A stretch of DNA of 64,000 nucleotides from Candidatus Omnitrophota bacterium (GTDB taxonomy: Bacteria; Omnitrophota; Gorgyraeia; B26-G9): assembly GCA_018817165.1 (NCBI GenBank), contig JAHITY010000128.1:5161-69160 (forward strand), in the 5' to 3' direction. Positions 1-64,000 of the stretch are shown in pieces; positions within the stretch are counted from its first letter, which is position 1; each line of letters begins with the position of its first letter. The position numbers were made by a program, and so were the translations under genes. The notes beneath the pieces were generated by a model that made no database searches, had not been told where the DNA came from, and worked only from the letters and a program-made list of their open reading frames with translations.

Positions 1-26
1 AGAGTGGTAACGAAATTAAATTGTAT

Positions 27-81
27 GACCGAAATAACCCTGAACCGAATGAGCGAAGCGAATTCTGGTTCCGGGGTAAAA
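27..81 (+). promoter_or_regulatory. Copy 1 of a duplicated ~55-nt motif (GAAATAACCCTGAACCGAA..TTCTGGTTCCGGGGTAAA) upstream of the sigma-factor gene. It may be an ECF-type autoregulated promoter (GAACC -35-like, TCTGG 16 nt downstream)
   Basis: About 85% identical to 221..277. It contains GAACC and, 16 nt downstream, TCTGGTT, resembling ECF -35/-10 spacing. The window edge prevents seeing the upstream context. Confidence 0.3.
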
Positions 82-220
82 CAAATAACAATACAATTTA
101 GGAAATAATTTACGTTGGCGTAAATTAGGCGATGCAGCCATTTACAATGCAGAGTTATGCATGTGAATGGCTTTTTTATTTGAGTACATAATTTACAGAG
201 CGAAGAGAAGTAAATGATAA

Positions 221-277
221 GTGCGAAAATAACCTTGAACCGAACGATCAAAGCGAGTTCTGGTTCCGGGGTAAAGG
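221..277 (+). promoter_or_regulatory. Copy 2 of the duplicated ~55-nt motif, lying just upstream of the favoured ATG at 286
   Basis: Direct repeat of 27..81. It is followed by AAAGGGGA (SD-like) and ATG 286. Confidence 0.3.
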
Positions 278-285
278 GGAAAAAT

Positions 286-816
286 ATGGAAATGACATTT
301 GAAGCATTGGTACAAAAAATAAATCCAAAGATCAAGGCAATTGCCAATAGGCTTGATGGTAAGTATACATCATTTTCTGATGATGATCTGTATCAAGAGT
401 CTTTGCTGCGGCTTTGGCAGAAGTTTAATGAAAGCAAGCTTGAGGATAAGACGGAAAGCTATATTGTTCAGGGTTGTTCTTTTGATATGAGGAATTATAT
501 CCGTACGCATTTTAAAGGTGTAGATCGCCGCTCAGTCAGCGCATATACCCCGATTAATGAGCAAGGTAATCTGCTGATTGATATTCTTCCTGAGAAGGAA
601 GCGGATAATCGGGAAGAGGTTTATGATACAGCAATGACTCTCGAAGATATCAGTCGAAAGCTGAGCGACAGAGAAAAGATTGTTTTGGAGAAGTCTTCAG
701 CAGGTTTAACTACCCGAGAGATTGGTGAGTATATTGGGACATCACATGTAATGGTAGTTAAAATAAAGAAGAAAATCCGCGATAAATGTCTGAAATTAGG
801 AGTAAAAAACAAGTAA
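286..816 (+). CDS. RNA polymerase sigma factor, sigma-70 family, ECF-like (regions 2 and 4 only)
   Basis: Region-2-like DDDLYQESLLRLWQKF and a region-4 HTH LTTREIGEYIGTSHVMVVKIKKKIRDK. The ORF track begins at 214, but the first 24 codons overlap repeat copy 2. ATG 286 has SD AAAGGGGA 6 nt upstream. Confidence 0.6.
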   Translation: MEMTFEALVQKINPKIKAIANRLDGKYTSFSDDDLYQESLLRLWQKFNESKLEDKTESYIVQGCSFDMRNYIRTHFKGVDRRSVSAYTPINEQGNLLIDILPEKEADNREEVYDTAMTLEDISRKLSDREKIVLEKSSAGLTTREIGEYIGTSHVMVVKIKKKIRDKCLKLGVKNK

Positions 817-972
817 CGGTTACCAAAATAACATTTTGATTACTTGTGTTACCATAAGAAGTATCAGATGAGTATATTTACCGAACAATGGTAAACTTAA
901 TTCATCAAAATCAGCAAAGAGTTAATTGTTAAGCTGAGATAGTAAAACACACATTGTTGTGTGACAAACAAA

Positions 973-1064
973 GGCGTTCTTAATTATATTAAGGAACGTT
1001 TTTTTATTTAAAGACTATGGCGTCTTTTCCCTCAGAGCTATTGAGAGAACAGACGCTTTTTTTA
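973..1064 (+). terminator. Two tandem intrinsic terminator-like hairpins after the sigma gene
   Basis: GGCGTTCTTAA..TTAAGGAACG followed by a T7 run, then GGCGTCT..AGACGC followed by a T7 run. Confidence 0.5.
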
Positions 1065-1090
1065 TTTTAAAGCTCTTTGATAATTTAAAA

Positions 1091-1174
1091 AATAATAATG
1101 ATTCCGAAAGTGCCTGCTTGGCCGCAGTCATTTCGGACTTAATTCTCCCGCCGAACTGCGGCGGGATCATTTAG
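1091..1174 (+). promoter_or_regulatory. N-leader repeat unit, modules A+B, immediately upstream of the P-II-like gene
   Basis: AATAATAATGATTCC header. Hairpin A is TCCGAAAGTGCCTGC-TTGGCC-GCAGTCATTTCGGA (1103..1137). Hairpin B is CCCGCCG-AACT(G)-CGGCGGG (1147..1165). Then ATCATTTAGGGAGG SD and ATG 1183. Confidence 0.6.
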
Positions 1175-1182
1175 GGAGGTGA

Positions 1183-1506
1183 ATGGTGAAAAAGATAGAA
1201 TGTATTATCCGGCAGGAAAAACTAAAAGAGTTAAGTGGCGCGCTTCGTTTGGCAGGAATAGCCGGAGCAACGGTTAGCGAGGTAAAAGGTTTTGGTAAGG
1301 AAGTGTCAAGGCCAGATAACTTTTTATTTTTACCAAAAACAAAAATCGAACTTTATATCACCGATGATCTTGTTGAAGATGTTGTGGCAACGATTATCAG
1401 TTGTTGTAAAGATGAATCCCTGGGAAGCGGTAAAATTGCTATTCTTCCCCTTGATGATTGTATTAGAGTAAGAACAGGAGAACGTGGAGATAAGGCTATT
1501 GTTTAA
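1183..1506 (+). CDS. P-II family-like small nitrogen regulatory protein (short T-loop variant, 107 aa)
   Basis: C-terminal GKIAILPLDDCIRVRTGERGDKAIV parallels [25 protein letters not shown] of the two glnK copies. N-terminal beta-alpha-beta VKKIECIIRQEKL...VSEVKGFGKE. Confidence 0.55.
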   Translation: MVKKIECIIRQEKLKELSGALRLAGIAGATVSEVKGFGKEVSRPDNFLFLPKTKIELYITDDLVEDVVATIISCCKDESLGSGKIAILPLDDCIRVRTGERGDKAIV

Positions 1507-1799
1507 ATAATAATGATTCCCGAATCAGCAGCTGGTCGCTGCTTCTCGGGCGAAATTCGAGCTGGCTGACTTGACGTCACTTGTGTTCCGTAAGTCAGGC
1601 GTAAATAATAATGATTCCGAAAGTGTCTGCTTGGCCGCAGCCATTTCGGACTAAATTCGAGCAGGCTGACTTGACGTCACTTGTGTTCCGTAAGTCAGGC
1701 ATAATAATAATGATTCCGAAAGTGTCTGCTTGGCCGCAGCCATTTCGGACTAAATTCGAGCAGGCTGACTTGACGTCACTTGTGTTCCGTAAGTCAGGC
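1506..1799 (+). repeat. Tandem array of 3 N-leader repeat units (A'+C, A+C, A+C) between the P-II-like stop codon and the amt1 SD
   Basis: Units are at 1506..1600, 1604..1700 and 1703..1799. Units 2 and 3 are identical, with a 99-nt period. Hairpin A' is TCCCGAATCAGCAGC-TGGTC-GCTGCTTCTCGGG. Hairpin C is GGCTGACTTGACG-TCACTTGTGTT-CCGTAAGTCAGGC. It is followed by TCTCATTTAAAGGAGG and ATG 1819. Confidence 0.7.
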
Positions 1800-1818
1800 T
1801 CTCATTTAAAGGAGGGGT

Positions 1819-3195
1819 GTGATGTTGAATACTTTTTGGAGAAAAACGCGATTTATATTAGGTGGGTTTTTAATGTTGTCTCTATTGTGGGCATTACCGG
1901 CATTTGCTGAAGGAGAGACAGCAGAGAGCAATGCAACGGCAATAAATACAGTTTGGACTTTGCTGGCAGCGTTCTTGGTATTTTTTATGCAGGCTGGGTT
2001 TGCTATGGTTGAGACCGGTTTTACCAGAGCGAAAAACTCATGCAATATTATGATGAAGAATTTAATGGATTTCAGTGTGGGGTCTATTGCTTATTGGCTG
2101 GTTGGTTTTGGGATTATGTTTGGCACAAGCGCAATGGGATTGTTTGGCACAGATGGTTTTTTCTTAAGCGCGGGAGATCCTTCAACTGGTGAAGGTTTAT
2201 GGAAGTTTGCTTATTGGATGTTTCAGGCAGTGTTTGCGGCAACAGCAGCTACTATAGTATCTGGGGCAATGGCTGAACGCACAAAATTTTCCGCATACCT
2301 TTTTTATAGCATTTTTATTACTGCTTTGATTTATCCGGTTGTTGGGCACTGGATATGGGGAGGCGGCTGGCTTGCCCAAAAAGGGATGATTGATTTTGCT
2401 GGTTCGACAGTTGTTCATTCGGTTGGTGGATGGGCTGCTCTTGCGGGTGCGATGCTACTTGGCCCAAGATTGGGTAAATATAATAAGGATGGTTCTTCCA
2501 AAGCAATTCCCGGACATAATATTCCTTTGGCAGCTTTAGGTGTATTTATTCTTTGGTTTGGCTGGTTTGGGTTTAATCCAGGTAGCACTACTGCAGGAAC
2601 AAATCTTAGTATTGCAACAATAGCAGTAACTACAAACTTGGCAGCAGCAGCTGGTTCGATAATCGCGATGTTTGTAACTTGGAAAAGATATGGAAAACCT
2701 GATTTATCAATGACTTTAAACGGAGCGCTAGCCGGATTGGTAGCAATCACTGCTCCTTGCGCAAGTGTTTCACCATTAAGCGCGATAATAATTGGAGCGA
2801 TTGGTGGTTTACTGGTTGTATTTAGTGTTGAATTTATTGATAAAGTTTTAAAGATAGATGATCCTGTAGGCGCGATATCAGTACATGGTGTTTGCGGCGC
2901 TTGGGGAACATTGAGTGTTGGTCTTTTTGCCCAAGCTGCGTATGGTGAATCAAGCGGGATGGGCGCGATCAATGGTTTGTTTTTCGGCGGCGGAACTGCT
3001 CAATTAATGACGCAGATTATTGGTATTGCCGCTGTATTTGCTTGGGTTTTTGTCGCGGCACTAATTGTGTTTTCTATAGCAAAAGCAATCATGGGTTTAC
3101 GGGTAACAGATGAAGAACAGCTAAAAGGTCTTGATATTGGCGAACATGGCATGGAAGCTTATGCTGGATTTCAGATCTTTTCAACAGAATCATAA
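1819..3195 (+). CDS. amtB: Ammonium transporter Amt (copy 1), with signal peptide
   Basis: 458 aa, polytopic. Amt signatures [20 protein letters not shown] and GFNPGS. About 60% identical to copy 2. Confidence 0.93.
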   Translation: MMLNTFWRKTRFILGGFLMLSLLWALPAFAEGETAESNATAINTVWTLLAAFLVFFMQAGFAMVETGFTRAKNSCNIMMKNLMDFSVGSIAYWLVGFGIMFGTSAMGLFGTDGFFLSAGDPSTGEGLWKFAYWMFQAVFAATAATIVSGAMAERTKFSAYLFYSIFITALIYPVVGHWIWGGGWLAQKGMIDFAGSTVVHSVGGWAALAGAMLLGPRLGKYNKDGSSKAIPGHNIPLAALGVFILWFGWFGFNPGSTTAGTNLSIATIAVTTNLAAAAGSIIAMFVTWKRYGKPDLSMTLNGALAGLVAITAPCASVSPLSAIIIGAIGGLLVVFSVEFIDKVLKIDDPVGAISVHGVCGAWGTLSVGLFAQAAYGESSGMGAINGLFFGGGTAQLMTQIIGIAAVFAWVFVAALIVFSIAKAIMGLRVTDEEQLKGLDIGEHGMEAYAGFQIFSTES

Positions 3196-3306
3196 AATAT
3201 AAAATTTGATTTAGCCCGTGCCTTTGTTTTAAATTACTAAAGGTGCGGGTAAAATCAAAACATTCCGCCATAAGGCGGCGGGATATTTAATGGGAGGGGA
3301 AATAAA

Positions 3307-3648
3307 ATGAAACTGATAATAGCAATGATTCAACCGCATAAATTACCGGATGTTAAAAAAGCGCTTTTTGAAGCAGATGTACACAAGATGACAGTAACCA
3401 ATGTTTTAGGTTGCGGGCAGCAAAAAGGTTTTACTGAAACATACCGCGGAGTTATTCATGAAGTTAATTTATTGAAAAAACTAAAACTTGAAATCGCGGT
3501 AAATGAGCAATATGTAAAAACTACAGTAGACGCGATTATTAAAGGCGCGCGGATCGGTAAAATCGGGGATGGTAAGATCTTTGTCCTGGATATGCCGGAA
3601 TGTATTCGGATTAGAACCGGAGAGACTGGTTCAAAAGCAATTGGCTGA
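3307..3648 (+). CDS. glnK: Nitrogen regulatory protein P-II (GlnK-type, copy 1)
   Basis: 113 aa. [54 protein letters not shown]. Located directly downstream of amt. Confidence 0.93.
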
Positions 3649-3683
3649 CTTGACGTCGCTAAAAAAGCTCCGTAAGTCAGGTG
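3643..3683 (+). promoter_or_regulatory. Solo module-C hairpin of the N-leader repeat, beginning inside the glnK1 stop codon
   Basis: GGCTGACTTGACG-TCGCTAAAAAAGCT-CCGTAAGTCAGG followed by TGCTCATTTAA. It has the same stem as the other C modules and a different loop. Confidence 0.5.
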
Positions 3684-3774
3684 CTCATTTAATTATTAAG
3701 TTACCGAAAACAAGTTTTTTTTACTTGTATATTTGTAAATAACTAACTGGTACATTGAAGTACCCACAAAAAAC

Positions 3775-3824
3775 AAAGACGTTTTGATCCTTTTTTAAAA
3801 AAGGGTTGAAACGTCTTTTTATTT
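3775..3824 (+). terminator. Intrinsic terminator after the amt1-glnK1 operon
   Basis: 10-bp stem AAAGACGTTT/AAACGTCTTT, with an inner CCTTTTTT/AAAAAAGG hairpin in the loop, followed by TTTTTATTT. Confidence 0.6.
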
Positions 3825-3834
3825 AGGTGATATA

Positions 3835-4014
3835 ATGGAAAATATAAATTTGATTCAAGCCCTAAAGCAAGTTAAAGAAGAACGGGGCTATACCTTGTAT
3901 GATTTATCTAAGAAATTGGATATACAGGTCTCTACGGTTTCTCGCTGGTTTAAAACAAATAGAATTAATCGGGTTTACGCGGAGTTAGTAAAAGAAAAAC
4001 TAAAACTTTTTTGA
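3835..4014 (+). CDS. Small HTH DNA-binding protein (59 aa, XRE-like). It is not in the ORF track, which has a 60-aa cutoff
   Basis: MENINLIQALKQVKEERGYTLYDLSKKLDIQVSTVSRWFKTNRINRVYAELVKEKLKLF. It has a helix-turn-helix (LYDLSKKLDIQVSTVSRW) and lies between the two amt-glnK modules. Confidence 0.45.
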   Translation: MENINLIQALKQVKEERGYTLYDLSKKLDIQVSTVSRWFKTNRINRVYAELVKEKLKLF

Positions 4015-4078
4015 TTTTTTTTAAATAATATTTCTCAGTTAATTAATCAGTTCCATAACCAAAGGAGGGAAGATTATA

Positions 4079-5419
4079 ATGGGCAAGTTTAGTAAAATTG
4101 TTGGTATTAGTATGGCAACGGTCTTAACAATTTTCATGATAAGTCCGTTCGCGTTTGCCGCAGATACCAGCATGGCAGAAGTAGTAAGAGGTTTGGATAC
4201 TGTCTGGGTTTTGATCGCGGCGTTTCTGGTTTTTTTTATGCAGGCTGGTTTTGGCATGGTAGAAGCGGGTTTTATCCGAGCGAAAAATACCTGTAATATT
4301 TTAACTAAAAATTTTCTTGATTTTTGCATGGCTTCAATTGGTTTTTTTGTTTTTGGTTATGCGATTATGTTTGGTACGGGTAATGGTTTTATGGGCATGC
4401 AGGGCTGGTGCTTATCTGGAGCGCAAAGCGGAGCAAATATTCCATTAGCTGCTTTTTGGCTGTTTCAGGCTGCTTTTTGCGGAGCGGCAGCAACAATTGT
4501 TGCCGGCGGCATGGCAGAGAGAATGAAGTTTGTGTCATATCTTGCTTATTCATTTATAATCTCGGCATTTATTTATCCTATAGTAGGGCATTGGGTATGG
4601 GGCGGAGGCTGGTTAAGCGGATTAGGCTTTGCTGATTTTGCTGGTTCAACTGTTGTTCATGCGGTGGGCGGTTTTGCCGCATTGATCGGAACAATAATTT
4701 TAAAACCAAGAGAAGGTAAATATAATAAAGATGGTTCGGCAAACGCGATTTCCGGGCATTCTATTCCTTTGGCTTCTTTGGGTGTATTTATTCTTTGGTT
4801 TGGCTGGTTTGGTTTTAATCCCGGTTCAACGCTGGGAGTGGGCAATGGAGATTTAATTGCTCGCGTTGCGATAAATACAAATTTAGCAGCAGCTGCCGGA
4901 GGGATTGTGGCAATGCTCACAGTTTGGAAAATGTTTGGTAAACCTGATTTATCAATGGCAATGAATGGGGCCTTAGCTGGTCTTGTGGCAATTACCGCTC
5001 CTTGTGCTTTTGTCGATTCTTGGGCAGCGATTGTGATTGGCGCGGTTGGCGGAGTATTGGTGGTATTGGCTGTAGTTTTACTGGATAAATTACATATTGA
5101 TGATCCTGTCGGCGCTTTTCCTGTTCATGGAGTAAATGGAGTTTGGGGTACACTATCAGTTGGAATTTTTGGTAAACAGGCTCTGGGTCTTGCGCATGAG
5201 GGATTAATTTATGGCGGTGGATTTACGCAGTTAGCAATTCAGCTTTTGGGGGTTGCTACTGTTGCTGTGTTTATTTTGATCACTATGGGAACTGTGTTTA
5301 AAATTCTTAACAGTACTATTGGTTTAAGAGTTTCTCGAGAAGAAGAATTAAGAGGGCTTGATATTTGCGAGCATGGTATGGAATCGTATGCTGGTTTTCA
5401 GATTTTTGTTACAGAATAA
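4079..5419 (+). CDS. amtB: Ammonium transporter Amt (copy 2)
   Basis: 446 aa paralog. [36 protein letters not shown] upstream. Confidence 0.93.
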
Positions 5420-5433
5420 AAGGGAGGGTTTAT

Positions 5434-5775
5434 ATGAAATTAATTATTGCGATGATTCAGCCGTATAAATTGCCGGATGTAAAGCAGGCGCTTTTTGAGG
5501 CAGGGGTGCATAAAATGACGGTAACCAATGCGCTGGGCTGCGGACAGCAAAAGGGTTTTACTGAGACATACCGCGGAGTTATTCATGAGGTGAATCTGCT
5601 TAAAAAAATTAAACTGGAAATCGCGGTTAATGCGGATTTTGTCCAGCCGACAATTGACGCGATTATTAAAGGAGCAAGAACCGGTAATATCGGAGATGGA
5701 AAGATTTTTGTCCTGGATATGCCGGAATGCATCCGTATTCGTACCGGAGAAAAGGGCAAAGAAGCTATTGGGTAA
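5434..5775 (+). CDS. glnK: Nitrogen regulatory protein P-II (GlnK-type, copy 2)
   Basis: 113 aa, about 85% identical to copy 1. The ORF track starts at 5365, but the homologous MKLIIAMIQ start at 5434 has SD AAGGGAGGG. Confidence 0.93.
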
Positions 5776-5872
5776 GAATTTTATTGACAAGTTACCAGAA
5801 AATTGATAAAGTTACTTTAATCATATAGGCACAAAGAAGTGCTTAAAAATGAGGCATAATGAAAAAGACAAT

Positions 5873-5912
5873 GGTGTTCTTTTGGTTGTATAAAAGAACG
5901 CCATTTTTATTT
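5873..5912 (+). terminator. Terminator-like hairpin between glnK2 and glnN
   Basis: GGTGTTCTTTT-GGTTGTAT-AAAAGAACGCC (11 bp with one G.U) followed by ATTTTTATTT. Confidence 0.4.
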
Positions 5913-5958
5913 ACAAATTAGATTTTAAATTATGAATTAAAACAATAAGGAGGAATTT

Positions 5959-8061
5959 ATGGCAAGTGTAACTAAAATTTTTGGGGAGCTGACTTTTAGT
6001 AAAAAAGTCATGGCGGAAAAGTTAAGCAAGGATGTGTATAGTAAATTACTGGCAACTATCGAAGGCGGACAAGCGCTGGATGAGTCAATTGCCGGTGATG
6101 TGGCTCATGCAATGAAGGAATGGGCAATTGAAAACGGAGCAACCCATTTCACTCATTGGTTTCAACCGCAACGCGGCGGCACTGCGGAAAAACATGATGC
6201 TTTTCTGAGCTATGGTAAGAATGGCGAAATAGTTGACAGATTATCAGCCAGACAGCTTATTCAATCAGAGCCTGATGCATCATCATTTCCATCAGGGGGA
6301 ATGCGTTCTACTTTTGAAGCACGTGGATATACTGCTTGGGACCCGACATCTCCCGCGTTTTTATTAGAAGCGGGTGATACCAAGACTTTGGTAATCCCAT
6401 CTGTTTTCTTATCCTGGACAGGTGATGTTTTAGATCTAAAGACTCCGATGCTGCGTTCAATGAAAGCAGTTAGCAAAGCAGCGCTTAGATTGCAGGGACT
6501 GTTGGGTAATAAAAAAGTTAAATCAATTAAAGTTTTTGGCGGACCAGAACAAGAATATTTTCTTTTCTCAAAGCAACTTTTTGAAACGCGTCCGGACTTA
6601 ATTATTTGCGGACGGACTTTATTCGGTGCTCAGCCGGCAAAAGGCCAGCAAATGGAAGATCATTATTTTGGCGCGATCAAATCAAAAGTAATTGAGTTTA
6701 TGGAAGATTTTGATAATGAATTGTACCGCAGAGGAATTCCCGCGAAAACTCGTCATAATGAAGTTTCGCCAAACCAGTTTGAAATCGCTCCTTTATATGA
6801 AGAGGTAAATTTGGCAATAGATCATAATCTGCAATTAATGGATATTATCCAAAAAGTCGCTGATCGTTATGATTTGGTTGCTGTGCTTCATGAAAAACCG
6901 CTGGGCGGCGTAAATGGTTCGGGAAAACATTTTAATATGTCGATCGGTGATAATACGGGCGCTAATTATTTTGAGCCATCAAGCAGTCCTCAGAATAATC
7001 TGATTTTTCTCCTCTCTTTAGGCGCGCTTATGCTGGGTGTTGACAAATTTGGCGGATTATTAAGGGGTGTGGTTGCTGATGCGGGAAATGATCATCGCTT
7101 GGGTGCTAATGAAGCTCCGCCGGCAATTATCTCAGTTTATCTGGGTGAATATCTTGATGCTATTCTTAATGAAATCGAGGGAATAGGCGCGGTTACTGAT
7201 AAAAAACTCTCGGAAATTTATTTAGGGCTGCAAGATTTGCCAAAAGTAGCAAAAGATACTTCTGATAGAAATAGAACATCACCATTGGCTTTTACTGGCA
7301 ATAAATTTGAGTTCAGAGCAGTGGGTTCATCACAGAACTGTGCTGAGGCAGCTACTTTATTAAATATGCTTATGGCTTATGGATATAATGAAATTGCTGA
7401 TGGAATTGAGAAAAGTACAGCAAAATCAGATGCTAAAGCAATTGAAGTATTAGAAAAAGTATTGAAAAAAACAAAACATGTGCGGTTTGAGGGAAATAAT
7501 TATTCCGAAAAATGGCATAAAGAAGCAGCCAAGCGCGGATTGCCAAATACAAAAAATACTCCTGAAGCTTTAGAACAGTTTTTACAAAAAGATGTAATTA
7601 AATTGTATGAAAGCATGGGTATTTTAACTGAAAAAGAAGTTCATTCAAAAATCGAAATTAAACTTGAAGCCTATAATAAAATTAAGGAAATCGAGTTTAA
7701 AACAGCAATGAATATGGCTAAAACATTGGTGATGCCGGCGATATTAAAGCAGATTGGATTACTTGCTGACGCGAATGCTGGAATAAAATCAGCTGGAATT
7801 AAAACAATAAGCAGCATTGCTTCAGATATAAAAGAAGCGAATAAAGTTTATGAGGCATTACAGGTTGGAATCAGTGGTTTGAATAAAGAATTAACAATGG
7901 CAGCAAAGGCTGATGATGAGTTGAAGAAATCAAAACTCATGGCTGGAAAATGTGTTGCTGCTTTAGATAAGCTAAGGGTTGCGGTAGATACAGCTGAAGA
8001 ATTAGTTGCTGATGAACTTTGGCCAATGGCAAAATATCAGGAACTATTGCTGGTTTTATAA
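5959..8061 (+). CDS. glnN: Glutamine synthetase type III (GlnN)
   Basis: 700 aa. N-terminal KEWAIENGATHFTHWFQP block characteristic of GSIII. Catalytic NGSGKHFNMS. The size matches GSIII rather than GSI. Confidence 0.88.
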   Translation: MASVTKIFGELTFSKKVMAEKLSKDVYSKLLATIEGGQALDESIAGDVAHAMKEWAIENGATHFTHWFQPQRGGTAEKHDAFLSYGKNGEIVDRLSARQLIQSEPDASSFPSGGMRSTFEARGYTAWDPTSPAFLLEAGDTKTLVIPSVFLSWTGDVLDLKTPMLRSMKAVSKAALRLQGLLGNKKVKSIKVFGGPEQEYFLFSKQLFETRPDLIICGRTLFGAQPAKGQQMEDHYFGAIKSKVIEFMEDFDNELYRRGIPAKTRHNEVSPNQFEIAPLYEEVNLAIDHNLQLMDIIQKVADRYDLVAVLHEKPLGGVNGSGKHFNMSIGDNTGANYFEPSSSPQNNLIFLLSLGALMLGVDKFGGLLRGVVADAGNDHRLGANEAPPAIISVYLGEYLDAILNEIEGIGAVTDKKLSEIYLGLQDLPKVAKDTSDRNRTSPLAFTGNKFEFRAVGSSQNCAEAATLLNMLMAYGYNEIADGIEKSTAKSDAKAIEVLEKVLKKTKHVRFEGNNYSEKWHKEAAKRGLPNTKNTPEALEQFLQKDVIKLYESMGILTEKEVHSKIEIKLEAYNKIKEIEFKTAMNMAKTLVMPAILKQIGLLADANAGIKSAGIKTISSIASDIKEANKVYEALQVGISGLNKELTMAAKADDELKKSKLMAGKCVAALDKLRVAVDTAEELVADELWPMAKYQELLLVL

Positions 8062-8098
8062 GGATTAGTTTAGTTGATAATTAACAATTAGGATCTAA

Positions 8099-8135
8099 AG
8101 AGCGATACTTTAAAAAAGTATCGCTCTTATGTCCA
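8099..8135 (+). terminator. Intrinsic terminator after glnN
   Basis: AGAGCGATACT-TTAAAAAA-GTATCGCTCT, an 11-bp perfect stem followed by TAT. Confidence 0.5.
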
Positions 8136-8156
8136 TTAAAAAGTAACAAAATATTC

Positions 8157-8240
8157 ATAATAATGACTCCAAAAGTGCCTGCTTGGCCGCAGTCATTTTG
8201 GACTAAATCCCTGCCAAAAAGCGGCGGGATCATTTAAAGG
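8157..8240 (+). promoter_or_regulatory. N-leader repeat unit, modules A+B, upstream of the amidotransferase gene
   Basis: ATAATAATGACTCC, hairpin A TCCAAAAGTGCCTGC-TTGGCC-GCAGTCATTTTGGA (8168..8202), hairpin B CCTGCC-AAAAAGC-GGCGGG, then ATCATTTAAAGG and ATG 8251. Confidence 0.6.
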
Positions 8241-8250
8241 ACATTTAAAA

Positions 8251-8979
8251 ATGATATATTTTCTTGAACACGAACCAATCGAAGGCCCGGGGATGTTAAA
8301 GCCTTTGTTTGAAAATAATGGTTTTCTTACTTCGGTAATCAAGCTTTATGATAATCAGGATTTACCGCAGGACTTTGATTCAATAGAAGCAATTGTAAGT
8401 CTTGGCGGCCCAATGAATGTTTATCAAGAAGAGGTTTATCCTTTTTTAAAAAAAGAAGATGAATTCCTTAAAAAAATTATTAAGCTAGATATCCCTTGTT
8501 TGGGTATATGTCTTGGCTCGCAATTAATCGCTAAAGCGGAAAAAGCGCAAGTTAAGAAAGCGGAAAAAGAAGAAATCGGCTGGTTTAAAGTCTCGTTAAC
8601 TGAACATGGCAAGAAAGATGATTTATTCCATCTGGTAAATGAGCAACTTGAAGTTTTTCAATGGCATTCAGATACTTTTAGCGTTCCGGTTGGCGGGGTT
8701 TTATTGGCGCAGGGTTCTGTTTGCCGCAATCAGGCGTTTAGAATAGGTAATAATGTTTATGGATTGCAGTTTCATCTGGAAGTTACGGATAAAGAAGTTT
8801 TTGATTGGACTGGCAAATATTTTAATATTGCGGATTCAGAAAAACAGGAATACGCGAAAGATATGCTGTCAAAATATAGCGAAATAAAAAAAGATTTTGA
8901 GCTGCAAATGGATGTTATTGGCGCGAATTTTCTTAAAATTATTGAGAAGAGAAAGATCGCTGTGGCACAGGAAGTTTAA
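8251..8979 (+). CDS. Class I glutamine amidotransferase-like protein (stand-alone GATase1 domain)
   Basis: Catalytic-Cys motif GICLGSQLIA, and a downstream His in QFHLEV. 242 aa. Confidence 0.7.
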   Translation: MIYFLEHEPIEGPGMLKPLFENNGFLTSVIKLYDNQDLPQDFDSIEAIVSLGGPMNVYQEEVYPFLKKEDEFLKKIIKLDIPCLGICLGSQLIAKAEKAQVKKAEKEEIGWFKVSLTEHGKKDDLFHLVNEQLEVFQWHSDTFSVPVGGVLLAQGSVCRNQAFRIGNNVYGLQFHLEVTDKEVFDWTGKYFNIADSEKQEYAKDMLSKYSEIKKDFELQMDVIGANFLKIIEKRKIAVAQEV

Positions 8980-9016
8980 AAAATTTTAAATATCAGTGCC
9001 CAAAAATTAGGCAAAT

Positions 9017-9342
9017 TAAAATAATGATTCCCGAATCAGCAGCTAGTCGCTGCTTCTCGGGCTAAATTTCCCGCCAGAAAACAGCGGGATAAACGAGCAG
9101 GCTGACTTGACGTCGCATAGAACGTTCCGTAAGTCAGGCTAAATAATAATGATTCCAAAATATCTGCTTGGCCGCAGCTATTTCGGACTAAATTCGAGCA
9201 GGCTGACTTGACGTCGCATAGAACGTTCCGTAAGTCAGGCTAAATAATAATGATTCCGAAAGTATCTGCTTGGCCGCAGCTATTTCGGACTAAATTCGAG
9301 CAGGCTGACTTGACGTCGCATAGAACGTTCCGTAAGTCAGGC
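9017..9342 (+). repeat. Tandem array of 3 N-leader repeat units (A'+B+C, A+C, A+C) upstream of the Fis-like gene and gltBD
   Basis: Units are at 9017..9139, 9142..9240 and 9243..9342, with a period of about 101 nt. The C loop here is TCGCATAGAACGTT. It ends TCTCATTTAAGGGGAT followed by ATG 9359. Confidence 0.7.
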
Positions 9343-9358
9343 TCTCATTTAAGGGGAT

Positions 9359-9622
9359 ATGAGCGCATACACAGATAAAATTAGTATTCTCCAAGAACAA
9401 ATAAAGGATGTTGAGACTTTTTTTCTAAAAAAAGATACAAAACATTTATATAAACACATATTGGAAATAGTCGAAAAACCTTTGATTGAAATGGTTTTAA
9501 AATCAACAAAAGGCAATCAGAAAAAAGCGGCGGTGCTTTTGGGGATTAACCGAAATACATTGTTTGTTAAAATTAAAAAACTTAAGATAAACGCTAAAGA
9601 ATTCAAAGATGCTTCAGATTGA
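9359..9622 (+). CDS. Fis-family (HTH_8) DNA-binding mini-protein
   Basis: 87 aa. C-terminal [24 protein letters not shown] is a Fis/NtrC-type helix-turn-helix. It lies 37 nt upstream of gltB on the same strand. Confidence 0.6.
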
Positions 9623-9658
9623 AAAGCAAAATTCTGAAAAAGAAAGGAATTATTCCGA

Positions 9659-12600
9659 ATGAAGTATAAACATTTACCTGCCAAGCAGGGGCTTTATGAC
9701 CCTAGCTTTGAAAAAGATGCTTGCGGTGTTGGGTTTGTTTGCAATATCAAGGGAGTTAAATCCAATCAGATAATTAAAGATGGATTGACTGTTTTAAGGC
9801 GTATGGCGCATCGTGGTGCCGTGGGCGCTGATCCTAATACCGGGGACGGTGCGGGTCTGCTGATTCAGATGCCGCATAAGTTTTTGGAGAAGGCGGCTGC
9901 TCAGGCAAAGATTAAATTACCGGAATTCGGGTTTTATGGCAGTGGTCTGGTGTTTTTGCCAACAGTTAAAAAAGAACGGGATATCTGCAAGCTTAATTTT
10001 GAAAAAATTATTGAGCAGCAGGGACAGATACTGCTTGGCTGGCGGAAAGTCCCGGTTGATAATTCCTGTATTGGCCCAGTGGCACAGGAGTCTGCTCCGA
10101 TCATCGAGCAGGTATTTATTGCGCGAAATGCCCAAATCCAAGATCCTATGGATTTTGAAAGAAAACTTTATGTTATTAGAAAACTTATTGAAAATTTTGT
10201 CCGCGGGGCTGATCTAAAACAAAAATCTTATTTCTATGTTTCTAATTTATCGTATAAAGTCCTTTCCTATAAAGGATTGCTAATGCCGCATCAGGTTGAT
10301 AAATTCTTTTTGGATTTAAAAGATAAAAGCATCGAAAGTGCTTTATGTTTAGTTCATTCTCGTTATAGTACTAATACTTTTCCTACTTGGGATTTGGCAC
10401 AGCCGTTTCGTTTTTTAGCGCATAATGGAGAAATAAATACGGTTAGAGGTAATATAAACTGGATGCAGGCACGGGAAGGTTTGTTGAAAAGTGAATTATT
10501 TGGGAAAAATATTGAGCAAATGAAACCAATTATTGTTCCGGGCGGAAGTGATTCCGCGACTTTGGATAATGCTTTGGAATTATTACTGCTTTCCGGCAGG
10601 TCTTTGCCGCATGTTATGATGATGCTTGTCCCCAGCGCATGGGAAAACAGTACTTTGATGGATAAAGAACTGCGCGATTTTTATAAATATCATGCTTGTT
10701 TTATGGAACCTTGGGATGGCCCGGCGGCAATTGCTGTGACCGATGGGATTAGAATCAGTGCCGCGCTTGATCGCAACGGTTTACGTCCGGCGCGTTATAT
10801 AGTAACAAAAAACGATTTTATTGTTATGGCCTCTGAAGTTGGGGTTTTGGACATTGCTCCTAAGGATATTGCTTATTCCGGAAGACTTGAGCCGGGAAAA
10901 ATGTTTTTTATTGATACTGAGCAAGGAAGAATTATTAATGACGAAGAATTGAAAAAAAATATTGCTATTTCTCAGCCTTATGGGAAATGGATAGATAGTA
11001 ATTTAGTGGAATTAGCCAGTTTAAAACCAGCTAAGGCTGATAAAAGTAAACAGGAAGATATTCTTACTTGTTTGAAAAGTTTTGGCTACAGTCGAGAAGA
11101 TTTAAAGATGATCATAAAGCCCATGGCTCAAACCGGTCAAGAGCCGACTCATTCTATGGGTAATGATGCTCCGCATGCTATTTTATCGAAAAAGCCGCAA
11201 GTGCTTTATTCCTATTTTAAACAGCTTTTTGCTCAGGTTACCAATCCGGCAGTTGATCCGATCAGGGAAGAAATTGTTATGAGCTGGCAAAGTTTTGTTG
11301 GCGCGCAAAAAAATATTCTAGAGGAAACTCCCGAACATTGCCATACTCTTCGGGTAAAAAACCCCCTATTATCAGACGCTGATCTGGCTAAGATAAAAAA
11401 TGTAAATGCTAAAGGGTTTAAAGCTAAAACAATCTCTCTTTTATTTAATCTGAATGAAAAGAAAAGTTTTATGCAGGCGATTAAAGGGATTTGCGATCAG
11501 GCAGTATTGGCTATTCAGCAGGGGTATACGTTTATTATTTTAAGTGATCGCGGTACTGATAAAGATCAGGCGGCAATTCCCGCGCTTTTAGCAACCGGAG
11601 CGGTGCATCATCATTTAGTCAGAAAAGCCCTGCGTACCCAGATTGGAATCGTAGTGGAGAGTGCAGAGCCAAGAGAGGTGCATCATTTTGCCCTTTTGTT
11701 CGGATATGGTGCTGATTGTATTAATCCTTATTTAATATTTAGGACATTAGATTATTTAATTAAAGAAAAAGAATTAGATATTAGTTTTGAGGAAGCAGCA
11801 AAAAATTATATTAATGCTGTAAAAAAAGGAATATTGAAAATAACTTCTAAAATGGGTATTTGTACTTTGCAAAGTTATAAAGGCGCCCAGATTTTTGAAG
11901 CTTTGGGATTGCATGATCAGGTAATTGAGCGCTGTTTTAAAGGAACTCCTTCGCGCATCGGAGGAGCTGATTTTGAAATTATCCGACAGGAAACTATTTT
12001 AAAACATAAACATGCTTATCCTGAGCGGGAAATCGGTGTCACTGATTTAGCTGTTGGTGGTGTATATCAATGGAAAAGAGATGGAGAAGCGCATCTTTGG
12101 AACCCTCAGAGTATTACTGCTTTGCAGGATGCGACCCGCACAGGCAGTTATGCTAAATATCAGGACTTTGCTAAACTAATAAATGATCAAGCGCAGCAGC
12201 CGATTACTTTGCGCAGTTTGCTTGAATTTAAAGCTAAAGAATCTATTCCGGTTGAGCAGGTTGAGCCTGTGAAAAAAATTGTTAAACGGTTTGTTACCGG
12301 AGCAATGAGTTTTGGTTCAATCAGTAAAGAAATACATGAGTCTTTGGCAATTGTGATGAATCGCTTGGGTGGAATGTCCAATACCGGAGAAGGCGGAGAA
12401 GATCCAGCTCGTTTTAACCGTTTGCCAAATGGTGATTTAAAACGCAGCGCGATCAAGCAGGTTGCGTCCGGACGTTTCGGAGTTACCACAAATTATTTGG
12501 TTAATGCTGATGAATTGCAGATTAAAGTTGCCCAAGGCGCAAAGCCGGGTGAGGGCGGTCAGTTGCCGGGACATAAGGTTAGTTCGATTATTGCTAAGAC

Positions 12601-14182
12601 TCGTTATACAACTCCTGGAGTAACCTTGATCTCTCCTCCGCCGCATCATGATATTTATTCAATTGAAGACCTGGCGCAGTTAATATTTGATTTGAAAAAT
12701 GTTAATCCTCGGGCGCGAATCAGTGTGAAACTTGTTTCAGAAATCGGAGTAGGCACGGTTGCGGCTGGAGTGGCTAAAGGCCATGCGGACATGATTTTGA
12801 TTTCAGGAGGTGATGGCGGAACAGGTGCATCTCCGATGAGTTCAATCCGCCATGCTGGTTTGCCTTGGGAACTGGGGCTTGCGGAAACTCATCAGACTTT
12901 GGTCTTAAATGATTTGAGAAGCCGCGTACGTTTGCAGACAGACGGACAAATGCGTACTGGCCGAGATGTGGCAATTGCCGCTATTTTAGGTGCTGAAGAA
13001 TATGGCTTTTGTACTACTCCTTTAATTGTTATGGGCTGTGTGATGTTAAGACATTGCCATTTGAATAATTGTAATCTGGGCATAGCTACTCAGGATGAAA
13101 TTTTAAGAAAAAGATTCAGAGGCAGAACTGAATATTTAGAAAATTATTTTAATTTTGTGGCGCATGAGTTAAGAAATATTATGGCCAGTCTAGGGGTAAA
13201 AACAATCAATGAGCTTGTGGGCAGAACAGATCTATTGCAGGTTAATTCTAAAATAATTCCTTGGAAAGCAAAAGATATTGATTATTCAAAAATATTGTAT
13301 AAACCTCAGGTTTCCCAGAATGTCAGTGTGTTTTGTACGCAAAAACAGGATCATCAAATATCTAAAGTTTTAGATAGAACGCTGATCAAATTAGCTAAGC
13401 CGGCTTTAGAGCATAAAAAGCAGATTAAGGAAACCTTGAAGATTAAGAATTCAGACCGGACTACTGGAGCGATGCTCAGCGGTGAAGTTGCTAAACTATA
13501 TGGTGAAGACGGGCTTTATGAAGATACAATCAATTTTAAATTTAAAGGTGAAGCTGGTCAGAGTTTTGGGGCGTGGTTGATCAAAGGAATTACTTTTGAG
13601 TTGGAAGGGATTGCTAATGATTATGTAGGTAAAGGGGCATTTGGCGGGAAAATAATTATTTATCCTAATGCGGATAGCAGCTTTATACCCGAGGAAAATA
13701 TCATTATCGGGAATACCACTTTTTATGGAGCAATTGCCGGAGAAGCTTATATTAATGGTATTGCTGGAGAAAGGTTTTGTATTCGTAATTCAGGATTGCA
13801 CGCGGTTGTCGAAGGAGTCGGTGATCATGGTTGTGAGTATATGACCGGGGGAAGGGTTGTTATATTGGGTAAAACCGGGATAAACTTCGGCGCTGGGATG
13901 AGCGGAGGGATTGCTTATATCTATGATGAGGATAATATGTTTAAACAAAGCTGTAATATGAGTATGGTTGAACTGCAAGTGCTTGATGCGGATGATAAGC
14001 AGATGATTTCTAGTCTGATTCGTAATCATTGCAAGTACACGCAAAGTCCGAAAGCAAAGAAGATATACGATAACTTTGTTTCTGAGAGTGATAAATTTAT
14101 AAAAGTAATGCCTTTGGAATATAAACGTATTTTAAGTCAAAAAGAACTGGGCAAAAAACTAGGTCTAGAAAAATCAATGTAG
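9659..14182 (+). CDS. gltB: Glutamate synthase large subunit
   Basis: 1507 aa. Ntn-amidotransferase N-terminus with the catalytic Cys in CGVGFVCNIKG, an FMN/Fe-S central domain, and a C-terminal GXGXG-repeat domain. Confidence 0.96.
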   Translation: MKYKHLPAKQGLYDPSFEKDACGVGFVCNIKGVKSNQIIKDGLTVLRRMAHRGAVGADPNTGDGAGLLIQMPHKFLEKAAAQAKIKLPEFGFYGSGLVFLPTVKKERDICKLNFEKIIEQQGQILLGWRKVPVDNSCIGPVAQESAPIIEQVFIARNAQIQDPMDFERKLYVIRKLIENFVRGADLKQKSYFYVSNLSYKVLSYKGLLMPHQVDKFFLDLKDKSIESALCLVHSRYSTNTFPTWDLAQPFRFLAHNGEINTVRGNINWMQAREGLLKSELFGKNIEQMKPIIVPGGSDSATLDNALELLLLSGRSLPHVMMMLVPSAWENSTLMDKELRDFYKYHACFMEPWDGPAAIAVTDGIRISAALDRNGLRPARYIVTKNDFIVMASEVGVLDIAPKDIAYSGRLEPGKMFFIDTEQGRIINDEELKKNIAISQPYGKWIDSNLVELASLKPAKADKSKQEDILTCLKSFGYSREDLKMIIKPMAQTGQEPTHSMGNDAPHAILSKKPQVLYSYFKQLFAQVTNPAVDPIREEIVMSWQSFVGAQKNILEETPEHCHTLRVKNPLLSDADLAKIKNVNAKGFKAKTISLLFNLNEKKSFMQAIKGICDQAVLAIQQGYTFIILSDRGTDKDQAAIPALLATGAVHHHLVRKALRTQIGIVVESAEPREVHHFALLFGYGADCINPYLIFRTLDYLIKEKELDISFEEAAKNYINAVKKGILKITSKMGICTLQSYKGAQIFEALGLHDQVIERCFKGTPSRIGGADFEIIRQETILKHKHAYPEREIGVTDLAVGGVYQWKRDGEAHLWNPQSITALQDATRTGSYAKYQDFAKLINDQAQQPITLRSLLEFKAKESIPVEQVEPVKKIVKRFVTGAMSFGSISKEIHESLAIVMNRLGGMSNTGEGGEDPARFNRLPNGDLKRSAIKQVASGRFGVTTNYLVNADELQIKVAQGAKPGEGGQLPGHKVSSIIAKTRYTTPGVTLISPPPHHDIYSIEDLAQLIFDLKNVNPRARISVKLVSEIGVGTVAAGVAKGHADMILISGGDGGTGASPMSSIRHAGLPWELGLAETHQTLVLNDLRSRVRLQTDGQMRTGRDVAIAAILGAEEYGFCTTPLIVMGCVMLRHCHLNNCNLGIATQDEILRKRFRGRTEYLENYFNFVAHELRNIMASLGVKTINELVGRTDLLQVNSKIIPWKAKDIDYSKILYKPQVSQNVSVFCTQKQDHQISKVLDRTLIKLAKPALEHKKQIKETLKIKNSDRTTGAMLSGEVAKLYGEDGLYEDTINFKFKGEAGQSFGAWLIKGITFELEGIANDYVGKGAFGGKIIIYPNADSSFIPEENIIIGNTTFYGAIAGEAYINGIAGERFCIRNSGLHAVVEGVGDHGCEYMTGGRVVILGKTGINFGAGMSGGIAYIYDEDNMFKQSCNMSMVELQVLDADDKQMISSLIRNHCKYTQSPKAKKIYDNFVSESDKFIKVMPLEYKRILSQKELGKKLGLEKSM

Positions 14183-14219
14183 TAGGTTGTAACAAGAGTT
14201 TTTTGTTTTAGGAGGATTT

Positions 14220-15671
14220 GTGATGAAAGATGTAAAAGCGTTTTTAAAAATTAAGCGTAAACAGTCAGAATACAGACCAGTGCGGGAACGGATCCGTGAT
14301 TTTCAGGAAGTTGTTGTTTTGCGCCCTAGCGAATATACGCAGGAGCAGGCAGACAGATGTATGGATTGCGGCACACCGTTTTGTCATTCTGCGTGTCCTT
14401 TGGGCAATGATATTCCGGAATGGAATGATTTGGTTATGAAAGGTCAATGGGAAAAGGCTTATCTGTCGCTTAGCGCGACAAATAATTTGCCGGAAGTTAC
14501 CGGAAGGCTTTGTCCCGCGCTTTGTGAATTTGCCTGCGTTTTAGGTTTGGGTGATGATCCGGTTACGATTCGGGAAAATGAATTGGGAATTATTGAGCAC
14601 GCTTTTAAGCATGGATATGTAAAACCTAATCCCCCGAAAAAACGGACAAATAAAAAAGTCGCGGTTATTGGTTCTGGTCCGGCTGGACTTGCTTGCGCTG
14701 ATCAGCTGAATAAAGCGGGGCATAATGTGACTGTGTTTGAAAAGGATAAAAAAATTGGAGCAATACTGCGCTATGGGATTCCTGATTTTAAAATTGAAAA
14801 ATGGCTGCTTGACCGCAGATTGAAAATTTTCAAACAAGAGGGTATAAAATTTGTAACAGGCGTAAACGTCGGGATTGATTTAAAGGTTAGTGAGTTAAAC
14901 AATGATTTTGACGCGGTCTGTTTAACCGGAGGGGCTCATACTCCTCGCGACTTAAATATTCCCGGTCGAGATTTGCAGGGAATTCATTTTGCTATGGATT
15001 TCCTGGTGCAATCTAATAAAAAAATCAGCGGAGAAAAGTTTAAGCTAAATGAGTTTATTGATGCTAAAAATAAGAATGTTGTTATTATCGGCGGAGGAGA
15101 TACCGGCGCTGATTGTGTGGGCGTATCTAATCGTCAGGGGGCTAAGAGTATTATCCAAATAGAAGTCATGCCTAAGCCTCCGCAATCAAGAACCGAGGAT
15201 TTTCCTTGGCCTAAATACCCGATGGTTTTAAAAACATCAAGTTCTCATGAAGAAGGCGGTAAACGTCATTGGGCGCTTCTGACCAAAGAATTTATTGGCA
15301 AAGATGGTCATGTAACTAATTTACAATGCGTGGAAGTTGAATTTGTGAAAGATGAAAAAACCGGGCGCAATAGTCTCAAAGAAATTTCCAATAGTTCTTT
15401 TATGATTGAAGCTGATTTGGTTATCCTTGCGGTTGGTTTTGTTCATCCTGTCCATGGCGGACTCTTATCGGAATTAAAAGTGGATTTGGATGAGCGGGGT
15501 AATGTTAAAACAAATGAACAGTTTATGACCAGTAAAAAAGGCTTTTTTGCTGCCGGAGACATCCGGCGGGGACAGTCTTTAATCGTCTGGGCGATTGCTG
15601 AAGGCAGAAAAGCCGCGCATTATATGGATGCTTATTTAACCGGTAAGGAAAGTCTGCTGCCGATTAAGTAG
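14220..15671 (+). CDS. gltD: Glutamate synthase small subunit (NADPH-dependent)
   Basis: 483 aa. Fe-S Cys cluster CMDCGTPFCHSACPLGNDIPEW, and a dinucleotide fold VAVIGSGPAGLACA. Confidence 0.92.
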   Translation: MMKDVKAFLKIKRKQSEYRPVRERIRDFQEVVVLRPSEYTQEQADRCMDCGTPFCHSACPLGNDIPEWNDLVMKGQWEKAYLSLSATNNLPEVTGRLCPALCEFACVLGLGDDPVTIRENELGIIEHAFKHGYVKPNPPKKRTNKKVAVIGSGPAGLACADQLNKAGHNVTVFEKDKKIGAILRYGIPDFKIEKWLLDRRLKIFKQEGIKFVTGVNVGIDLKVSELNNDFDAVCLTGGAHTPRDLNIPGRDLQGIHFAMDFLVQSNKKISGEKFKLNEFIDAKNKNVVIIGGGDTGADCVGVSNRQGAKSIIQIEVMPKPPQSRTEDFPWPKYPMVLKTSSSHEEGGKRHWALLTKEFIGKDGHVTNLQCVEVEFVKDEKTGRNSLKEISNSSFMIEADLVILAVGFVHPVHGGLLSELKVDLDERGNVKTNEQFMTSKKGFFAAGDIRRGQSLIVWAIAEGRKAAHYMDAYLTGKESLLPIK

Positions 15672-15689
15672 AGATATATTTGTTTGATT

Positions 15690-15724
15690 AAAAGCCCGCA
15701 GTGATAAAACTGCGGGCTTTTTGC
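15690..15724. terminator. Bidirectional intrinsic terminator between convergent gltD and PIN-PhoH
   Basis: AAAAGCCCGCAG-TGATAAAA-CTGCGGGCTTTTT. A 9-bp GC-rich stem flanked by an A-run and a T-run. Confidence 0.8.
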
Positions 15725-15755
15725 TTAAGTCTAAACGCTAATCGCTATCCGCTAT

Positions 15756-17093
15756 TTAAAGAATATCACTTGCGAGATCAGCAAGTTCCGAGCGTTCTCC
15801 TTTTTCCAGGTTTATATGAGTATAAATCTTTTGACCTTTCATCTTATCAATCAAATAAGCTAAGCCATTCGAAAAAGTATTTAAGTAGGGATGGTCTATT
15901 TGAAAAATATCTCCGGTGAAAACCATTTTTGTATTATCCCCGGCGCGGGTAATAATAGTTTTTATTTCATGCGGAGTCAGGTTTTGCGCTTCATCAACAA
16001 TAAAGAAAATATCGACTAAACTTCTTCCTCTTATATAAGAAAGCGGAGCAATTACCAGCTTTTCTTCATCAAGTAATTTTTGCAGTTTTTTTTGTTTTGA
16101 ATCAGATTCAATGAATGTATGCTTTATAACTCCCAGATTGTCATAAAGCGGCTGCATGTAAGGTTCAAGTTTTGAGTTGATATCCCCAGGTAAATAACCA
16201 ATATCCTTATTGCTCAAAGGAACAATAGGCCTGGCCATATAAATCTGAAAGTATTCTTTTTTATTTGCTAGGGCGCCAGCTAAAGCGAGCAGAGTTTTTC
16301 CTGTGCCGGCTTTTCCGGAAATGGTTACCAGCTGGATCTTAGGATTCATTAAAGCGTGTAGAGCGAATATTTGTTCCGCGTTTCTCGGAGTAATTCCATA
16401 AGCTGATTCTTTATTTATTCGTTGAATTTTTTTTGTTTCCGGATTGCAATAAGAAAGAACTGATTTTTTCCCATTGCGCATGATGATGTATTCATTTGGT
16501 AAAATTTCTCTTTTGGAAGATAATTCTGATGGATCGATTTCAAAAGGCTCTTTGTACATCAAATCAATCAATGCATCAGAGACATCTTCGACAACTCGGT
16601 AGCCGGTATAAAGCTCAGTAATATCTTTAACATGGTCGCTGGTGTAGTCAGCAGCAATTAAACCAACGGCTTTTGCTTTCATGCGCAGATTAACATCTTT
16701 GCTGACAAGGGTGACTTGGCGATTAGGATTCTCATCAGCCAGACAATAAGCCGTATTAAGAATCCTATGGTCAGCTAGGTCGCTGGAAAAAGTTAGGGAT
16801 AGGTCTTCGTGCATTGCTTGACCGAGCTTGATGATTATTTTACTTCTATTCGGACCAATGCGCACGCCTTCATCAAACAGCTGATCCCCGCTTAAATTAT
16901 CCAAAGCTCGGACAAATTCGCGGGCGTGAAAATTTAGGGTCTCATTACCTTTTTTAAAGCGGTCTAGTTCTTCCAATACATATATCGGAACAACTATATC
17001 GTGATCTTTAAATTGATAAAGACAGGCGCTATCATGGAGAATGACGTTTGTGTCAAGGACAAATGTTTTTGCTTTTTTTTCTGCCATATCCAA
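15756..17093 (-). CDS. PhoH2-type protein (N-terminal PIN domain + PhoH-like ATPase)
   Basis: PIN-like VLDTNVILHD, and Walker A GKAGTGKT with PhoH-family downstream blocks. 445 aa. Confidence 0.85.
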   Translation of the reverse strand: MDMAEKKAKTFVLDTNVILHDSACLYQFKDHDIVVPIYVLEELDRFKKGNETLNFHAREFVRALDNLSGDQLFDEGVRIGPNRSKIIIKLGQAMHEDLSLTFSSDLADHRILNTAYCLADENPNRQVTLVSKDVNLRMKAKAVGLIAADYTSDHVKDITELYTGYRVVEDVSDALIDLMYKEPFEIDPSELSSKREILPNEYIIMRNGKKSVLSYCNPETKKIQRINKESAYGITPRNAEQIFALHALMNPKIQLVTISGKAGTGKTLLALAGALANKKEYFQIYMARPIVPLSNKDIGYLPGDINSKLEPYMQPLYDNLGVIKHTFIESDSKQKKLQKLLDEEKLVIAPLSYIRGRSLVDIFFIVDEAQNLTPHEIKTIITRAGDNTKMVFTGDIFQIDHPYLNTFSNGLAYLIDKMKGQKIYTHINLEKGERSELADLASDIL

Positions 17094-17331
17094 AATCCTT
17101 TTTTAGATGATGTTAAAAAATAAGGGTATTTTCTTTTGCTTGAGCATCCTGCTCTAAATAGATTATACTTAAATTAAGCTTTTGAGGCAATATTTTTATT
17201 GTGATGATTTGTAGCGGTTAAATTGAGCTTTGATATAAAAGATAAGCTTCTGAAAAACCGCCGCGAAAAGATGTTTATAAAAGCCCCCAATAACTATTTA
17301 TTATTGTTTAAATAATATAAAATGATATACT

Positions 17332-17682
17332 ATGAGGCAAAGGAAAATACTCTTATTAACTATGAAAAATAGCAATCTTCTTATTTTAGTGTTAGTTTTG
17401 ATATTTCTCGGATTTACAATAAGGGCTCAAGCTGAGTTTGAAGAGCTTGTGCCTCCGGGGATGGAATTGCGCGTAATTGGACAGACAAGCATTCTTCTTC
17501 CTAAAGACGCGGAAATTCAGGAAAAAGGCGGATTAATAATTGTTGAACAAATTGATAAGTATGTGGCACGAACTATATCTGAAATGAGACAGCAAATCAG
17601 CGAGCTTAAAGCGCAGCAAGAAAAGCTGATCAAGGAGGTTGAACAATTAAAAGCAGAATCGGCAAATAAAAATAATATATAA
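17332..17682 (+). CDS. Hypothetical secreted coiled-coil protein
   Basis: Hydrophobic N-terminus and a heptad-like C-terminus (QQISELKAQQEKLIKEVEQLKAES). No recognisable family. Confidence 0.35.
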   Translation: MRQRKILLLTMKNSNLLILVLVLIFLGFTIRAQAEFEELVPPGMELRVIGQTSILLPKDAEIQEKGGLIIVEQIDKYVARTISEMRQQISELKAQQEKLIKEVEQLKAESANKNNI

Positions 17683-17732
17683 GAAAGTGTTACCAATTTT
17701 TAAAAACGTAATTTTAACCAGGGGGCGAAGCT

Positions 17733-18080
17733 GTGGCAAAAATAGATTTTATTATGGTAGGTGCTTTTCATCGAAATTGGATGATAGCACTTAAAGCATT
17801 TTTAAAAGGTAATGGTGGATTAACAGAAGTTCAAGCTTTATCCCATGAGGATTGTGATTTTGGTAAATGGCTTTATTCTGATGGAATGTTTGCTTATGGT
17901 AAAGTATTTGAATTTAGGCGTTTAGAGAAGGTTCATGTGCGGCTTCATGAACATGTTAGAGCTTATATGGATGCCAAACAATCTGAAGATGAAATGGCTC
18001 AGGAGCATTTACTGCTTAAAATTGAGGCAGCATCTGAAGAGATTTTGGGTTTAATGAAAAAAATGCAAAACAGTTTTTAA
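17733..18080 (+). CDS. Stand-alone CZB (chemoreceptor zinc-binding) domain protein
   Basis: HRNW..(x21)..CDFGKWLY..(x29)..HVRLHEHV matches the Hx3W...CxxGxWL...HxxxH signature of CZB domains. Confidence 0.55.
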   Translation: MAKIDFIMVGAFHRNWMIALKAFLKGNGGLTEVQALSHEDCDFGKWLYSDGMFAYGKVFEFRRLEKVHVRLHEHVRAYMDAKQSEDEMAQEHLLLKIEAASEEILGLMKKMQNSF

Positions 18081-18087
18081 TTAGAGG

Positions 18088-18609
18088 TTGGAAAATATTA
18101 TGTATCTAGAAATTGCGTATATTGTTTTAGGAATTGTTTTATTAATGCTGGGACGTAAATTATTCTGGTTGTTTGCGGGTATGACTGGGTTTGTAATTGG
18201 GATTGAATATGCCGGGTTATTATTACCCGGGAAATCAGATAAAGTTGTCTTAATAGCCGCGCTTATTTGTGCAATTATCGGACTTATTCTTGCTTTTGTT
18301 GTTCAGAAAATAGGATTGGCAATAGCGGGTTTTTTAGCGGGCGGATATGTTTCTTTGATGCTTATAAAAGAATTAGGTTTTCAGATTGCTTGGCTTCCTT
18401 GGGTTATATTTATTTCAGGCGGAATTCTGGGTATAATTCTGATTCTCGTGGTATTTGACTGGGCATTAATTATTTTATCATCATTTATTGGGGCTTTTCT
18501 TATTATTCAATCAACTGGGTTTAATTTATATTTAACAAAAATATTATTTGTGATTTTAACCTCTATCGGTATCATAACACAAATAACACATCATAAAGAA
18601 AAAGCCTGA
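18088..18609 (+). CDS. Hypothetical integral membrane protein (about 5 TM helices)
   Basis: 173 aa composed almost entirely of hydrophobic Gly-rich helices. SD GGAGG-like upstream. Confidence 0.45.
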   Translation: MENIMYLEIAYIVLGIVLLMLGRKLFWLFAGMTGFVIGIEYAGLLLPGKSDKVVLIAALICAIIGLILAFVVQKIGLAIAGFLAGGYVSLMLIKELGFQIAWLPWVIFISGGILGIILILVVFDWALIILSSFIGAFLIIQSTGFNLYLTKILFVILTSIGIITQITHHKEKA

Positions 18610-18625
18610 GGGTAAGAGCAGGTTT

Positions 18626-19444
18626 TTGGGGATCTGGGGGATTGTGAAAAAAAAAGTAGTAATCGTAATAATTGTTTTTCTGAATTTTTTACAAAATTGT
18701 ATTGCCAGTGAAGTGCAAATTCCGCGATTAGAATTATCCAGCGAAATATCTCAGATATCTTATAAAGAGCCTGGAGTGATGAAACAGTCAGGAAATATGT
18801 CTGGTCTTTCAGTGGCATATACATATTTTGACGATATAGTTATCAGATTTGAAACTCGTTTAACTTCCGGACAAGTTGATTACTCTTCGATCAATACAGG
18901 TAGTATGGAGTCGATAGAGGATATTCTTTTTGAATTTCGGGCCATTACGGGCTTTAATATTTCTCCGGATGAAGAATGTATTATTCTGCCTTATTTTGGT
19001 TATGGGTATCGCTATCTAGAGGATGATTCTCAGGGCAGGGTTACCAGTACTGGCCACCTTGGATATAAAAGAGAAGCTAATTATTATTATTCACCGATTG
19101 GGCTTTGCATAATAAAAGATAAAGGCAATGGTTTTGTCCTTCAGGCAAATTTGGAATATGACCTTTTTTTACAGGGGATTCAAAAAAGTTATTTGAGCGA
19201 TGCCATCCCTTCAAGAAGCGATCTGGAAAATAAACAAAAAAATGGTTATGGTTACAGAGCTTCGCTTAAAATCAAAAAACAGCAGAAATGTTTTGATATT
19301 AGCATCGAGCCATATATGATTTATTGGAATATTGGGCAGTCAGAATCAGCGGATATAAGCGATTCAGGGATAATCCAAGGTTTTGGATATGAGCCGAAAA
19401 ACTATTCTACTGAATATGGGCTGCGGGTGGCTTTTAATTTTTAA
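18626..19444 (+). CDS. Putative outer-membrane beta-barrel protein
   Basis: N-terminal signal-like segment, alternating amphipathic strands rich in Y/G, and a C-terminal ...YGLRVAFNF ending in Phe, as in OMP C-terminal signatures. Confidence 0.45.
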   Translation: MGIWGIVKKKVVIVIIVFLNFLQNCIASEVQIPRLELSSEISQISYKEPGVMKQSGNMSGLSVAYTYFDDIVIRFETRLTSGQVDYSSINTGSMESIEDILFEFRAITGFNISPDEECIILPYFGYGYRYLEDDSQGRVTSTGHLGYKREANYYYSPIGLCIIKDKGNGFVLQANLEYDLFLQGIQKSYLSDAIPSRSDLENKQKNGYGYRASLKIKKQQKCFDISIEPYMIYWNIGQSESADISDSGIIQGFGYEPKNYSTEYGLRVAFNF

Positions 19445-19657
19445 AATAATAATTCACTTTCAATCTTAAGTTGAAGTTAAAAATTTAAGCAAAGGACTTT
19501 ATTAGCGCAAAGAAAAACAATACTTCCAGTAAAAGATGAGCTTGAGACAGTGATTAATATGGGCACAAGTTTATTATCTGGCGAGATAGGAACCGAAAAT
19601 TAAATTTGAGAAAAAAGATATCTGCTGAGCAATAAAAACAGATAATAAATATCTAAT

Positions 19658-19690
19658 CAAAAGCTCTGTATTTTTGCAGAGCTTTTTTTT
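19658..19690. terminator. Bidirectional intrinsic terminator between convergent genes
   Basis: AAAAGCTCTG-TATTTTTG-CAGAGCTTTTTTTT. Confidence 0.7.
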
Positions 19691-20702
19691 ATATGGAGTG
19701 GTCTATGTTTTTATTATTAATTATTCCAGGGAGTATTGGTTTTATTTTTTGTCTTGTGTTAGGAAAAGGTGTTTCTTTGTCTGTTAAGTCATCTAACTTA
19801 GTTTCATTTAAAAGTAGATTGGTAAGATATATTGTATAATGTACAGCTAGTTTTTGGTTAAGCATATATTGAGGGCTTGTTGCTATGGTAATTGCTTTTG
19901 CATTTTTGCATAAACCAGCAAAGCGTTTTAATTCCAAATAGGCTTCTTTAGGCGTTAACCCTGCTAAAGCATCAAGATCTACGCATATTAAGCCAAAGTC
20001 CATATCTTCAGGGATGATGGATGTTTCACTCATAATAACTTTTTTAATTGTTTCTGAACTTTTCCAGGTGACGAATAGTTGATTTGCTTTTTTGCTATAG
20101 CGTGTATCCATTAGGTATGAATTATGCGCATCAATTATTTTGCTAGCGAAAGCAGGAATAAGAAAGCCGGATTCCTTCGCAGTAAATGATAGGTCAAATA
20201 CGTTTTTAACTGATTGCTTGTTTGAGATTGGTTTATTTGCTTTTTCTTGGATTAGGGTATCAAGATGCGCATCAATATGAAGAAATTTTTCGTTATAAGA
20301 AATTATTCCTTCTTTAAGCATTTTCCACCAAAAAGGAAGTACTTTATGCTCGTCATCCATTATAAAAAGACGGCGTCCGTTTGATAAGTTGATTTCAACA
20401 TTAATTTTTAAACCGATTATTTCCTCAGATTGTGAGCCATTGAAATTTCTATAAGTGATAATATCGGGTGCGATGTCAGATAATCTCCCGTTTTCTTGCC
20501 ATTTCATAATAATTGCTTCTTCTTGAGAAATTGAAGGGATAAAATAAGGGAAAAGATTGCGTAAGTCATTAAGCGCTATGGATAATCTTGGTGAAAGTGT
20601 AGAGCAATCAAAACCATTTGTTTGGGCAAAGGCAATATTCGATATTAGTAATATATTGACAAAAAAAATCAATAAAGATTTATAATTAATCAAAGTTATC
20701 AA
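19689..20702 (-). CDS. Secreted arginase/deacetylase-fold-like hydrolase (UPF0489-like), tentative
   Basis: Signal peptide. HIDAHLD, which resembles the arginase-family DAHxD motif, plus CVDLDAL. No full signature set is visible. Confidence 0.3.
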   Translation of the reverse strand: MITLINYKSLLIFFVNILLISNIAFAQTNGFDCSTLSPRLSIALNDLRNLFPYFIPSISQEEAIIMKWQENGRLSDIAPDIITYRNFNGSQSEEIIGLKINVEINLSNGRRLFIMDDEHKVLPFWWKMLKEGIISYNEKFLHIDAHLDTLIQEKANKPISNKQSVKNVFDLSFTAKESGFLIPAFASKIIDAHNSYLMDTRYSKKANQLFVTWKSSETIKKVIMSETSIIPEDMDFGLICVDLDALAGLTPKEAYLELKRFAGLCKNAKAITIATSPQYMLNQKLAVHYTIYLTNLLLNETKLDDLTDKETPFPNTRQKIKPILPGIINNKNIDHSI

Positions 20703-21006
20703 ATCCTTTCTAAATATTTATAAGTACCATTTAAATAAAGTGTTAAATTATACCATGCGCATTGTTTACCTGCAAATTCATTTTTAGAAAAGTTAAAGTT
20801 TTTCTGGTTAAAAACTTTAACTTTTGTTATAATAAATCACATGAAATATCTCACAAATTGTATGATAGTAATTGTTTGCCTGTTAGTAACACAATTAGCT
20901 TTTGGTAGTGAATTCAAGTCAAACAAAGAGTTTATAGAATTGCCCTTAAATTCTGCCTTTTTATATTATTTCAGTAGGTTATCCTCAACAAAACTAAAAA
21001 TAAAAT

Positions 21007-21954
21007 ATGATAAATAAACAAGCTTTAGAAGCAATATTTAAAGGATCAATAAAATTAAAACCTCAAGAATCTTGCTTGATTATTGCCGATACTGAGAAAG
21101 AATCTATTGGCCGTGATTTTTTTAAGTTTGCCCAGAAAATTACAGCGAATGCTAAATTAATGATCATGCAGCCAACGCTTGAACATGGAGTAGAGCCGCC
21201 TGATGATATTGCCGCGCAAATGCTGGGATATGATGTTCAATTTCTGATTACCAGTAAATCTCTCTCGCACACTAAAGCAAGAAGACAGGCAACACTAAAT
21301 GGTGCGCGCATCGCGTCAATGCCCACAGTAACAGAGGATATTATTAATCGCTGTTGTGATATTGATTATGATTTATTGAAACTAAATTCACAGAACCTAT
21401 ATCAGATTTTGCAAGCAGCATCTACTTTACATGTGCTGACAAAATTAGGTACAGATATAAAGTTTACAATTGGTAAAAATAAATGGTTTGGTGAAAATGG
21501 AGGTAGTTTTGATTTTCCCGGAGCTTTTGGAAATCTGCCTGAAGGAGAGGTTTCTTTTGCTCCGGTTGATTGCAATGGGCAATATGTGGTGGATGTTTCA
21601 TTTCCTGGTTTGGGAATTCTAGACTCCCCGATAACTTTTAAAGTAAGAAATGGTTTTGCCTATGAAATTACTGGTAAAGGCAGCGAACAAATAATCAAAA
21701 GGCTTGATTCTGTTGGGGTTAAGGCTTATAAAATAGCTGAATTAGGCATTGGGCTGAATCCTAAGGCAAAAGTCATTGGATTGGTCTTGGAAGATGAAAA
21801 AGTCTGCGGGACAATACATATTGCTTTGGGCAATAATATGTCCTATGGGCAGGATAATGATGTTCCCTTGCATTTAGATGGAGTTATCAGTGCGCCAAAT
21901 ATTTATGCGGACGGGCAATTAATCATGAAAAATGGTAAACTTATAATTGGGTAG
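21007..21954 (+). CDS. Aminopeptidase-like protein, M29 (AmpS/PepS) family-like, short form
   Basis: The C-terminal blocks GTIHIALGNN...DVPLHLDGVISAP resemble the M29 motifs HLAIGxxY...DVHVDFMIG. 315 aa. Confidence 0.45.
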   Translation: MINKQALEAIFKGSIKLKPQESCLIIADTEKESIGRDFFKFAQKITANAKLMIMQPTLEHGVEPPDDIAAQMLGYDVQFLITSKSLSHTKARRQATLNGARIASMPTVTEDIINRCCDIDYDLLKLNSQNLYQILQAASTLHVLTKLGTDIKFTIGKNKWFGENGGSFDFPGAFGNLPEGEVSFAPVDCNGQYVVDVSFPGLGILDSPITFKVRNGFAYEITGKGSEQIIKRLDSVGVKAYKIAELGIGLNPKAKVIGLVLEDEKVCGTIHIALGNNMSYGQDNDVPLHLDGVISAPNIYADGQLIMKNGKLIIG

Positions 21955-22006
21955 AGATGCAAGTATGATATGCTGTATATAGTTACATCTTTAGGTGAAA
22001 AGATAA

Positions 22007-22276
22007 ATGAAAAATAGATTAGATGCTAAAGGGAAAATGGAGTATCCCTGTAAATGGCTGTATAAAGTAATTGGGGCTGACCGGGATAAAGTGGAAAAAG
22101 CTTTGATAGAAATCATTGCGTTGGATAAACAAAATCTAAAGATGATGTTTTCTAATATAAGTAAAAATGGCAATTATCTTGCTTTTAATGTTGAAATAAA
22201 AGTAGAAAACGAAGAGCAAAGAGACTTAATTTATAGTAAATTAAAGAAACATCCAGATATTAAGGCAGTGCTTTAG
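22007..22276 (+). CDS. YbeD/UPF0250 (DUF493) family protein
   Basis: 89 aa. The pattern YPCKWLYKVIG...SKNGNYLAFNVEI...LIYSKL...IKAVL matches FPxxYKVxG...SxxGxYxS..V.I...LY..L....VL of YbeD. Confidence 0.65.
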   Translation: MKNRLDAKGKMEYPCKWLYKVIGADRDKVEKALIEIIALDKQNLKMMFSNISKNGNYLAFNVEIKVENEEQRDLIYSKLKKHPDIKAVL

Positions 22277-22344
22277 GATTAAAAATAAAATTTAATTATT
22301 TTAATGCTTAAGTTTAAGAAAATAATAAATTTAGGATAAATCAG

Positions 22345-22743
22345 ATGAGAAAAAAAGCATTTACTTTAATTGAGGTTTTGATTGCAACCGTGGTAATAGT
22401 GATATCATTATTAGGATCGCTTTCTTTGTTTAATCAGGGAACCGCTTTGGTCTCAAATATTAAAGAAGATTCTGTTGTAACATATGCTTTACAGGAACAG
22501 ATGGAGCTTATTCGCCGGACAAGCTTTGATGCTATTATTACTAATTATCCAGTGGCTACAAATTTTAATACCGCTGGTTTCGCTGCTTTAATTAGTCCTG
22601 TGGGTATAGTTACTCTAGATTATCCGTTTGCTAATAATCAGATTGTTAGGGTAACGCTAAGGTTATCATGGCAGTCGGCAAACAACAGAACAATGACTAA
22701 AAGTATTGCAACTTATGTAACAAAAGGTGGCATAGGGGGTTAA
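22345..22743 (+). CDS. Prepilin-type N-terminal cleavage/methylation domain protein (minor pseudopilin)
   Basis: MRKKAFTLIEVLIATVVI, the class III signal FTLIE motif. Confidence 0.75.
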   Translation: MRKKAFTLIEVLIATVVIVISLLGSLSLFNQGTALVSNIKEDSVVTYALQEQMELIRRTSFDAIITNYPVATNFNTAGFAALISPVGIVTLDYPFANNQIVRVTLRLSWQSANNRTMTKSIATYVTKGGIGG

Positions 22744-22754
22744 GGTTTATTTAG

Positions 22755-23336
22755 ATGAGAAAAGTTTGGAAAAACATGAGAAAATCTAAAAAAATATCAG
22801 GATTTACTTTAGTAGAGGTTTTAGTTGCCGTAGCGATAACATCTATTTTCGCGGGTGTGATAACCGGTGTGTTTATTAGCGCAAGGAATGCGTTTATATC
22901 TAATAGTGCTGCGCTTGAGGTGCACGGTGCTAATCGATTGGCTATGGATTGGATTGTGCGGGATATAAAATGGGCAAACCAAACAGTTCCTTCTGTAACA
23001 ATCAGCGGAACTACTTATACAACCGGTATAAATCGATTGGTTCTTAGTGTCCCGGGAATAGATGCTAGCGGAGATATTATCGAAGGGGTATTTGATGCGG
23101 TTGTATATGCTCTCAATGGAACAGATTTAATCAGAGTTGTTAGCCCTAATGCAGTCAGCGGCAGCGGCAGTAACCGTTTGGCAAGTAATTATACGATTGC
23201 CAATAATGTTAATATGCTGCAGTTTGCTTTAAATGCGGATAATATTGGGATTACGGTAAATACGCGACGTACTGTTTTGAATTCTCGAGTTTTGAGTGAT
23301 ACCTTAACCACAGCAGTTTCTTTTAGAAATGAGTAA
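22755..23336 (+). CDS. Prepilin-type N-terminal cleavage/methylation domain protein (minor pseudopilin)
   Basis: KISGFTLVEVLVAVAITSIFAGV. Confidence 0.75.
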   Translation: MRKVWKNMRKSKKISGFTLVEVLVAVAITSIFAGVITGVFISARNAFISNSAALEVHGANRLAMDWIVRDIKWANQTVPSVTISGTTYTTGINRLVLSVPGIDASGDIIEGVFDAVVYALNGTDLIRVVSPNAVSGSGSNRLASNYTIANNVNMLQFALNADNIGITVNTRRTVLNSRVLSDTLTTAVSFRNE

Positions 23337-23420
23337 TAATAATTAATTTTAAAATAATTGAGACTGGTATGTTTATATTTTAAATCGGTATTGGATACAG
23401 GTCAATTGTGAGGTAAATGC

Positions 23421-24674
23421 ATGAAAAAGCAGAGAAAGAAAAATTCAGGCAGTGCGCTTTTTTTTGGTCTGATGATTGTGGTTGTTATGGCTGTCTTAAG
23501 CTCTGTATTTTTATCCATGGTTCTAACTGAAATGAAAAACACCGAACGTTCTAATTCAGCAGCCAATGCGCTGAGTGTCGCGGAGGCCGGCATTGAATTC
23601 GCGATTTGGGAGGTTATGCACGACGGGGCTGATTATGCAGCGGCTGATGGCTGGACAGCGCAAGCGGTTCCGACAACTAATCGGGCATTTCTTTTGGATA
23701 ATGCGGGAAACCGAATCGGTGAATATAGTGTAAACATCACAAATACTGGGATTTTTACCATAGAATGTAGAGCCGGAGTGCCTGATCTTACTAATCCTAG
23801 CTCAGACAGACAAATAGTAAAGGTTACATTAAAGTCCGAGCCGCTTTTTAAAAAGAGCATACTCGCAGTAGATAAGATAGAACTGGATAATGGAGTATTA
23901 ATCGATAGTTATGATAGCGGACCACTTGGCGATCAGCCTTATGGCGGGGCTAATGTATTGTCCAATGGGGATATTGGCACAGAATCGACAGGCAATGATG
24001 ATATAAAAATCGGAGATACTGTTTTGGTTAAAGGTGATGCCTATGTAGGGGTTGGGGGAAATCCTACGGATGTTATTGATTATTCCGGTACTGGTTCGAT
24101 AACCGGATCAGAGTTGATATCCAGTGAAGCGGCTAATTTTCCCAGCGTTGTCGCTCCAGTAGGTTTGCCGAATGAAGGAGATTTAAATGTAATGTTTGGA
24201 ACAAAAACAATTTCAAGTAGTGGGCAGTATAATAAGATTACTGTTGCCGCTTTTGGCAAACTGGTGATTGATAGTGATTGTACAATATATGTAGATAAGC
24301 TTAATGTGGTTGCTTTTTCTAAGATTGAGATACAGAATGATGCAAAGGTAAATATAATTGTGGAGGATCATTTCAATGTGGTTGCTTTTGCGGCACTAGA
24401 TAATCTTAGCGGAGATACCGCGAATCTCGCTGTTTACGCAATGGACTCAACAAATAAGATAAATTTACTTGGGGCTGTTAGTATAGATGGTACTGTTTAT
24501 GCCCCTAATTCAGATTTTAAGCTAGGGGCGTTGGCGGTTTTTAGGGGAGCCGTAATGGCAAAGAAGGTTGAGATTGAGAATTGGGCGGCAATTCATTTTG
24601 ATGAATCATTAATGACCAGAACAACTGCTCCGAATAGTGGAAAAGTCGAAGTGTCTCATTGGCAGACAAAATAA
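23421..24674 (+). CDS. PilX-like N-terminal domain protein (large minor pilin / pilus tip-associated)
   Basis: N-terminus SALFFGLMIVVVMAVLSSVFLSMVLTEMKNTE...ALSVAEAGIEFAIWEV resembles PilX_N. 417 aa, beta-rich C-terminus. Confidence 0.5.
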   Translation: MKKQRKKNSGSALFFGLMIVVVMAVLSSVFLSMVLTEMKNTERSNSAANALSVAEAGIEFAIWEVMHDGADYAAADGWTAQAVPTTNRAFLLDNAGNRIGEYSVNITNTGIFTIECRAGVPDLTNPSSDRQIVKVTLKSEPLFKKSILAVDKIELDNGVLIDSYDSGPLGDQPYGGANVLSNGDIGTESTGNDDIKIGDTVLVKGDAYVGVGGNPTDVIDYSGTGSITGSELISSEAANFPSVVAPVGLPNEGDLNVMFGTKTISSSGQYNKITVAAFGKLVIDSDCTIYVDKLNVVAFSKIEIQNDAKVNIIVEDHFNVVAFAALDNLSGDTANLAVYAMDSTNKINLLGAVSIDGTVYAPNSDFKLGALAVFRGAVMAKKVEIENWAAIHFDESLMTRTTAPNSGKVEVSHWQTK

Positions 24675-24753
24675 AAATGTTACTATACTATAGGTATAGA
24701 AAGATAAATATAGTAATTAGAAGAAACCTAGAATTTCTTTAGGTTTATTTTTT

Positions 24754-25299
24754 ATGCTAAAAGGAGAAATTATGATTATAAAAAATACAATTAGAACATT
24801 GGTATTATGTTTGGCTGTAATTATTTTTTCTTCCGGATATATGGTTTATGCTCAAGAGCCTACAGAACAGATCAAGCTTGGGTTAACAAATATCAGTGCT
24901 CGCGAATTTAATCCTAAAAAAGACAAAGAAATAGTATTTAGCGGAGAAATGGCTTATCTTACAAGATCAGGGGTTTTTGATGCTCCGGAAGTGAAAGCGC
25001 AGATCAGTGAGCTAGGCATAGATTTAGCTGTGGAATTAACAATTCAGCCTACAGATAGTATGCTCCCTGAAGAGTATAGGCATCTATTTAAGCATTGGGA
25101 ATTTAGGGTAAGTTGGGATGGGATAGGCAAAGATACGCTTCCAGCCGATTTTGGCCGTTATCAATGTATTATTTCAGCAAAAATTTTAAAAAAAGACACA
25201 ATTACTGAAACAGGAGAAGATGGCAATCCGAAGGAAGTTGTGCAAGAAACAGAATCAAGCGATTCGATTACTGTGCCATTTATTCTTAAAGAAGATTGA
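24754..25299 (+). CDS. Hypothetical secreted protein
   Basis: Signal peptide. No recognisable family. Confidence 0.35.
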   Translation: MLKGEIMIIKNTIRTLVLCLAVIIFSSGYMVYAQEPTEQIKLGLTNISAREFNPKKDKEIVFSGEMAYLTRSGVFDAPEVKAQISELGIDLAVELTIQPTDSMLPEEYRHLFKHWEFRVSWDGIGKDTLPADFGRYQCIISAKILKKDTITETGEDGNPKEVVQETESSDSITVPFILKED

Positions 25300-25342
25300 T
25301 CGATAAATATTTAAATATTATAAAAAGGCAGAGCAAGGTATC

Positions 25343-25693
25343 ATGAGTGAGAGAAAAACAGGTAATTTATTCTCCGATATTCCGGAGATTTTTTCTGAAG
25401 AAATTTTTAATCCTATTTTTGAAGATAATAGTTTAAAAATAGAAAGAATCGTTTCCCAGGGGCATTGCACCGCTAAAAATCAATGGCTTGAACAGGGCAG
25501 GGATGAATGGGTGGTAGTGATTAAGGGAAATGCGAGATTATTATTTAAAGAACCATCCCAGATAGTTGAATTAAAACCAGGAGATTATCTATTAATTAAA
25601 GCCGATACACAGCATCGGGTTGAATGGACTGATCCTAAACAAAAGACTGTGTGGTTAGCTGTTCATGGAACACCTAAGCAAAGCAATACTTAA
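25343..25693 (+). CDS. Cupin domain protein
   Basis: 116 aa. GDYLLIKADTQHRVEW, a cupin motif-2-like block. Confidence 0.45.
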   Translation: MSERKTGNLFSDIPEIFSEEIFNPIFEDNSLKIERIVSQGHCTAKNQWLEQGRDEWVVVIKGNARLLFKEPSQIVELKPGDYLLIKADTQHRVEWTDPKQKTVWLAVHGTPKQSNT

Positions 25694-25703
25694 GAAAGGA
25701 AGC

Positions 25704-26489
25704 ATGAAGGCATCAGATCTATTGGAAAAGGTCAGGTCGCAAAAACCGCTGATCCATCATATAACAAACTGGGTGACAATTTATGATTGTGCTAATATTG
25801 TTAAGGTTTTGGGGGCATCCCCGGTTATGGCACATGCGCCTGAGGAAGTTTCTGAGATGACCGGGATTGCTTCAGCCTTGGTATTAAATATCGGGACATT
25901 AACTGCGGAGTTGATTTGTTCGATGAAAATAGCGGCTTTAGCAGCGAATAAAAAAAACATACCGGTTGTGTTGGATGTATGCGGTGCTGGTGCCACAAAA
26001 TTCCGGGATGATAAAATAGTTGAATTGCTTGACCAGACGAAGATTAATATTATTAAAGGTAATGCTTCGGAAATCGCTCGGGTCGCGGGCATGGATGTGA
26101 ACACTAAAGGCGTAGATTCCGGGAAAGTAGATACTGATTTAACTTTGCTTGCCCAGAAGTTAGCTGAGCAAAGGGATTGCACTGTAGTGATCACCGGAAA
26201 AGTGGATATTATTACCAGTAAGAATAAAAATTTTAAAGTAAAAAATGGTAATGAAATAATGAGTCATGTTGTCGGTACCGGATGTATGGCTGCTTCAGTT
26301 ATTGGAACATTTGCTGCTGTGGGTGATGATTTAGCCGAAGCTGCTTGCGCTGGTCTTTGTGTTTATGCAATAGCGGCAGAACAAGCAGTTAAATTAGCAT
26401 CAGGCCCCGGGACTTTTAAACAAAGATTATTTGATTGTCTATTCTGCTTGGATTCAGCTACGGTTGATGCTAAGCAAAGGATTGAATAA
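25704..26489 (+). CDS. thiM: Hydroxyethylthiazole kinase
   Basis: PLIHHITNWVTIYDCANIVKVLGASPVMAH. The ORF track starts at 25665 and overlaps the cupin gene. ATG 25704 has SD AAGAAAGGAAG. Confidence 0.85.
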   Translation: MKASDLLEKVRSQKPLIHHITNWVTIYDCANIVKVLGASPVMAHAPEEVSEMTGIASALVLNIGTLTAELICSMKIAALAANKKNIPVVLDVCGAGATKFRDDKIVELLDQTKINIIKGNASEIARVAGMDVNTKGVDSGKVDTDLTLLAQKLAEQRDCTVVITGKVDIITSKNKNFKVKNGNEIMSHVVGTGCMAASVIGTFAAVGDDLAEAACAGLCVYAIAAEQAVKLASGPGTFKQRLFDCLFCLDSATVDAKQRIE

Positions 26490-27089
26490 ATGCAGGGTTT
26501 TTATTTTATTACTGATGATGCTTTAAGCGTTAACGGGAGTATCAGCGATGTAAAAGCCGCGGTTAAGGCTGGGGTTAAATTTATCCAGTATCGCAGTAAA
26601 AATCAATCTGTGAGAAATATGTACAGGCAAGCCAGGGAATTAAAGCAGACCGCTAAAGGGTCGATATTTATAGTTAATGACAGAATTGATATCGCATTGG
26701 CTGTAGGGGCAGATGGTGTTCACTTAGGTCAGGATGATATGCCCTGTGATTTAGCAAGAAAAATCCTCGGGCCAGATAAAATTATTGGCATTAGTATTCA
26801 TAATAAAGAGCAGGCTCTTTTGGCGCTCAAGCAAGGAGCAAACTATATTGGTATTGGAGCAATATTTCCTACTAATACTAAATCTGACGCCGATGTCTTG
26901 GGTCTAGAGATGATTGAGCAGGTAGCAAAGATTGTCTCGCTTCCGATTGTGGCAATAGGCGGTATTAATTTGGGCAATGTTAAACAAGTCAAAGCTGCCG
27001 GAGCGGATGCAGTGTGCGCAATATCTTCGGTAGTTACAAAACAGGATGTTGCTATGGAAATTTCAAAATTCCAAGAATTGTTAAAATGA
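26490..27089 (+). CDS. thiE: Thiamine-phosphate synthase
   Basis: GADGVHLGQDD, IGISIHN, IGIGAIFPTNTK, VAIGGIN. Confidence 0.88.
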   Translation: MQGFYFITDDALSVNGSISDVKAAVKAGVKFIQYRSKNQSVRNMYRQARELKQTAKGSIFIVNDRIDIALAVGADGVHLGQDDMPCDLARKILGPDKIIGISIHNKEQALLALKQGANYIGIGAIFPTNTKSDADVLGLEMIEQVAKIVSLPIVAIGGINLGNVKQVKAAGADAVCAISSVVTKQDVAMEISKFQELLK

Positions 27090-27643
27090 AAAAATTATTA
27101 AATACGACATTAGATCAAATTGAGTTCGCGGTTGTTGATTTAGAAACAACCGGATTTTGTTCAAAGCGGGATTGTGTTATTGAGGTTGCCGCGGTTAAAA
27201 TAAAAAGCGGGGAGATTACAGAACATTATCAATCTTTAATTTATGCTGAGCATATCCCTTATCATGCGACGCGGGTACATGGGATAGATATGCGGATGAT
27301 CGAAGATGCTCCCTCTTTAAATGTAGTTAGGAATGATTTTCGTGAGTTTACTTCGGGATGTGTTCTGGTGGGGCATAATATTAAGTCATTTGACATGCCT
27401 TTTTTATGCAATGCATTTGAGGTTGAGGAAAATACTGTTTGTGTTGATACTTTAAAGTTATCCAGATTTTTGTTTGCTAAGGAACGTACGCATAAATTAT
27501 CAGTAGTGGCACAAAGACTGGGGATAAAAAGTGATAGATATCATAGGGCATTAGATGATACACTAGTAACCGCGCATATTTTTCTTGAGTTTTTAAAAAT
27601 AGGCAGCAGCCAGTTTAAGGTTTTAAAAGATATTATTGCTTGA
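27086..27643 (+). CDS. DEDDh 3'-5' exonuclease (DNA polymerase III epsilon-like)
   Basis: Exo I FAVVDLETTG, Exo II VGHNIKSFDMPFL, Exo III YHRALDDTLVTAHIF. ATGA overlap with the thiE stop. The ORF track start 27014 lies inside thiE. Confidence 0.8.
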   Translation: MKKLLNTTLDQIEFAVVDLETTGFCSKRDCVIEVAAVKIKSGEITEHYQSLIYAEHIPYHATRVHGIDMRMIEDAPSLNVVRNDFREFTSGCVLVGHNIKSFDMPFLCNAFEVEENTVCVDTLKLSRFLFAKERTHKLSVVAQRLGIKSDRYHRALDDTLVTAHIFLEFLKIGSSQFKVLKDIIA

Positions 27644-27684
27644 TTAACAATAAAATATTATAATAACCTTCAGGAGGGAGCACT

Positions 27685-28107
27685 ATGAAGCAGGGATTAA
27701 AAGTAGCATTTTTTATGGTTTTATGCAGCGGGTTTTGCGGTTTGGCGGTTCAAGGTTATGCTCAGCAGTCAGACAAAGAAATAGCAAAGAATCAAGTTGA
27801 ACAGGTTAAAAGAGAATTGGAAGATGTGAGCAATGAAGTAGCGGCTGCTGATTCGGAGAATGAAGCAGAATATCTAGAATCGCAATCTCAAGCGCAGAAG
27901 GATGCTGAGTTAGCTCAGCAGCAGATAGATAGCGAAATAGAAGCATTGCAGGAACAGACAAATCAAGATTCTGCGCAGCTAAGAGAATCATTTACCAAAG
28001 AAGAAGAGGCAAATATAAAGCAAGCTATGCAGGAATTTGAGTTGCAGACTTTAGAACTAGAAGAACAAGCGCAGATAATAGAATCAGATAATTTAGATCA
28101 AGAGTAA
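27685..28107 (+). CDS. Hypothetical secreted acidic Q/E-rich coiled-coil protein
   Basis: Signal peptide. Low-complexity E/Q-rich sequence. Confidence 0.35.
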   Translation: MKQGLKVAFFMVLCSGFCGLAVQGYAQQSDKEIAKNQVEQVKRELEDVSNEVAAADSENEAEYLESQSQAQKDAELAQQQIDSEIEALQEQTNQDSAQLRESFTKEEEANIKQAMQEFELQTLELEEQAQIIESDNLDQE

Positions 28108-28128
28108 ACAAAGAGTATAATATTTAAA

Positions 28129-28347
28129 ATGGATAATAAACATAAAAAACTGGCGCAAAGAGAAGAAGAAAAAAGACAGTTTATCGTGCTGATTATGTTT
28201 TTAATTATTTTATTTTGTGGTTTATTGTTTATGAATAAGCGCTTTCGCCCGAAAATTAATCATAAACCTTCGGAATTCGAGGAAGATGTAAAGACTTATG
28301 ACGGTTCTTTGCAGCGGAATATATCGAATCCCTTTGGAGTGGAGTAA
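28129..28347 (+). CDS. Hypothetical small membrane protein
   Basis: 72 aa with a single TM (FIVLIMFLIILFCGLLF). Confidence 0.3.
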   Translation: MDNKHKKLAQREEEKRQFIVLIMFLIILFCGLLFMNKRFRPKINHKPSEFEEDVKTYDGSLQRNISNPFGVE

Positions 28348-28397
28348 TAGTTTATAAGTTGTTTAGTATTTCGCGGTTTTTTTAAAAATGCCTAAAA

Positions 28398-28438
28398 AAA
28401 CAAACAAAATGCTTAAAAATTAAGCATTTTGTTTGTTT
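28398..28438. terminator. Long perfect hairpin (19-bp stem), probably a bidirectional terminator
   Basis: AAACAAACAAAATGCTTAA-AAA-TTAAGCATTTTGTTTGTTT. Confidence 0.55.
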
Positions 28439-28611
28439 TAATGCTTTAAATTGAAATTTTTAAAAAAAAGCTTTATCTTGGAAGTTTATTGTATTATAAT
28501 TATTTCTATTGTAACCCTTCAAAACTCCTGTTTTATATTAAGGTTCTGTTGCTATACATTAACACCTTCAATATAATTAAGTTAAAATTATAGAAATATT
28601 TAAAATTTTTT

Positions 28612-29724
28612 ATGAATGATATAAATGGCGAGCATAAAAGCAAAAAAGCAAAAATTGTTCTAGAAGACGGAAGAACTTTTCAAGGTTATTCTTTTGGGGC
28701 AACTGGCACTACCTTTGGCGAAGTTGTTTTTAATACCAGCATGGCTGGTTATCAGGAAATCCTTACTGACCCCTCATACAAAGGTCAAATTGTTACGATG
28801 ACTTATCCTCTTATTGGCAATTATGGTGTAAACAAGCAAGATGTTGAATCAAGCAAACCTTTTGTAGAAGCATTTATTGTTAAAGAATGTTCGCGAATTG
28901 CCAGCAATTGGCGTTCTAATGATACATTAGCTTCATATCTTAGAAAAAATAATATTATTGGGATTGAAGGTGTTGATACTCGCGCTCTGACTCGGCACAT
29001 TCGGCTAAAAGGGGCTTTGAAAGCAGTTATATCCACCGAAGATTTGGACGATAAAAGCCTGCTTGAAAAAGTTAATGCGTCTTCTGGGCTTGTGGGTATT
29101 GATTTAGTCAAAGAAGTTACTTGTTCCCAAGTTTATGAGTGGAATAATCAGGGGAAATATCATGTTATTGTCCTTGATTGCGGGGTAAAGTTAAATATTC
29201 TGCGTTCCTTGGTATTAAATAATTTTAAAGTAACTGTTGTTCCAGCACAGACAAGCGCAGAGGATATTCTAAAACTTAAACCGGATGGTTTAATGCTTTC
29301 CAATGGACCGGGAGATCCTGAGGCAGTTACCTATGTTATTGAGACTGTTAAAAAATTACTGGATAAGTTGCCGATTTTCGGAATATGCTTAGGTCAGCAG
29401 ATGCTGGGCTTGGCTTTAGGCGGCAAAACTTATAAACTTAAATTTGGACATCATGGCGGTAATCAGCCGGTTAAAGATTTAAAAACAGGTAAAATTGATA
29501 TTACTGTGCAGAATCATGGATTTTGCGTTGATATTGATTCTCTGAATAAAAATGATATTGAGATTACACATATGAATCTTAATGATAAGACTTTAGAGGG
29601 TATTAGACATAAAAAACTGCCAATTTTTAGTGTGCAGTTTCATCCTGAATCTTGTCCCGGCCCTCATGATTCCGCGTATTTATTCGCGAATTTTGGGGAA
29701 ATGATTAAAAAACATAAAAAGTAG
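28612..29724 (+). CDS. carA: Carbamoyl-phosphate synthase small (glutaminase) subunit
   Basis: 370 aa. GICLGQQM catalytic Cys and a CPSase small-chain N-domain. Confidence 0.95.
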
Positions 29725-29731
29725 AAAAAAT

Positions 29732-32700
29732 ATGCCCAAAAGAACAGATATAAAAAAAATATTAATTATTGGTTCAGGTCCGATTATTATTGGACAAGCT
29801 TGTGAGTTTGATTATTCAGGCACGCAGGCTTGCAAGGCATTGCGCGAGGAAGGGTTTGAAGTTGTTTTGATTAATTCCAACCCTGCAACAATAATGACTG
29901 ATCCAGAAATAGCAAATGCTACTTATATTGAGCCGATTACTCCGGAAGTATTGGAAAAGATTATTGCCAAAGAACGTCCGGATGCTTTGCTTCCTACCTT
30001 AGGTGGGCAGACAGCGCTTAATACGGCAATGCAGGCATACGAGCAGGGTATTCTTAAAAAATATAATGTTGAGATGATCGGTGCAAATATAGAAGCGATT
30101 CAAAAAGCAGAAGATAGAAAGCATTTTAAAGAAGCAATGATAAAGATCGGCATGGATCTGCCTAAAAGCGCTTTAGCTTATAATATGGCTGAGGCTAAAG
30201 ATGCTTTAAATCAAATAGGATTGCCGTTGATTATTCGTCCAAGTTTCACTATGGGCGGAACTGGCGGAGGGATTGCGCAAACTGAAGAAGAATTTGAAAA
30301 AATTTGTCAGCTGGGATTGCGCAATAGCATGATTAATGAAATATTGATCGAAGAATCAATATTTGGCTGGAAAGAGTATGAGCTGGAAGTAATGCGTGAT
30401 GTCAAAGACAATGTTGTTATTATTTGTTCAATTGAAAATTTTGATCCCATGGGAATCCATACTGGTGATTCGATAACAGTAGCTCCTGCTCAGACTTTGA
30501 CAGATAAAGAATATCAGATAATGCGCGATGCCGCTTTGGCGATTATTCGCGAAATAGGAGTGGAAACTGGCGGATCTAATATTCAGTTCGCGGTTAATCC
30601 TGAAAATGGCAGAATGATTGTTATTGAGATGAATCCGCGTGTTTCCCGCAGTTCTGCTTTAGCGAGTAAAGCCACGGGTTTTCCAATTGCTAAATTCGCG
30701 GCAAAATTAGCGGTAGGATTTACCTTGGATGAAATACAGAATGATATAACCAGAGAAACCCCGGCTTCTTTTGAGCCGACAATTGATTATTGTGTGGTAA
30801 AAATTCCTCGGTTTACTTTTGAAAAATTTCCCGAAGCCCAGGATATTTTGGGTATTTCAATGAAGTCAGTTGGTGAAACAATGGCGATTGGCAGAACATT
30901 TAAAGAAGCATTGCAAAAAGGTTTAAGAGGTTTGGAAATCGGCCATGTTGGTTTTGACAATAAAAATGATTTTCGAGAGATTGAGCAGGAGAAATTATTG
31001 CAGAGGCTTAAAGAGCCTAATGCTTCGCGTATTTTTTATATTAAATATGCGTTTCAAAAAGGCATGAGTTCTGAAGAGATTTGTAAATTAACTTATATTG
31101 ATCCTTGGTTCATTGATAATTTAAAGCAAATTGTTGAATTGGAAGAAGAAATAGTAAATCAAGGAAAAGATATTTTTCAGATTACTCCCGAATTATTGCG
31201 CAAAGCAAAAGAATATGGATTTGGCGATGAACAGTTGGCGAAATTACTGAATACTGATGAAATTACGGTCCGGAATCAAAGAAAAAAACTAGACATTACC
31301 GTAACCTATAAATTAGTCGATACCTGCGGCGCGGAGTTTGAAGCGTATACACCATATTATTATTCAACTTATGAGCAGGAAGATGAGACCCGCATTTCAA
31401 ATAAGAAAAAAATTATGATCTTAGGTGGCGGTCCGAATCGAATCGGTCAGGGAATAGAATTTGACTATTGTTGCTGTCATGCCTCGTTTGCTTTAAAAGA
31501 GCTGGGATTTGAAACAATAATGGTTAATTCAAATCCCGAGACTGTTTCTACTGATTATGATACTTCGGACAAACTTTATTTTGAGCCATTGACATTTGAA
31601 GATGTAATGAATATTGTTGATCGCGAAAAACCTGATGGAATTATTGTCCAATTTGGCGGGCAAACTCCATTAAACCTGGCAAGAAAACTGAAGGATGCCG
31701 GAGCCCCGATAATTGGAACTTCTGTAGAGTCAATTGATCGCGCTGAAGATCGGGACAAATTTTCACAGTTAATTAAAGAATTGGGAATTAATCAGCCGCC
31801 TAATGGATCAGCGACATCAAGAGATCAGGCAATTATTATTGCTAAAGAAATAGGATATCCGATATTAGTCAGACCTTCATATGTTTTGGGTGGTCGAGCG
31901 ATGAGGATTGTTTATAATGAAAAAGATTTAACAGAATTTATGGTCGAAGAAGCGGAAGCGATTGATGTCTCAAAGGAAAAACCGATTTTGATCGATAAGT
32001 TTTTAGAAGATGCTGTTGAAGTTGATGTGGATGCGCTATCTGATGGACATACTACGATTATTGGCGGGATCATGGAACATATCGAAGAAGCCGGAGTCCA
32101 TTCTGGAGATTCTGCCTGTGTGCTACCTCCGCATACTTTAAGCGAAAAGATTCTGGATATTATTAGAGATAATACTAAGCTCTTATCAAAAAAATTAGAA
32201 GTAATCGGGCTTTTAAATATACAATTCGCAATAAAAAATAATATTGTGTATGTGCTTGAAGTTAATCCTCGGGCATCGCGCACTGCTCCTTTTGTAAGCA
32301 AGGCGACAGGAATTCCTTTGGCAAAAATCGCCGCGAAAATTATGGTAGGTAAAACACTCGATGAATTAGGAATAAAAGACGAGAAAAAAATAAAACATGT
32401 CGCGGTAAAAGAATCAGTATTGCCCTTTTCCCGGTTTTCCGGAGTTGATATCATCCTGGGGCCTGAGATGAAGTCAACAGGCGAAGTAATGGGAATTGAC
32501 AAGACTTTTGGTATTGCTTTTTATAAGTCACAATTGGCCGCGGGATCAGTTTTACCTAAAACAGGAAAAATCTTTATTAGCGTTAGAGCGCATGATAAAA
32601 AAGCTATTGTTTCTGTTGGAAAAAAACTGGTTGAGTTAGGTTTTGAGATTATTGCGACAAAAGGAACATATAAGGTTTTAAATGATAATAATATTAAAGC

Positions 32701-32971
32701 AACTGTAATCGATAAAATCAGCGATAAGATCAGTGATAATAATGTGCTGGATTTAATCAGACAGGGAAAAATCAAGCTGATTATAAATACTCCGACGGGA
32801 CGGAAAAGCCAGTCAGATATGAAGTCGATAAGAAATGCTGCGGTAATGCATGGCATCTCATGTATCACAACTATCCAGGGAGCGCAGGCTGCGGTAAATG
32901 GAATAGAAGCAATATTGGAAAAAGATTTTTCAGTTACATCAATTCAGGAATTCATTAAGCATTCCGGATAA
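29732..32971 (+). CDS. carB: Carbamoyl-phosphate synthase large subunit
   Basis: 1079 aa. Duplicated ATP-grasp halves and a C-terminal MGS-like domain. Confidence 0.96.
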
Positions 32972-32981
32972 AGAGGATAGT

Positions 32982-34358
32982 ATGTGTGGAATATTTGGTA
33001 TTGCTGGACATAAAGAAGCGGCGCGTTTAACCTATTTAGGTTTATATGCTCTGCAGCACCGCGGAGAAGAAAGTGCGGGTATTGTCAGTTATGATAGAGG
33101 TAGAATAAATTCTTCTCAGGGCATGGGTTTGGTTGAGGACGTTTTTGATGAAAGCGCGATCCGGTCTTTAAAAGGCGCGATAGCCATAGGACATGTTCGC
33201 TATTCAACAACTGGATCAAGTCTGGAAAGAAACATTCAGCCGTTTCTGGTCAATCATAAAAAAGGACATATTGCCGTAGCGCATAATGGAAATTTGACTA
33301 ATACTAGTCATTTGCGGGGAACCCTAGAAGAGCAGGGTTCAATATTTCAGACAACAATGGATTCAGAAGCAATTGTTCATTTTGTCGCGCAATCAAAAGA
33401 TAAGGATTATCGCAAGAGAGTAATCCATGCTTTATCTAATTTAGAGGGAGCATATTCATTAGTTATGCTGCTTGATGATGTTTTAGTTGGTGCGCGTGAT
33501 CCGTATGGTTTTAGGCCTTTATGCTTGGGTAAATTAAACGGGGCTTATGTGCTTGCCAGTGAAACTTGCGCTTTAGATCTGATTCAGGCTGAATATATTC
33601 GCGAAATTGAACCCGGCGAGATTGTTTTTATTCGGGATAAAAAATTAGAATCAATCAAACCTTTTCCCAAACAAAAACACGCGTTCTGTATTTTTGAATA
33701 CATATATTTTGCTAGACCGGATAGCAACATTTTTGGTAAGAATGTTTATTTGACCAGAAAGCGTTTAGGGGAGGAAATGGCAAAAGAGTCGCCAGCTGAA
33801 TGTGATCTGGTTATGGCTATACCTGACTCAGGTAATGCCGCGGCATTGGGGTTTGCTAAAAAATCAAAAACTCCTTATGAAGAAGGAATGATCAGGAATC
33901 ATTATGTCGGTAGAACCTTTATTCAACCATCTCAGTTTATAAGAGATTTTCGCGTAAAAGTAAAACTAAATCCGATTAAAGATGTAATCAAAGGTAAGCG
34001 GTTGGCAATTATCGAAGATTCTATTGTTCGCGGGACAACAAGTAGAGCAAGAATAAAAACTATTCGTGAATCCGGAGCAGAAAAAATGCATATGCGCATT
34101 AGTTGTCCTCCGATCAAAGCGCCGTGTTTTTATGGAATTGATTTTCCCACAAAAAAAGAATTAATTGCCGCTAATTATACGGTCAAAGAAATAGAAAAAT
34201 TTATGGGCTTAGACAGCTTGAAATATTTAAGCCAAGAAGGTTTGTTGAAAGCAATGCTTTTGCCGGCCTGTGAATTTTGTACCGCGTGTTTTGATGGCAA
34301 TTATCCGACTAAAATTCCTAAGAAATTTTCCAAGAAAATGCTAGAAAAAAAGCGTTAA
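32982..34358 (+). CDS. purF: Amidophosphoribosyltransferase
   Basis: MCGIFGI N-terminal Cys nucleophile. PRTase domain. C-terminal Cys ligands CEFCTACFDGNYP for the 4Fe-4S cluster. Confidence 0.95.
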   Translation: MCGIFGIAGHKEAARLTYLGLYALQHRGEESAGIVSYDRGRINSSQGMGLVEDVFDESAIRSLKGAIAIGHVRYSTTGSSLERNIQPFLVNHKKGHIAVAHNGNLTNTSHLRGTLEEQGSIFQTTMDSEAIVHFVAQSKDKDYRKRVIHALSNLEGAYSLVMLLDDVLVGARDPYGFRPLCLGKLNGAYVLASETCALDLIQAEYIREIEPGEIVFIRDKKLESIKPFPKQKHAFCIFEYIYFARPDSNIFGKNVYLTRKRLGEEMAKESPAECDLVMAIPDSGNAAALGFAKKSKTPYEEGMIRNHYVGRTFIQPSQFIRDFRVKVKLNPIKDVIKGKRLAIIEDSIVRGTTSRARIKTIRESGAEKMHMRISCPPIKAPCFYGIDFPTKKELIAANYTVKEIEKFMGLDSLKYLSQEGLLKAMLLPACEFCTACFDGNYPTKIPKKFSKKMLEKKR

Positions 34359-34500
34359 ACAGAATATTTTATTTAAGAATTATCAAAAGGGATGACTTGT
34401 GGTAGGCTAATAGTAATGAATAAAAGAGTGTGTAGTGATTATTAAGGCATAGAAGTATAGTTAAACAAGTTTTTTGTGGAGTATCCTAAGAAACGAGTAG

Positions 34501-36102
<1,602 letters not shown>

Positions 36103-36106
36103 TAAA

Positions 36107-36814
36107 ATGGTAAAACAAGTAAAATCAGAAAAATCATATATCAATGCTTTGAGTAAAATCAGTAAAGCAATTACAAGTGATCTTTATCTTGAAGATATGT
36201 TAAAGCTTATTGTAACTGTTACCGCGAATGTTATGCACGCGAAAATTTGCGCGCTTTGGCTATTAGATGAAAAGAACCAAACTTTAAAAATTAAAGCTAC
36301 TCAAGCTTTGAGCAGTGAATATCTGAAGGAAAGATCAATTAATGTTGGGGAAGGCGTTGTCGGAATGGTTGCGAAAACTAAGCAGCCGATTATTATTGCT
36401 GATGTTCTTTTAGATCCGCAGTATAAAGAAAAAAAATTAGCAAAAAAAGAAAAGTTTGTTTCAATGCTTAGCGTTCCGATGATGGTTAAACAAAAAGTGA
36501 TCGGTGTTATTAATTGTTATACTACAAAAAAATACGATTTTGAAAAAAGCGATGTCGAGGTTTTAATGACTGTGGCTAATCAAGCAGCTGTTGCAATCGA
36601 AAATACGGAGCTGTTAGTTAAGACTAGAGTTATTCAGGAAGAATTGGAAACAAGAAAAAAAGTTGAAAAAGCAAAAGGGATATTGATGAAGGATCAGAAT
36701 GTTGATGAAGATGAAGCTTATAATATGCTGAGAAAATCAAGCATGTCTAAGCGTATATCTATGAAAGATATTGCTGAAGCAATCATTCTTTCTTTCGAGA
36801 TTAAGAAGGGGTAA
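36107..36814 (+). CDS. GAF-ANTAR regulator (RNA-binding antitermination-type output domain)
   Basis: N-terminal GAF-like domain. C-terminal VEKAKGILMKDQNVDEDEAYNMLRKSSMSKRISMKDIAEAII is a clear ANTAR signature. The ORF track start 36077 overlaps pyrG, so ATG 36107 is used. Confidence 0.75.
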   Translation: MVKQVKSEKSYINALSKISKAITSDLYLEDMLKLIVTVTANVMHAKICALWLLDEKNQTLKIKATQALSSEYLKERSINVGEGVVGMVAKTKQPIIIADVLLDPQYKEKKLAKKEKFVSMLSVPMMVKQKVIGVINCYTTKKYDFEKSDVEVLMTVANQAAVAIENTELLVKTRVIQEELETRKKVEKAKGILMKDQNVDEDEAYNMLRKSSMSKRISMKDIAEAIILSFEIKKG

Positions 36815-37064
36815 TTAAAAAAAATATCAGAAAATATTTTTTAAAAAATAAAAAAGAACGTAATGATGAAAAAATTTTAAAAAGTTTTTTCGTTTTTTTT
36901 TATTTTTTTCTTGAAATTAGTATTTATAATGTTGTATATTATAAATTGTAGATACAATATATAGTACAAACATATATTGTGCTTGCATTAGAAGACGTAC
37001 CAAGATATTGTGTAGGGGCAAACTTTTAGTTTAAAATATTACTGAAAGAAAGGGGGTGAATATT

Positions 37065-37202
37065 TTGGTAGTCAAAAAGAAAAAAGTAGCAAAGAAGGCA
37101 GTGGCTAAGAAAGTGGTAAAAAAAGTGGTAAAAAAAGCAGTGGCTAAGAAAGTAGTAAAAAAAGTAGCAAAGAAAGTAGTAGCTAAGAAAAAGAAAAAAT
37201 AA
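37065..37202 (+). CDS. Lysine-rich micro-protein (45 aa, KKxV/A repeats), histone-H1-tail-like. TTG start, not in the ORF track
   Basis: SD AAAGGGGGTG 7 nt upstream of TTG. The open frame is (M)VVKKKKVAKKAVAKKVVKKVVKKAVAKKVVKKVAKKVVAKKKKK*. The other strand is closed. Confidence 0.45.
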   Translation: MVVKKKKVAKKAVAKKVVKKVVKKAVAKKVVKKVAKKVVAKKKKK

Positions 37203-37228
37203 ACTTGGCTAGTTCATCTTTGATGAAT

Positions 37229-37340
37229 ACAGGATCCCAATTTTGATTAATTGAACAAGGATGTTATCAATTCCCAAAGGCGGGGAAATTAAGCGATCAA
37301 TGACCCGAAATTTTGTTCCTTGCCTTTGGGAGGGATCAAA
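37229..37340 (+). ncRNA. Candidate structured RNA element in the long leader of the HD-GYP gene
   Basis: Nested inverted repeats GATCCC...GGGATC (outer) and TCCCAAAGGC...GCCTTTGGGA (10 bp). No T-run follows. Confidence 0.25.
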
Positions 37341-37507
37341 GAAAAACTACCTAAAAACCTGCAATAATATTTTGTTCATATCTTTTTTAATATCTTTTGA
37401 TTTATATATTTAATAAGAGTATTTTCTTTCTTGACAATTTTAGCTTTAAAGTTTTAGAATAGGTATTAGATTGAATACGTTCATCGCTTTTCTTAGAAAG
37501 GAAAATA

Positions 37508-38719
37508 ATGAGTGACTTGCCTGAATCGCATGAAAGAATGCTTTTAGAGATTGAACAATTGCGTAAAAGAATAAACGAACTTCAAGGGGCGGAACTGAAG
37601 TTTCAAAAAGCAGAGCAAGAATTGAGGCAGGCTAAGGAATATGCTGAATTTGTTTTTCGATCTACTCCAAACGCGATTTTTACAATTGATCCTAACCGGA
37701 GTATAACCAGTTGGAATAATAAAGCTGAAGAAATTACGGGTTATTCTTTTAAGGAGATAATTGGAAAGCAGTGTACTGTTTTTGCGGATAGCCCTTGTAA
37801 GGATATGTGCGCGGTTTTTTCGGATAATGTCGAGAAACCTATTTTTAACGCGGAATGTTCGATTAAAAGAAAAGATGGGAAAATAATTGTTATTTCAAAA
37901 AATGCGGAAATATTAAAGGATGAGCATGGAAATACAATCGGCGCTATAGAATCATTTGAAGATATTACCGGAAGAAAAAATGAAGAGCAATCCTTTCAAA
38001 AATCTTATCAGACTTTAGAAATGCAGATTCGTGAGAGGACTGCTGAACTTTCTAAAATGAATGAAGCGCTGCTTGTTGAAATCATGCAAAGGAAAAAAGT
38101 TCAGAAAAATTTTGAGGATGGCAATGAAAAATTGCAGCGTGTATTAAATGAAACAATTAGTGCTCTAGCCTTTACAGTTGAAAAAAGAGATCCCTATACC
38201 GCTGGACATCAGGAACGTGTAACTCACTTGGCAGAAGCTATTGCCAGGGAAATGAAATTACCCGCGGATCAGATATTAGGGGTGAAGACTGCGGCAATGA
38301 TTCATGATATTGGAAAAATTTGTGTTCCCGCGGAAATTTTAAGCAAGCCCTCTAAGCTAACTACGTATGAATTTAATATTATTAAAGCTCATCCAGAAGT
38401 AGGTTATGATATATTAAAGGAAATTGAATTTCCTTGGCCAGTTTCTTCAATTGTTGTGCAGCATCATGAGAGAATGGATGGAAGTGGATACCCAAATTCT
38501 TTAAAAGGTAATGAAATATTAATTGAGGCGCATATTCTAATTGTTGCTGATGTTGTTGAAGCCATGGCTTCGCATCGTCCTTATAGACCTGCATTGGGTA
38601 TTGAGCGAGCTTTAGATGAAATTATTAATAAAAAAGGAATATTGTATAATGTGGATGTTGTAGACGCTTGTATTAAGCTGTTTATGGAGCAGGATTTTAA
38701 GATTGAGCAAATAGTGTAA
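37508..38719 (+). CDS. PAS-domain HD-GYP phosphodiesterase (c-di-GMP)
   Basis: PAS block FRSTPNAIFTIDPNRSITSWN. HD motif MIHDIGKI. HHERMDGSGYP, the GYP motif. Confidence 0.85.
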   Translation: MSDLPESHERMLLEIEQLRKRINELQGAELKFQKAEQELRQAKEYAEFVFRSTPNAIFTIDPNRSITSWNNKAEEITGYSFKEIIGKQCTVFADSPCKDMCAVFSDNVEKPIFNAECSIKRKDGKIIVISKNAEILKDEHGNTIGAIESFEDITGRKNEEQSFQKSYQTLEMQIRERTAELSKMNEALLVEIMQRKKVQKNFEDGNEKLQRVLNETISALAFTVEKRDPYTAGHQERVTHLAEAIAREMKLPADQILGVKTAAMIHDIGKICVPAEILSKPSKLTTYEFNIIKAHPEVGYDILKEIEFPWPVSSIVVQHHERMDGSGYPNSLKGNEILIEAHILIVADVVEAMASHRPYRPALGIERALDEIINKKGILYNVDVVDACIKLFMEQDFKIEQIV

Positions 38720-38839
38720 ACCTAATTTTATTGTCATAACCTTATTATTTTCTGATATTTCCAGTTATTTTTAAATTTAAAATAATTGACTTTTTGTTTG
38801 TTTTAGTGTATCTTTAATATTAATAAGGAGGTGACTTAA

Positions 38840-39154
38840 TTGAAGAAAAAAATAGTGTTTTTAGGGGTGTTTGCTTTGGTTTTGAGCGCAATTTGTATTT
38901 CTACATCTTTTGCCGCAATGCCTGATGCGAATAATGTTAAGCAAGTTCACGAAGGAGCAACTGTAGGGTGCACAGTTTGTCATCCAGAAGGTAATTTTAA
39001 AGAACTTAACAGCTATGGTAATGCATATAATGATGCAGGTAGAAGTGTGGATGCGGTTAAAGCGATTGATGGTGCCGATAGTGATGAAGATGGTGTTTCT
39101 AACTATGATGAAATCAAAGCCGGTACTAACCCAGGTGATGCGGAAAGTAATTAA
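38840..39154 (+). CDS. Small secreted mono-haem c-type cytochrome-like protein with an acidic Ca-binding-like tail
   Basis: Signal peptide, single CxxCH (CTVCH), C-terminal DGADSDEDGVSNYDE (DxDxDG-like). TTG start with SD AAGGAGG. Confidence 0.4.
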   Translation: MKKKIVFLGVFALVLSAICISTSFAAMPDANNVKQVHEGATVGCTVCHPEGNFKELNSYGNAYNDAGRSVDAVKAIDGADSDEDGVSNYDEIKAGTNPGDAESN

Positions 39155-39246
39155 TAGAAGTAATCTGATTTATTAGTACAGTGGCTAGAACATTTTTAGT
39201 GTTCTAGCCATTTTTAGTATTAATTCAGTTAAAAAGGAAAGAATTA

Positions 39247-39945
39247 ATGGAAAATGAAAAATTTAGGGCAACTATTTTTGAAGATGAAGACATTCTTATT
39301 GTCGATAAACCAAGTGGTTTATTAACAGAGGCTTCAACAAATAACAAAGAAAAGAGCTTAAGTTTATTGTTAAACACCTTAAATTTTCAACAAAATAATA
39401 GTTCTAAAATTTATCCGTGTCATCGTTTAGATAAGGAAACTTCCGGGGTATTAATTTTTGCTAAGGGGAAGAATGTTCAGCAGAAGATAATGGATCAATT
39501 TAGAGCGAAAAAAGTCAAAAAAGTATATATTGCATTTGTTCATGGAGTTATTGATAAGCAATCAGGTGTCTTAAAAAGCTATATCCAGGGGGGGTGGCCT
39601 TATCAGCGCAATGAACAGAAAAAACTGGCAATTACAAATTTTAAACTTATCGGGCAGGGAAAGGCTTTCAGCATAATGAGATTGGAACCCCAAACCGGAA
39701 GGACCAATCAGATAAGGATTCAATTCAAAGATATCGGGCACCCGCTTGTCGGAGAAAGGCGTTTTGTTATGGCTCGCGATTGGCCGATAAAGTTCAAGCG
39801 GGTCGCTTTGCACGCGTTTAGTGTTGCCTTTACACACCCAACTAAAAATATTACAGTAAGTTTTAATGCTGAATTACCCAAAGATATGGCTAAGTTTTTA
39901 ATCAATAATGGGATTGATGATTTTAGTAAGGAAGTTTTTTTATAA
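39247..39945 (+). CDS. Pseudouridine synthase, RluA family
   Basis: HRLDKETSGVLIFAKG catalytic-Asp motif. Confidence 0.85.
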   Translation: MENEKFRATIFEDEDILIVDKPSGLLTEASTNNKEKSLSLLLNTLNFQQNNSSKIYPCHRLDKETSGVLIFAKGKNVQQKIMDQFRAKKVKKVYIAFVHGVIDKQSGVLKSYIQGGWPYQRNEQKKLAITNFKLIGQGKAFSIMRLEPQTGRTNQIRIQFKDIGHPLVGERRFVMARDWPIKFKRVALHAFSVAFTHPTKNITVSFNAELPKDMAKFLINNGIDDFSKEVFL

Positions 39946-40033
39946 GCATTATCTTGTGCCGGTTTATTGAGTATGTTACAATAAAATAACTAATAATAAT
40001 ATTTAGCAGCGTTTAATTCTTAGGAGCAAGGGA

Positions 40034-40852
40034 TTGAAGTATTTATATTTAGCGCTATTGCAAGGTTTAACAGAATTTCTTCCAGTATCCAGTTCTGGTC
40101 ATTTGGTTTTTTATCAAAAAGTTTTTGGTTTTAATGAGCCGCTTCTTTGTTTTGATATTATTTTACATTTAGCAACTGCTTTATCGGTTATAGTTTTTCT
40201 TAAAAATGATTTAAAAAATATAATCACGGAAACTTTCTTTTCGTTGAAACAGGTGATCAACGGAAAAAAAGTTATAGATGTCTGGCAGGAAAATAGTAAT
40301 CTTAGGCTAGGAGTTCTTGTTGGTATCGCGATTGTCCCGGCTATTATTTTCGGATTATTATTTAATAATATAATTGAATCAATGTTTGGCTCATTAAAAC
40401 TTGTGGGGATAACATTTTTAGTCACGGGGACAATTTTATTTTTAACTAAATATACAAATCAAAAAACCCGAAGTGATTTGAATTTAAAAGATGCTTTGAG
40501 TATTGGTTTAGTTCAAGCCATGGCAATAATCCCAGGTATATCGCGTTCTGGTTCAACAATAGCCTGCGGAATGTTTAGAGGCTTGAACAAAAATTTAGCA
40601 GCAAGATTCTCTTTTATTCTTGCCGTGCCGACTATTCTTGCGGCAGGTGTCTATAAGCTTAAGCATGGTATAGGTGAAATCAATATAAGCATCTCAATCA
40701 TTTTTGTCGCATTTTTCATTGCTTTTTTAAGTGGATATATATCATTGATATTTCTTTCTAAAATGATAGCAAAGGCGAAATTCCATTATTTCGCGTATTA
40801 TTGCTGGATGATGGGAGCAATAAGTATATACTTAACAATTTTTTATTATTAA
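40034..40852 (+). CDS. uppP: Undecaprenyl-diphosphatase
   Basis: GLTEFLPVSSSGHL. Polytopic, 272 aa. TTG start. Confidence 0.85.
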   Translation: MKYLYLALLQGLTEFLPVSSSGHLVFYQKVFGFNEPLLCFDIILHLATALSVIVFLKNDLKNIITETFFSLKQVINGKKVIDVWQENSNLRLGVLVGIAIVPAIIFGLLFNNIIESMFGSLKLVGITFLVTGTILFLTKYTNQKTRSDLNLKDALSIGLVQAMAIIPGISRSGSTIACGMFRGLNKNLAARFSFILAVPTILAAGVYKLKHGIGEINISISIIFVAFFIAFLSGYISLIFLSKMIAKAKFHYFAYYCWMMGAISIYLTIFYY

Positions 40853-40877
40853 AAACTGGTTTAACGAGAGGGAATGT

Positions 40878-42137
40878 GTGAATAATAATTCAGGCTGCTC
40901 CGTATTAATCTTGGGGGGAGGAAGAGGTACTCGTCTTTTTCCTCTAACATTAGAAAGAAGTAAGCCGGCTATTGGTTTTGCCGGTAAATACAGATTGATT
41001 GATATCCCTATTTCTAATTCTATAAATTCTGGATATAATAAGATTTTTGTTTTAACCCAATTTCTTTCTGCTAGCTTGCATGGCCATCTTATGCAAACCT
41101 ACCGTTTTGATAATTTCTCCAAAGGATTTGTGGAAATCCTTTCTGCTGAACAGTCGCATAAAAGTTCTGAATGGTTTCAGGGAACAGCGGATGCTGTGCG
41201 TTGTGTTTTAAGACATTTGCGATACATGCCGGAAGAACATGTATTGATCTTATCAGGCGATCATCTTTATCGGATGGATTATCGAAAAATGCTGAATTAT
41301 CATATCCAAAAAAAAGCGGAAGTTACTGTTTCTTCAATTTTTGTTGATGAAGATGAAGCATCTCGTATGGGGATTCTTGATGTGGCTTCTTCCGGAAGGC
41401 TAAATCGAGTAATTGAAAAACCAGCAAATGTCAGAAGACATAAATTTAAATCTAAGTCAGTGAAACAAAATGATGGTATGCATAACCAGTATTGTGCGTC
41501 AATGGGTATATATTTATTCAATAAAGATGTCTTATTTAATATTTTATCAACAAATAAATTAGCTGATTTTGGTAAGCATATACTTCCATTGCTCGTTAAA
41601 AATAAGGCCAAAGTATTTTCATATGATTTTAAAGGGTATTGGCGCGATATTGGTACAATAAAGAGCTATTATGACGCAAGCATGGATTTATTAAACGATA
41701 AGCCTGGTTTTGATCTGTTTGATGTTAATATGCCTTTGCTTACGCGTGCGCGTCTTTTGCCTCCGAATAAAATAATTGATTCTAAAATATTAAGATCAAT
41801 TATATCGGAAGGTTGTTTGATAAATAAGGCAAGTATAGAAAATTCAATCATAGGATTACGAAGTCACATTAAGGATAATGCGATAATTAAAAATTCAATT
41901 ATTATTGGCAATGATTACTATCGCGATCCATCAATCAATAATCATCAAGCTCCTTATATAGGAAAAGGAGTTATTCTGGAAAGAACTATTGTTGATAAAA
42001 ATGTTACAATTGGTGATTTTACTCAGATTACCGATAAAAGGAATCATAAGGATATGGATGGTGATCTGTATTATATTCGTGATGGGGTTACCATTGTTAG
42101 GCGAGGAGTTACTATTTCGCCGCATTCAATAATATAG
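40878..42137 (+). CDS. glgC: Glucose-1-phosphate adenylyltransferase
   Basis: ILGGGRGTRLFPLT nucleotidyltransferase motif and a C-terminal left-handed beta-helix. 419 aa. Confidence 0.8.
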   Translation: MNNNSGCSVLILGGGRGTRLFPLTLERSKPAIGFAGKYRLIDIPISNSINSGYNKIFVLTQFLSASLHGHLMQTYRFDNFSKGFVEILSAEQSHKSSEWFQGTADAVRCVLRHLRYMPEEHVLILSGDHLYRMDYRKMLNYHIQKKAEVTVSSIFVDEDEASRMGILDVASSGRLNRVIEKPANVRRHKFKSKSVKQNDGMHNQYCASMGIYLFNKDVLFNILSTNKLADFGKHILPLLVKNKAKVFSYDFKGYWRDIGTIKSYYDASMDLLNDKPGFDLFDVNMPLLTRARLLPPNKIIDSKILRSIISEGCLINKASIENSIIGLRSHIKDNAIIKNSIIIGNDYYRDPSINNHQAPYIGKGVILERTIVDKNVTIGDFTQITDKRNHKDMDGDLYYIRDGVTIVRRGVTISPHSII

Positions 42138-42164
42138 TGTTTTAATATTAATAAAGAAAGGGGG

Positions 42165-42485
42165 ATGGATATGTTTGAAATATTAGAAAAGTTAATTTTG
42201 GCTGGTGTCGGTTTTGCTAGTTTAACCAAAGAAAAAGCAGAAAAGATTGTTGACGCATTGATTGCTAAAGGAGAGGTTAAAGCTAAAGACAAAAAAGCGA
42301 TATTAAACCGATTGCTTAAGCACACACAAAAACTTGATAAAGATCTTGAGAATAAGATGAGACAGGTATCTTTAAATGTAGTCAAGAACTCGCAAAAACA
42401 AATTGATGCTTTAAATAAAAAATTAGCGCAGTTAAACAAAAGTATGAGCAGCTCAAAAAAAAGTGATAAGAAAAAGAAAAATTAA
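42165..42485 (+). CDS. Phasin-like protein (PHA granule-associated family, PF05597-like), paralog 1
   Basis: LILAGVGFASLTKEKAEKIVDALIAKGEV matches the phasin-family N-terminal block. Confidence 0.55.
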   Translation: MDMFEILEKLILAGVGFASLTKEKAEKIVDALIAKGEVKAKDKKAILNRLLKHTQKLDKDLENKMRQVSLNVVKNSQKQIDALNKKLAQLNKSMSSSKKSDKKKKN

Positions 42486-42513
42486 TTGTAAATAATTTAC
42501 AAGGAGAGAGATA

Positions 42514-42879
42514 ATGTTTGAATTAATTGAGAAAATTATACTTGCTGGTGTTGGGTTGGCAAATTTAACCAAAGAAAAAGCTGAGAGCCTGGTTGATATG
42601 CTGATTAAAAAAGGTCAAATACAGGCAAAAGATAAAAAAGCTGTTTTAAGCCGCTTACTTAAAAGTACAAAGCAGTTAGATAGTGATCTTGAAAATAAGA
42701 TGAAACAGGTGTCGATAAGTGTGGTTAAGAATTCACAGAAGCAGATTGATGCTTTGAATAAAAAATTAGCACAGCTAGCTAAAAGTTTAGAGGTAGAGAA
42801 GAAAAAAACTAAAGTGGTTAAAGCTGCTCCGGTGGCTGTAAAGAAAAAAGTAAAGGCTAAAGCAAAGAAGAAAGTGTAA
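42514..42879 (+). CDS. Phasin-like protein, paralog 2, with a Lys/Ala-rich histone-H1-like tail
   Basis: About 70% identical to paralog 1, plus a KKKTKVVKAAPVAVKKKVKAKAKKKV tail as in PhaF-type proteins. Confidence 0.55.
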   Translation: MFELIEKIILAGVGLANLTKEKAESLVDMLIKKGQIQAKDKKAVLSRLLKSTKQLDSDLENKMKQVSISVVKNSQKQIDALNKKLAQLAKSLEVEKKKTKVVKAAPVAVKKKVKAKAKKKV

Positions 42880-44567
42880 TGCTCTTTAGTATTAAAACAA
42901 TGGTCGGAGATATAAACCGACTGAGAGTGATATTGGTTATTCTTTTTGAAGAAGGATTTGGCTTCCTTATCGATAGAGTTAGGTTGGCATATCTATTGCC
43001 TTTTAAGTTAAGATTGTGCAGCATCTTCCGGCGGTGCAAGCCGTCATCCAAATTGGATGAAACGGTTATTTCACTGCCGGAACGTTTGTGCCGGTCCTTT
43101 CAACGCCTAGGGCCGACATATGTAAAATTTGGCCAAATCTTAAGTTTGCGGTCAGACATTATCCCTCCGGAATATATTCAACAATTAGAAAAACTACAAA
43201 CAAATGCAAATACTTTTTCCTATAATAAAGTAAAAGAAATCGTCGCGGAAGAATTTGGTAAAGATATTAGCCAAGTTTATAAAACGTTTTCAGAAAAACC
43301 TTTTGCCGCGGCAAGTTTAGCTCAAGTTCATAATGCGGAATTACCTGATGGGACAGAAGTGGCTGTTAAGGTTCAAAGGCCTGATATCAGAGGGATTATA
43401 GAAAATGATATCCATATTCTGTTTTTTTTTGCTGCGCTTGTAGAAAAATATATTAAAGAAATAATTTATCTCCAACCAGTACAATTGGTCAAAGAGTTTT
43501 CAGAATGGACAATGCGAGAGTTGGATTTTAGTGTTGAAGCGGCTAATGCGGAGCGGTTTCGTCAAAACTTTGCTGATGATAATCGTTTTTATTTTCCTGA
43601 AATTCATTGGGATTATTCGACAAAGCGAGTGCTGACAATGGAACTGATCAAAGGGATAAAATTGTCAGAAGCCGCGAAAATTATAAAAGCAGGGGGCGAT
43701 CCTTATGTCCTGGCAATAAACGGCTTAGAATTGGGGCTTAGGCAGTTTTTTATCCATGGTTTTTTTCAGGCTGATCCACATCCGGGGAATTTTTTCGTTT
43801 TAAAAGATAATGTTCTATGTTTGTACGATTTTGGCATGGTGGGATATTTAGATCGGCAAATGCGAGATAGTCTATCCGCTGTTTTTATATCTTTTGTGGA
43901 AAAAAATGCGGAATTAACTTCTAAAAAGATGCTTGATTTAGCACCCAATTATTCCCTACAAGCTAAGGAAGAATTTGCGCAAAGAGCAATGCCGATTTTA
44001 AGTACATGGTTTTATTCTAAAAAGCCGGAAAAAAGTTTTGCTAAAATGTTTTATCATCTTGTTATTGAAGGAGCAAAAAGCGGTTTATATTTTCCCCGGA
44101 ACCTGGTATTATGTTCTAGAGCACTGTTAATAATGGAAGGAACAGGGCTTAAATTGTGTCCGGAGTTTAAATTGTATGATGAGCTTGCGCCTTTGTTTGA
44201 AAAAGTAATTAAAGAAAGATTTAATCCAAAGCGGATAATGAAAGATATGGAAATTAGTATGATTGATTATTTGAATATTTTGCAGCAACTGCCTGAAAAC
44301 ACATTGAAACTTATTGAGAAAATAGAAAAAGGGCAGATTGATGTTAAGATCGATAAAAGTGAAATAATGGCGATTAAAGATGAAATGGAAAGAGTTAATA
44401 ATATCCGGCTGATTTCAATCGTTATTATTACTCTGCTTGTTACGGCGGCAATTATATTAAGGCTTGAACAGCAGACACTAGTTTTTGGATTATCAGTGGC
44501 AAAGATCGCGCTTATATTATGTTTAATCTTATCTGTTTGGTTGATATCAATAATTAGGAAAAAATAA
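42879..44567 (+). CDS. ubiB: UbiB/ABC1-family atypical kinase
   Basis: LGPTYVKFGQILSLRSDIIPPEYIQQLEKLQ, AASLAQVH, kinase-like HADPHPGN, and a C-terminal TM. TAATG overlap with the upstream gene. Confidence 0.85.
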   Translation: MLFSIKTMVGDINRLRVILVILFEEGFGFLIDRVRLAYLLPFKLRLCSIFRRCKPSSKLDETVISLPERLCRSFQRLGPTYVKFGQILSLRSDIIPPEYIQQLEKLQTNANTFSYNKVKEIVAEEFGKDISQVYKTFSEKPFAAASLAQVHNAELPDGTEVAVKVQRPDIRGIIENDIHILFFFAALVEKYIKEIIYLQPVQLVKEFSEWTMRELDFSVEAANAERFRQNFADDNRFYFPEIHWDYSTKRVLTMELIKGIKLSEAAKIIKAGGDPYVLAINGLELGLRQFFIHGFFQADPHPGNFFVLKDNVLCLYDFGMVGYLDRQMRDSLSAVFISFVEKNAELTSKKMLDLAPNYSLQAKEEFAQRAMPILSTWFYSKKPEKSFAKMFYHLVIEGAKSGLYFPRNLVLCSRALLIMEGTGLKLCPEFKLYDELAPLFEKVIKERFNPKRIMKDMEISMIDYLNILQQLPENTLKLIEKIEKGQIDVKIDKSEIMAIKDEMERVNNIRLISIVIITLLVTAAIILRLEQQTLVFGLSVAKIALILCLILSVWLISIIRKK

Positions 44568-44580
44568 AAGGGGGGAGAGC

Positions 44581-44802
44581 ATGAAACAAAAAATTTTTAA
44601 AAAAATTCCTCAAAAAACAGTTAGAATATTTAAGATATCTAATCGTAAAGGATATGGAGCATTATGCATGAATAATCTTACTGAAGGAACTACTCCTGCC
44701 CAGGCTTATATGCGAATGATAAAAGCGGTTAAAAGAAACGGATGTGAGCTTCCTAATATTACGACGGAAGAAGCTAAAAAGTGTATTGTTTCTAAAATTT
44801 AA
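44581..44802 (+). CDS. Hypothetical protein
   Basis: 73 aa, basic. No family recognised. Confidence 0.3.
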   Translation: MKQKIFKKIPQKTVRIFKISNRKGYGALCMNNLTEGTTPAQAYMRMIKAVKRNGCELPNITTEEAKKCIVSKI

Positions 44803-44838
44803 TTTTTCTTGATAAAAAAAATATGATGTGCTAATATT

Positions 44839-45561
44839 ATGTTGAAATTCATCGCTTTCAACATTAAATACATTCCTTGGGCAATTTTCTTAAATTTAAC
44901 AGAAGGTCATATGAACACACAATATAGAGCAATTGAGCGTCTGGAAACAAGTATGGAGTCGGTAGAAGTTGGTAGTTTGCGTTATTCTATCCTAAACTGT
45001 GCTAAGAATTTTAAAAGTTCTTGGCTTGAGTTAGGGCAGCATTTAGTTTCAGTTTATAATGATAAATTATACAAAGAGTGGGGATATCTCACTTTTGAGG
45101 CATATTGTTCCAAGGAAATTGGGATAAGAAAGGAAACTGGAATTAAACTGTTAAGATCTTATCATTTTCTGGAGCAGGAAGAGCCTAATTATATTAAAAA
45201 GGAATATATTGATTCAGCGGAAGGTAAGAATATCCCTTCGTTTGAAGCGGTTCATACGCTTAGCCAGGTAAAGGCGAATAAGGATTTAGGCGCTGGTGAC
45301 TATGAAAAAATGAAGCGCCATATTTTTGAGGAAGGCAAACCGGATAAAGAAGTAAAAGATGTTTATCAATCCATGGTTAAGCGGGTTAAGGAAAATAGTC
45401 CAGAAGAAGATCATAAATTGAGAAGATTTAAATATTTACGTCGCGTTGTTGGTTCGTTAAATTCAATCAGAAAAGAGATAAAGTTAAGTAAATTTCTTTC
45501 TGAAGATATTCTTAAAGAATTAGATGTTATAATTACAAAAATTGAAGTTGAAATCGGATAG
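44839..45561 (+). CDS. Hypothetical protein
   Basis: 240 aa. No recognisable motifs. The true start may be the internal M (MNTQYRAIE). Confidence 0.35.
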   Translation: MLKFIAFNIKYIPWAIFLNLTEGHMNTQYRAIERLETSMESVEVGSLRYSILNCAKNFKSSWLELGQHLVSVYNDKLYKEWGYLTFEAYCSKEIGIRKETGIKLLRSYHFLEQEEPNYIKKEYIDSAEGKNIPSFEAVHTLSQVKANKDLGAGDYEKMKRHIFEEGKPDKEVKDVYQSMVKRVKENSPEEDHKLRRFKYLRRVVGSLNSIRKEIKLSKFLSEDILKELDVIITKIEVEIG

Positions 45562-45588
45562 AATCCGTTCCTATTTTTTGGAGGAGTA

Positions 45589-47244
45589 ATGGTTAAAGAG
45601 CTTATTTTTAGCGTATTTGGCGGTTTAGGATTATTTATTTATGGGATACACCTCATGGGCGAGGGGCTGCAGAATGCGGCTGGTGATAGAATGCGCAGGC
45701 TGCTTAAAGCTTTAACCAGTAATACTCTTGCTGGAACAGTAGTTGGGGCAGGAATAACCGCAATCATTCAGAGTTCCTCAGCAACAACGGTTATGGTCGT
45801 TGGGTTTGTTAATGCTGGGCTAATGGGATTAGAACAGGCCATTGGAGTCATTTTTGGTGCTAATATCGGAACAACGATTACTGCTCAAATAATTGCGTTT
45901 AAATTAACAAATTATGCTTTGCCGGCTATTGCAATTGGCGCTTGCTTATATTTATTTGTCCCTAAAAGATTTTGGAAGTTTTTTGGTTTGTTCTTATTGG
46001 GATTCGGGATTTTATTTTTAGGTTTACAAACAATGACTTCGGTTATTAAGGACTATTCAGATAGACCCGCGGTTATTTCTGCCTTTATATCTTTTAGTAA
46101 AAATCCTGCTTTGGCAGTTTTAACCGGAGCAGTTGTTACTGCGATATTTCAAAGCTCTAGTGTTACAACGGGTATGATCATAACACTGGCTTCTTTGGGA
46201 CTGTTTGATTTGCAGGGAGCAATCCCTTTGATATTTGGCTGTAATATCGGGACCTGTATAACAGCAATCCTTGCTTCAATTGGAACAACAATTTCAGCCA
46301 GGCGCGCGGCGCTTGCCCATGTTTTGTTCAATGTATTGGTCACAGTCATTTTTTTACCGACACTAGGGTTTTATTATAAGATCATCGCTTTGACTTCAGG
46401 TGATATTGCTCGGCAAGTTGCCAATGCGCATACTATATTTAATGTTATCGGTACTGTGATTTTTGTGCCTTTTGCCGCAGTTTTCGCGAAAGTTGTAACA
46501 AGGGTTTTGCCGGGGAAAGATATAATCATTGATACTCAGCCAAAATTTTTGGAAAAACATTTATTAGCTACTCCGATAGCTGCTTTTGACGCCGCAATGA
46601 AAGAGACAATGAGAATGGCGGAAATTACTCGAGGAATGATTGATGATGCAATGAAGGGGTTTTTGGATAATGATCTTAAAATTCTGGCTTTTGTAAGCAA
46701 AAAAGAAATAGCTGTAGATAGCTTACAGGAAGCAATCACTAATTATTTGATGGAAATAATGCAAAAAGAACTTTCGCCCGCTATTGCTAATAAAATTCCC
46801 TCTCTGCTTCATAGCGTTAATGATATTGAAAGAGTTGGAGATCATTCCGAAAACCTCAAAGAGCTTGCAGAGCGAAAAATAGTTAATAATTTACCTTTTT
46901 CCGCAGATGCATTAGCTGATATAAAAGCAATGTTTGAATTAGTGGATTTAATGGCTGAGGCTACTATAAAGTGTTTGGATACAGATGAGATAAAAGATGC
47001 CGGGGTTGTTTTAGAAATGGAAGAAAAGGTGAACGCGATCACTTTCAAATTAAGAGAAAACCATATAAACCGTTTAGCTAAAGGTAGCTGTAAAGTTTTA
47101 TCGGGGATTGTCTTTTTAGATATTATAAGTAATTTCGAAAAGATCGCGGATCATTTTACTAATGTTGCTGAGGCAGTTGCTGGTAAGTTGCAATGGTCAA
47201 AGCCTGTGCAGACAATAAAACCGCAGAAAAAGCAATTAGTTTGA
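45589..47244 (+). CDS. Na/Pi-cotransporter family protein with a C-terminal PhoU-like domain
   Basis: Duplicated transporter repeats GANIGTTITAQ / GCNIGTCITA. C-terminal helical PhoU-like region. Confidence 0.85.
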   Translation: MVKELIFSVFGGLGLFIYGIHLMGEGLQNAAGDRMRRLLKALTSNTLAGTVVGAGITAIIQSSSATTVMVVGFVNAGLMGLEQAIGVIFGANIGTTITAQIIAFKLTNYALPAIAIGACLYLFVPKRFWKFFGLFLLGFGILFLGLQTMTSVIKDYSDRPAVISAFISFSKNPALAVLTGAVVTAIFQSSSVTTGMIITLASLGLFDLQGAIPLIFGCNIGTCITAILASIGTTISARRAALAHVLFNVLVTVIFLPTLGFYYKIIALTSGDIARQVANAHTIFNVIGTVIFVPFAAVFAKVVTRVLPGKDIIIDTQPKFLEKHLLATPIAAFDAAMKETMRMAEITRGMIDDAMKGFLDNDLKILAFVSKKEIAVDSLQEAITNYLMEIMQKELSPAIANKIPSLLHSVNDIERVGDHSENLKELAERKIVNNLPFSADALADIKAMFELVDLMAEATIKCLDTDEIKDAGVVLEMEEKVNAITFKLRENHINRLAKGSCKVLSGIVFLDIISNFEKIADHFTNVAEAVAGKLQWSKPVQTIKPQKKQLV

Positions 47245-47317
47245 GATGATTTAAGCATGATGTTATATTGTAAAAATAAACAAAAACTAAATATATCAAT
47301 CAATAAGATTAAATTTT

Positions 47318-48718
47318 ATGTCTAAAAAAAACAAAAAAAAATTAATGAGCGTTACGGCTCTTTTTGTCCCGGAAATAAGAGATTTGATAAATCTTAAAAA
47401 CTTTTCCGAGGTTAAGGAGATTATATCAAAAATCCCGCCGATAGATATCGCTGAACGCTGGAATGACTTTTCCTCAAAGGAAAAGATGCTGCTTTTTAAA
47501 CTTTTAAAGACACGTTTGGCTGTAGATGTTTTTGAGTCTTTGCCGTTTGAAGAACAATCATTTCTCTTGGATAATCTAGGTAATACTGAAGTTTCCCAAG
47601 TTCTTAATGAAATGTCCCCAGATGATAGAGCTAATCTTTTTCGAGATTTACCCCCTAAAGTAATCAAGAAATTCTTTAAACTCATGAAAAAAGAAGAGGT
47701 TGAAGATGTTAGAGAATTGATGACTTATGAAGAGGGTATTGCTGGGGCAATAATGACCACTGATTATGTTGAGCTCAGAAAAGAAATCACCGCGAGAGCG
47801 GCTATTTTAAAGCTACAGGACACATTAAGTTTTGATGATGATTCGGATATTAGTTCTATATATATTACTGATGTTGAACATAAACTTCTCGGAGTAGTTG
47901 AACTTCAGGATTTAATTAAAGCTCCGCCAGATATGTTGATTAAAGATATCATGGAGAGTACTGATTTCATCAAGATCAATGAATATTCTCCTGATGATGA
48001 AGTTGCCCAACTTTTTAAGCGATATGATTTGATTGACGCTCCGGTAGTGGATGAAAATGAAGAATTAATCGGGGTAATTACGATTGATGATATTGTTGAT
48101 ATTATGGAAAAAGTAGCAACTAAAGAAATATACGAAGTTGGTAAAATGACTCCTGGCGAAGGTAAAATGATTAGTTATGCAACTTCTACGGTTAGAGAAA
48201 TTATTGGCCGACGGGCAGGTTGGTTAGTATTTTTAGTTGTGTTTGATTTTTTAACAGGGACTGTTTTGAAAACATTTCAAGATACATTAAGCAGTGTTGT
48301 TGCTTTAGTTTTTTTTATCCCAATGTTATTGGGCGCAGGAGGTAACGCAGGAACTCAAAGTTCAATCACAGTTATTCGAGCTTTAGCTACAGGAGATGTT
48401 GGATTTGATAATATTAAAACTGTTTTAAGGTTGGAACTGATGGCGGCGTTGCTTATGGGGCTTATTGTTGGGTTACTTGCTTTTGGCAGAGCAATGCTCT
48501 TGGAAAGCGATCCTATTATAGCTCTTGTTGTTGGTGCTACAATGTTCCTTATTGTTTTGTTGGCTATTTGCACCGGAGTTTCTTTGCCATTTATATCAAA
48601 AAAGATGGGCCTGGATCCTGCGGTTTTGGCCGGACCAATTACAACCAGTGTAGTTGATATTATAGGATTAATTATATATTTTAAAGTTGCCCAAACACTC
48701 CTACCGATATTGCGATAA
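47318..48718 (+). CDS. mgtE: Magnesium transporter MgtE
   Basis: N-domain, tandem CBS, and a 5-TM channel domain with GNAGTQSS. Confidence 0.9.
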   Translation: MSKKNKKKLMSVTALFVPEIRDLINLKNFSEVKEIISKIPPIDIAERWNDFSSKEKMLLFKLLKTRLAVDVFESLPFEEQSFLLDNLGNTEVSQVLNEMSPDDRANLFRDLPPKVIKKFFKLMKKEEVEDVRELMTYEEGIAGAIMTTDYVELRKEITARAAILKLQDTLSFDDDSDISSIYITDVEHKLLGVVELQDLIKAPPDMLIKDIMESTDFIKINEYSPDDEVAQLFKRYDLIDAPVVDENEELIGVITIDDIVDIMEKVATKEIYEVGKMTPGEGKMISYATSTVREIIGRRAGWLVFLVVFDFLTGTVLKTFQDTLSSVVALVFFIPMLLGAGGNAGTQSSITVIRALATGDVGFDNIKTVLRLELMAALLMGLIVGLLAFGRAMLLESDPIIALVVGATMFLIVLLAICTGVSLPFISKKMGLDPAVLAGPITTSVVDIIGLIIYFKVAQTLLPILR

Positions 48719-48784
48719 TCTCCTAAATATAGATAGTGGAAATAAAATTAAAAAGTATTGATTTTAAAATTCGCAAAGGGACTT

Positions 48785-49519
48785 ATGATGAATTTGTATG
48801 GGAAAAATCAAGTAATAGAGCGGTTAGCATCACAGCCAAATAGTATTAAAAAAATATTTTTCAATCAAAAATCTGTTTTAGCTGAACTGAAAACACTAGC
48901 GAATGAAAAAAAAATACCATACACAGTATTATCTGAAAAAGAATTTTTGATTATCTCGAAGGATGCAAACACTCAAGGGGTTATTGCCCAGGTAGATGAA
49001 TTTCATTACGAAGATTTAGATAATCTCTTAAGACGGAGTAAACAGGACAAGTATGTTTTGATTGCCTTAAGCAATATTACTGATCCTCAGAATCTTGGGT
49101 CTATTCTGCGAACGGCAGCATGTTTTGGCAATTTCGCCTTGATTATTCCAAAGCACAGAACTGCAAGTATTAACGAGACTGTTTTGAAAGTTGCTTGCGG
49201 AGGAGAAAATCATGTTCCAATTGTGCAAGTAACTAATCTTATATCGGCAATTCAAGCAGCTAAAGATGCGGGGTATTGGGTTGCCGGCAGTGTTGTTGAT
49301 AATGGAGAAGCTGTGACAACTTTTAAATTTCCATTTCCCCTGTGTTTAGTGATTGGATCTGAAGATAAGGGAATAAGACATGGCTTATTAAATCATTTAG
49401 ATTATAAGCTTACATTGCCCATGCCAGGCAAAGAACTTTCTTTAAATGCTGCTGTTGCTACAGCAGTTTTTTGTTATGAAATCATGAGACAAAGATCACT
49501 ATTGATTGAAAATAAGTAA
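48785..49519 (+). CDS. SpoU/TrmH-family RNA 2'-O-methyltransferase (RlmB-like)
   Basis: SpoU motifs LIALSNITDPQNLGSILRTAACFG and VIGSEDKGI. The ORF track uses TTG 48758. ATG 48785 follows SD AAAGGGA. Confidence 0.8.
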   Translation: MMNLYGKNQVIERLASQPNSIKKIFFNQKSVLAELKTLANEKKIPYTVLSEKEFLIISKDANTQGVIAQVDEFHYEDLDNLLRRSKQDKYVLIALSNITDPQNLGSILRTAACFGNFALIIPKHRTASINETVLKVACGGENHVPIVQVTNLISAIQAAKDAGYWVAGSVVDNGEAVTTFKFPFPLCLVIGSEDKGIRHGLLNHLDYKLTLPMPGKELSLNAAVATAVFCYEIMRQRSLLIENK

Positions 49520-49585
49520 ATATATTATTATTGGTTTTATGATATAATAATTAAAAGTAAATAACCAGGTACAATATAAAATTTT

Positions 49586-49981
49586 ATGAAGAAAATAGGT
49601 AGTAAAAAATTTTTTAGAAACGCGATTATTTTATATCTACCTTTAGTGCTTACAGTTACTGCCTTTGCAAATGGGGCGGATATTGAAAAAAATACTCCGC
49701 CTTCTAAAGCTTATATTTCATCAACTTGGCAGATTACTATGAATAAGCCAGAGGAAAAAGATGATAAATATCCTGAAAAGAGAAAAATCACCCCAGAAAC
49801 GTTAAGAGTTGCTCTGGACGAATATTATGTTCCTCAGATTTCTGAATTGTTAGGGAAAGGTGTTGATTGTTTTGAATGGGTCAATCATTTAGATGACCCA
49901 TATCTTAATCGTTACAAACTTGATTTAAGAGTTGATCCAGATGATGATAGAGTTAATTTGTTTTGGAAAAGGCAGTTTTAG
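49586..49981 (+). CDS. Hypothetical secreted protein
   Basis: Signal peptide. No family. Confidence 0.3.
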   Translation: MKKIGSKKFFRNAIILYLPLVLTVTAFANGADIEKNTPPSKAYISSTWQITMNKPEEKDDKYPEKRKITPETLRVALDEYYVPQISELLGKGVDCFEWVNHLDDPYLNRYKLDLRVDPDDDRVNLFWKRQF

Positions 49982-50010
49982 AAATAAATTTTTAAATTTG
50001 TCGCAAAGTA

Positions 50011-50039
50011 TTTCTATTTTCTTGACGTTAGTTTTAAAT
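50011..50039 (+). promoter_or_regulatory. Canonical sigma-70 promoter (TTGACG-17-TATACT) with a long (~185 nt) leader before ORF 50227
   Basis: TTGACG at 50011, a 17-nt spacer, TATACT at 50034. Confidence 0.5.
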
Positions 50040-50226
50040 AATGCTATACTTTACATAACTTTTTTGTATAATAATTTAAAGTAATTTAGGGGTGTTATTA
50101 CTAGTTTAGATGCGATTAGCTTGAAATAATAAAACACGATCAGAGGTTTAATGGAAGAATCATTTAAAATCTCTATAATGTATATAAACACTAGTTTATA
50201 GATTGTAGACTCATCAGGGAGGGAAA

Positions 50227-50604
50227 ATGATGAAAAAAATTCTTGGGTATTGTTTTGTGCTCTCTTTATTTTTAACTTTTGGTCACTGTTCAGAAGTGCT
50301 AGCTGAAAATGCGATAAGTTCAATGGCTTCGGCAGGAATGGCGTCTAAAGCTCAGAGCGTTTTCGGAGTAGTTGGTAATGTGGAATATACTGAATTTAAG
50401 GCTCGCGGAGAATCAGCGATTGTTATTAAGGATAAAAAGGGTGAATCTGTTGAGGTCTCACTTAAGCAGATAGAACCTGGATCAATAATTTTAGCAACTT
50501 ATCGCAAGGAAAAGGATAAAAAAGGTAAAGAAATTAATGTGCTTATATCTTTAAGCATAGTAAAACCTGCACAAAACACAAAAACTGCTGAACGGAAAAA
50601 ATAG
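50227..50604 (+). CDS. Hypothetical secreted protein
   Basis: Signal peptide. 125 aa. Confidence 0.35.
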   Translation: MMKKILGYCFVLSLFLTFGHCSEVLAENAISSMASAGMASKAQSVFGVVGNVEYTEFKARGESAIVIKDKKGESVEVSLKQIEPGSIILATYRKEKDKKGKEINVLISLSIVKPAQNTKTAERKK

Positions 50605-50687
50605 TTTATTTTAAGCTTAAATTAAAGCACTAAAGTGTAGAGAATTATATGTTTTCTCTACACTTTTAATATTGATATAGTTTTATT

Positions 50688-50766
50688 CGGGGCATGGCTC
50701 AGCTTGGCTTAGAGCGCCTGGTTTGGGACCAGGATGTCGGTGGTTCGAATCCACCTGCCCCGACCA
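50688..50766 (+). tRNA. tRNA-Pro (anticodon TGG), CCA encoded
   Basis: Acceptor CGGGGCA/TGCCCCG, anticodon stem CCTGG/CCAGG with loop TTTGGGA, T-arm GGTGG-TTCGAAT-CCACC, long D-loop. Confidence 0.85.
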
Positions 50767-50851
50767 AAAAATAGTTGTAGAGTTTGGGGAGCAGGACATT
50801 AAAGTATTTTGCTTAGAGCTTATAACTTTGATGTCCTTAGTTTCTAAAAAT

Positions 50852-50928
<77 letters not shown>

Positions 50929-50988
50929 ATTTAACAGGCTTAACCATCCTTCTCTATAATTTATTTTTGGATTAAAATTAATTTATGT

Positions 50989-51066
50989 GGTGGATGTAGC
51001 TCAGTTGGTTAGAGCTCATGATTGTGGTTCATGAGGCCGGGGGTTCGAGTCCCCTCATCCACCCCA
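50989..51066 (+). tRNA. tRNA-His (anticodon GTG) with genomically encoded G-1 and C73, CCA encoded
   Basis: G-1 + GTGGATG/CATCCAC + C + CCA. Anticodon stem CATGA/TCATG with loop TTGTGGT. T-arm GGGGG-TTCGAGT-CCCCT. Confidence 0.85.
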
Positions 51067-51196
51067 TTGAATCATGGGGTTTATATTTAGACTTTGGGTT
51101 GTAAGGATTGTTTAAAGAGATAATTTTTATGCTTGACTCTATAAATATAATCTTGCTAAAATGATTTAAATGTAACAATCAGAAAGATAGGTTAAA

Positions 51197-52276
51197 ATGC
51201 TAAAAAAATTAAATCCCCTTATGCTCGGAGATCTAAAAGTTAACGTACCGATAGTTCAAGGGGGAATGGGAGTTGCTGTTTCAACCGCTTCTTTAGCAAG
51301 TGCAGTTGCCACTTATGGTGGAGCAGGAACAATAGCCAGTGTAGGGTTGGGGTATAATTCAATAGAAAACGAAACTAATTTTGTTAAAGCTTCCCGTGAA
51401 GGTTTGGAGAAAGAAATTCGCCAGGCTAAAAAAATGACTACAGGAGTAGTGGGAGTTAATATACTTGTTGCAGTTACTAACTACGAGGACTTAGCGAGAA
51501 CAGCAGCAAAAGAAAAAGCCGATTTTATAGTTTCCGGTGCTGGGTTGCCGATTAAATTGCCCGAGTTTGTTGAAGGAACATCGATTAAGATTATTCCAAT
51601 CATTTCTTCTCCAAGAGCGGCGGCATTAATTATAAAAACCTGGAAGAAAAGATATAATCGCTTGCCTGACGCAATTGTCGTTGAAGGTCCCATGGCTGGA
51701 GGACATCTTGGCTTTAGTTTCGAAGAGCTTATTTCACCCAAGGAACATGTATTAGAATCAATGGTCAGTGAAGTTTTGAAAATAGTAGCTGAATTTGAAA
51801 AAGAGTACAAGCAGAAGATTCCAGTTATCGCTGCTGGGGGAATATATACTGGTGAGGATGCGGCTAGATTTTTTAAATTGGGAGTTAGCGCGATACAAAT
51901 GGCTACTCGGTTTGTCGCAACAGAAGAATGTTCGGTTTCTGATGAATTTAAGAAATTATATATCGAATCCACTGAAGCTGATATCGAGATTATTAAAAGT
52001 CCGGTGGGCATGCCGGGAAGATCACTTAGGACGGCATTGATTGAAAGAGTTGTTGGTGGTAAAAAAGAATCGGTCAAATGCGGATATAGGTGTTTAAAAA
52101 CTTGTGATCCGTCAACAGTACCTTATTGTATCGCTAAGGCATTATTCAATGCGGTTATTGGGAAAATCGACGATGCTGTTGTCTTTGCTGGTAGTAATGT
52201 ACATAGAATTAAAAAAATAATTACAGTAAAAGAGCTCATGGATGAGATTGTAAATGATGCTCTTGCTGCCCTTTAA
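51197..52276 (+). CDS. NPD-family FMN oxidoreductase (nitronate monooxygenase / FabK-like)
   Basis: GGMGVAVSTASLASAVATYGGAGTIAS, AAGGIYTGEDAA. TIM-barrel flavoprotein pattern. Confidence 0.6.
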   Translation: MLKKLNPLMLGDLKVNVPIVQGGMGVAVSTASLASAVATYGGAGTIASVGLGYNSIENETNFVKASREGLEKEIRQAKKMTTGVVGVNILVAVTNYEDLARTAAKEKADFIVSGAGLPIKLPEFVEGTSIKIIPIISSPRAAALIIKTWKKRYNRLPDAIVVEGPMAGGHLGFSFEELISPKEHVLESMVSEVLKIVAEFEKEYKQKIPVIAAGGIYTGEDAARFFKLGVSAIQMATRFVATEECSVSDEFKKLYIESTEADIEIIKSPVGMPGRSLRTALIERVVGGKKESVKCGYRCLKTCDPSTVPYCIAKALFNAVIGKIDDAVVFAGSNVHRIKKIITVKELMDEIVNDALAAL

Positions 52277-52416
52277 GTTAAAACATTTTAGAATATGTTA
52301 ATGGAATCATCTCCGATACGCCTCTTGTAAATCACCCAATTTATGGTATACTTAAACGTCCTAAATAATACTTGTCTGGGATTTTTTAATCCGAGTGAAA
52401 AAAGAAAAGGCGCCTG

Positions 52417-52800
52417 ATGGTAGATGAGAGAAGAAAACATATGCGTTTTAATACCGATATTAATGGTGAATTTCAGGTTAGGAATAATGATATTCAGGGA
52501 GTTTTAAGTACGGATAATTTTAGCAGAGGCGGATTTAAAGCTACTATAAATAAAAAAGTAGATTTAGGCCAAACGCTTGAATGTGAAATGATATTTCCAG
52601 ACACAATTATGCCGTTTTTTTCAGCTGGAAAAGTTGTCTGGGTAAAAGAGAACAATACTAATTCAAAACGCGAATATGATATAGGTATTCATTTAGATCA
52701 AATTGATCCTGTTGAAAAACAATGTCTTATAGATTATTGCTATAAAAAATGGAATGATTCAAGACAGGATAATAAGACAGAATTTGAATTGGATTTATAA
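52417..52800 (+). CDS. PilZ domain protein (c-di-GMP receptor)
   Basis: RRKHMRF (RxxxR) and DNFSRGGF (D/NxSxxG) motifs with canonical spacing. Confidence 0.7.
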   Translation: MVDERRKHMRFNTDINGEFQVRNNDIQGVLSTDNFSRGGFKATINKKVDLGQTLECEMIFPDTIMPFFSAGKVVWVKENNTNSKREYDIGIHLDQIDPVEKQCLIDYCYKKWNDSRQDNKTEFELDL

Positions 52801-53045
52801 TTTTCATTACAATTGATTTAAAAGATCATGTTTTATTCCTGCATACGGTTTTATGCGAAATTAAATCCTTCAAATAAATAATAGAGGAATTCGGCTGATT
52901 CCCAAATAATGTTTTATTTTTAATTTAATATTTTGTGTGGTTTCAAATTAAGCTATCAATCACGGTTGACTCTTGAATATATCTACTGAGGTAGCGGATT
53001 GCAACTAAAGCTGTAAATCAGTAGGATATCCAGGGAAAAGTCTTT

Positions 53046-53078
53046 AATAACGTTTAATTAAAACGTTATTTTTTTTTG
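53046..53078 (+). terminator. Orphan strong intrinsic terminator in a 550-nt intergenic gap
   Basis: AATAACGTTT-AATTA-AAACGTTATT followed by T9. Confidence 0.6.
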
Positions 53079-53410
53079 CGCAGAGGAGCTTGTGTCTATC
53101 CCAATTAGAAGCTAAACCTTCTTTTATCAGCAGTGGTTCTTAATTTGTTCGGGCTGTAATTATAATTATAGAGCTATTTTTAAACCCTTTAGAATTTATA
53201 AGTTAGTTATAATGTAATAAGTTTTTAAATTTTGAATGCAAGATAGTATGTTTTTGTTTTTGAAAAGTGAAGTTGTTTTTTTTAAGAAGATGGTATAATA
53301 TGAAAGAATCATATATGTAATGAATATATTTATTTGCTGGAATGGCTATAGGTTAGGTGACTTTATATTTGATTGAAAGAAGTTGCTTTATTTTACAAGG
53401 AGGAGTTAAG

Positions 53411-55834
53411 GTGAATCGTTATTTATGTGTGCATGGGCATTTTTATCAGCCGCCCAGAGAAAATCCTTGGTTAGCGGAAATAGAAATTCAGGATTCAGCT
53501 TATCCTTACCATGATTGGAATGAAAGAATAACAATTGAATGCTATGCGCCTAATGGGGCTTCAAGGATCTTAGCTAAGGAAGATAAGATCCTTAATATTG
53601 TTAATAATTACGCAAAGATAAGTTTTAATTTTGGGCCAACGCTTCTTTCTTGGATGGAAAAAAATAGGCCTGATAATTACCAGTCTATTTTAACTGCAGA
53701 TACACAGAGTAAAGAAAACTTTGGCGGCCATGGAGCAGCAATTGCTCAGGTATATAATCATATGATAATGCCGCTAGCCAACAGCCGTGATAAACTTACT
53801 CAAATATTATGGGGAATAAAAGATTTTGTTCATAGATTTGACCGTTTTCCTGAAGGCATGTGGTTAGCTGAAACAGCAGTTGATTTTGAAAGCCTCGATA
53901 TCATGGCACAGCAAGGAATTAAATTCACTATACTTTCCCCTTATCAGGCTCGCAGCTTTAGAAAAATGGGAACAGAATATTGGCAGGACGCCACTGGCGG
54001 AAAGATTGATCCGAAAAAAGCCTATCTTTGTAAACTGTCAACTGGTAGAGAAATCAGTATTTTTTTCTATGATGGGCCTGTTTCGCAGGAAACGGCTTTT
54101 GGTGATTTATTGAAAAGCGGAGTAAAATTCGCAAACAGATTAGTCGGGACTTTCGCCTCAGACGGCGATTCCCCGCAGCTTGTGCATATTGCGACCGATG
54201 GGGAAACCTATGGGCATCATCATAATTATGGTGAAATGGCTTTGGCTTACGGCTATTCTCATATAATTGACAATAACCTTGCGAAAATAACCATATATGG
54301 TCAATATTTAGAGAAATTTCCTCCGAAAGATGAGGTTCAAATCATTGAAGGTTCTTCGTGGAGCTGCTTTCATGGAGTGCAGAGGTGGCATTCTGATTGT
54401 GGTTGCAATGTAAATACAAACTCTGCTTGGAACCAGAAATGGCGGACTCCTTTGCGCCAGGCAATGGATTGGCTGCGGGATAATCTGATAAAAATATATG
54501 AAAAGGAAATGTCAAAATATACATCAGATTGCTGGAAAGCGCGCAATGCATACATATCTGTACTGCTTAACCGTACCTCGGAAAATATAACAAGTTTTAT
54601 CGCGGACAATTTCAATAAGGATTTAGCGGAAGAAGAAAAAAATAATTTATTAAAAATGCTGGAAATGCAGCATCATGCAATGCTGATGTATACTAGCTGT
54701 GGTTGGTTTTTTGATGACTTATCAGGCATAGAAACTATCCAGGTAATTCAATACGCTTGTCGGGCGATTCAACTGGCAAAAGAAGTTAGCGGTCTTGATT
54801 TAGAACAGGGATATCTGGAAATATTAAAAGAAGCAAAGAGCAATATAGTTGAATATGAAGACGGGTTAAGAATATACAATAAAATAATCAAGCCTACTTG
54901 TTTGGATCTAAAAAGAGTTGCCGCCCATTACGCGGTTTCTTCAATCTTTCATGACTATGAAAGCGAAGATAAAGTTTATTCTTATGAAGTTAAAAGCCTT
55001 GAACACGAAAAAACGCGAGGCGGCAAACAGCAACTGGTTATGGGCGCAGTAAAAATTATTTCTCAAGTAACTCTTGAACAAGATGAATTCAGCTATGCCA
55101 TATTGCATTTAGGCGATCATATTATTTTTGGCGGAATCACTGAAGCGCTAAACACGAATATTTTTTCAGAGATGCGTAATGATATAAGTCTGGCTTTTGA
55201 AAAAAGCGATGTTCCGAAAATAATTACATTACTTGATCAATATTTCGGAAATCATGATTGCTCAATAGCAAGCCTGTTTAAAGACGACCGGAGACAGGTT
55301 ATGAATAAAATATTAGGGACTGCGCTTAATGAAATAGAAACATCGTTTAGACATATAAAAGAAGATAATTATTCGATTATGATGGCAATGAAAGAAAACG
55401 GCATGCCTATGCCAAATGTTTTCTTAAACACATTTGGATTTATTTTTAATACAGACATTAGAAAAATTTTAGAAGCTGAGCATGTAGAAATAAAAAGCCT
55501 TATTGAAACAGTAAAACAAGTAAAGCTCTGGGGTCTTAAGATCGATAAACAGACAATTGGTTTTATAGCCAGTAAGCGGATAACCAAATTGATGGAAGAA
55601 TTCAAGGTGAATCCTAAGGATATTATGTTGATGAAAACAATTGAAAATATTTTCAAGGTTCTTAGACCTTTGGATCTGCCCTTGCGCGTATGGGAAGCTC
55701 AGAATATATATTTTTCTATAAGAAAAGAACAGTTTGACCGGATGAACGCAAAATCAAAACAAGACGATAAAGAAGCAACAAGATGGTGTGCGAACTTCAA
55801 TGCTTTAGGGAATATGCTTTCAATCAGAGGTTAA
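53411..55834 (+). CDS. Glycoside hydrolase family 57 protein (alpha-glucan processing)
   Basis: N-terminal CVHGHFYQPPRENPW, the GH57 hallmark. GTG 53411 with SD AAGGAGG is preferred over the track start GTG 53357. Confidence 0.85.
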   Translation: MNRYLCVHGHFYQPPRENPWLAEIEIQDSAYPYHDWNERITIECYAPNGASRILAKEDKILNIVNNYAKISFNFGPTLLSWMEKNRPDNYQSILTADTQSKENFGGHGAAIAQVYNHMIMPLANSRDKLTQILWGIKDFVHRFDRFPEGMWLAETAVDFESLDIMAQQGIKFTILSPYQARSFRKMGTEYWQDATGGKIDPKKAYLCKLSTGREISIFFYDGPVSQETAFGDLLKSGVKFANRLVGTFASDGDSPQLVHIATDGETYGHHHNYGEMALAYGYSHIIDNNLAKITIYGQYLEKFPPKDEVQIIEGSSWSCFHGVQRWHSDCGCNVNTNSAWNQKWRTPLRQAMDWLRDNLIKIYEKEMSKYTSDCWKARNAYISVLLNRTSENITSFIADNFNKDLAEEEKNNLLKMLEMQHHAMLMYTSCGWFFDDLSGIETIQVIQYACRAIQLAKEVSGLDLEQGYLEILKEAKSNIVEYEDGLRIYNKIIKPTCLDLKRVAAHYAVSSIFHDYESEDKVYSYEVKSLEHEKTRGGKQQLVMGAVKIISQVTLEQDEFSYAILHLGDHIIFGGITEALNTNIFSEMRNDISLAFEKSDVPKIITLLDQYFGNHDCSIASLFKDDRRQVMNKILGTALNEIETSFRHIKEDNYSIMMAMKENGMPMPNVFLNTFGFIFNTDIRKILEAEHVEIKSLIETVKQVKLWGLKIDKQTIGFIASKRITKLMEEFKVNPKDIMLMKTIENIFKVLRPLDLPLRVWEAQNIYFSIRKEQFDRMNAKSKQDDKEATRWCANFNALGNMLSIRG

Positions 55835-55869
55835 ATAATATTTGAATAACTAAAATTTCAGGGGGAGTA

Positions 55870-57363
55870 ATGCTTAAAAGGGGAAGTGGATTATTATTGC
55901 ATATTAGTTGTTTAAGCTCAAAGTTTGGAATTGGTGATATCGGTCCTAAAGCATTTGAGTTTATTGATTACTTAGAAAAAACAAAACAAAGTTATTGGCA
56001 AATCTTACCGCTTAATCCTACAGATCTAATCAGTGGAAACTCTCCGTATAGCAGTGCGTCTGCATTTGCGTCAAACTCATTATTGATAAGTCCCGAGTTT
56101 ATGTTTAATGAGGGATTAATTAAAGAAAAAGATTTAGAAGTTTTTGCGGGAATTGCTCAAGATAAGGTTGATTATCAGGCTGTTACTAATGCTAAATCAA
56201 GAATTTTCGCAAAAGCTTTTGAGCGATTTAAGGTGATTGGGCTTGATGATAATTTTAAAAATTTCTGCAAAGATAATGCTGTTTGGCTGAATGACTTTGC
56301 TGATTTCATGGTTTTTAAATCCCATTTTGAGCAAAAATGTTGGTGTGAATGGCCAATTGAAATCAGAGACCGCAATCAGCAAGCCATGCAGGAATTAAGA
56401 GAAAGCAAGGCAGACGGCATATTAAAAGAAAAATTTCTTCAGTTTCTGTTTTATAAACAATGGAACAATTTAAAAAAATATGCTAAACAAAAAAATGTGC
56501 GAATAATCGGCGACATTCCAATCTATGTGACCTACGACAGTGTGGATGTTTGGACAAATTCGGAAATTTTCAAACTTAATCAGGATAAAAAACTTGAGTT
56601 TTTGGCAGGAGTCCCGCCAGATTATTTTAGTAAAACCGGACAATTATGGGGTAATCCGGTGTATGATTGGGATAAATTAAAAGAACTGGATTATGCTTGG
56701 TGGATGCAAAGAATTGAGCATAATCTTAAACTTTTCGATTTGATCAGAATTGATCATTTTCGGGGGTTTGTTGATTTCTGGCAGGTGCCTGCAGGCGAGG
56801 AAACAGCAATAAATGGTTGTTGGGTTAATGCTCCGGCAAGGGACTTTTTCAGCAAGCTAATAAATAAATTTCCGAACCTACCGATCTTAGCTGAAGACCT
56901 GGGAATCATAACCGACGAAGTTAGAAATACAATGAAAGACTTTTCTTTTGCGGGAATGAAGATACTTTTATTTGCTTTTTATGAAGATTTAATAAAACAT
57001 CCTTATTTGCCGCATAACTATATTGAAAATTGCGTAGCATATACAGGAACTCATGATAATAATACATTAAGAGGATGGTTTGAGCACGAACTGTCATCTG
57101 AAGACAGAAAAAGACTGTTTGAATATCTAAAGGTAGAGGTTTCTGTTGAGGACTTAAATTGGGTTTTAATCAAGCTTTTAATGGATTCTATGGCAAATCT
57201 GGTAATCATCCCGGTTCAGGATATATTAAATCTGGGGCAAGAACACAGAATGAATGTTCCTGGTATTGCGCATAATAATTGGCAATGGAGGATAAATTGT
57301 GAATATATTGGGGATAATATTGATGAAAATCTATTTGAGCTAACTGTAAAATCAGGCAGATAA
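55870..57363 (+). CDS. malQ: 4-alpha-glucanotransferase (amylomaltase, GH77)
   Basis: RGSGLLLHISCLSSKFGIGDIG...SYWQILPLNPT N-terminal signature. 497 aa. Confidence 0.9.
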   Translation: MLKRGSGLLLHISCLSSKFGIGDIGPKAFEFIDYLEKTKQSYWQILPLNPTDLISGNSPYSSASAFASNSLLISPEFMFNEGLIKEKDLEVFAGIAQDKVDYQAVTNAKSRIFAKAFERFKVIGLDDNFKNFCKDNAVWLNDFADFMVFKSHFEQKCWCEWPIEIRDRNQQAMQELRESKADGILKEKFLQFLFYKQWNNLKKYAKQKNVRIIGDIPIYVTYDSVDVWTNSEIFKLNQDKKLEFLAGVPPDYFSKTGQLWGNPVYDWDKLKELDYAWWMQRIEHNLKLFDLIRIDHFRGFVDFWQVPAGEETAINGCWVNAPARDFFSKLINKFPNLPILAEDLGIITDEVRNTMKDFSFAGMKILLFAFYEDLIKHPYLPHNYIENCVAYTGTHDNNTLRGWFEHELSSEDRKRLFEYLKVEVSVEDLNWVLIKLLMDSMANLVIIPVQDILNLGQEHRMNVPGIAHNNWQWRINCEYIGDNIDENLFELTVKSGR

Positions 57364-57767
57364 AAGACTTATAGTTATCAACTCTTTATAAAAAAATTCG
57401 GTTTAAAATTGCAATAATTTTATTCTTGTGGTATAATTAATAAGATTTAAAAAGATATAAATAAGATTCATTAATTAAAGGAAAATATGCGAGAGGCTAG
57501 AAAAAAAATAAATTCTGATTTTTCTAAATCTACGTTTGTGTATTGTTTTCATAAAGATACATTTTCTAAAGTTGCCTATATGGTTTTAATTTGTTATTTA
57601 TTTTTTATTTCTATTATTATGTTTGTTGATGCTATAAAATAAAAAATCTTTTCCTCAGATCATCCTCGGGTTTATATTCAATTCAGTCTGCCAGCAAGAA
57701 AACTATAATAATATATTAGTCAAAGTTTTGCTGGACATAGACAGTCAGTGTACTATAATACCTCTTT

Positions 57768-59021
57768 ATGGAGAAGATTATAACTGTTACTGTAAATATT
57801 ACTGATAAGAAACATATTGTTGATGATTGGTCTTTAGAACAATCAGCGCAGGAGCTTGCACTTTTAATTGGTACGGTAAAAGGGGAAGTTGTTGGGCAAA
57901 TGCTTGCTAATCGAAAAAGTCCAACACCGTTTTCCTATTTAGGTAAAGGCAAGGTTGAAGAACTAGCGGAATTGGTTAAGGAATCTAATGCGCAAACCAT
58001 TGTTTTTAATAATGATTTAACTCCTACCCAGCAGCATAATCTTGAACAAATAATCGGGATTAAAGTAATTGATCGTACCCAATTAATTCTGGATATATTT
58101 GCGCGGCACGCAAGAAGCAGTGAGGGAAAGGTTCAAGTGGAGCTTGCTCAGCTGCAATATCTTCTGCCCCGTTTGTCCGGGAAAGGGGTTGTTTTGTCAA
58201 GATTGGGCGGGGGTATCGGGACTCGCGGTCCAGGTGAACAAAAGCTTGAAATTGACAGACGCCGGATTCGGACTAAGATCGATCGACTAAAAAAAGAGAT
58301 TAAAATCCTGAGTCAAAGGCGTTTACAGTTAAGAAAAAGACGACTGGATAATTCTTTGGCAACAGTGGCTTTGGTTGGATACACTAATGCGGGTAAATCA
58401 ACATTGCTAAACGCCTTAGCTGGCGCAAGTGTAAAAATGAAAAATGAAATGTTCAGCACTCTTGATCCAGTGACCAAACAAGTGGCTTTGCCTGGATGTA
58501 AATTGAAAATTCTTTTATCTGATACAGTTGGATTTTTGCATAAACTGCCGCATGATTTAATTGAAGCCTTTCAGGCAACGCTTGAAGCAGTAAAAGACGC
58601 GCAGTTAATAGTTATAGTTTTGGATGTTTCGGATGAGCTTGTTTATCAGCATAATGATGCTATTTGGGAAGTTTTAAGCGGGCTACAAGTTCACGACACT
58701 CCGGTTATCTATGCTTTCAATAAAACTGATCGTTTGGATGATCGCAGCATTATTGAGCGCCTAAAAAGAAAATTTAATCCCTGCGTAGCTGTATCAGCCA
58801 AAAACAATCTGAATATGGATAAGCTTTTAAAAGTTATTGAGGATTTATTGTTCAGCGAGTCTACGATCAGTGAATTCCATATTAAGCATGATCAAATGAA
58901 TATATTGAATGCTATTTACGAGCAAGGTAAGGTGCTTAGTTTTGAGCATTTGCCTGATGGTATTTCTCTGAAAGTAAGGCTGCCCGTGCAAATAGCAAAA
59001 AAGCTCTTGACAGAAATTTAA
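57768..59021 (+). CDS. hflX: GTPase HflX
   Basis: N-terminal HflX domain, G1 GYTNAGKST, G3 DTVGF, G4 NKTD. Confidence 0.9.
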   Translation: MEKIITVTVNITDKKHIVDDWSLEQSAQELALLIGTVKGEVVGQMLANRKSPTPFSYLGKGKVEELAELVKESNAQTIVFNNDLTPTQQHNLEQIIGIKVIDRTQLILDIFARHARSSEGKVQVELAQLQYLLPRLSGKGVVLSRLGGGIGTRGPGEQKLEIDRRRIRTKIDRLKKEIKILSQRRLQLRKRRLDNSLATVALVGYTNAGKSTLLNALAGASVKMKNEMFSTLDPVTKQVALPGCKLKILLSDTVGFLHKLPHDLIEAFQATLEAVKDAQLIVIVLDVSDELVYQHNDAIWEVLSGLQVHDTPVIYAFNKTDRLDDRSIIERLKRKFNPCVAVSAKNNLNMDKLLKVIEDLLFSESTISEFHIKHDQMNILNAIYEQGKVLSFEHLPDGISLKVRLPVQIAKKLLTEI

Positions 59022-59036
59022 GCTTTATGTTAATAT
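59005..59036 (+). promoter_or_regulatory. Sigma-70 promoter of the hrcA operon (TTGACA-18-TAATAT)
   Basis: TTGACA 59005..59010, TAATAT 59029..59034. It overlaps the hflX 3' end. Confidence 0.5.
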
Positions 59037-59037
59037 A

Positions 59038-59064
59038 TTAGCACTCCCACATAGAGAGTGCTAA
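59038..59064 (+). promoter_or_regulatory. CIRCE operator (HrcA binding site), perfect consensus
   Basis: TTAGCACTC-CCACATAGA-GAGTGCTAA. Confidence 0.92.
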
Positions 59065-59076
59065 AACGGAGAAGAT

Positions 59077-60129
59077 TTGAAAGTAGATGTAGAGCAGAGA
59101 AGAGAAACAATCTTAAGGATTGTAATTAATAACTATATTTCTACAGGTAGTCCTGTTAGTTCAAGAACTATATGTAATAAATATAAGATAGCTTTGTGTC
59201 CGGCTTCAGTGAGAAATGTATTAGCTGATTTAGAAGAGCAGGGAATGATAACTCATTTACACACATCAGCGGGCAGAATTCCCACGGATAAAGGCTATCG
59301 TTATTATGTTGACCGGCTGATTAAGTATTCTGGGCTTACGCCTCAGGAGCAAGGATTTATTAATAATGAGTATTTAAGTAAGCATATTGCTCTAGAAGAA
59401 GTAATGAGTAAGACATCTAAGTTATTATCGAGCATGACAAGCTATGCGGCAGTGGTGTCGCAGCCGGAAATCAATAGAACGGCTTTTAAACATATACAAT
59501 TTACTTTGTTGGATTCTAAAAAAGTTTGCGTGACTTTAATTGCCAATACGGGCATGACCAAAAGCACGGTAGTGCAGTTTGATTCACAAATTGATAAACA
59601 ACAGCTTGTGAGAATTCAGAATTTTATGAATGAGCAGCTGGAAGATGTTCCATTATCTCACGTAAAAACTAAATTGCGGAGGATGATGATCCAGCAAAGA
59701 GATTCTTTTTTTCAGGTTTTGCAGCAAGCTATTGATCTGGTTGATTTAAGTTCAATTATTGATGAAAGTAAGCGTTTTTATCTTGAAGGAATAAGTAATA
59801 TTCTTGATTTTCCTGATTTTGAAGATTCGGGGATGATTCGTTCTTTAATTAGAGTTTTAGATCAAAAAATCAGACTGGCGGATATGCTTAATGATATTAT
59901 AAGCGAGACTGATAGTGCAAAAAAAATAAGGGTTTTCATTGGGCAGGAAAATCCTTATGACATGGGAAATAATTGTACAATAATTATGAGCAGCTATGCG
60001 CTTGATGATAAAACCGTTGGCGGCTTGGGGATTATTGGCCCAAAACGTATGGATTATGGAAAAGCAATTGCCCTTGTCCGTTATGTTTCTGAGATGCTTA
60101 GCGAAGCTTTAAACCGATATAGTCTTTAA
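59077..60129 (+). CDS. hrcA: Heat-inducible transcription repressor HrcA
   Basis: 350 aa. N-terminal winged-helix (SSRTICNKY...SVRNVLADLEEQG). Operon position before grpE-dnaK. Confidence 0.9.
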   Translation: MKVDVEQRRETILRIVINNYISTGSPVSSRTICNKYKIALCPASVRNVLADLEEQGMITHLHTSAGRIPTDKGYRYYVDRLIKYSGLTPQEQGFINNEYLSKHIALEEVMSKTSKLLSSMTSYAAVVSQPEINRTAFKHIQFTLLDSKKVCVTLIANTGMTKSTVVQFDSQIDKQQLVRIQNFMNEQLEDVPLSHVKTKLRRMMIQQRDSFFQVLQQAIDLVDLSSIIDESKRFYLEGISNILDFPDFEDSGMIRSLIRVLDQKIRLADMLNDIISETDSAKKIRVFIGQENPYDMGNNCTIIMSSYALDDKTVGGLGIIGPKRMDYGKAIALVRYVSEMLSEALNRYSL

Positions 60130-60142
60130 GGAAAATTTTATT

Positions 60143-60730
60143 ATGAATAAAAAGAATAAGAATGAAATCAATGAGGAACTTGATCAGGAAGAAGGTGTAG
60201 CTAATGATCAGGAAAAAAATAATGATGAAAATGCGGAAGAACAAATAATCTCAATTCCTAAATCTGAATATGATCAATTGCTGCTTAGTCGTGACAATGC
60301 GGCTAAAGCTTTGGAGAAAATGCTTCGGATCCAGGCGGATTTTGAAAATTCAAGAAAACGTCTTGAGCGGGATAAGATTGATTTTATCAAATACGCGAAT
60401 GATCAAATAATCAGTCAATTGATTCCCTTTGTTGACGATTTTAAACGGGCTTTTGCTTCTGCGGATCAAACAAAGGACTTTAATGTTTTGCATAAAGGCG
60501 TTGAAATGATATTAAAGCATTTGCTTGATTTATTAAAAGAAAAAGGGGTCGTTGAAATCGAATCAGTGGGAAAAATGTTTGATCCGGCATTTCATGAAGC
60601 AATGCTGCAGGTTGAAACAGATGAGCATCCAGAGAACACAGTAGTCGAGGAGTTTCAAAAGGGATATCTTTTAAATGATCGGGTTTTAAGAGTGGCAAAA
60701 GTTAAAGTTGCTAAAGCTAAAGAAGAATAA
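60143..60730 (+). CDS. grpE: Nucleotide exchange factor GrpE
   Basis: ALEKMLRIQADFENSRKRLERD coiled coil and a C-terminal beta-domain. Confidence 0.9.
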   Translation: MNKKNKNEINEELDQEEGVANDQEKNNDENAEEQIISIPKSEYDQLLLSRDNAAKALEKMLRIQADFENSRKRLERDKIDFIKYANDQIISQLIPFVDDFKRAFASADQTKDFNVLHKGVEMILKHLLDLLKEKGVVEIESVGKMFDPAFHEAMLQVETDEHPENTVVEEFQKGYLLNDRVLRVAKVKVAKAKEE

Positions 60731-60777
60731 CAAGAACATAATCACAATTAAACTATAAAAATAGGGAGGTAGAAAAA

Positions 60778-62661
60778 ATGGCAAAAGTAATTGGAATCGA
60801 TTTGGGGACATCTAATTCAGCGGCATCGATATTAGAAGGCGGAAGACCAGTGATAATTCCTTCAGCAGAAGGAACAACCGTTGGTGGGGGGAAGGCTTTT
60901 CCATCTATTGTAGCTTTTACAAAAGATGGACAAAGATTAGTCGGCGAGCCGGCGCGTCGTCAGGCTTCGATAAATGCCCAAGGAACCATTCAGGCAGCTA
61001 AAAGAAAAATGGGACTTGATTACCACTTTGAAGCTTATGGCAATAAATATACTCCCCAGCAGATATCAGCTTTTATTCTGCAGAAAATCAAAGAAGACGC
61101 GGAAGCTTATCTGGGCGACAAAGTTGAAGAAGTAGTTATTACTTGTCCCGCGTATTTTGATGACAATCAAAGGCAAGCAACCAAAGATGCCGGGCAGATC
61201 GCTGGCTTAAAAGTACTGCGAATCATAAATGAGCCCACAGCAGCTTGTTTGGCTTATGGATTGGAAAAAGCAGGCAAAGAACAGAAAATTCTGGTTTTTG
61301 ACTTGGGTGGCGGGACTCTTGACGTAACAATTATGGAAATGGCAGATGGAGTATTTGAAGTGAAATCTACACATGGTGATACACATCTTGGCGGTACTGA
61401 TATGGATAATGTATTGATTGAATACATTGCTGAGCAGTTTAAGAAAGAAAGCGGTATTGATCTGCGTAGTGATAAAATGGCTGTACAGAGATTGAGAGAA
61501 GGCGCGGAAAAAGCAAAGATTGAACTTTCCGGAGCCCTTTCCACAGATATCAATCTGCCGTTTATTACCGCGGACGCGACTGGTCCAAAACATTTAACTC
61601 TGAATATAAGCCGAGCTAAATTAGAAGACCTGATCAATCCGATTGTAGAACGTTGTCGCGGTCCGATTGAAAAAGCAATTGCTGATTCTAAAATTCCGGT
61701 TAATCAGATTGATAAAATAATCATGGTTGGCGGTCCTACCCGGATGCCGATAGTTCAGAAATTTGTCGAAAGCGTTATTGGGACAAAAATTGAAGGCGGA
61801 GTTGATCCCATGGAATGCGTTGCAATGGGAGCAGCTATTCAGGCGGGAATTATCAAAGGCGACGTAAAAGATATCCTGTTGCTTGATGTTACTCCTTTAT
61901 CATTAGGGATTGAAACATTGGGCAGTGTAAGCACAAAATTAATTGAGCGAAATACAACAATTCCTACTAAAAAGAGCCAAATCTTCTCAACTGCGGCTGA
62001 TAATCAAACAGAAGTAACAATCAGAGTATTGCAGGGTGAACGTCAGATGGCTAATGATAACGTTGAACTTGGCCGGTTTAATCTAGTTGGGATACCGCCA
62101 GCAGCTCGAGGAATTCCGCAAATAGAAGTTGCTTTTGATATTGACGCGAATGGTTTGGTGCATGTGGCGGCTAAGGACCTGGGAACCGGTAAAGAACAGT
62201 CAATAAAAATAACCGCACCGAAAAAACTCTCGGAAGAAGAGATTGCTAAAATGGTAAAAGACGCGGAAGTTTTTGCTGAGGCTGACAAAAAGAAAAAAGA
62301 AGAAGTAGAAACTCGTAACCAAGCAGAAACTCTGGTTTATAGCACAGAAAAATCGCTAAAAGATTTTGGCGATAAAGTAAAAAAAGAAGATAAAGAGAAT
62401 ATCGAGAAGAAATTAGCTGAGCTTAAAGAAGCATCAAAAGGAACAGACATCGAAAAAATTAAAACAGGTATAGAAGAAGTTTCAAAAGTGGCGCACTCCT
62501 TAGCTGAAGAAGTATACAAAGCTCAGGCAGCTCAGCAGCAGGCGCAAGCTGGCGCTCAGGCTGCTGGCGGACAGGCACAGCCGGAAGATAGCGCATCCGA
62601 TCAGAAATCCAAAGAAGATGTAGTGGATGCTGAGTACAAAGTAGAAGACGAGAAGAAATAA
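60778..62661 (+). CDS. dnaK: Chaperone DnaK (Hsp70)
   Basis: [19 protein letters not shown], the full Hsp70 architecture. Confidence 0.97.
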
Positions 62662-62671
62662 ATTAACCAAG

Positions 62672-62724
62672 AGACAGTAGCTAATCCGGCAGGTATGTAA
62701 TGTATCGCTGATTAGCTACTGTCT
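62672..62724 (+). terminator. Long hairpin (15-bp perfect stem) between dnaK and dnaJ, an attenuator or partial terminator
   Basis: AGACAGTAGCTAATC-(23 nt)-GATTAGCTACTGTCT followed by GTTTTATG. Confidence 0.45.
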
Positions 62725-62758
62725 GTTTTATGCTTATTAATATTGTTAGGACAAAAAA

Positions 62759-63898
62759 ATGACTAATCGCGATTATTATGAAATATTAGGGGTCAGCAAA
62801 GGCTCGGAAGTTGGGGAAATTAAAAAAAGTTATCGAAAACTGGCAATGAAATATCATCCAGACCGGGCTGAGCCTGAAAAACGTAAAGAGTCTGAAGAAA
62901 AATTTAAAGAAATATCAGAAGCCTATGCAGTGCTGTCTGATGATAATAAGCGCGCTCAATATGATCGTTTTGGTCATGCGGGAATAAACAATCAATACAG
63001 CTCAGAAGATATATTTAGAGGCGCTGATTTTGGTTCTATTTTCGAGGAAATGGGTTTTGGCGGAGGAATCTTCGACGAACTGTTTTCCGGCGGTAGAGGC
63101 GGCAGCCGGCGTTCACATAGAGGTCCGAGCCGCGGTGCTGACCTGGAATATCAATTAGAGATTAGTTTTGAAGAAGCTGCTTTGGGAATAGAAAAAACAA
63201 TCTCAATCAGACGCGGCGAAGCCTGCGATGAATGCAAAGGCGAAGGCGCTGCTCCAGGGACAAAAAAAATTACTTGTCCTGCTTGTAAAGGCAGCGGACA
63301 AATTGGCCAGTCAGCGGGATTTTTCACAATCGCTAGAACCTGTGACAGCTGTCGGGGCCAAGGTCAGATCATAACCAAGCCTTGTAATAAATGTCAAGGC
63401 CGAGGCAAAATTTCTATAGATCGAAAAATAAATGTTAAAATCCCGGCAGGAGTAGATAATGGTTCACATTTACGGGTACGTTCCGAAGGTGAGGCTGGAG
63501 ATAAAAATGGGCCAAATGGTGATTTATATATTTTAATCCGCCTTAAAAAGCATAAAACATTCGAGCGGAGTAATGCCGATATTTATTGCACTGTTCCAAT
63601 TAGTTTTGTTGGCGCTGTATTAGGAACTGAAATTGAAGTGCCTACGCTTTATGAATCTAAAATTAAAATGAAGATTCCCGGGGGAACTCCTAGTGAAAAG
63701 ATATTTCGAGTTTCCGGCAAGGGGTTTGCTGATCTTCGCGGTCATGGTAAAGGTGATCAATTTGTAAAAGTCAGAGTTCTGGTTCCGACAAATCTTAATC
63801 CAAGCCAGAAAAAAGCTTTACTGGAATATGCTAAGCTTACAGGAGAAGATGTCTCAAACGAATCGATAGCTCAAAAAATTAAAAAAGCATTTAAGTAA
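62759..63898 (+). CDS. dnaJ: Chaperone DnaJ
   Basis: J-domain with the HPD motif (KYHPDR), a G/F region, and four CxxCxGxG zinc-finger repeats. Confidence 0.96.
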   Translation: MTNRDYYEILGVSKGSEVGEIKKSYRKLAMKYHPDRAEPEKRKESEEKFKEISEAYAVLSDDNKRAQYDRFGHAGINNQYSSEDIFRGADFGSIFEEMGFGGGIFDELFSGGRGGSRRSHRGPSRGADLEYQLEISFEEAALGIEKTISIRRGEACDECKGEGAAPGTKKITCPACKGSGQIGQSAGFFTIARTCDSCRGQGQIITKPCNKCQGRGKISIDRKINVKIPAGVDNGSHLRVRSEGEAGDKNGPNGDLYILIRLKKHKTFERSNADIYCTVPISFVGAVLGTEIEVPTLYESKIKMKIPGGTPSEKIFRVSGKGFADLRGHGKGDQFVKVRVLVPTNLNPSQKKALLEYAKLTGEDVSNESIAQKIKKAFK

Positions 63899-63929
63899 AA
63901 GCGAAATTGATTGAGAAAGGATGATTTAA

Positions 63930-64000
63930 TTGCCTACATATGATTATGAATGTTTATCTTGCGGTTATCTGTTTGAGCTGTTTCAGCAAATGAGTGAAAA
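63930..64000 (+). CDS. FmdB-family zinc-ribbon protein, truncated by the window end
   Basis: (M)PTYDYECLSCGYLFELFQQMSE matches the MPxYEYxCxxCGHxFE start of the FmdB family. TTG start after SD GAAAGGATG. Confidence 0.5.
   Translation, partial: MPTYDYECLSCGYLFELFQQMSE

Follow-up and report, generated by a model that had tools for sequence, protein, structure and literature searches.

A conserved polylysine small gene joined to an ANTAR-type RNA domain beside a GAF-ANTAR regulator gene in Omnitrophota

Introduction

The RNA motif of ANTAR regulators consists of two hairpins whose hexaloops carry A at position 1 and G at position 4 (PMC3369931, PMC8934654, PMC8164766). The linker between the hairpins spans 2 to 25 nt in general and 5 to 12 nt in eut systems (PMC8164766, PMC3369931). 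ANTAR sites do not always come with a terminator: EutX/Rli55, the ANTAR-sequestering small RNAs of Enterococcus and Listeria, are a precedent (PMC5821096), and terminator-less sites are also known among translational ANTAR targets. Here we analyze a locus from an Omnitrophota bacterium in which a lysine-rich small reading frame is followed by an RNA domain with such a site; it lies within a stretch of 64,000 nt, which we refer to as the window.

As in EutX/Rli55, the site would be part of an independently transcribed RNA, it is an ANTAR-type dual hairpin without a terminator, and an upstream regulatory element on the same transcript could decide whether it is available (PMC5821096). The upstream element itself differs: in EutX/Rli55 it is a B12 riboswitch, whereas here it is a polylysine frame with a leader that hides its start, and Rfam recognises no known family in it. 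The window site is also embedded in a three-way junction, its putative regulator has a GAF sensor domain, the apparent regulon concerns ammonium and glutamine rather than ethanolamine, and sequestration is a proposal. The comparison with classical ANTAR leaders (eutP, nasF, amiE, and three leaders in the window) is similarly mixed. On the one hand, both have two A1/G4 hexaloop hairpins with a linker of 7 to 8 nt, P1 is closed by AC...GU and P2 by C...G, and P2 competes with a longer hairpin. On the other hand, the competing hairpin of our unit has a variable loop of 28 to 70 nt and no U-run, and its site follows a coding frame instead of preceding regulated genes and reaches 13.4 bits against a model of the classical sites.

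Dual-function small RNAs, in which a short transcript encodes a peptide and is also a structured regulatory RNA, include SgrS/SgrT, RNAIII/delta-haemolysin, and SR1/SR1P. Our unit differs from these in that its RNA part seems to dock a protein instead of seeding base pairing, and in that we infer both activities, that of the peptide and that of the RNA. Small basic regulators of glutamine synthetase, which act in RNA-level nitrogen control, are represented by cyanobacterial IF7/IF17 and Methanosarcina sP26. The peptide described here is likewise small, basic, and poorly structured, its synthesis would be coupled to nitrogen status via RNA, and the circuits in question again involve glutamine synthetase, P-II, and Amt. 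However, there is no sequence relation: those proteins are specific and of fixed length, whereas ours are of low complexity and vary from 12 to 86 residues, and the only tie of ours to glutamine synthetase is a shared apparent regulon.

The small gene and its translation signals

The two genes that flank the unit are separated by 693 nt (36815-37507). Within this gap the forward strand carries a frame of 45 codons (37065-37202), which runs from a TTG start (37065-37067) to KKKKK and a TAA stop (37200-37202) and encodes a K/V/A polycation, MVVKKKKVAKKAVAKKVVKKVVKKAVAKKVVKKVAKKVVAKKKKK, with 23 lysines. The first-pass annotation had described a strong Shine-Dalgarno site, a TTG start, and a frame of K, V, and A in a gap of about 700 nt, and this description is borne out. 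The lysine-rich frame is more than a chance occurrence. Across six frames of the 64 kb, no 30-residue stretch is denser in lysine (16 of 30), and the sole other stretch with at least 12 lysines is the tail of a phasin-like protein (42781-42870). At the DNA level, the frame is a tandem repeat with a period of 39 nt (13 codons) and 2.8 copies.

The Shine-Dalgarno site, AAAGGGGGTGA (37049-37059, forward strand), is the strongest in the window, with a predicted energy of pairing to a generic 16S tail of -16.6 kcal/mol; the best value among the 38 long genes of the window is -14.0 and their median is -6.95. The sequence GGGGGTGA is present in every copy of the unit whose sequence was read. In the list of open reading frames the lysine-rich frame begins at GTG 37056, which gives a 48-residue form; we rejected this start because it lies inside the Shine-Dalgarno site. 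The TTG follows the GGGGG core by 8 nt and the GTG starts of relatives follow the same core by 7 nt, and one of these two spacings is found in every copy read. We therefore take TTG 37065 as the start.

Conservation and coding signature

The first-pass annotation had made its case depend on the conservation of the frame in related genomes. We found the unit at the same place in 14 further Omnitrophota loci, 13 of which have complete frames and one of which (L015) is cut by a contig end. At lengths of 12 to 86 codons, all 13 complete relatives have retained the frame, a start other than ATG, and the Shine-Dalgarno site with its spacing. Among 80 genome loci collected through the ANTAR protein, the unit is complete in 11, and L015 is the twelfth. 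Scanning metagenomes with a pattern of the RNA alone gave three true matches, each with the unit (3/3), and a chance match, L084, inside a GC-rich coding region. The GAF-ANTAR gene is directly upstream of the unit in 15/15 loci, including the three (3/3) found without the use of that gene. Most ANTAR loci of Omnitrophota do not have the unit, and it is altogether missing from most such loci of other lineages.

All 14 complete frames, including that of the window, run from the conserved start to a conserved KKK(KK)-stop. The start is kept as MxxKKK and the end as KKKKK-stop, the synonymous positions at the end are largely kept, and in most copies the terminal codons, AAG AAA AAG AAA AAA TAA, are nearly unchanged in the printed sequences. 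Versions of 12 to 24 residues exist, and the shortest one, of 12 residues in L010, is very short for a working protein. The drift in length is best read as gain and loss of in-frame repeat units.

The 495 internal codons specify 294 K, 111 V, 81 A, 5 T, 2 E, and 2 P. None of them specifies R, N, Q, or I, which are single-step neighbours, and L does not occur either. The purine-only codons AGA and GGA are missing and GAA is nearly so, whereas GTA and GCA are plentiful. This restriction of residues, together with the contrast between AGA/GGA and GTA/GCA, indicates selection on amino acids rather than on purine content. The third positions of valine codons (GTA/GTG/GTT/GTC) and alanine codons (GCA/GCT/GCG/GCC) vary while the first and second positions are constant, and stops abound in both alternative reading frames of the longer members. 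We take the 45-codon frame to be a real small gene whose product is a sequence-loose polycation with approximately 50 to 65% lysine and a remainder of valine and alanine.

The same data bear on the possibility that the A/G-rich repeat is non-coding, for example an unstructured spacer or the protein-binding tract of a regulatory RNA, such as an Hfq-type A-R-N sequence, in which the open frame would be incidental. The codons of the tract strongly favour A at their ends, C is almost absent from it, its DNA is a tandem repeat, and no form of the peptide occurs in a collection of 15 billion proteins, all of which would suit this explanation. It does not fit the strongest Shine-Dalgarno site of the window at the correct spacing from a conserved start, the 14 of 14 lengths that are in frame with a conserved stop context, the amino-acid constraint seen in the near absence of AGA, GGA, and GAA while GTA and GCA are common, or variation that falls on the third positions of valine and alanine codons and spares the first and second. 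We consider it very improbable. The preference for A-ending codons is strong: GTA makes up 74% of its codon family in the small frames versus 23% in the long genes of the window, and GCA 72% versus 27%. Together with the recurrent terminal codons, it hints that the RNA, or translation as such, is under constraint.

Promoter and leader of the unit

The gene upstream (36107-36814, forward strand) encodes a regulator of 235 residues with Pfam GAF (1e-23) and ANTAR (2e-20) domains, an exact match to NCBI protein MBU1045362.1. It is followed on the same strand by an AU-rich hairpin with a run of nine U (36865-36901), found by folding and conserved as a block in alignment A1. This is likely the terminator of the ANTAR gene, so the small gene would be a separate transcription unit; a scan for consensus terminators misses it because that scan requires G-C pairs. 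A promoter-like sequence, TTGAAA-18-TATATT, comes next (36911-36940, forward strand; 10/12 matches in a promoter scan). It lies in a nearly invariant block, in which TGTATATTATAAATTGTA is identical in eight loci and one base off in a ninth.

The leader folds into two elements on the forward strand (fold z = -4.0). The first one, seen in the minimum-free-energy fold, is a hairpin formed by ACAAUAUAU and AUAUAUUGU (36947-36987), with 17 pairs, two of which show compensatory changes. In the second one, GACGUACCAAGAUAUU (36994-37009) pairs with 37059-37073, a strand that covers the TTG and codons 2 and 3. This start-hiding helix has 15 pairs, 91.7% of its alignment cells are paired, and three pairs are changed on both sides; the folded sequences contain such variants as GUAG/CUAC in L004 and CAC/GUG in L019. 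The helix is confined to leaders of the window type, which belong to one sub-lineage, and was not found in the other leader types (L010, L029, L055, and L083).

The RNA domain downstream of the stop codon

Shortly after the stop codon there is a small hairpin with a conserved CUUUGAU box (37212-37228, forward strand). It appears in folds, and the block CAGCTTTGAT is conserved in A1; as a fold, it does not differ significantly from shuffled sequence (z = -0.55). It is followed by a three-way-junction RNA domain (37233-37337, forward strand; fold z = -3.5), defined by alignment A2 and covariance model R1. The helix P0 (37233-38 with 37332-37) encloses P1 (37250-37271; core AAC-AAGGAU-GUU at 37254-65) and P3 (37272-87 with 37316-31). 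In the 14 sequences of A2, the domain has 23 pairs (92.9% paired), six of which are changed on both sides. Model R1 matched only the 14 cassette copies in 591 kb, and neither the rest of the window nor 74 other loci contain a second copy. The domain measures 105 to 130 nt and begins 30 to 61 nt after the stop in the 13 copies measured (approximately 56 nt by our reading of L010), and the lysine-rich frame is always in cis with it.

Several other interpretations of this region were tried and rejected. P3 is not an intrinsic terminator, as it has no U-run, whereas the terminators of this genome have one; the sequence downstream of the domain (37338-37440) folds no better than shuffled sequence and gave no terminator either (z = +1.26). 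The 3' strand of P3 contains CCUCC, which could pair with the Shine-Dalgarno site of the small gene, but in 13 loci this duplex is no better than in shuffles (z from -2.0 to +1.1). A 50-residue frame at 37261-37413 is not a real gene: its apparent Shine-Dalgarno site abuts the ATG, it extends over the conserved helices together with their variable loop, and the protein database lacks it. A search of Rfam 15 gave no match at gathering score in 36800-37520, where the best sub-threshold matches are eukaryotic families (E >= 0.29); in the whole window only three tRNAs pass.

On its 3' side the unit is bounded by a promoter-like sequence, TTGACA-18-TAGAAT, that would serve the downstream PAS-HD gene (37431-37460, forward strand; 11/12 matches), and a similar TTGACA...TAGAAT site is seen in L010 and L082. 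The downstream gene varies, with no match to the HD gene detected in L006, L029, and L082; thus, no regulated target is evident.

Fit to the ANTAR motif

Within the junction, a strict descriptor detects an ANTAR-type dual hexaloop (37254-37284, forward strand): P1, AAC[AAGGAU]GUU, a 7-nt linker, AUCAAUU, and P2, CCC[AAAGGC]GGG, whose formation would exclude that of the base of P3. All 14 sequences pair fully in P1 (100%), the outer pair being AU in 11 of them and GC in three. P2 has 3 bp and is formed by about 12 of the 14 sequences, with 93% of cells paired and a single compensatory change, from C-G to U-A; it fails in L005 and L010. The P1 loop reads A-N-G-G-A-Y, with A1 and G4 invariant in 14/14, and the P2 loop, AAAGGC, keeps A1 in 14/14 and G4 in 13/14. 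Published ANTAR matches include each of the loops AAGGAU, AUGGAU, and AAAGGC. The strict descriptor detects 12 cassette copies in total, with linkers of 6 to 8 nt. Most classical ANTAR sites have a T5 run within 80 nt; none of the 12 cassette copies does (0/12), and their P3 is enclosed by P0.

The descriptor matches four sites in the window, where 200 shuffles lead to an expectation of 0.04. The three other matches (946-982, 3747-3787, and 5826-5882) are classical leaders with U-tailed terminators, located before P-II/amtB, amtB, and a type III glutamine synthetase gene. Model R2, built from 19 classical Omnitrophota sites, ranks the site in the unit as the best outside its training set; its 13.4 bits (E 0.41 over the window) are not significant alone, and the cassette sites of relatives score 9 to 15 bits. 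The two junction loops look like a candidate docking site for the GAF-ANTAR protein encoded next door.

The sequence of P1 raises the alternative of a binding site or sponge for a CsrA-type protein, in which case the small gene would be a CsrA-controlled message. Its loop and stem, ACA(A/U/C/G)GGAUGU, resemble the selection consensus for CsrA, which we take to be RUACARGGAUGU, and this consensus would fit P1 with GGA in the hairpin loop. Each domain, however, has one GGA hairpin, the P2 loop being AAAGGC; hexaloop hairpins closed by AC...GU and devoid of GGA (loops AUUGUU, AUUGAA, and AAAGAA) form the three classical leaders of the window; and the unit strictly adjoins an ANTAR gene. A simple signature search, which is weak evidence, found no CsrA-like frame in the 64 kb. 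We regard a CsrA-type site as highly unlikely.

Identity of the peptide

The first-pass annotation compared the peptide with histone H1-like tails such as those of Hc1 and AlgP, and with the tail of the phasin-like protein encoded at 42514. Both likenesses turned out to be of composition only. The 45-residue peptide has no Pfam family, and its sole NCBIfam match, to the tail of a valine-tRNA ligase, is at chance level (E 4.9). A relative of 64 residues gives sub-threshold matches to the three Hc2/Hc1 profiles compared with their curated thresholds (PF07382, NF038052, and NF038053): 19.3 bits versus a cut-off of 40, 11.7 versus 135, and 10.6 versus 80. Membership in a histone H1/Hc-like family is therefore not supported. 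A homology search with the peptide yielded 1557 candidates that share words with it, none at E <= 0.001, a result that is uninformative because low complexity defeats the statistics. We found no papers on Omnitrophota together with lysine-rich proteins.

A stand-alone nucleoid protein of the H1/Hc1/Hc2 type or a ribosome-associated polycation, with no tie to the RNA elements and the ANTAR gene, appears improbable. Like chlamydial Hc1 (HctA) and Hc2 (HctB), the product is rich in lysine and alanine, is built of repeats (KKxV/AKK, as in H1-like tails), and comes from an organism of the PVC group, to which both Omnitrophota and chlamydiae belong; among the longest relatives, the one of 64 residues matches Hc2 weakly (PF07382, E 0.0013; NF038052, E 0.22). 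Hc2 also varies in length through repeats, and the translation of chlamydial hctA is tightly repressed. Yet the small gene is shorter by a factor of five to ten, no match comes near the cut-off of its family and the window peptide has no meaningful one, and there is no folded domain such as the N-terminal domain of Hc1. The product also almost lacks R, S, T, and P, and the existence of versions of 12 to 24 residues speaks against a histone-like protein. Moreover, a general nucleoid role would not explain why the ANTAR gene and the RNA domain strictly accompany the frame in 15/15 loci, and the unit is missing from most ANTAR loci of Omnitrophota. The constant company of an ANTAR-type RNA domain and a GAF-ANTAR gene points away from a general nucleoid- or ribosome-associated polycation.

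Given its net charge of about +23, the peptide likely binds polyanions on physical grounds. The charge, the short length, and the spacing of hydrophobic V and A would also suit a membrane-active antimicrobial or toxin, for instance a type I toxin silenced by a structured leader: the leader helix is predicted to repress translation, as in such toxins, and Omnitrophota include predatory or parasitic forms. However, the hydrophobic moment at the alpha-helical angle of 100 degrees is no higher than in shuffles (0.38 versus 0.50 +/- 0.26, z = -0.4), and the peak of the periodicity lies at 80 degrees. The small gene has no antisense partner, its product has neither a hydrophobic segment nor a signal peptide, and the leader helix is missing in several lineages. 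A toxin is the reading to which we give the least credence.

The claim that the gene is unannotated can be followed only in part. The 45- and 48-residue forms are not in the collection of 15 billion proteins, which does hold all neighbouring proteins, and in three GenBank records the orthologues are unannotated, as the accession numbering leaves no room for a gene. In the window, on the other hand, the numbers ..362 (ANTAR protein) and ..364 (HD protein) leave one accession, MBU1045363.1, without an assigned frame; it is not the 45-residue, the 48-residue, or the 50-residue (37261-37413) frame. That the gene escapes detection owing to its start and length was a supposition of the first-pass annotation, and common gene callers accept TTG starts and frames of 30 residues.

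Possible role in the ANTAR nitrogen circuit

The constant linkage to an ANTAR-type RNA domain and a GAF-ANTAR gene points to a role in the ANTAR nitrogen circuit, and the small gene is probably part of this control circuit rather than a free-standing histone-like protein. In the reading that we prefer, and to which we give an even chance, the transcript is a dual-purpose member of the circuit that also codes for a translated polycationic peptide. It would be a self-contained and strongly expressed transcript with its own promoter, a leader, a strong Shine-Dalgarno site, the lysine-rich frame, and the three-way-junction RNA. In the lineage of the window, the leader would fold so that the 15-bp helix buries the TTG and the next two codons. 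The RNA domain would be where the ANTAR protein docks, be it to regulate this transcript or to be captured by a decoy like EutX/Rli55, and the peptide may act on a polyanion such as RNA or DNA through the sum of its positive charges. Elsewhere in the window, the regulator would apparently target the classical antiterminator leaders of genes for ammonium transporters, P-II, and glutamine synthetase.

As the main rival we see a frame with a regulatory function, in which translation, and not its product, matters: translation of or pausing on the lysine-rich frame with its KKKKK-stop would decide whether the ANTAR-docking domain is made or how it folds, and the peptide would be a by-product. The supply of lysyl-tRNA or the general translation capacity could then feed into the ANTAR nitrogen regulon, and the RNA would be a decoy like EutX in which translation takes over the gating done there by a riboswitch. 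Much of the architecture is compatible with this rival. The lysine-rich frame never occurs without the RNA domain in cis, it retains its ends (MxxKKK and KKKKK-stop, with the final synonymous positions largely kept) at lengths from 12 to 86 codons, and the small hairpin with the conserved UUUGAU box is within reach of a ribosome at the stop. The start-hiding helix gates translation in one lineage, lysine is rich in nitrogen and the circuit controls nitrogen assimilation, and EutX offers a precedent. With regard to a possible attenuation leader, the frame is rich in lysine codons and alternative structures, P2 versus P3, come after it, whereas their distance from the stop varies from 30 to 61 nt and there is no terminator.

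The composition of the frame tells against the rival, since the positions not taken by lysine are limited to V and A while R, N, Q, I, and L are absent, and a pure sensor of codons or tRNA needs no such restriction. The geometry of classical attenuation is missing as well, given the variable distance of 30 to 61 nt from stop to domain and the lack of a U-tailed terminator in the 12 descriptor-detected cassette copies, and the post-stop hairpins are not distinct from shuffles. We know of no established bacterial sensor that uses a polylysine arrest peptide. Nor is there a lysine operon downstream: the next gene encodes a PAS-HD phosphohydrolase, has its own promoter, and is unmatched in L006, L029, and L082. 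We consider a purely regulatory frame rather unlikely.

Returning to the dual-purpose transcript, several observations sit uneasily with it: the brevity of the L010 version, the restriction of the start-hiding helix to one sub-lineage, and the absence of the unit from most ANTAR loci of other lineages. The same is true of the R2 score that is not significant alone, the 3-bp P2 that fails in L005 and L010, the CsrA-like P1 loop, the bias to A-ending codons, the recurrent terminal codons, and the lack of an evident regulated target. A further reading, which we offer tentatively and consider unlikely, is a translation-gated protein decoy, in which ribosomes on the polylysine frame would set the production or folding of the ANTAR-docking RNA, or the peptide would modulate the ANTAR-RNA complex. 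If true, it would wire lysine or nitrogen supply directly into the antitermination of amtB, P-II, and glutamine-synthetase genes, add a new input logic for sponge RNAs with a small reading frame in the place of the riboswitch, and be the first described role of a natural bacterial oligolysine peptide in nitrogen control.

If our preferred reading is correct, the Omnitrophota, a phylum for which metagenomes are almost the sole source, gain a conserved and largely unannotated small gene family. Its design would be unusual, with a polylysine frame fused to a terminator-less ANTAR-docking RNA beside a regulator of ammonium uptake and glutamine synthesis. At about 430 nt plus one protein of 235 residues, it is a compact, testable system for decoy-RNA gating and for the regulatory roles of polycationic micro-peptides.

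The survey would also provide a first map of an ANTAR nitrogen regulon in this phylum, with the three classical leaders in the window and, in each of several other lineages, one directly behind the ANTAR gene. In keeping with our preferred reading, nine loci of other lineages that lack the unit have in its slot a classical ANTAR site with a T-run 31 to 238 nt after the ANTAR gene, and in two of these (L045 and L060) the site precedes an operon for a porin-like protein, Amt, and P-II.

A lysine-rich small gene behind the GAF-ANTAR gene

The intergenic gap of 693 nt (window 36815-37507) between the GAF-ANTAR gene, which ends at 36814, and the PAS-HD phosphohydrolase gene, which starts at 37508, contains a small gene. 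The Shine-Dalgarno site AAAGGGGGTGA (37049-37059) is followed by a TTG start at 37065 and a TAA stop at 37200-37202; the window sequence thus confirms, as a real finding, the lysine-rich frame with a strong ribosome-binding site and a TTG start described in the first-pass annotation. The 45-residue product, MVVKKKKVAKKAVAKKVVKKVVKKAVAKKVVKKVAKKVVAKKKKK, contains 23 lysines. In a mechanical ORF list GTG 37056 was offered as the start; this codon lies within the Shine-Dalgarno site and therefore cannot be the start. The gene is more than a chance feature, because it is the 30-residue stretch richest in lysine across all six window frames, at the DNA level it repeats in tandem every 39 nt (13 codons), and its Shine-Dalgarno pairing, predicted with a generic 16S tail, reaches -16.6 kcal/mol, versus a best of -14.0 and a median of -6.95 for 38 long window genes by the same prediction.

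None of ten peptide variants was found in a collection of 15 billion proteins, where the products of their neighbouring genes in those records are present. At three relatives' loci (L002, L006, and L055), the accession numbers run on consecutively, so that no annotated gene can fit between them here. By exact protein matches, the window belongs to a metagenome-assembled Omnitrophota genome in GenBank; there, pyrG is MBU1045361.1, the GAF-ANTAR protein is MBU1045362.1, and the accession of the HD protein ends in 364, with MBU1045363.1 between; the relative's locus L001 has the same pattern. MBU1045363.1 may belong to something annotated in the gap. A protein look-up ruled out that it is the 50-aa frame over the RNA domain described below; this 50-52-aa ATG frame (window 37261-37413, + strand; L001 5156-5314) is absent from the protein database and almost certainly spurious.

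Conservation and coding signature

The genome scan with the ANTAR protein yielded 80 loci, two of them at 94% identity, with titles nearly all of Candidatus Omnitrophota or related uncultured PVC/Planctomycetia. A complete lysine-rich frame occupies the same place in 11 of the 80, approximately 170-310 nt behind the ANTAR gene, and in a twelfth it is cut by the contig end. A metagenome scan with a pattern built from the downstream RNA alone, independent of the ANTAR gene, gave three true matches and one chance match; in all three true matches an ANTAR gene comes first, then a lysine-rich frame, then the RNA domain. The frames are 12, 19, 20, 21, 23, 24, 27, 33, 40, 40, 45, 55, 64, and 86 codons long (n = 14), and all begin with M(V/A)(V/A/T/K)KK, end with KKK or KKKKK, and have GGGGGTGA upstream, with TTG or GTG 7-8 nt past the GGGGG core. 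The Shine-Dalgarno site, start, and frame, whose conservation the first-pass annotation had proposed checking in relatives, are therefore kept in all 14 complete frames, from 12 to 86 codons.

The 495 internal codons of these frames encode only K (294), V (111), A (81), T (5), E (2), and P (2). Arginine, asparagine, glutamine, and isoleucine, all single-step neighbours of AAA/AAG, are missing, as are the purine-only codons AGA and GGA; GAA occurs twice, GTA and GCA are abundant, and all four third bases occur among the V and A codons. The distance from conserved start to conserved stop is divisible by three in every frame, and in the longer copies the other two reading frames are stop-rich. 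This amino acid restriction and kept frame are marks of selection on the peptide and do not suit a spacer that is simply purine-rich. GTA accounts for 74% of V codons in the frames versus 23% in the window's long genes, A-ending codons being greatly over-used, and the terminal AAG AAA AAG AAA AAA TAA, read by eye, is nearly invariant in most copies; the bias and the nearly invariant 3' codons point to an extra constraint on the RNA or on translation.

Free length and a three-letter alphabet argue for a peptide that would act by charge on polyanions, independently of sequence. A membrane-active helix is made less likely by the missing alpha-helical hydrophobic moment (z = -0.4). The first-pass annotation had likened the product to histone H1-like tails such as those of Hc1 or AlgP; a stand-alone H1/Hc-like protein we now regard as quite improbable: profile matches are sub-threshold, versions of 12-24 residues exist, and the frame is strictly linked to the ANTAR gene. 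Its likeness to the tail of the phasin-like paralog at 42514-42879 proved compositional only. That paralog and its neighbour at 42165-42485 (both + strand) are adjacent small proteins with lysine-rich tails and weak, sub-threshold phasin/DUF6847 matches.

Flanking elements and the leader

In an alignment of the whole gap, the non-coding flanks are conserved more than the frame. An AU-rich hairpin with a nine-U run (36865-36901), identified by folding 3' of the ANTAR gene, probably marks the small gene as a separate transcription unit. The consensus terminator scan of 36700-37600, which demands three G-C pairs, reported none and is uninformative, since this genome builds its terminators from AU-rich hairpins and long U-runs (36865-36901, ~975-1010, 3770-3825, and 5870-5915). 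A promoter-like TTGAAA-18-TATATT (36911-36940) lies within a nearly invariant block.

The leader in the window's lineage folds with z = -4.0, and a predicted 15-bp helix (36994-37009/37059-37073) hides the TTG and the next two codons. Across this lineage 91.7% of its cells are paired and three pairs are changed on both sides; read by eye, the folds show GUAG/CUAC in L004 and CAC/GUG in L019. When folded, the leaders of L010, L029, L055, and L083 are short and unstructured, so start gating is lineage-specific. Every leader type, unstructured ones included, has a second G-run (UAGGGGC, UGGGGGU, or GUGGGGGU) approximately 35-55 nt 5' of the Shine-Dalgarno site (window 37010-37019; L029 4823-4829; L055 4843-4850); this run could serve ribosomes as a stand-by or decoy site.

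The downstream RNA domain and the ANTAR regulon

An RNA domain of 105-130 nt follows the stop codon by 30-61 nt in the 13 copies measured (by approximately 56 nt in L010, read by eye); in the window it spans 37233-37337 (fold z = -3.5). Its three helices are an outer one, in which GAUCCC pairs with GGGAUC, the hairpin P1, whose loop region AC-ANGGAY-GU is conserved, and the long hairpin P3, in which CCCAAAGGCGGGGAA pairs with UUCCnnGCCUUUGGG around a loop of variable sequence and length. Over 14 sequences its 23 pairs are 92.9% paired, with six changed on both sides, and slid controls all fall to 44-65%. The domain has no match in Rfam; its covariance model, run over 591 kb, recovers these 14 copies alone, with no further one in the window.

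Published ANTAR targets are two short hairpins with six-base loops carrying A at position 1 and G at position 4, joined by a linker of 2-25 nt, the second hairpin competing with a terminator (PMC3369931, PMC8934654, PMC8164766). The published alignment consensus is SYAC-AAHGRH-GUDB ... RRGY-AAHGDV-GCYY, and the loops AAGGAU, AUGGAU, and AAAGGC are all present in that alignment. The window copy reads P1 AAC[AAGGAU]GUU, a 7-nt linker, and P2 CCC[AAAGGC]GGG, with P2 and the P3 base mutually alternative; as a candidate, the domain fits the published definition by its motif.

A strict descriptor (P1 closed AC..GU, P2 closed C..G, loops A..G.., stems of at least 3 bp, linker 2-25 nt) matched four places in the window, all on the + strand, versus 0.04 expected from 200 dinucleotide-preserving shuffles. 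The three matches other than the cassette are textbook antiterminator leaders with U-tailed terminators, each overlapped by the second hairpin: 946-1010 (+) before P-II plus Amt (1183-3195), 3747-3825 (+) before a second Amt plus P-II (4079-5775), and 5826-5915 (+) before a type III glutamine synthetase (5959-8061), downstream of which lie glutamine amidotransferase and glutamate synthase genes (8251-15671). Together these leaders and genes look like an ANTAR nitrogen regulon approximately 30 kb from the regulator gene. GTTACC/GTAAC/AAGTTAC boxes, for example the inverted AAGTAACGGTTACC, recur around the promoters of the three leaders (818-850, 3700-3745, and 5780-5815), where a transcription factor above the ANTAR level may use them as an operator.

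In nine relatives' loci that lack the unit (L045, L060, L013, L025, L026, L031, L051, L062, and L068), 31-238 nt separate the GAF-ANTAR gene from a downstream classical ANTAR site with a T-run; in L045 (4700-7320) and L060 (4700-7300), this site precedes a porin-like, Amt, P-II operon. These sites and Amt/P-II operons make it very probable that the GAF-ANTAR family serves these bacteria as their nitrogen-assimilation antiterminator. The lysine-rich unit takes the position occupied in other lineages by the main target of the regulator, and it may have replaced, or derived from, a classical leader.

All 12 cassette copies detected by the strict descriptor lack a T-run after the site, which places it outside classical antitermination. 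The P2 hairpin is weak, and two copies do not form it. A model trained on classical Omnitrophota sites alone ranks the cassette site as its top non-training match, at 13.4 bits and E 0.41 over the whole window, which is not significant alone. The decoy RNAs EutX and Rli55 offer a precedent for an ANTAR site that lacks a terminator (PMC5821096).

Proposed role

Our preferred reading, which we hold with even confidence for and against, is that the unit belongs to the ANTAR nitrogen circuit as an accessory member with two purposes. The frame would be translated into a polycationic peptide, the same transcript would dock the GAF-ANTAR protein through its dual-hexaloop domain, and in one lineage the start-hiding helix would additionally gate translation. 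The analysis shows that the unit exists and is conserved, that it has a coding signature and covarying RNA structures, that the domain fits the motif, and that the unit is linked to the ANTAR gene in the genome; ANTAR binding, the role of the RNA as target or decoy, and the partner of the peptide are what we infer. The main rival holds that the act of translation alone matters, ribosomes on a run of nitrogen-rich codons being the gate of the decoy; the A-ending bias would suit it, the restricted amino acid repertoire would speak for the peptide, and we consider this rival rather unlikely. The unit belongs to no curated protein or RNA family and is best filed as a combination of two known kinds, small polycationic peptides of low complexity and ANTAR-binding RNAs that lack a terminator.

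Other features of the window

The long ORFs are nearly all on the + strand. Across the whole window GC skew stays positive and cumulative skew climbs steadily, so that the window falls on a single replication arm. Three clustered tRNA genes lie at 50688-51063.
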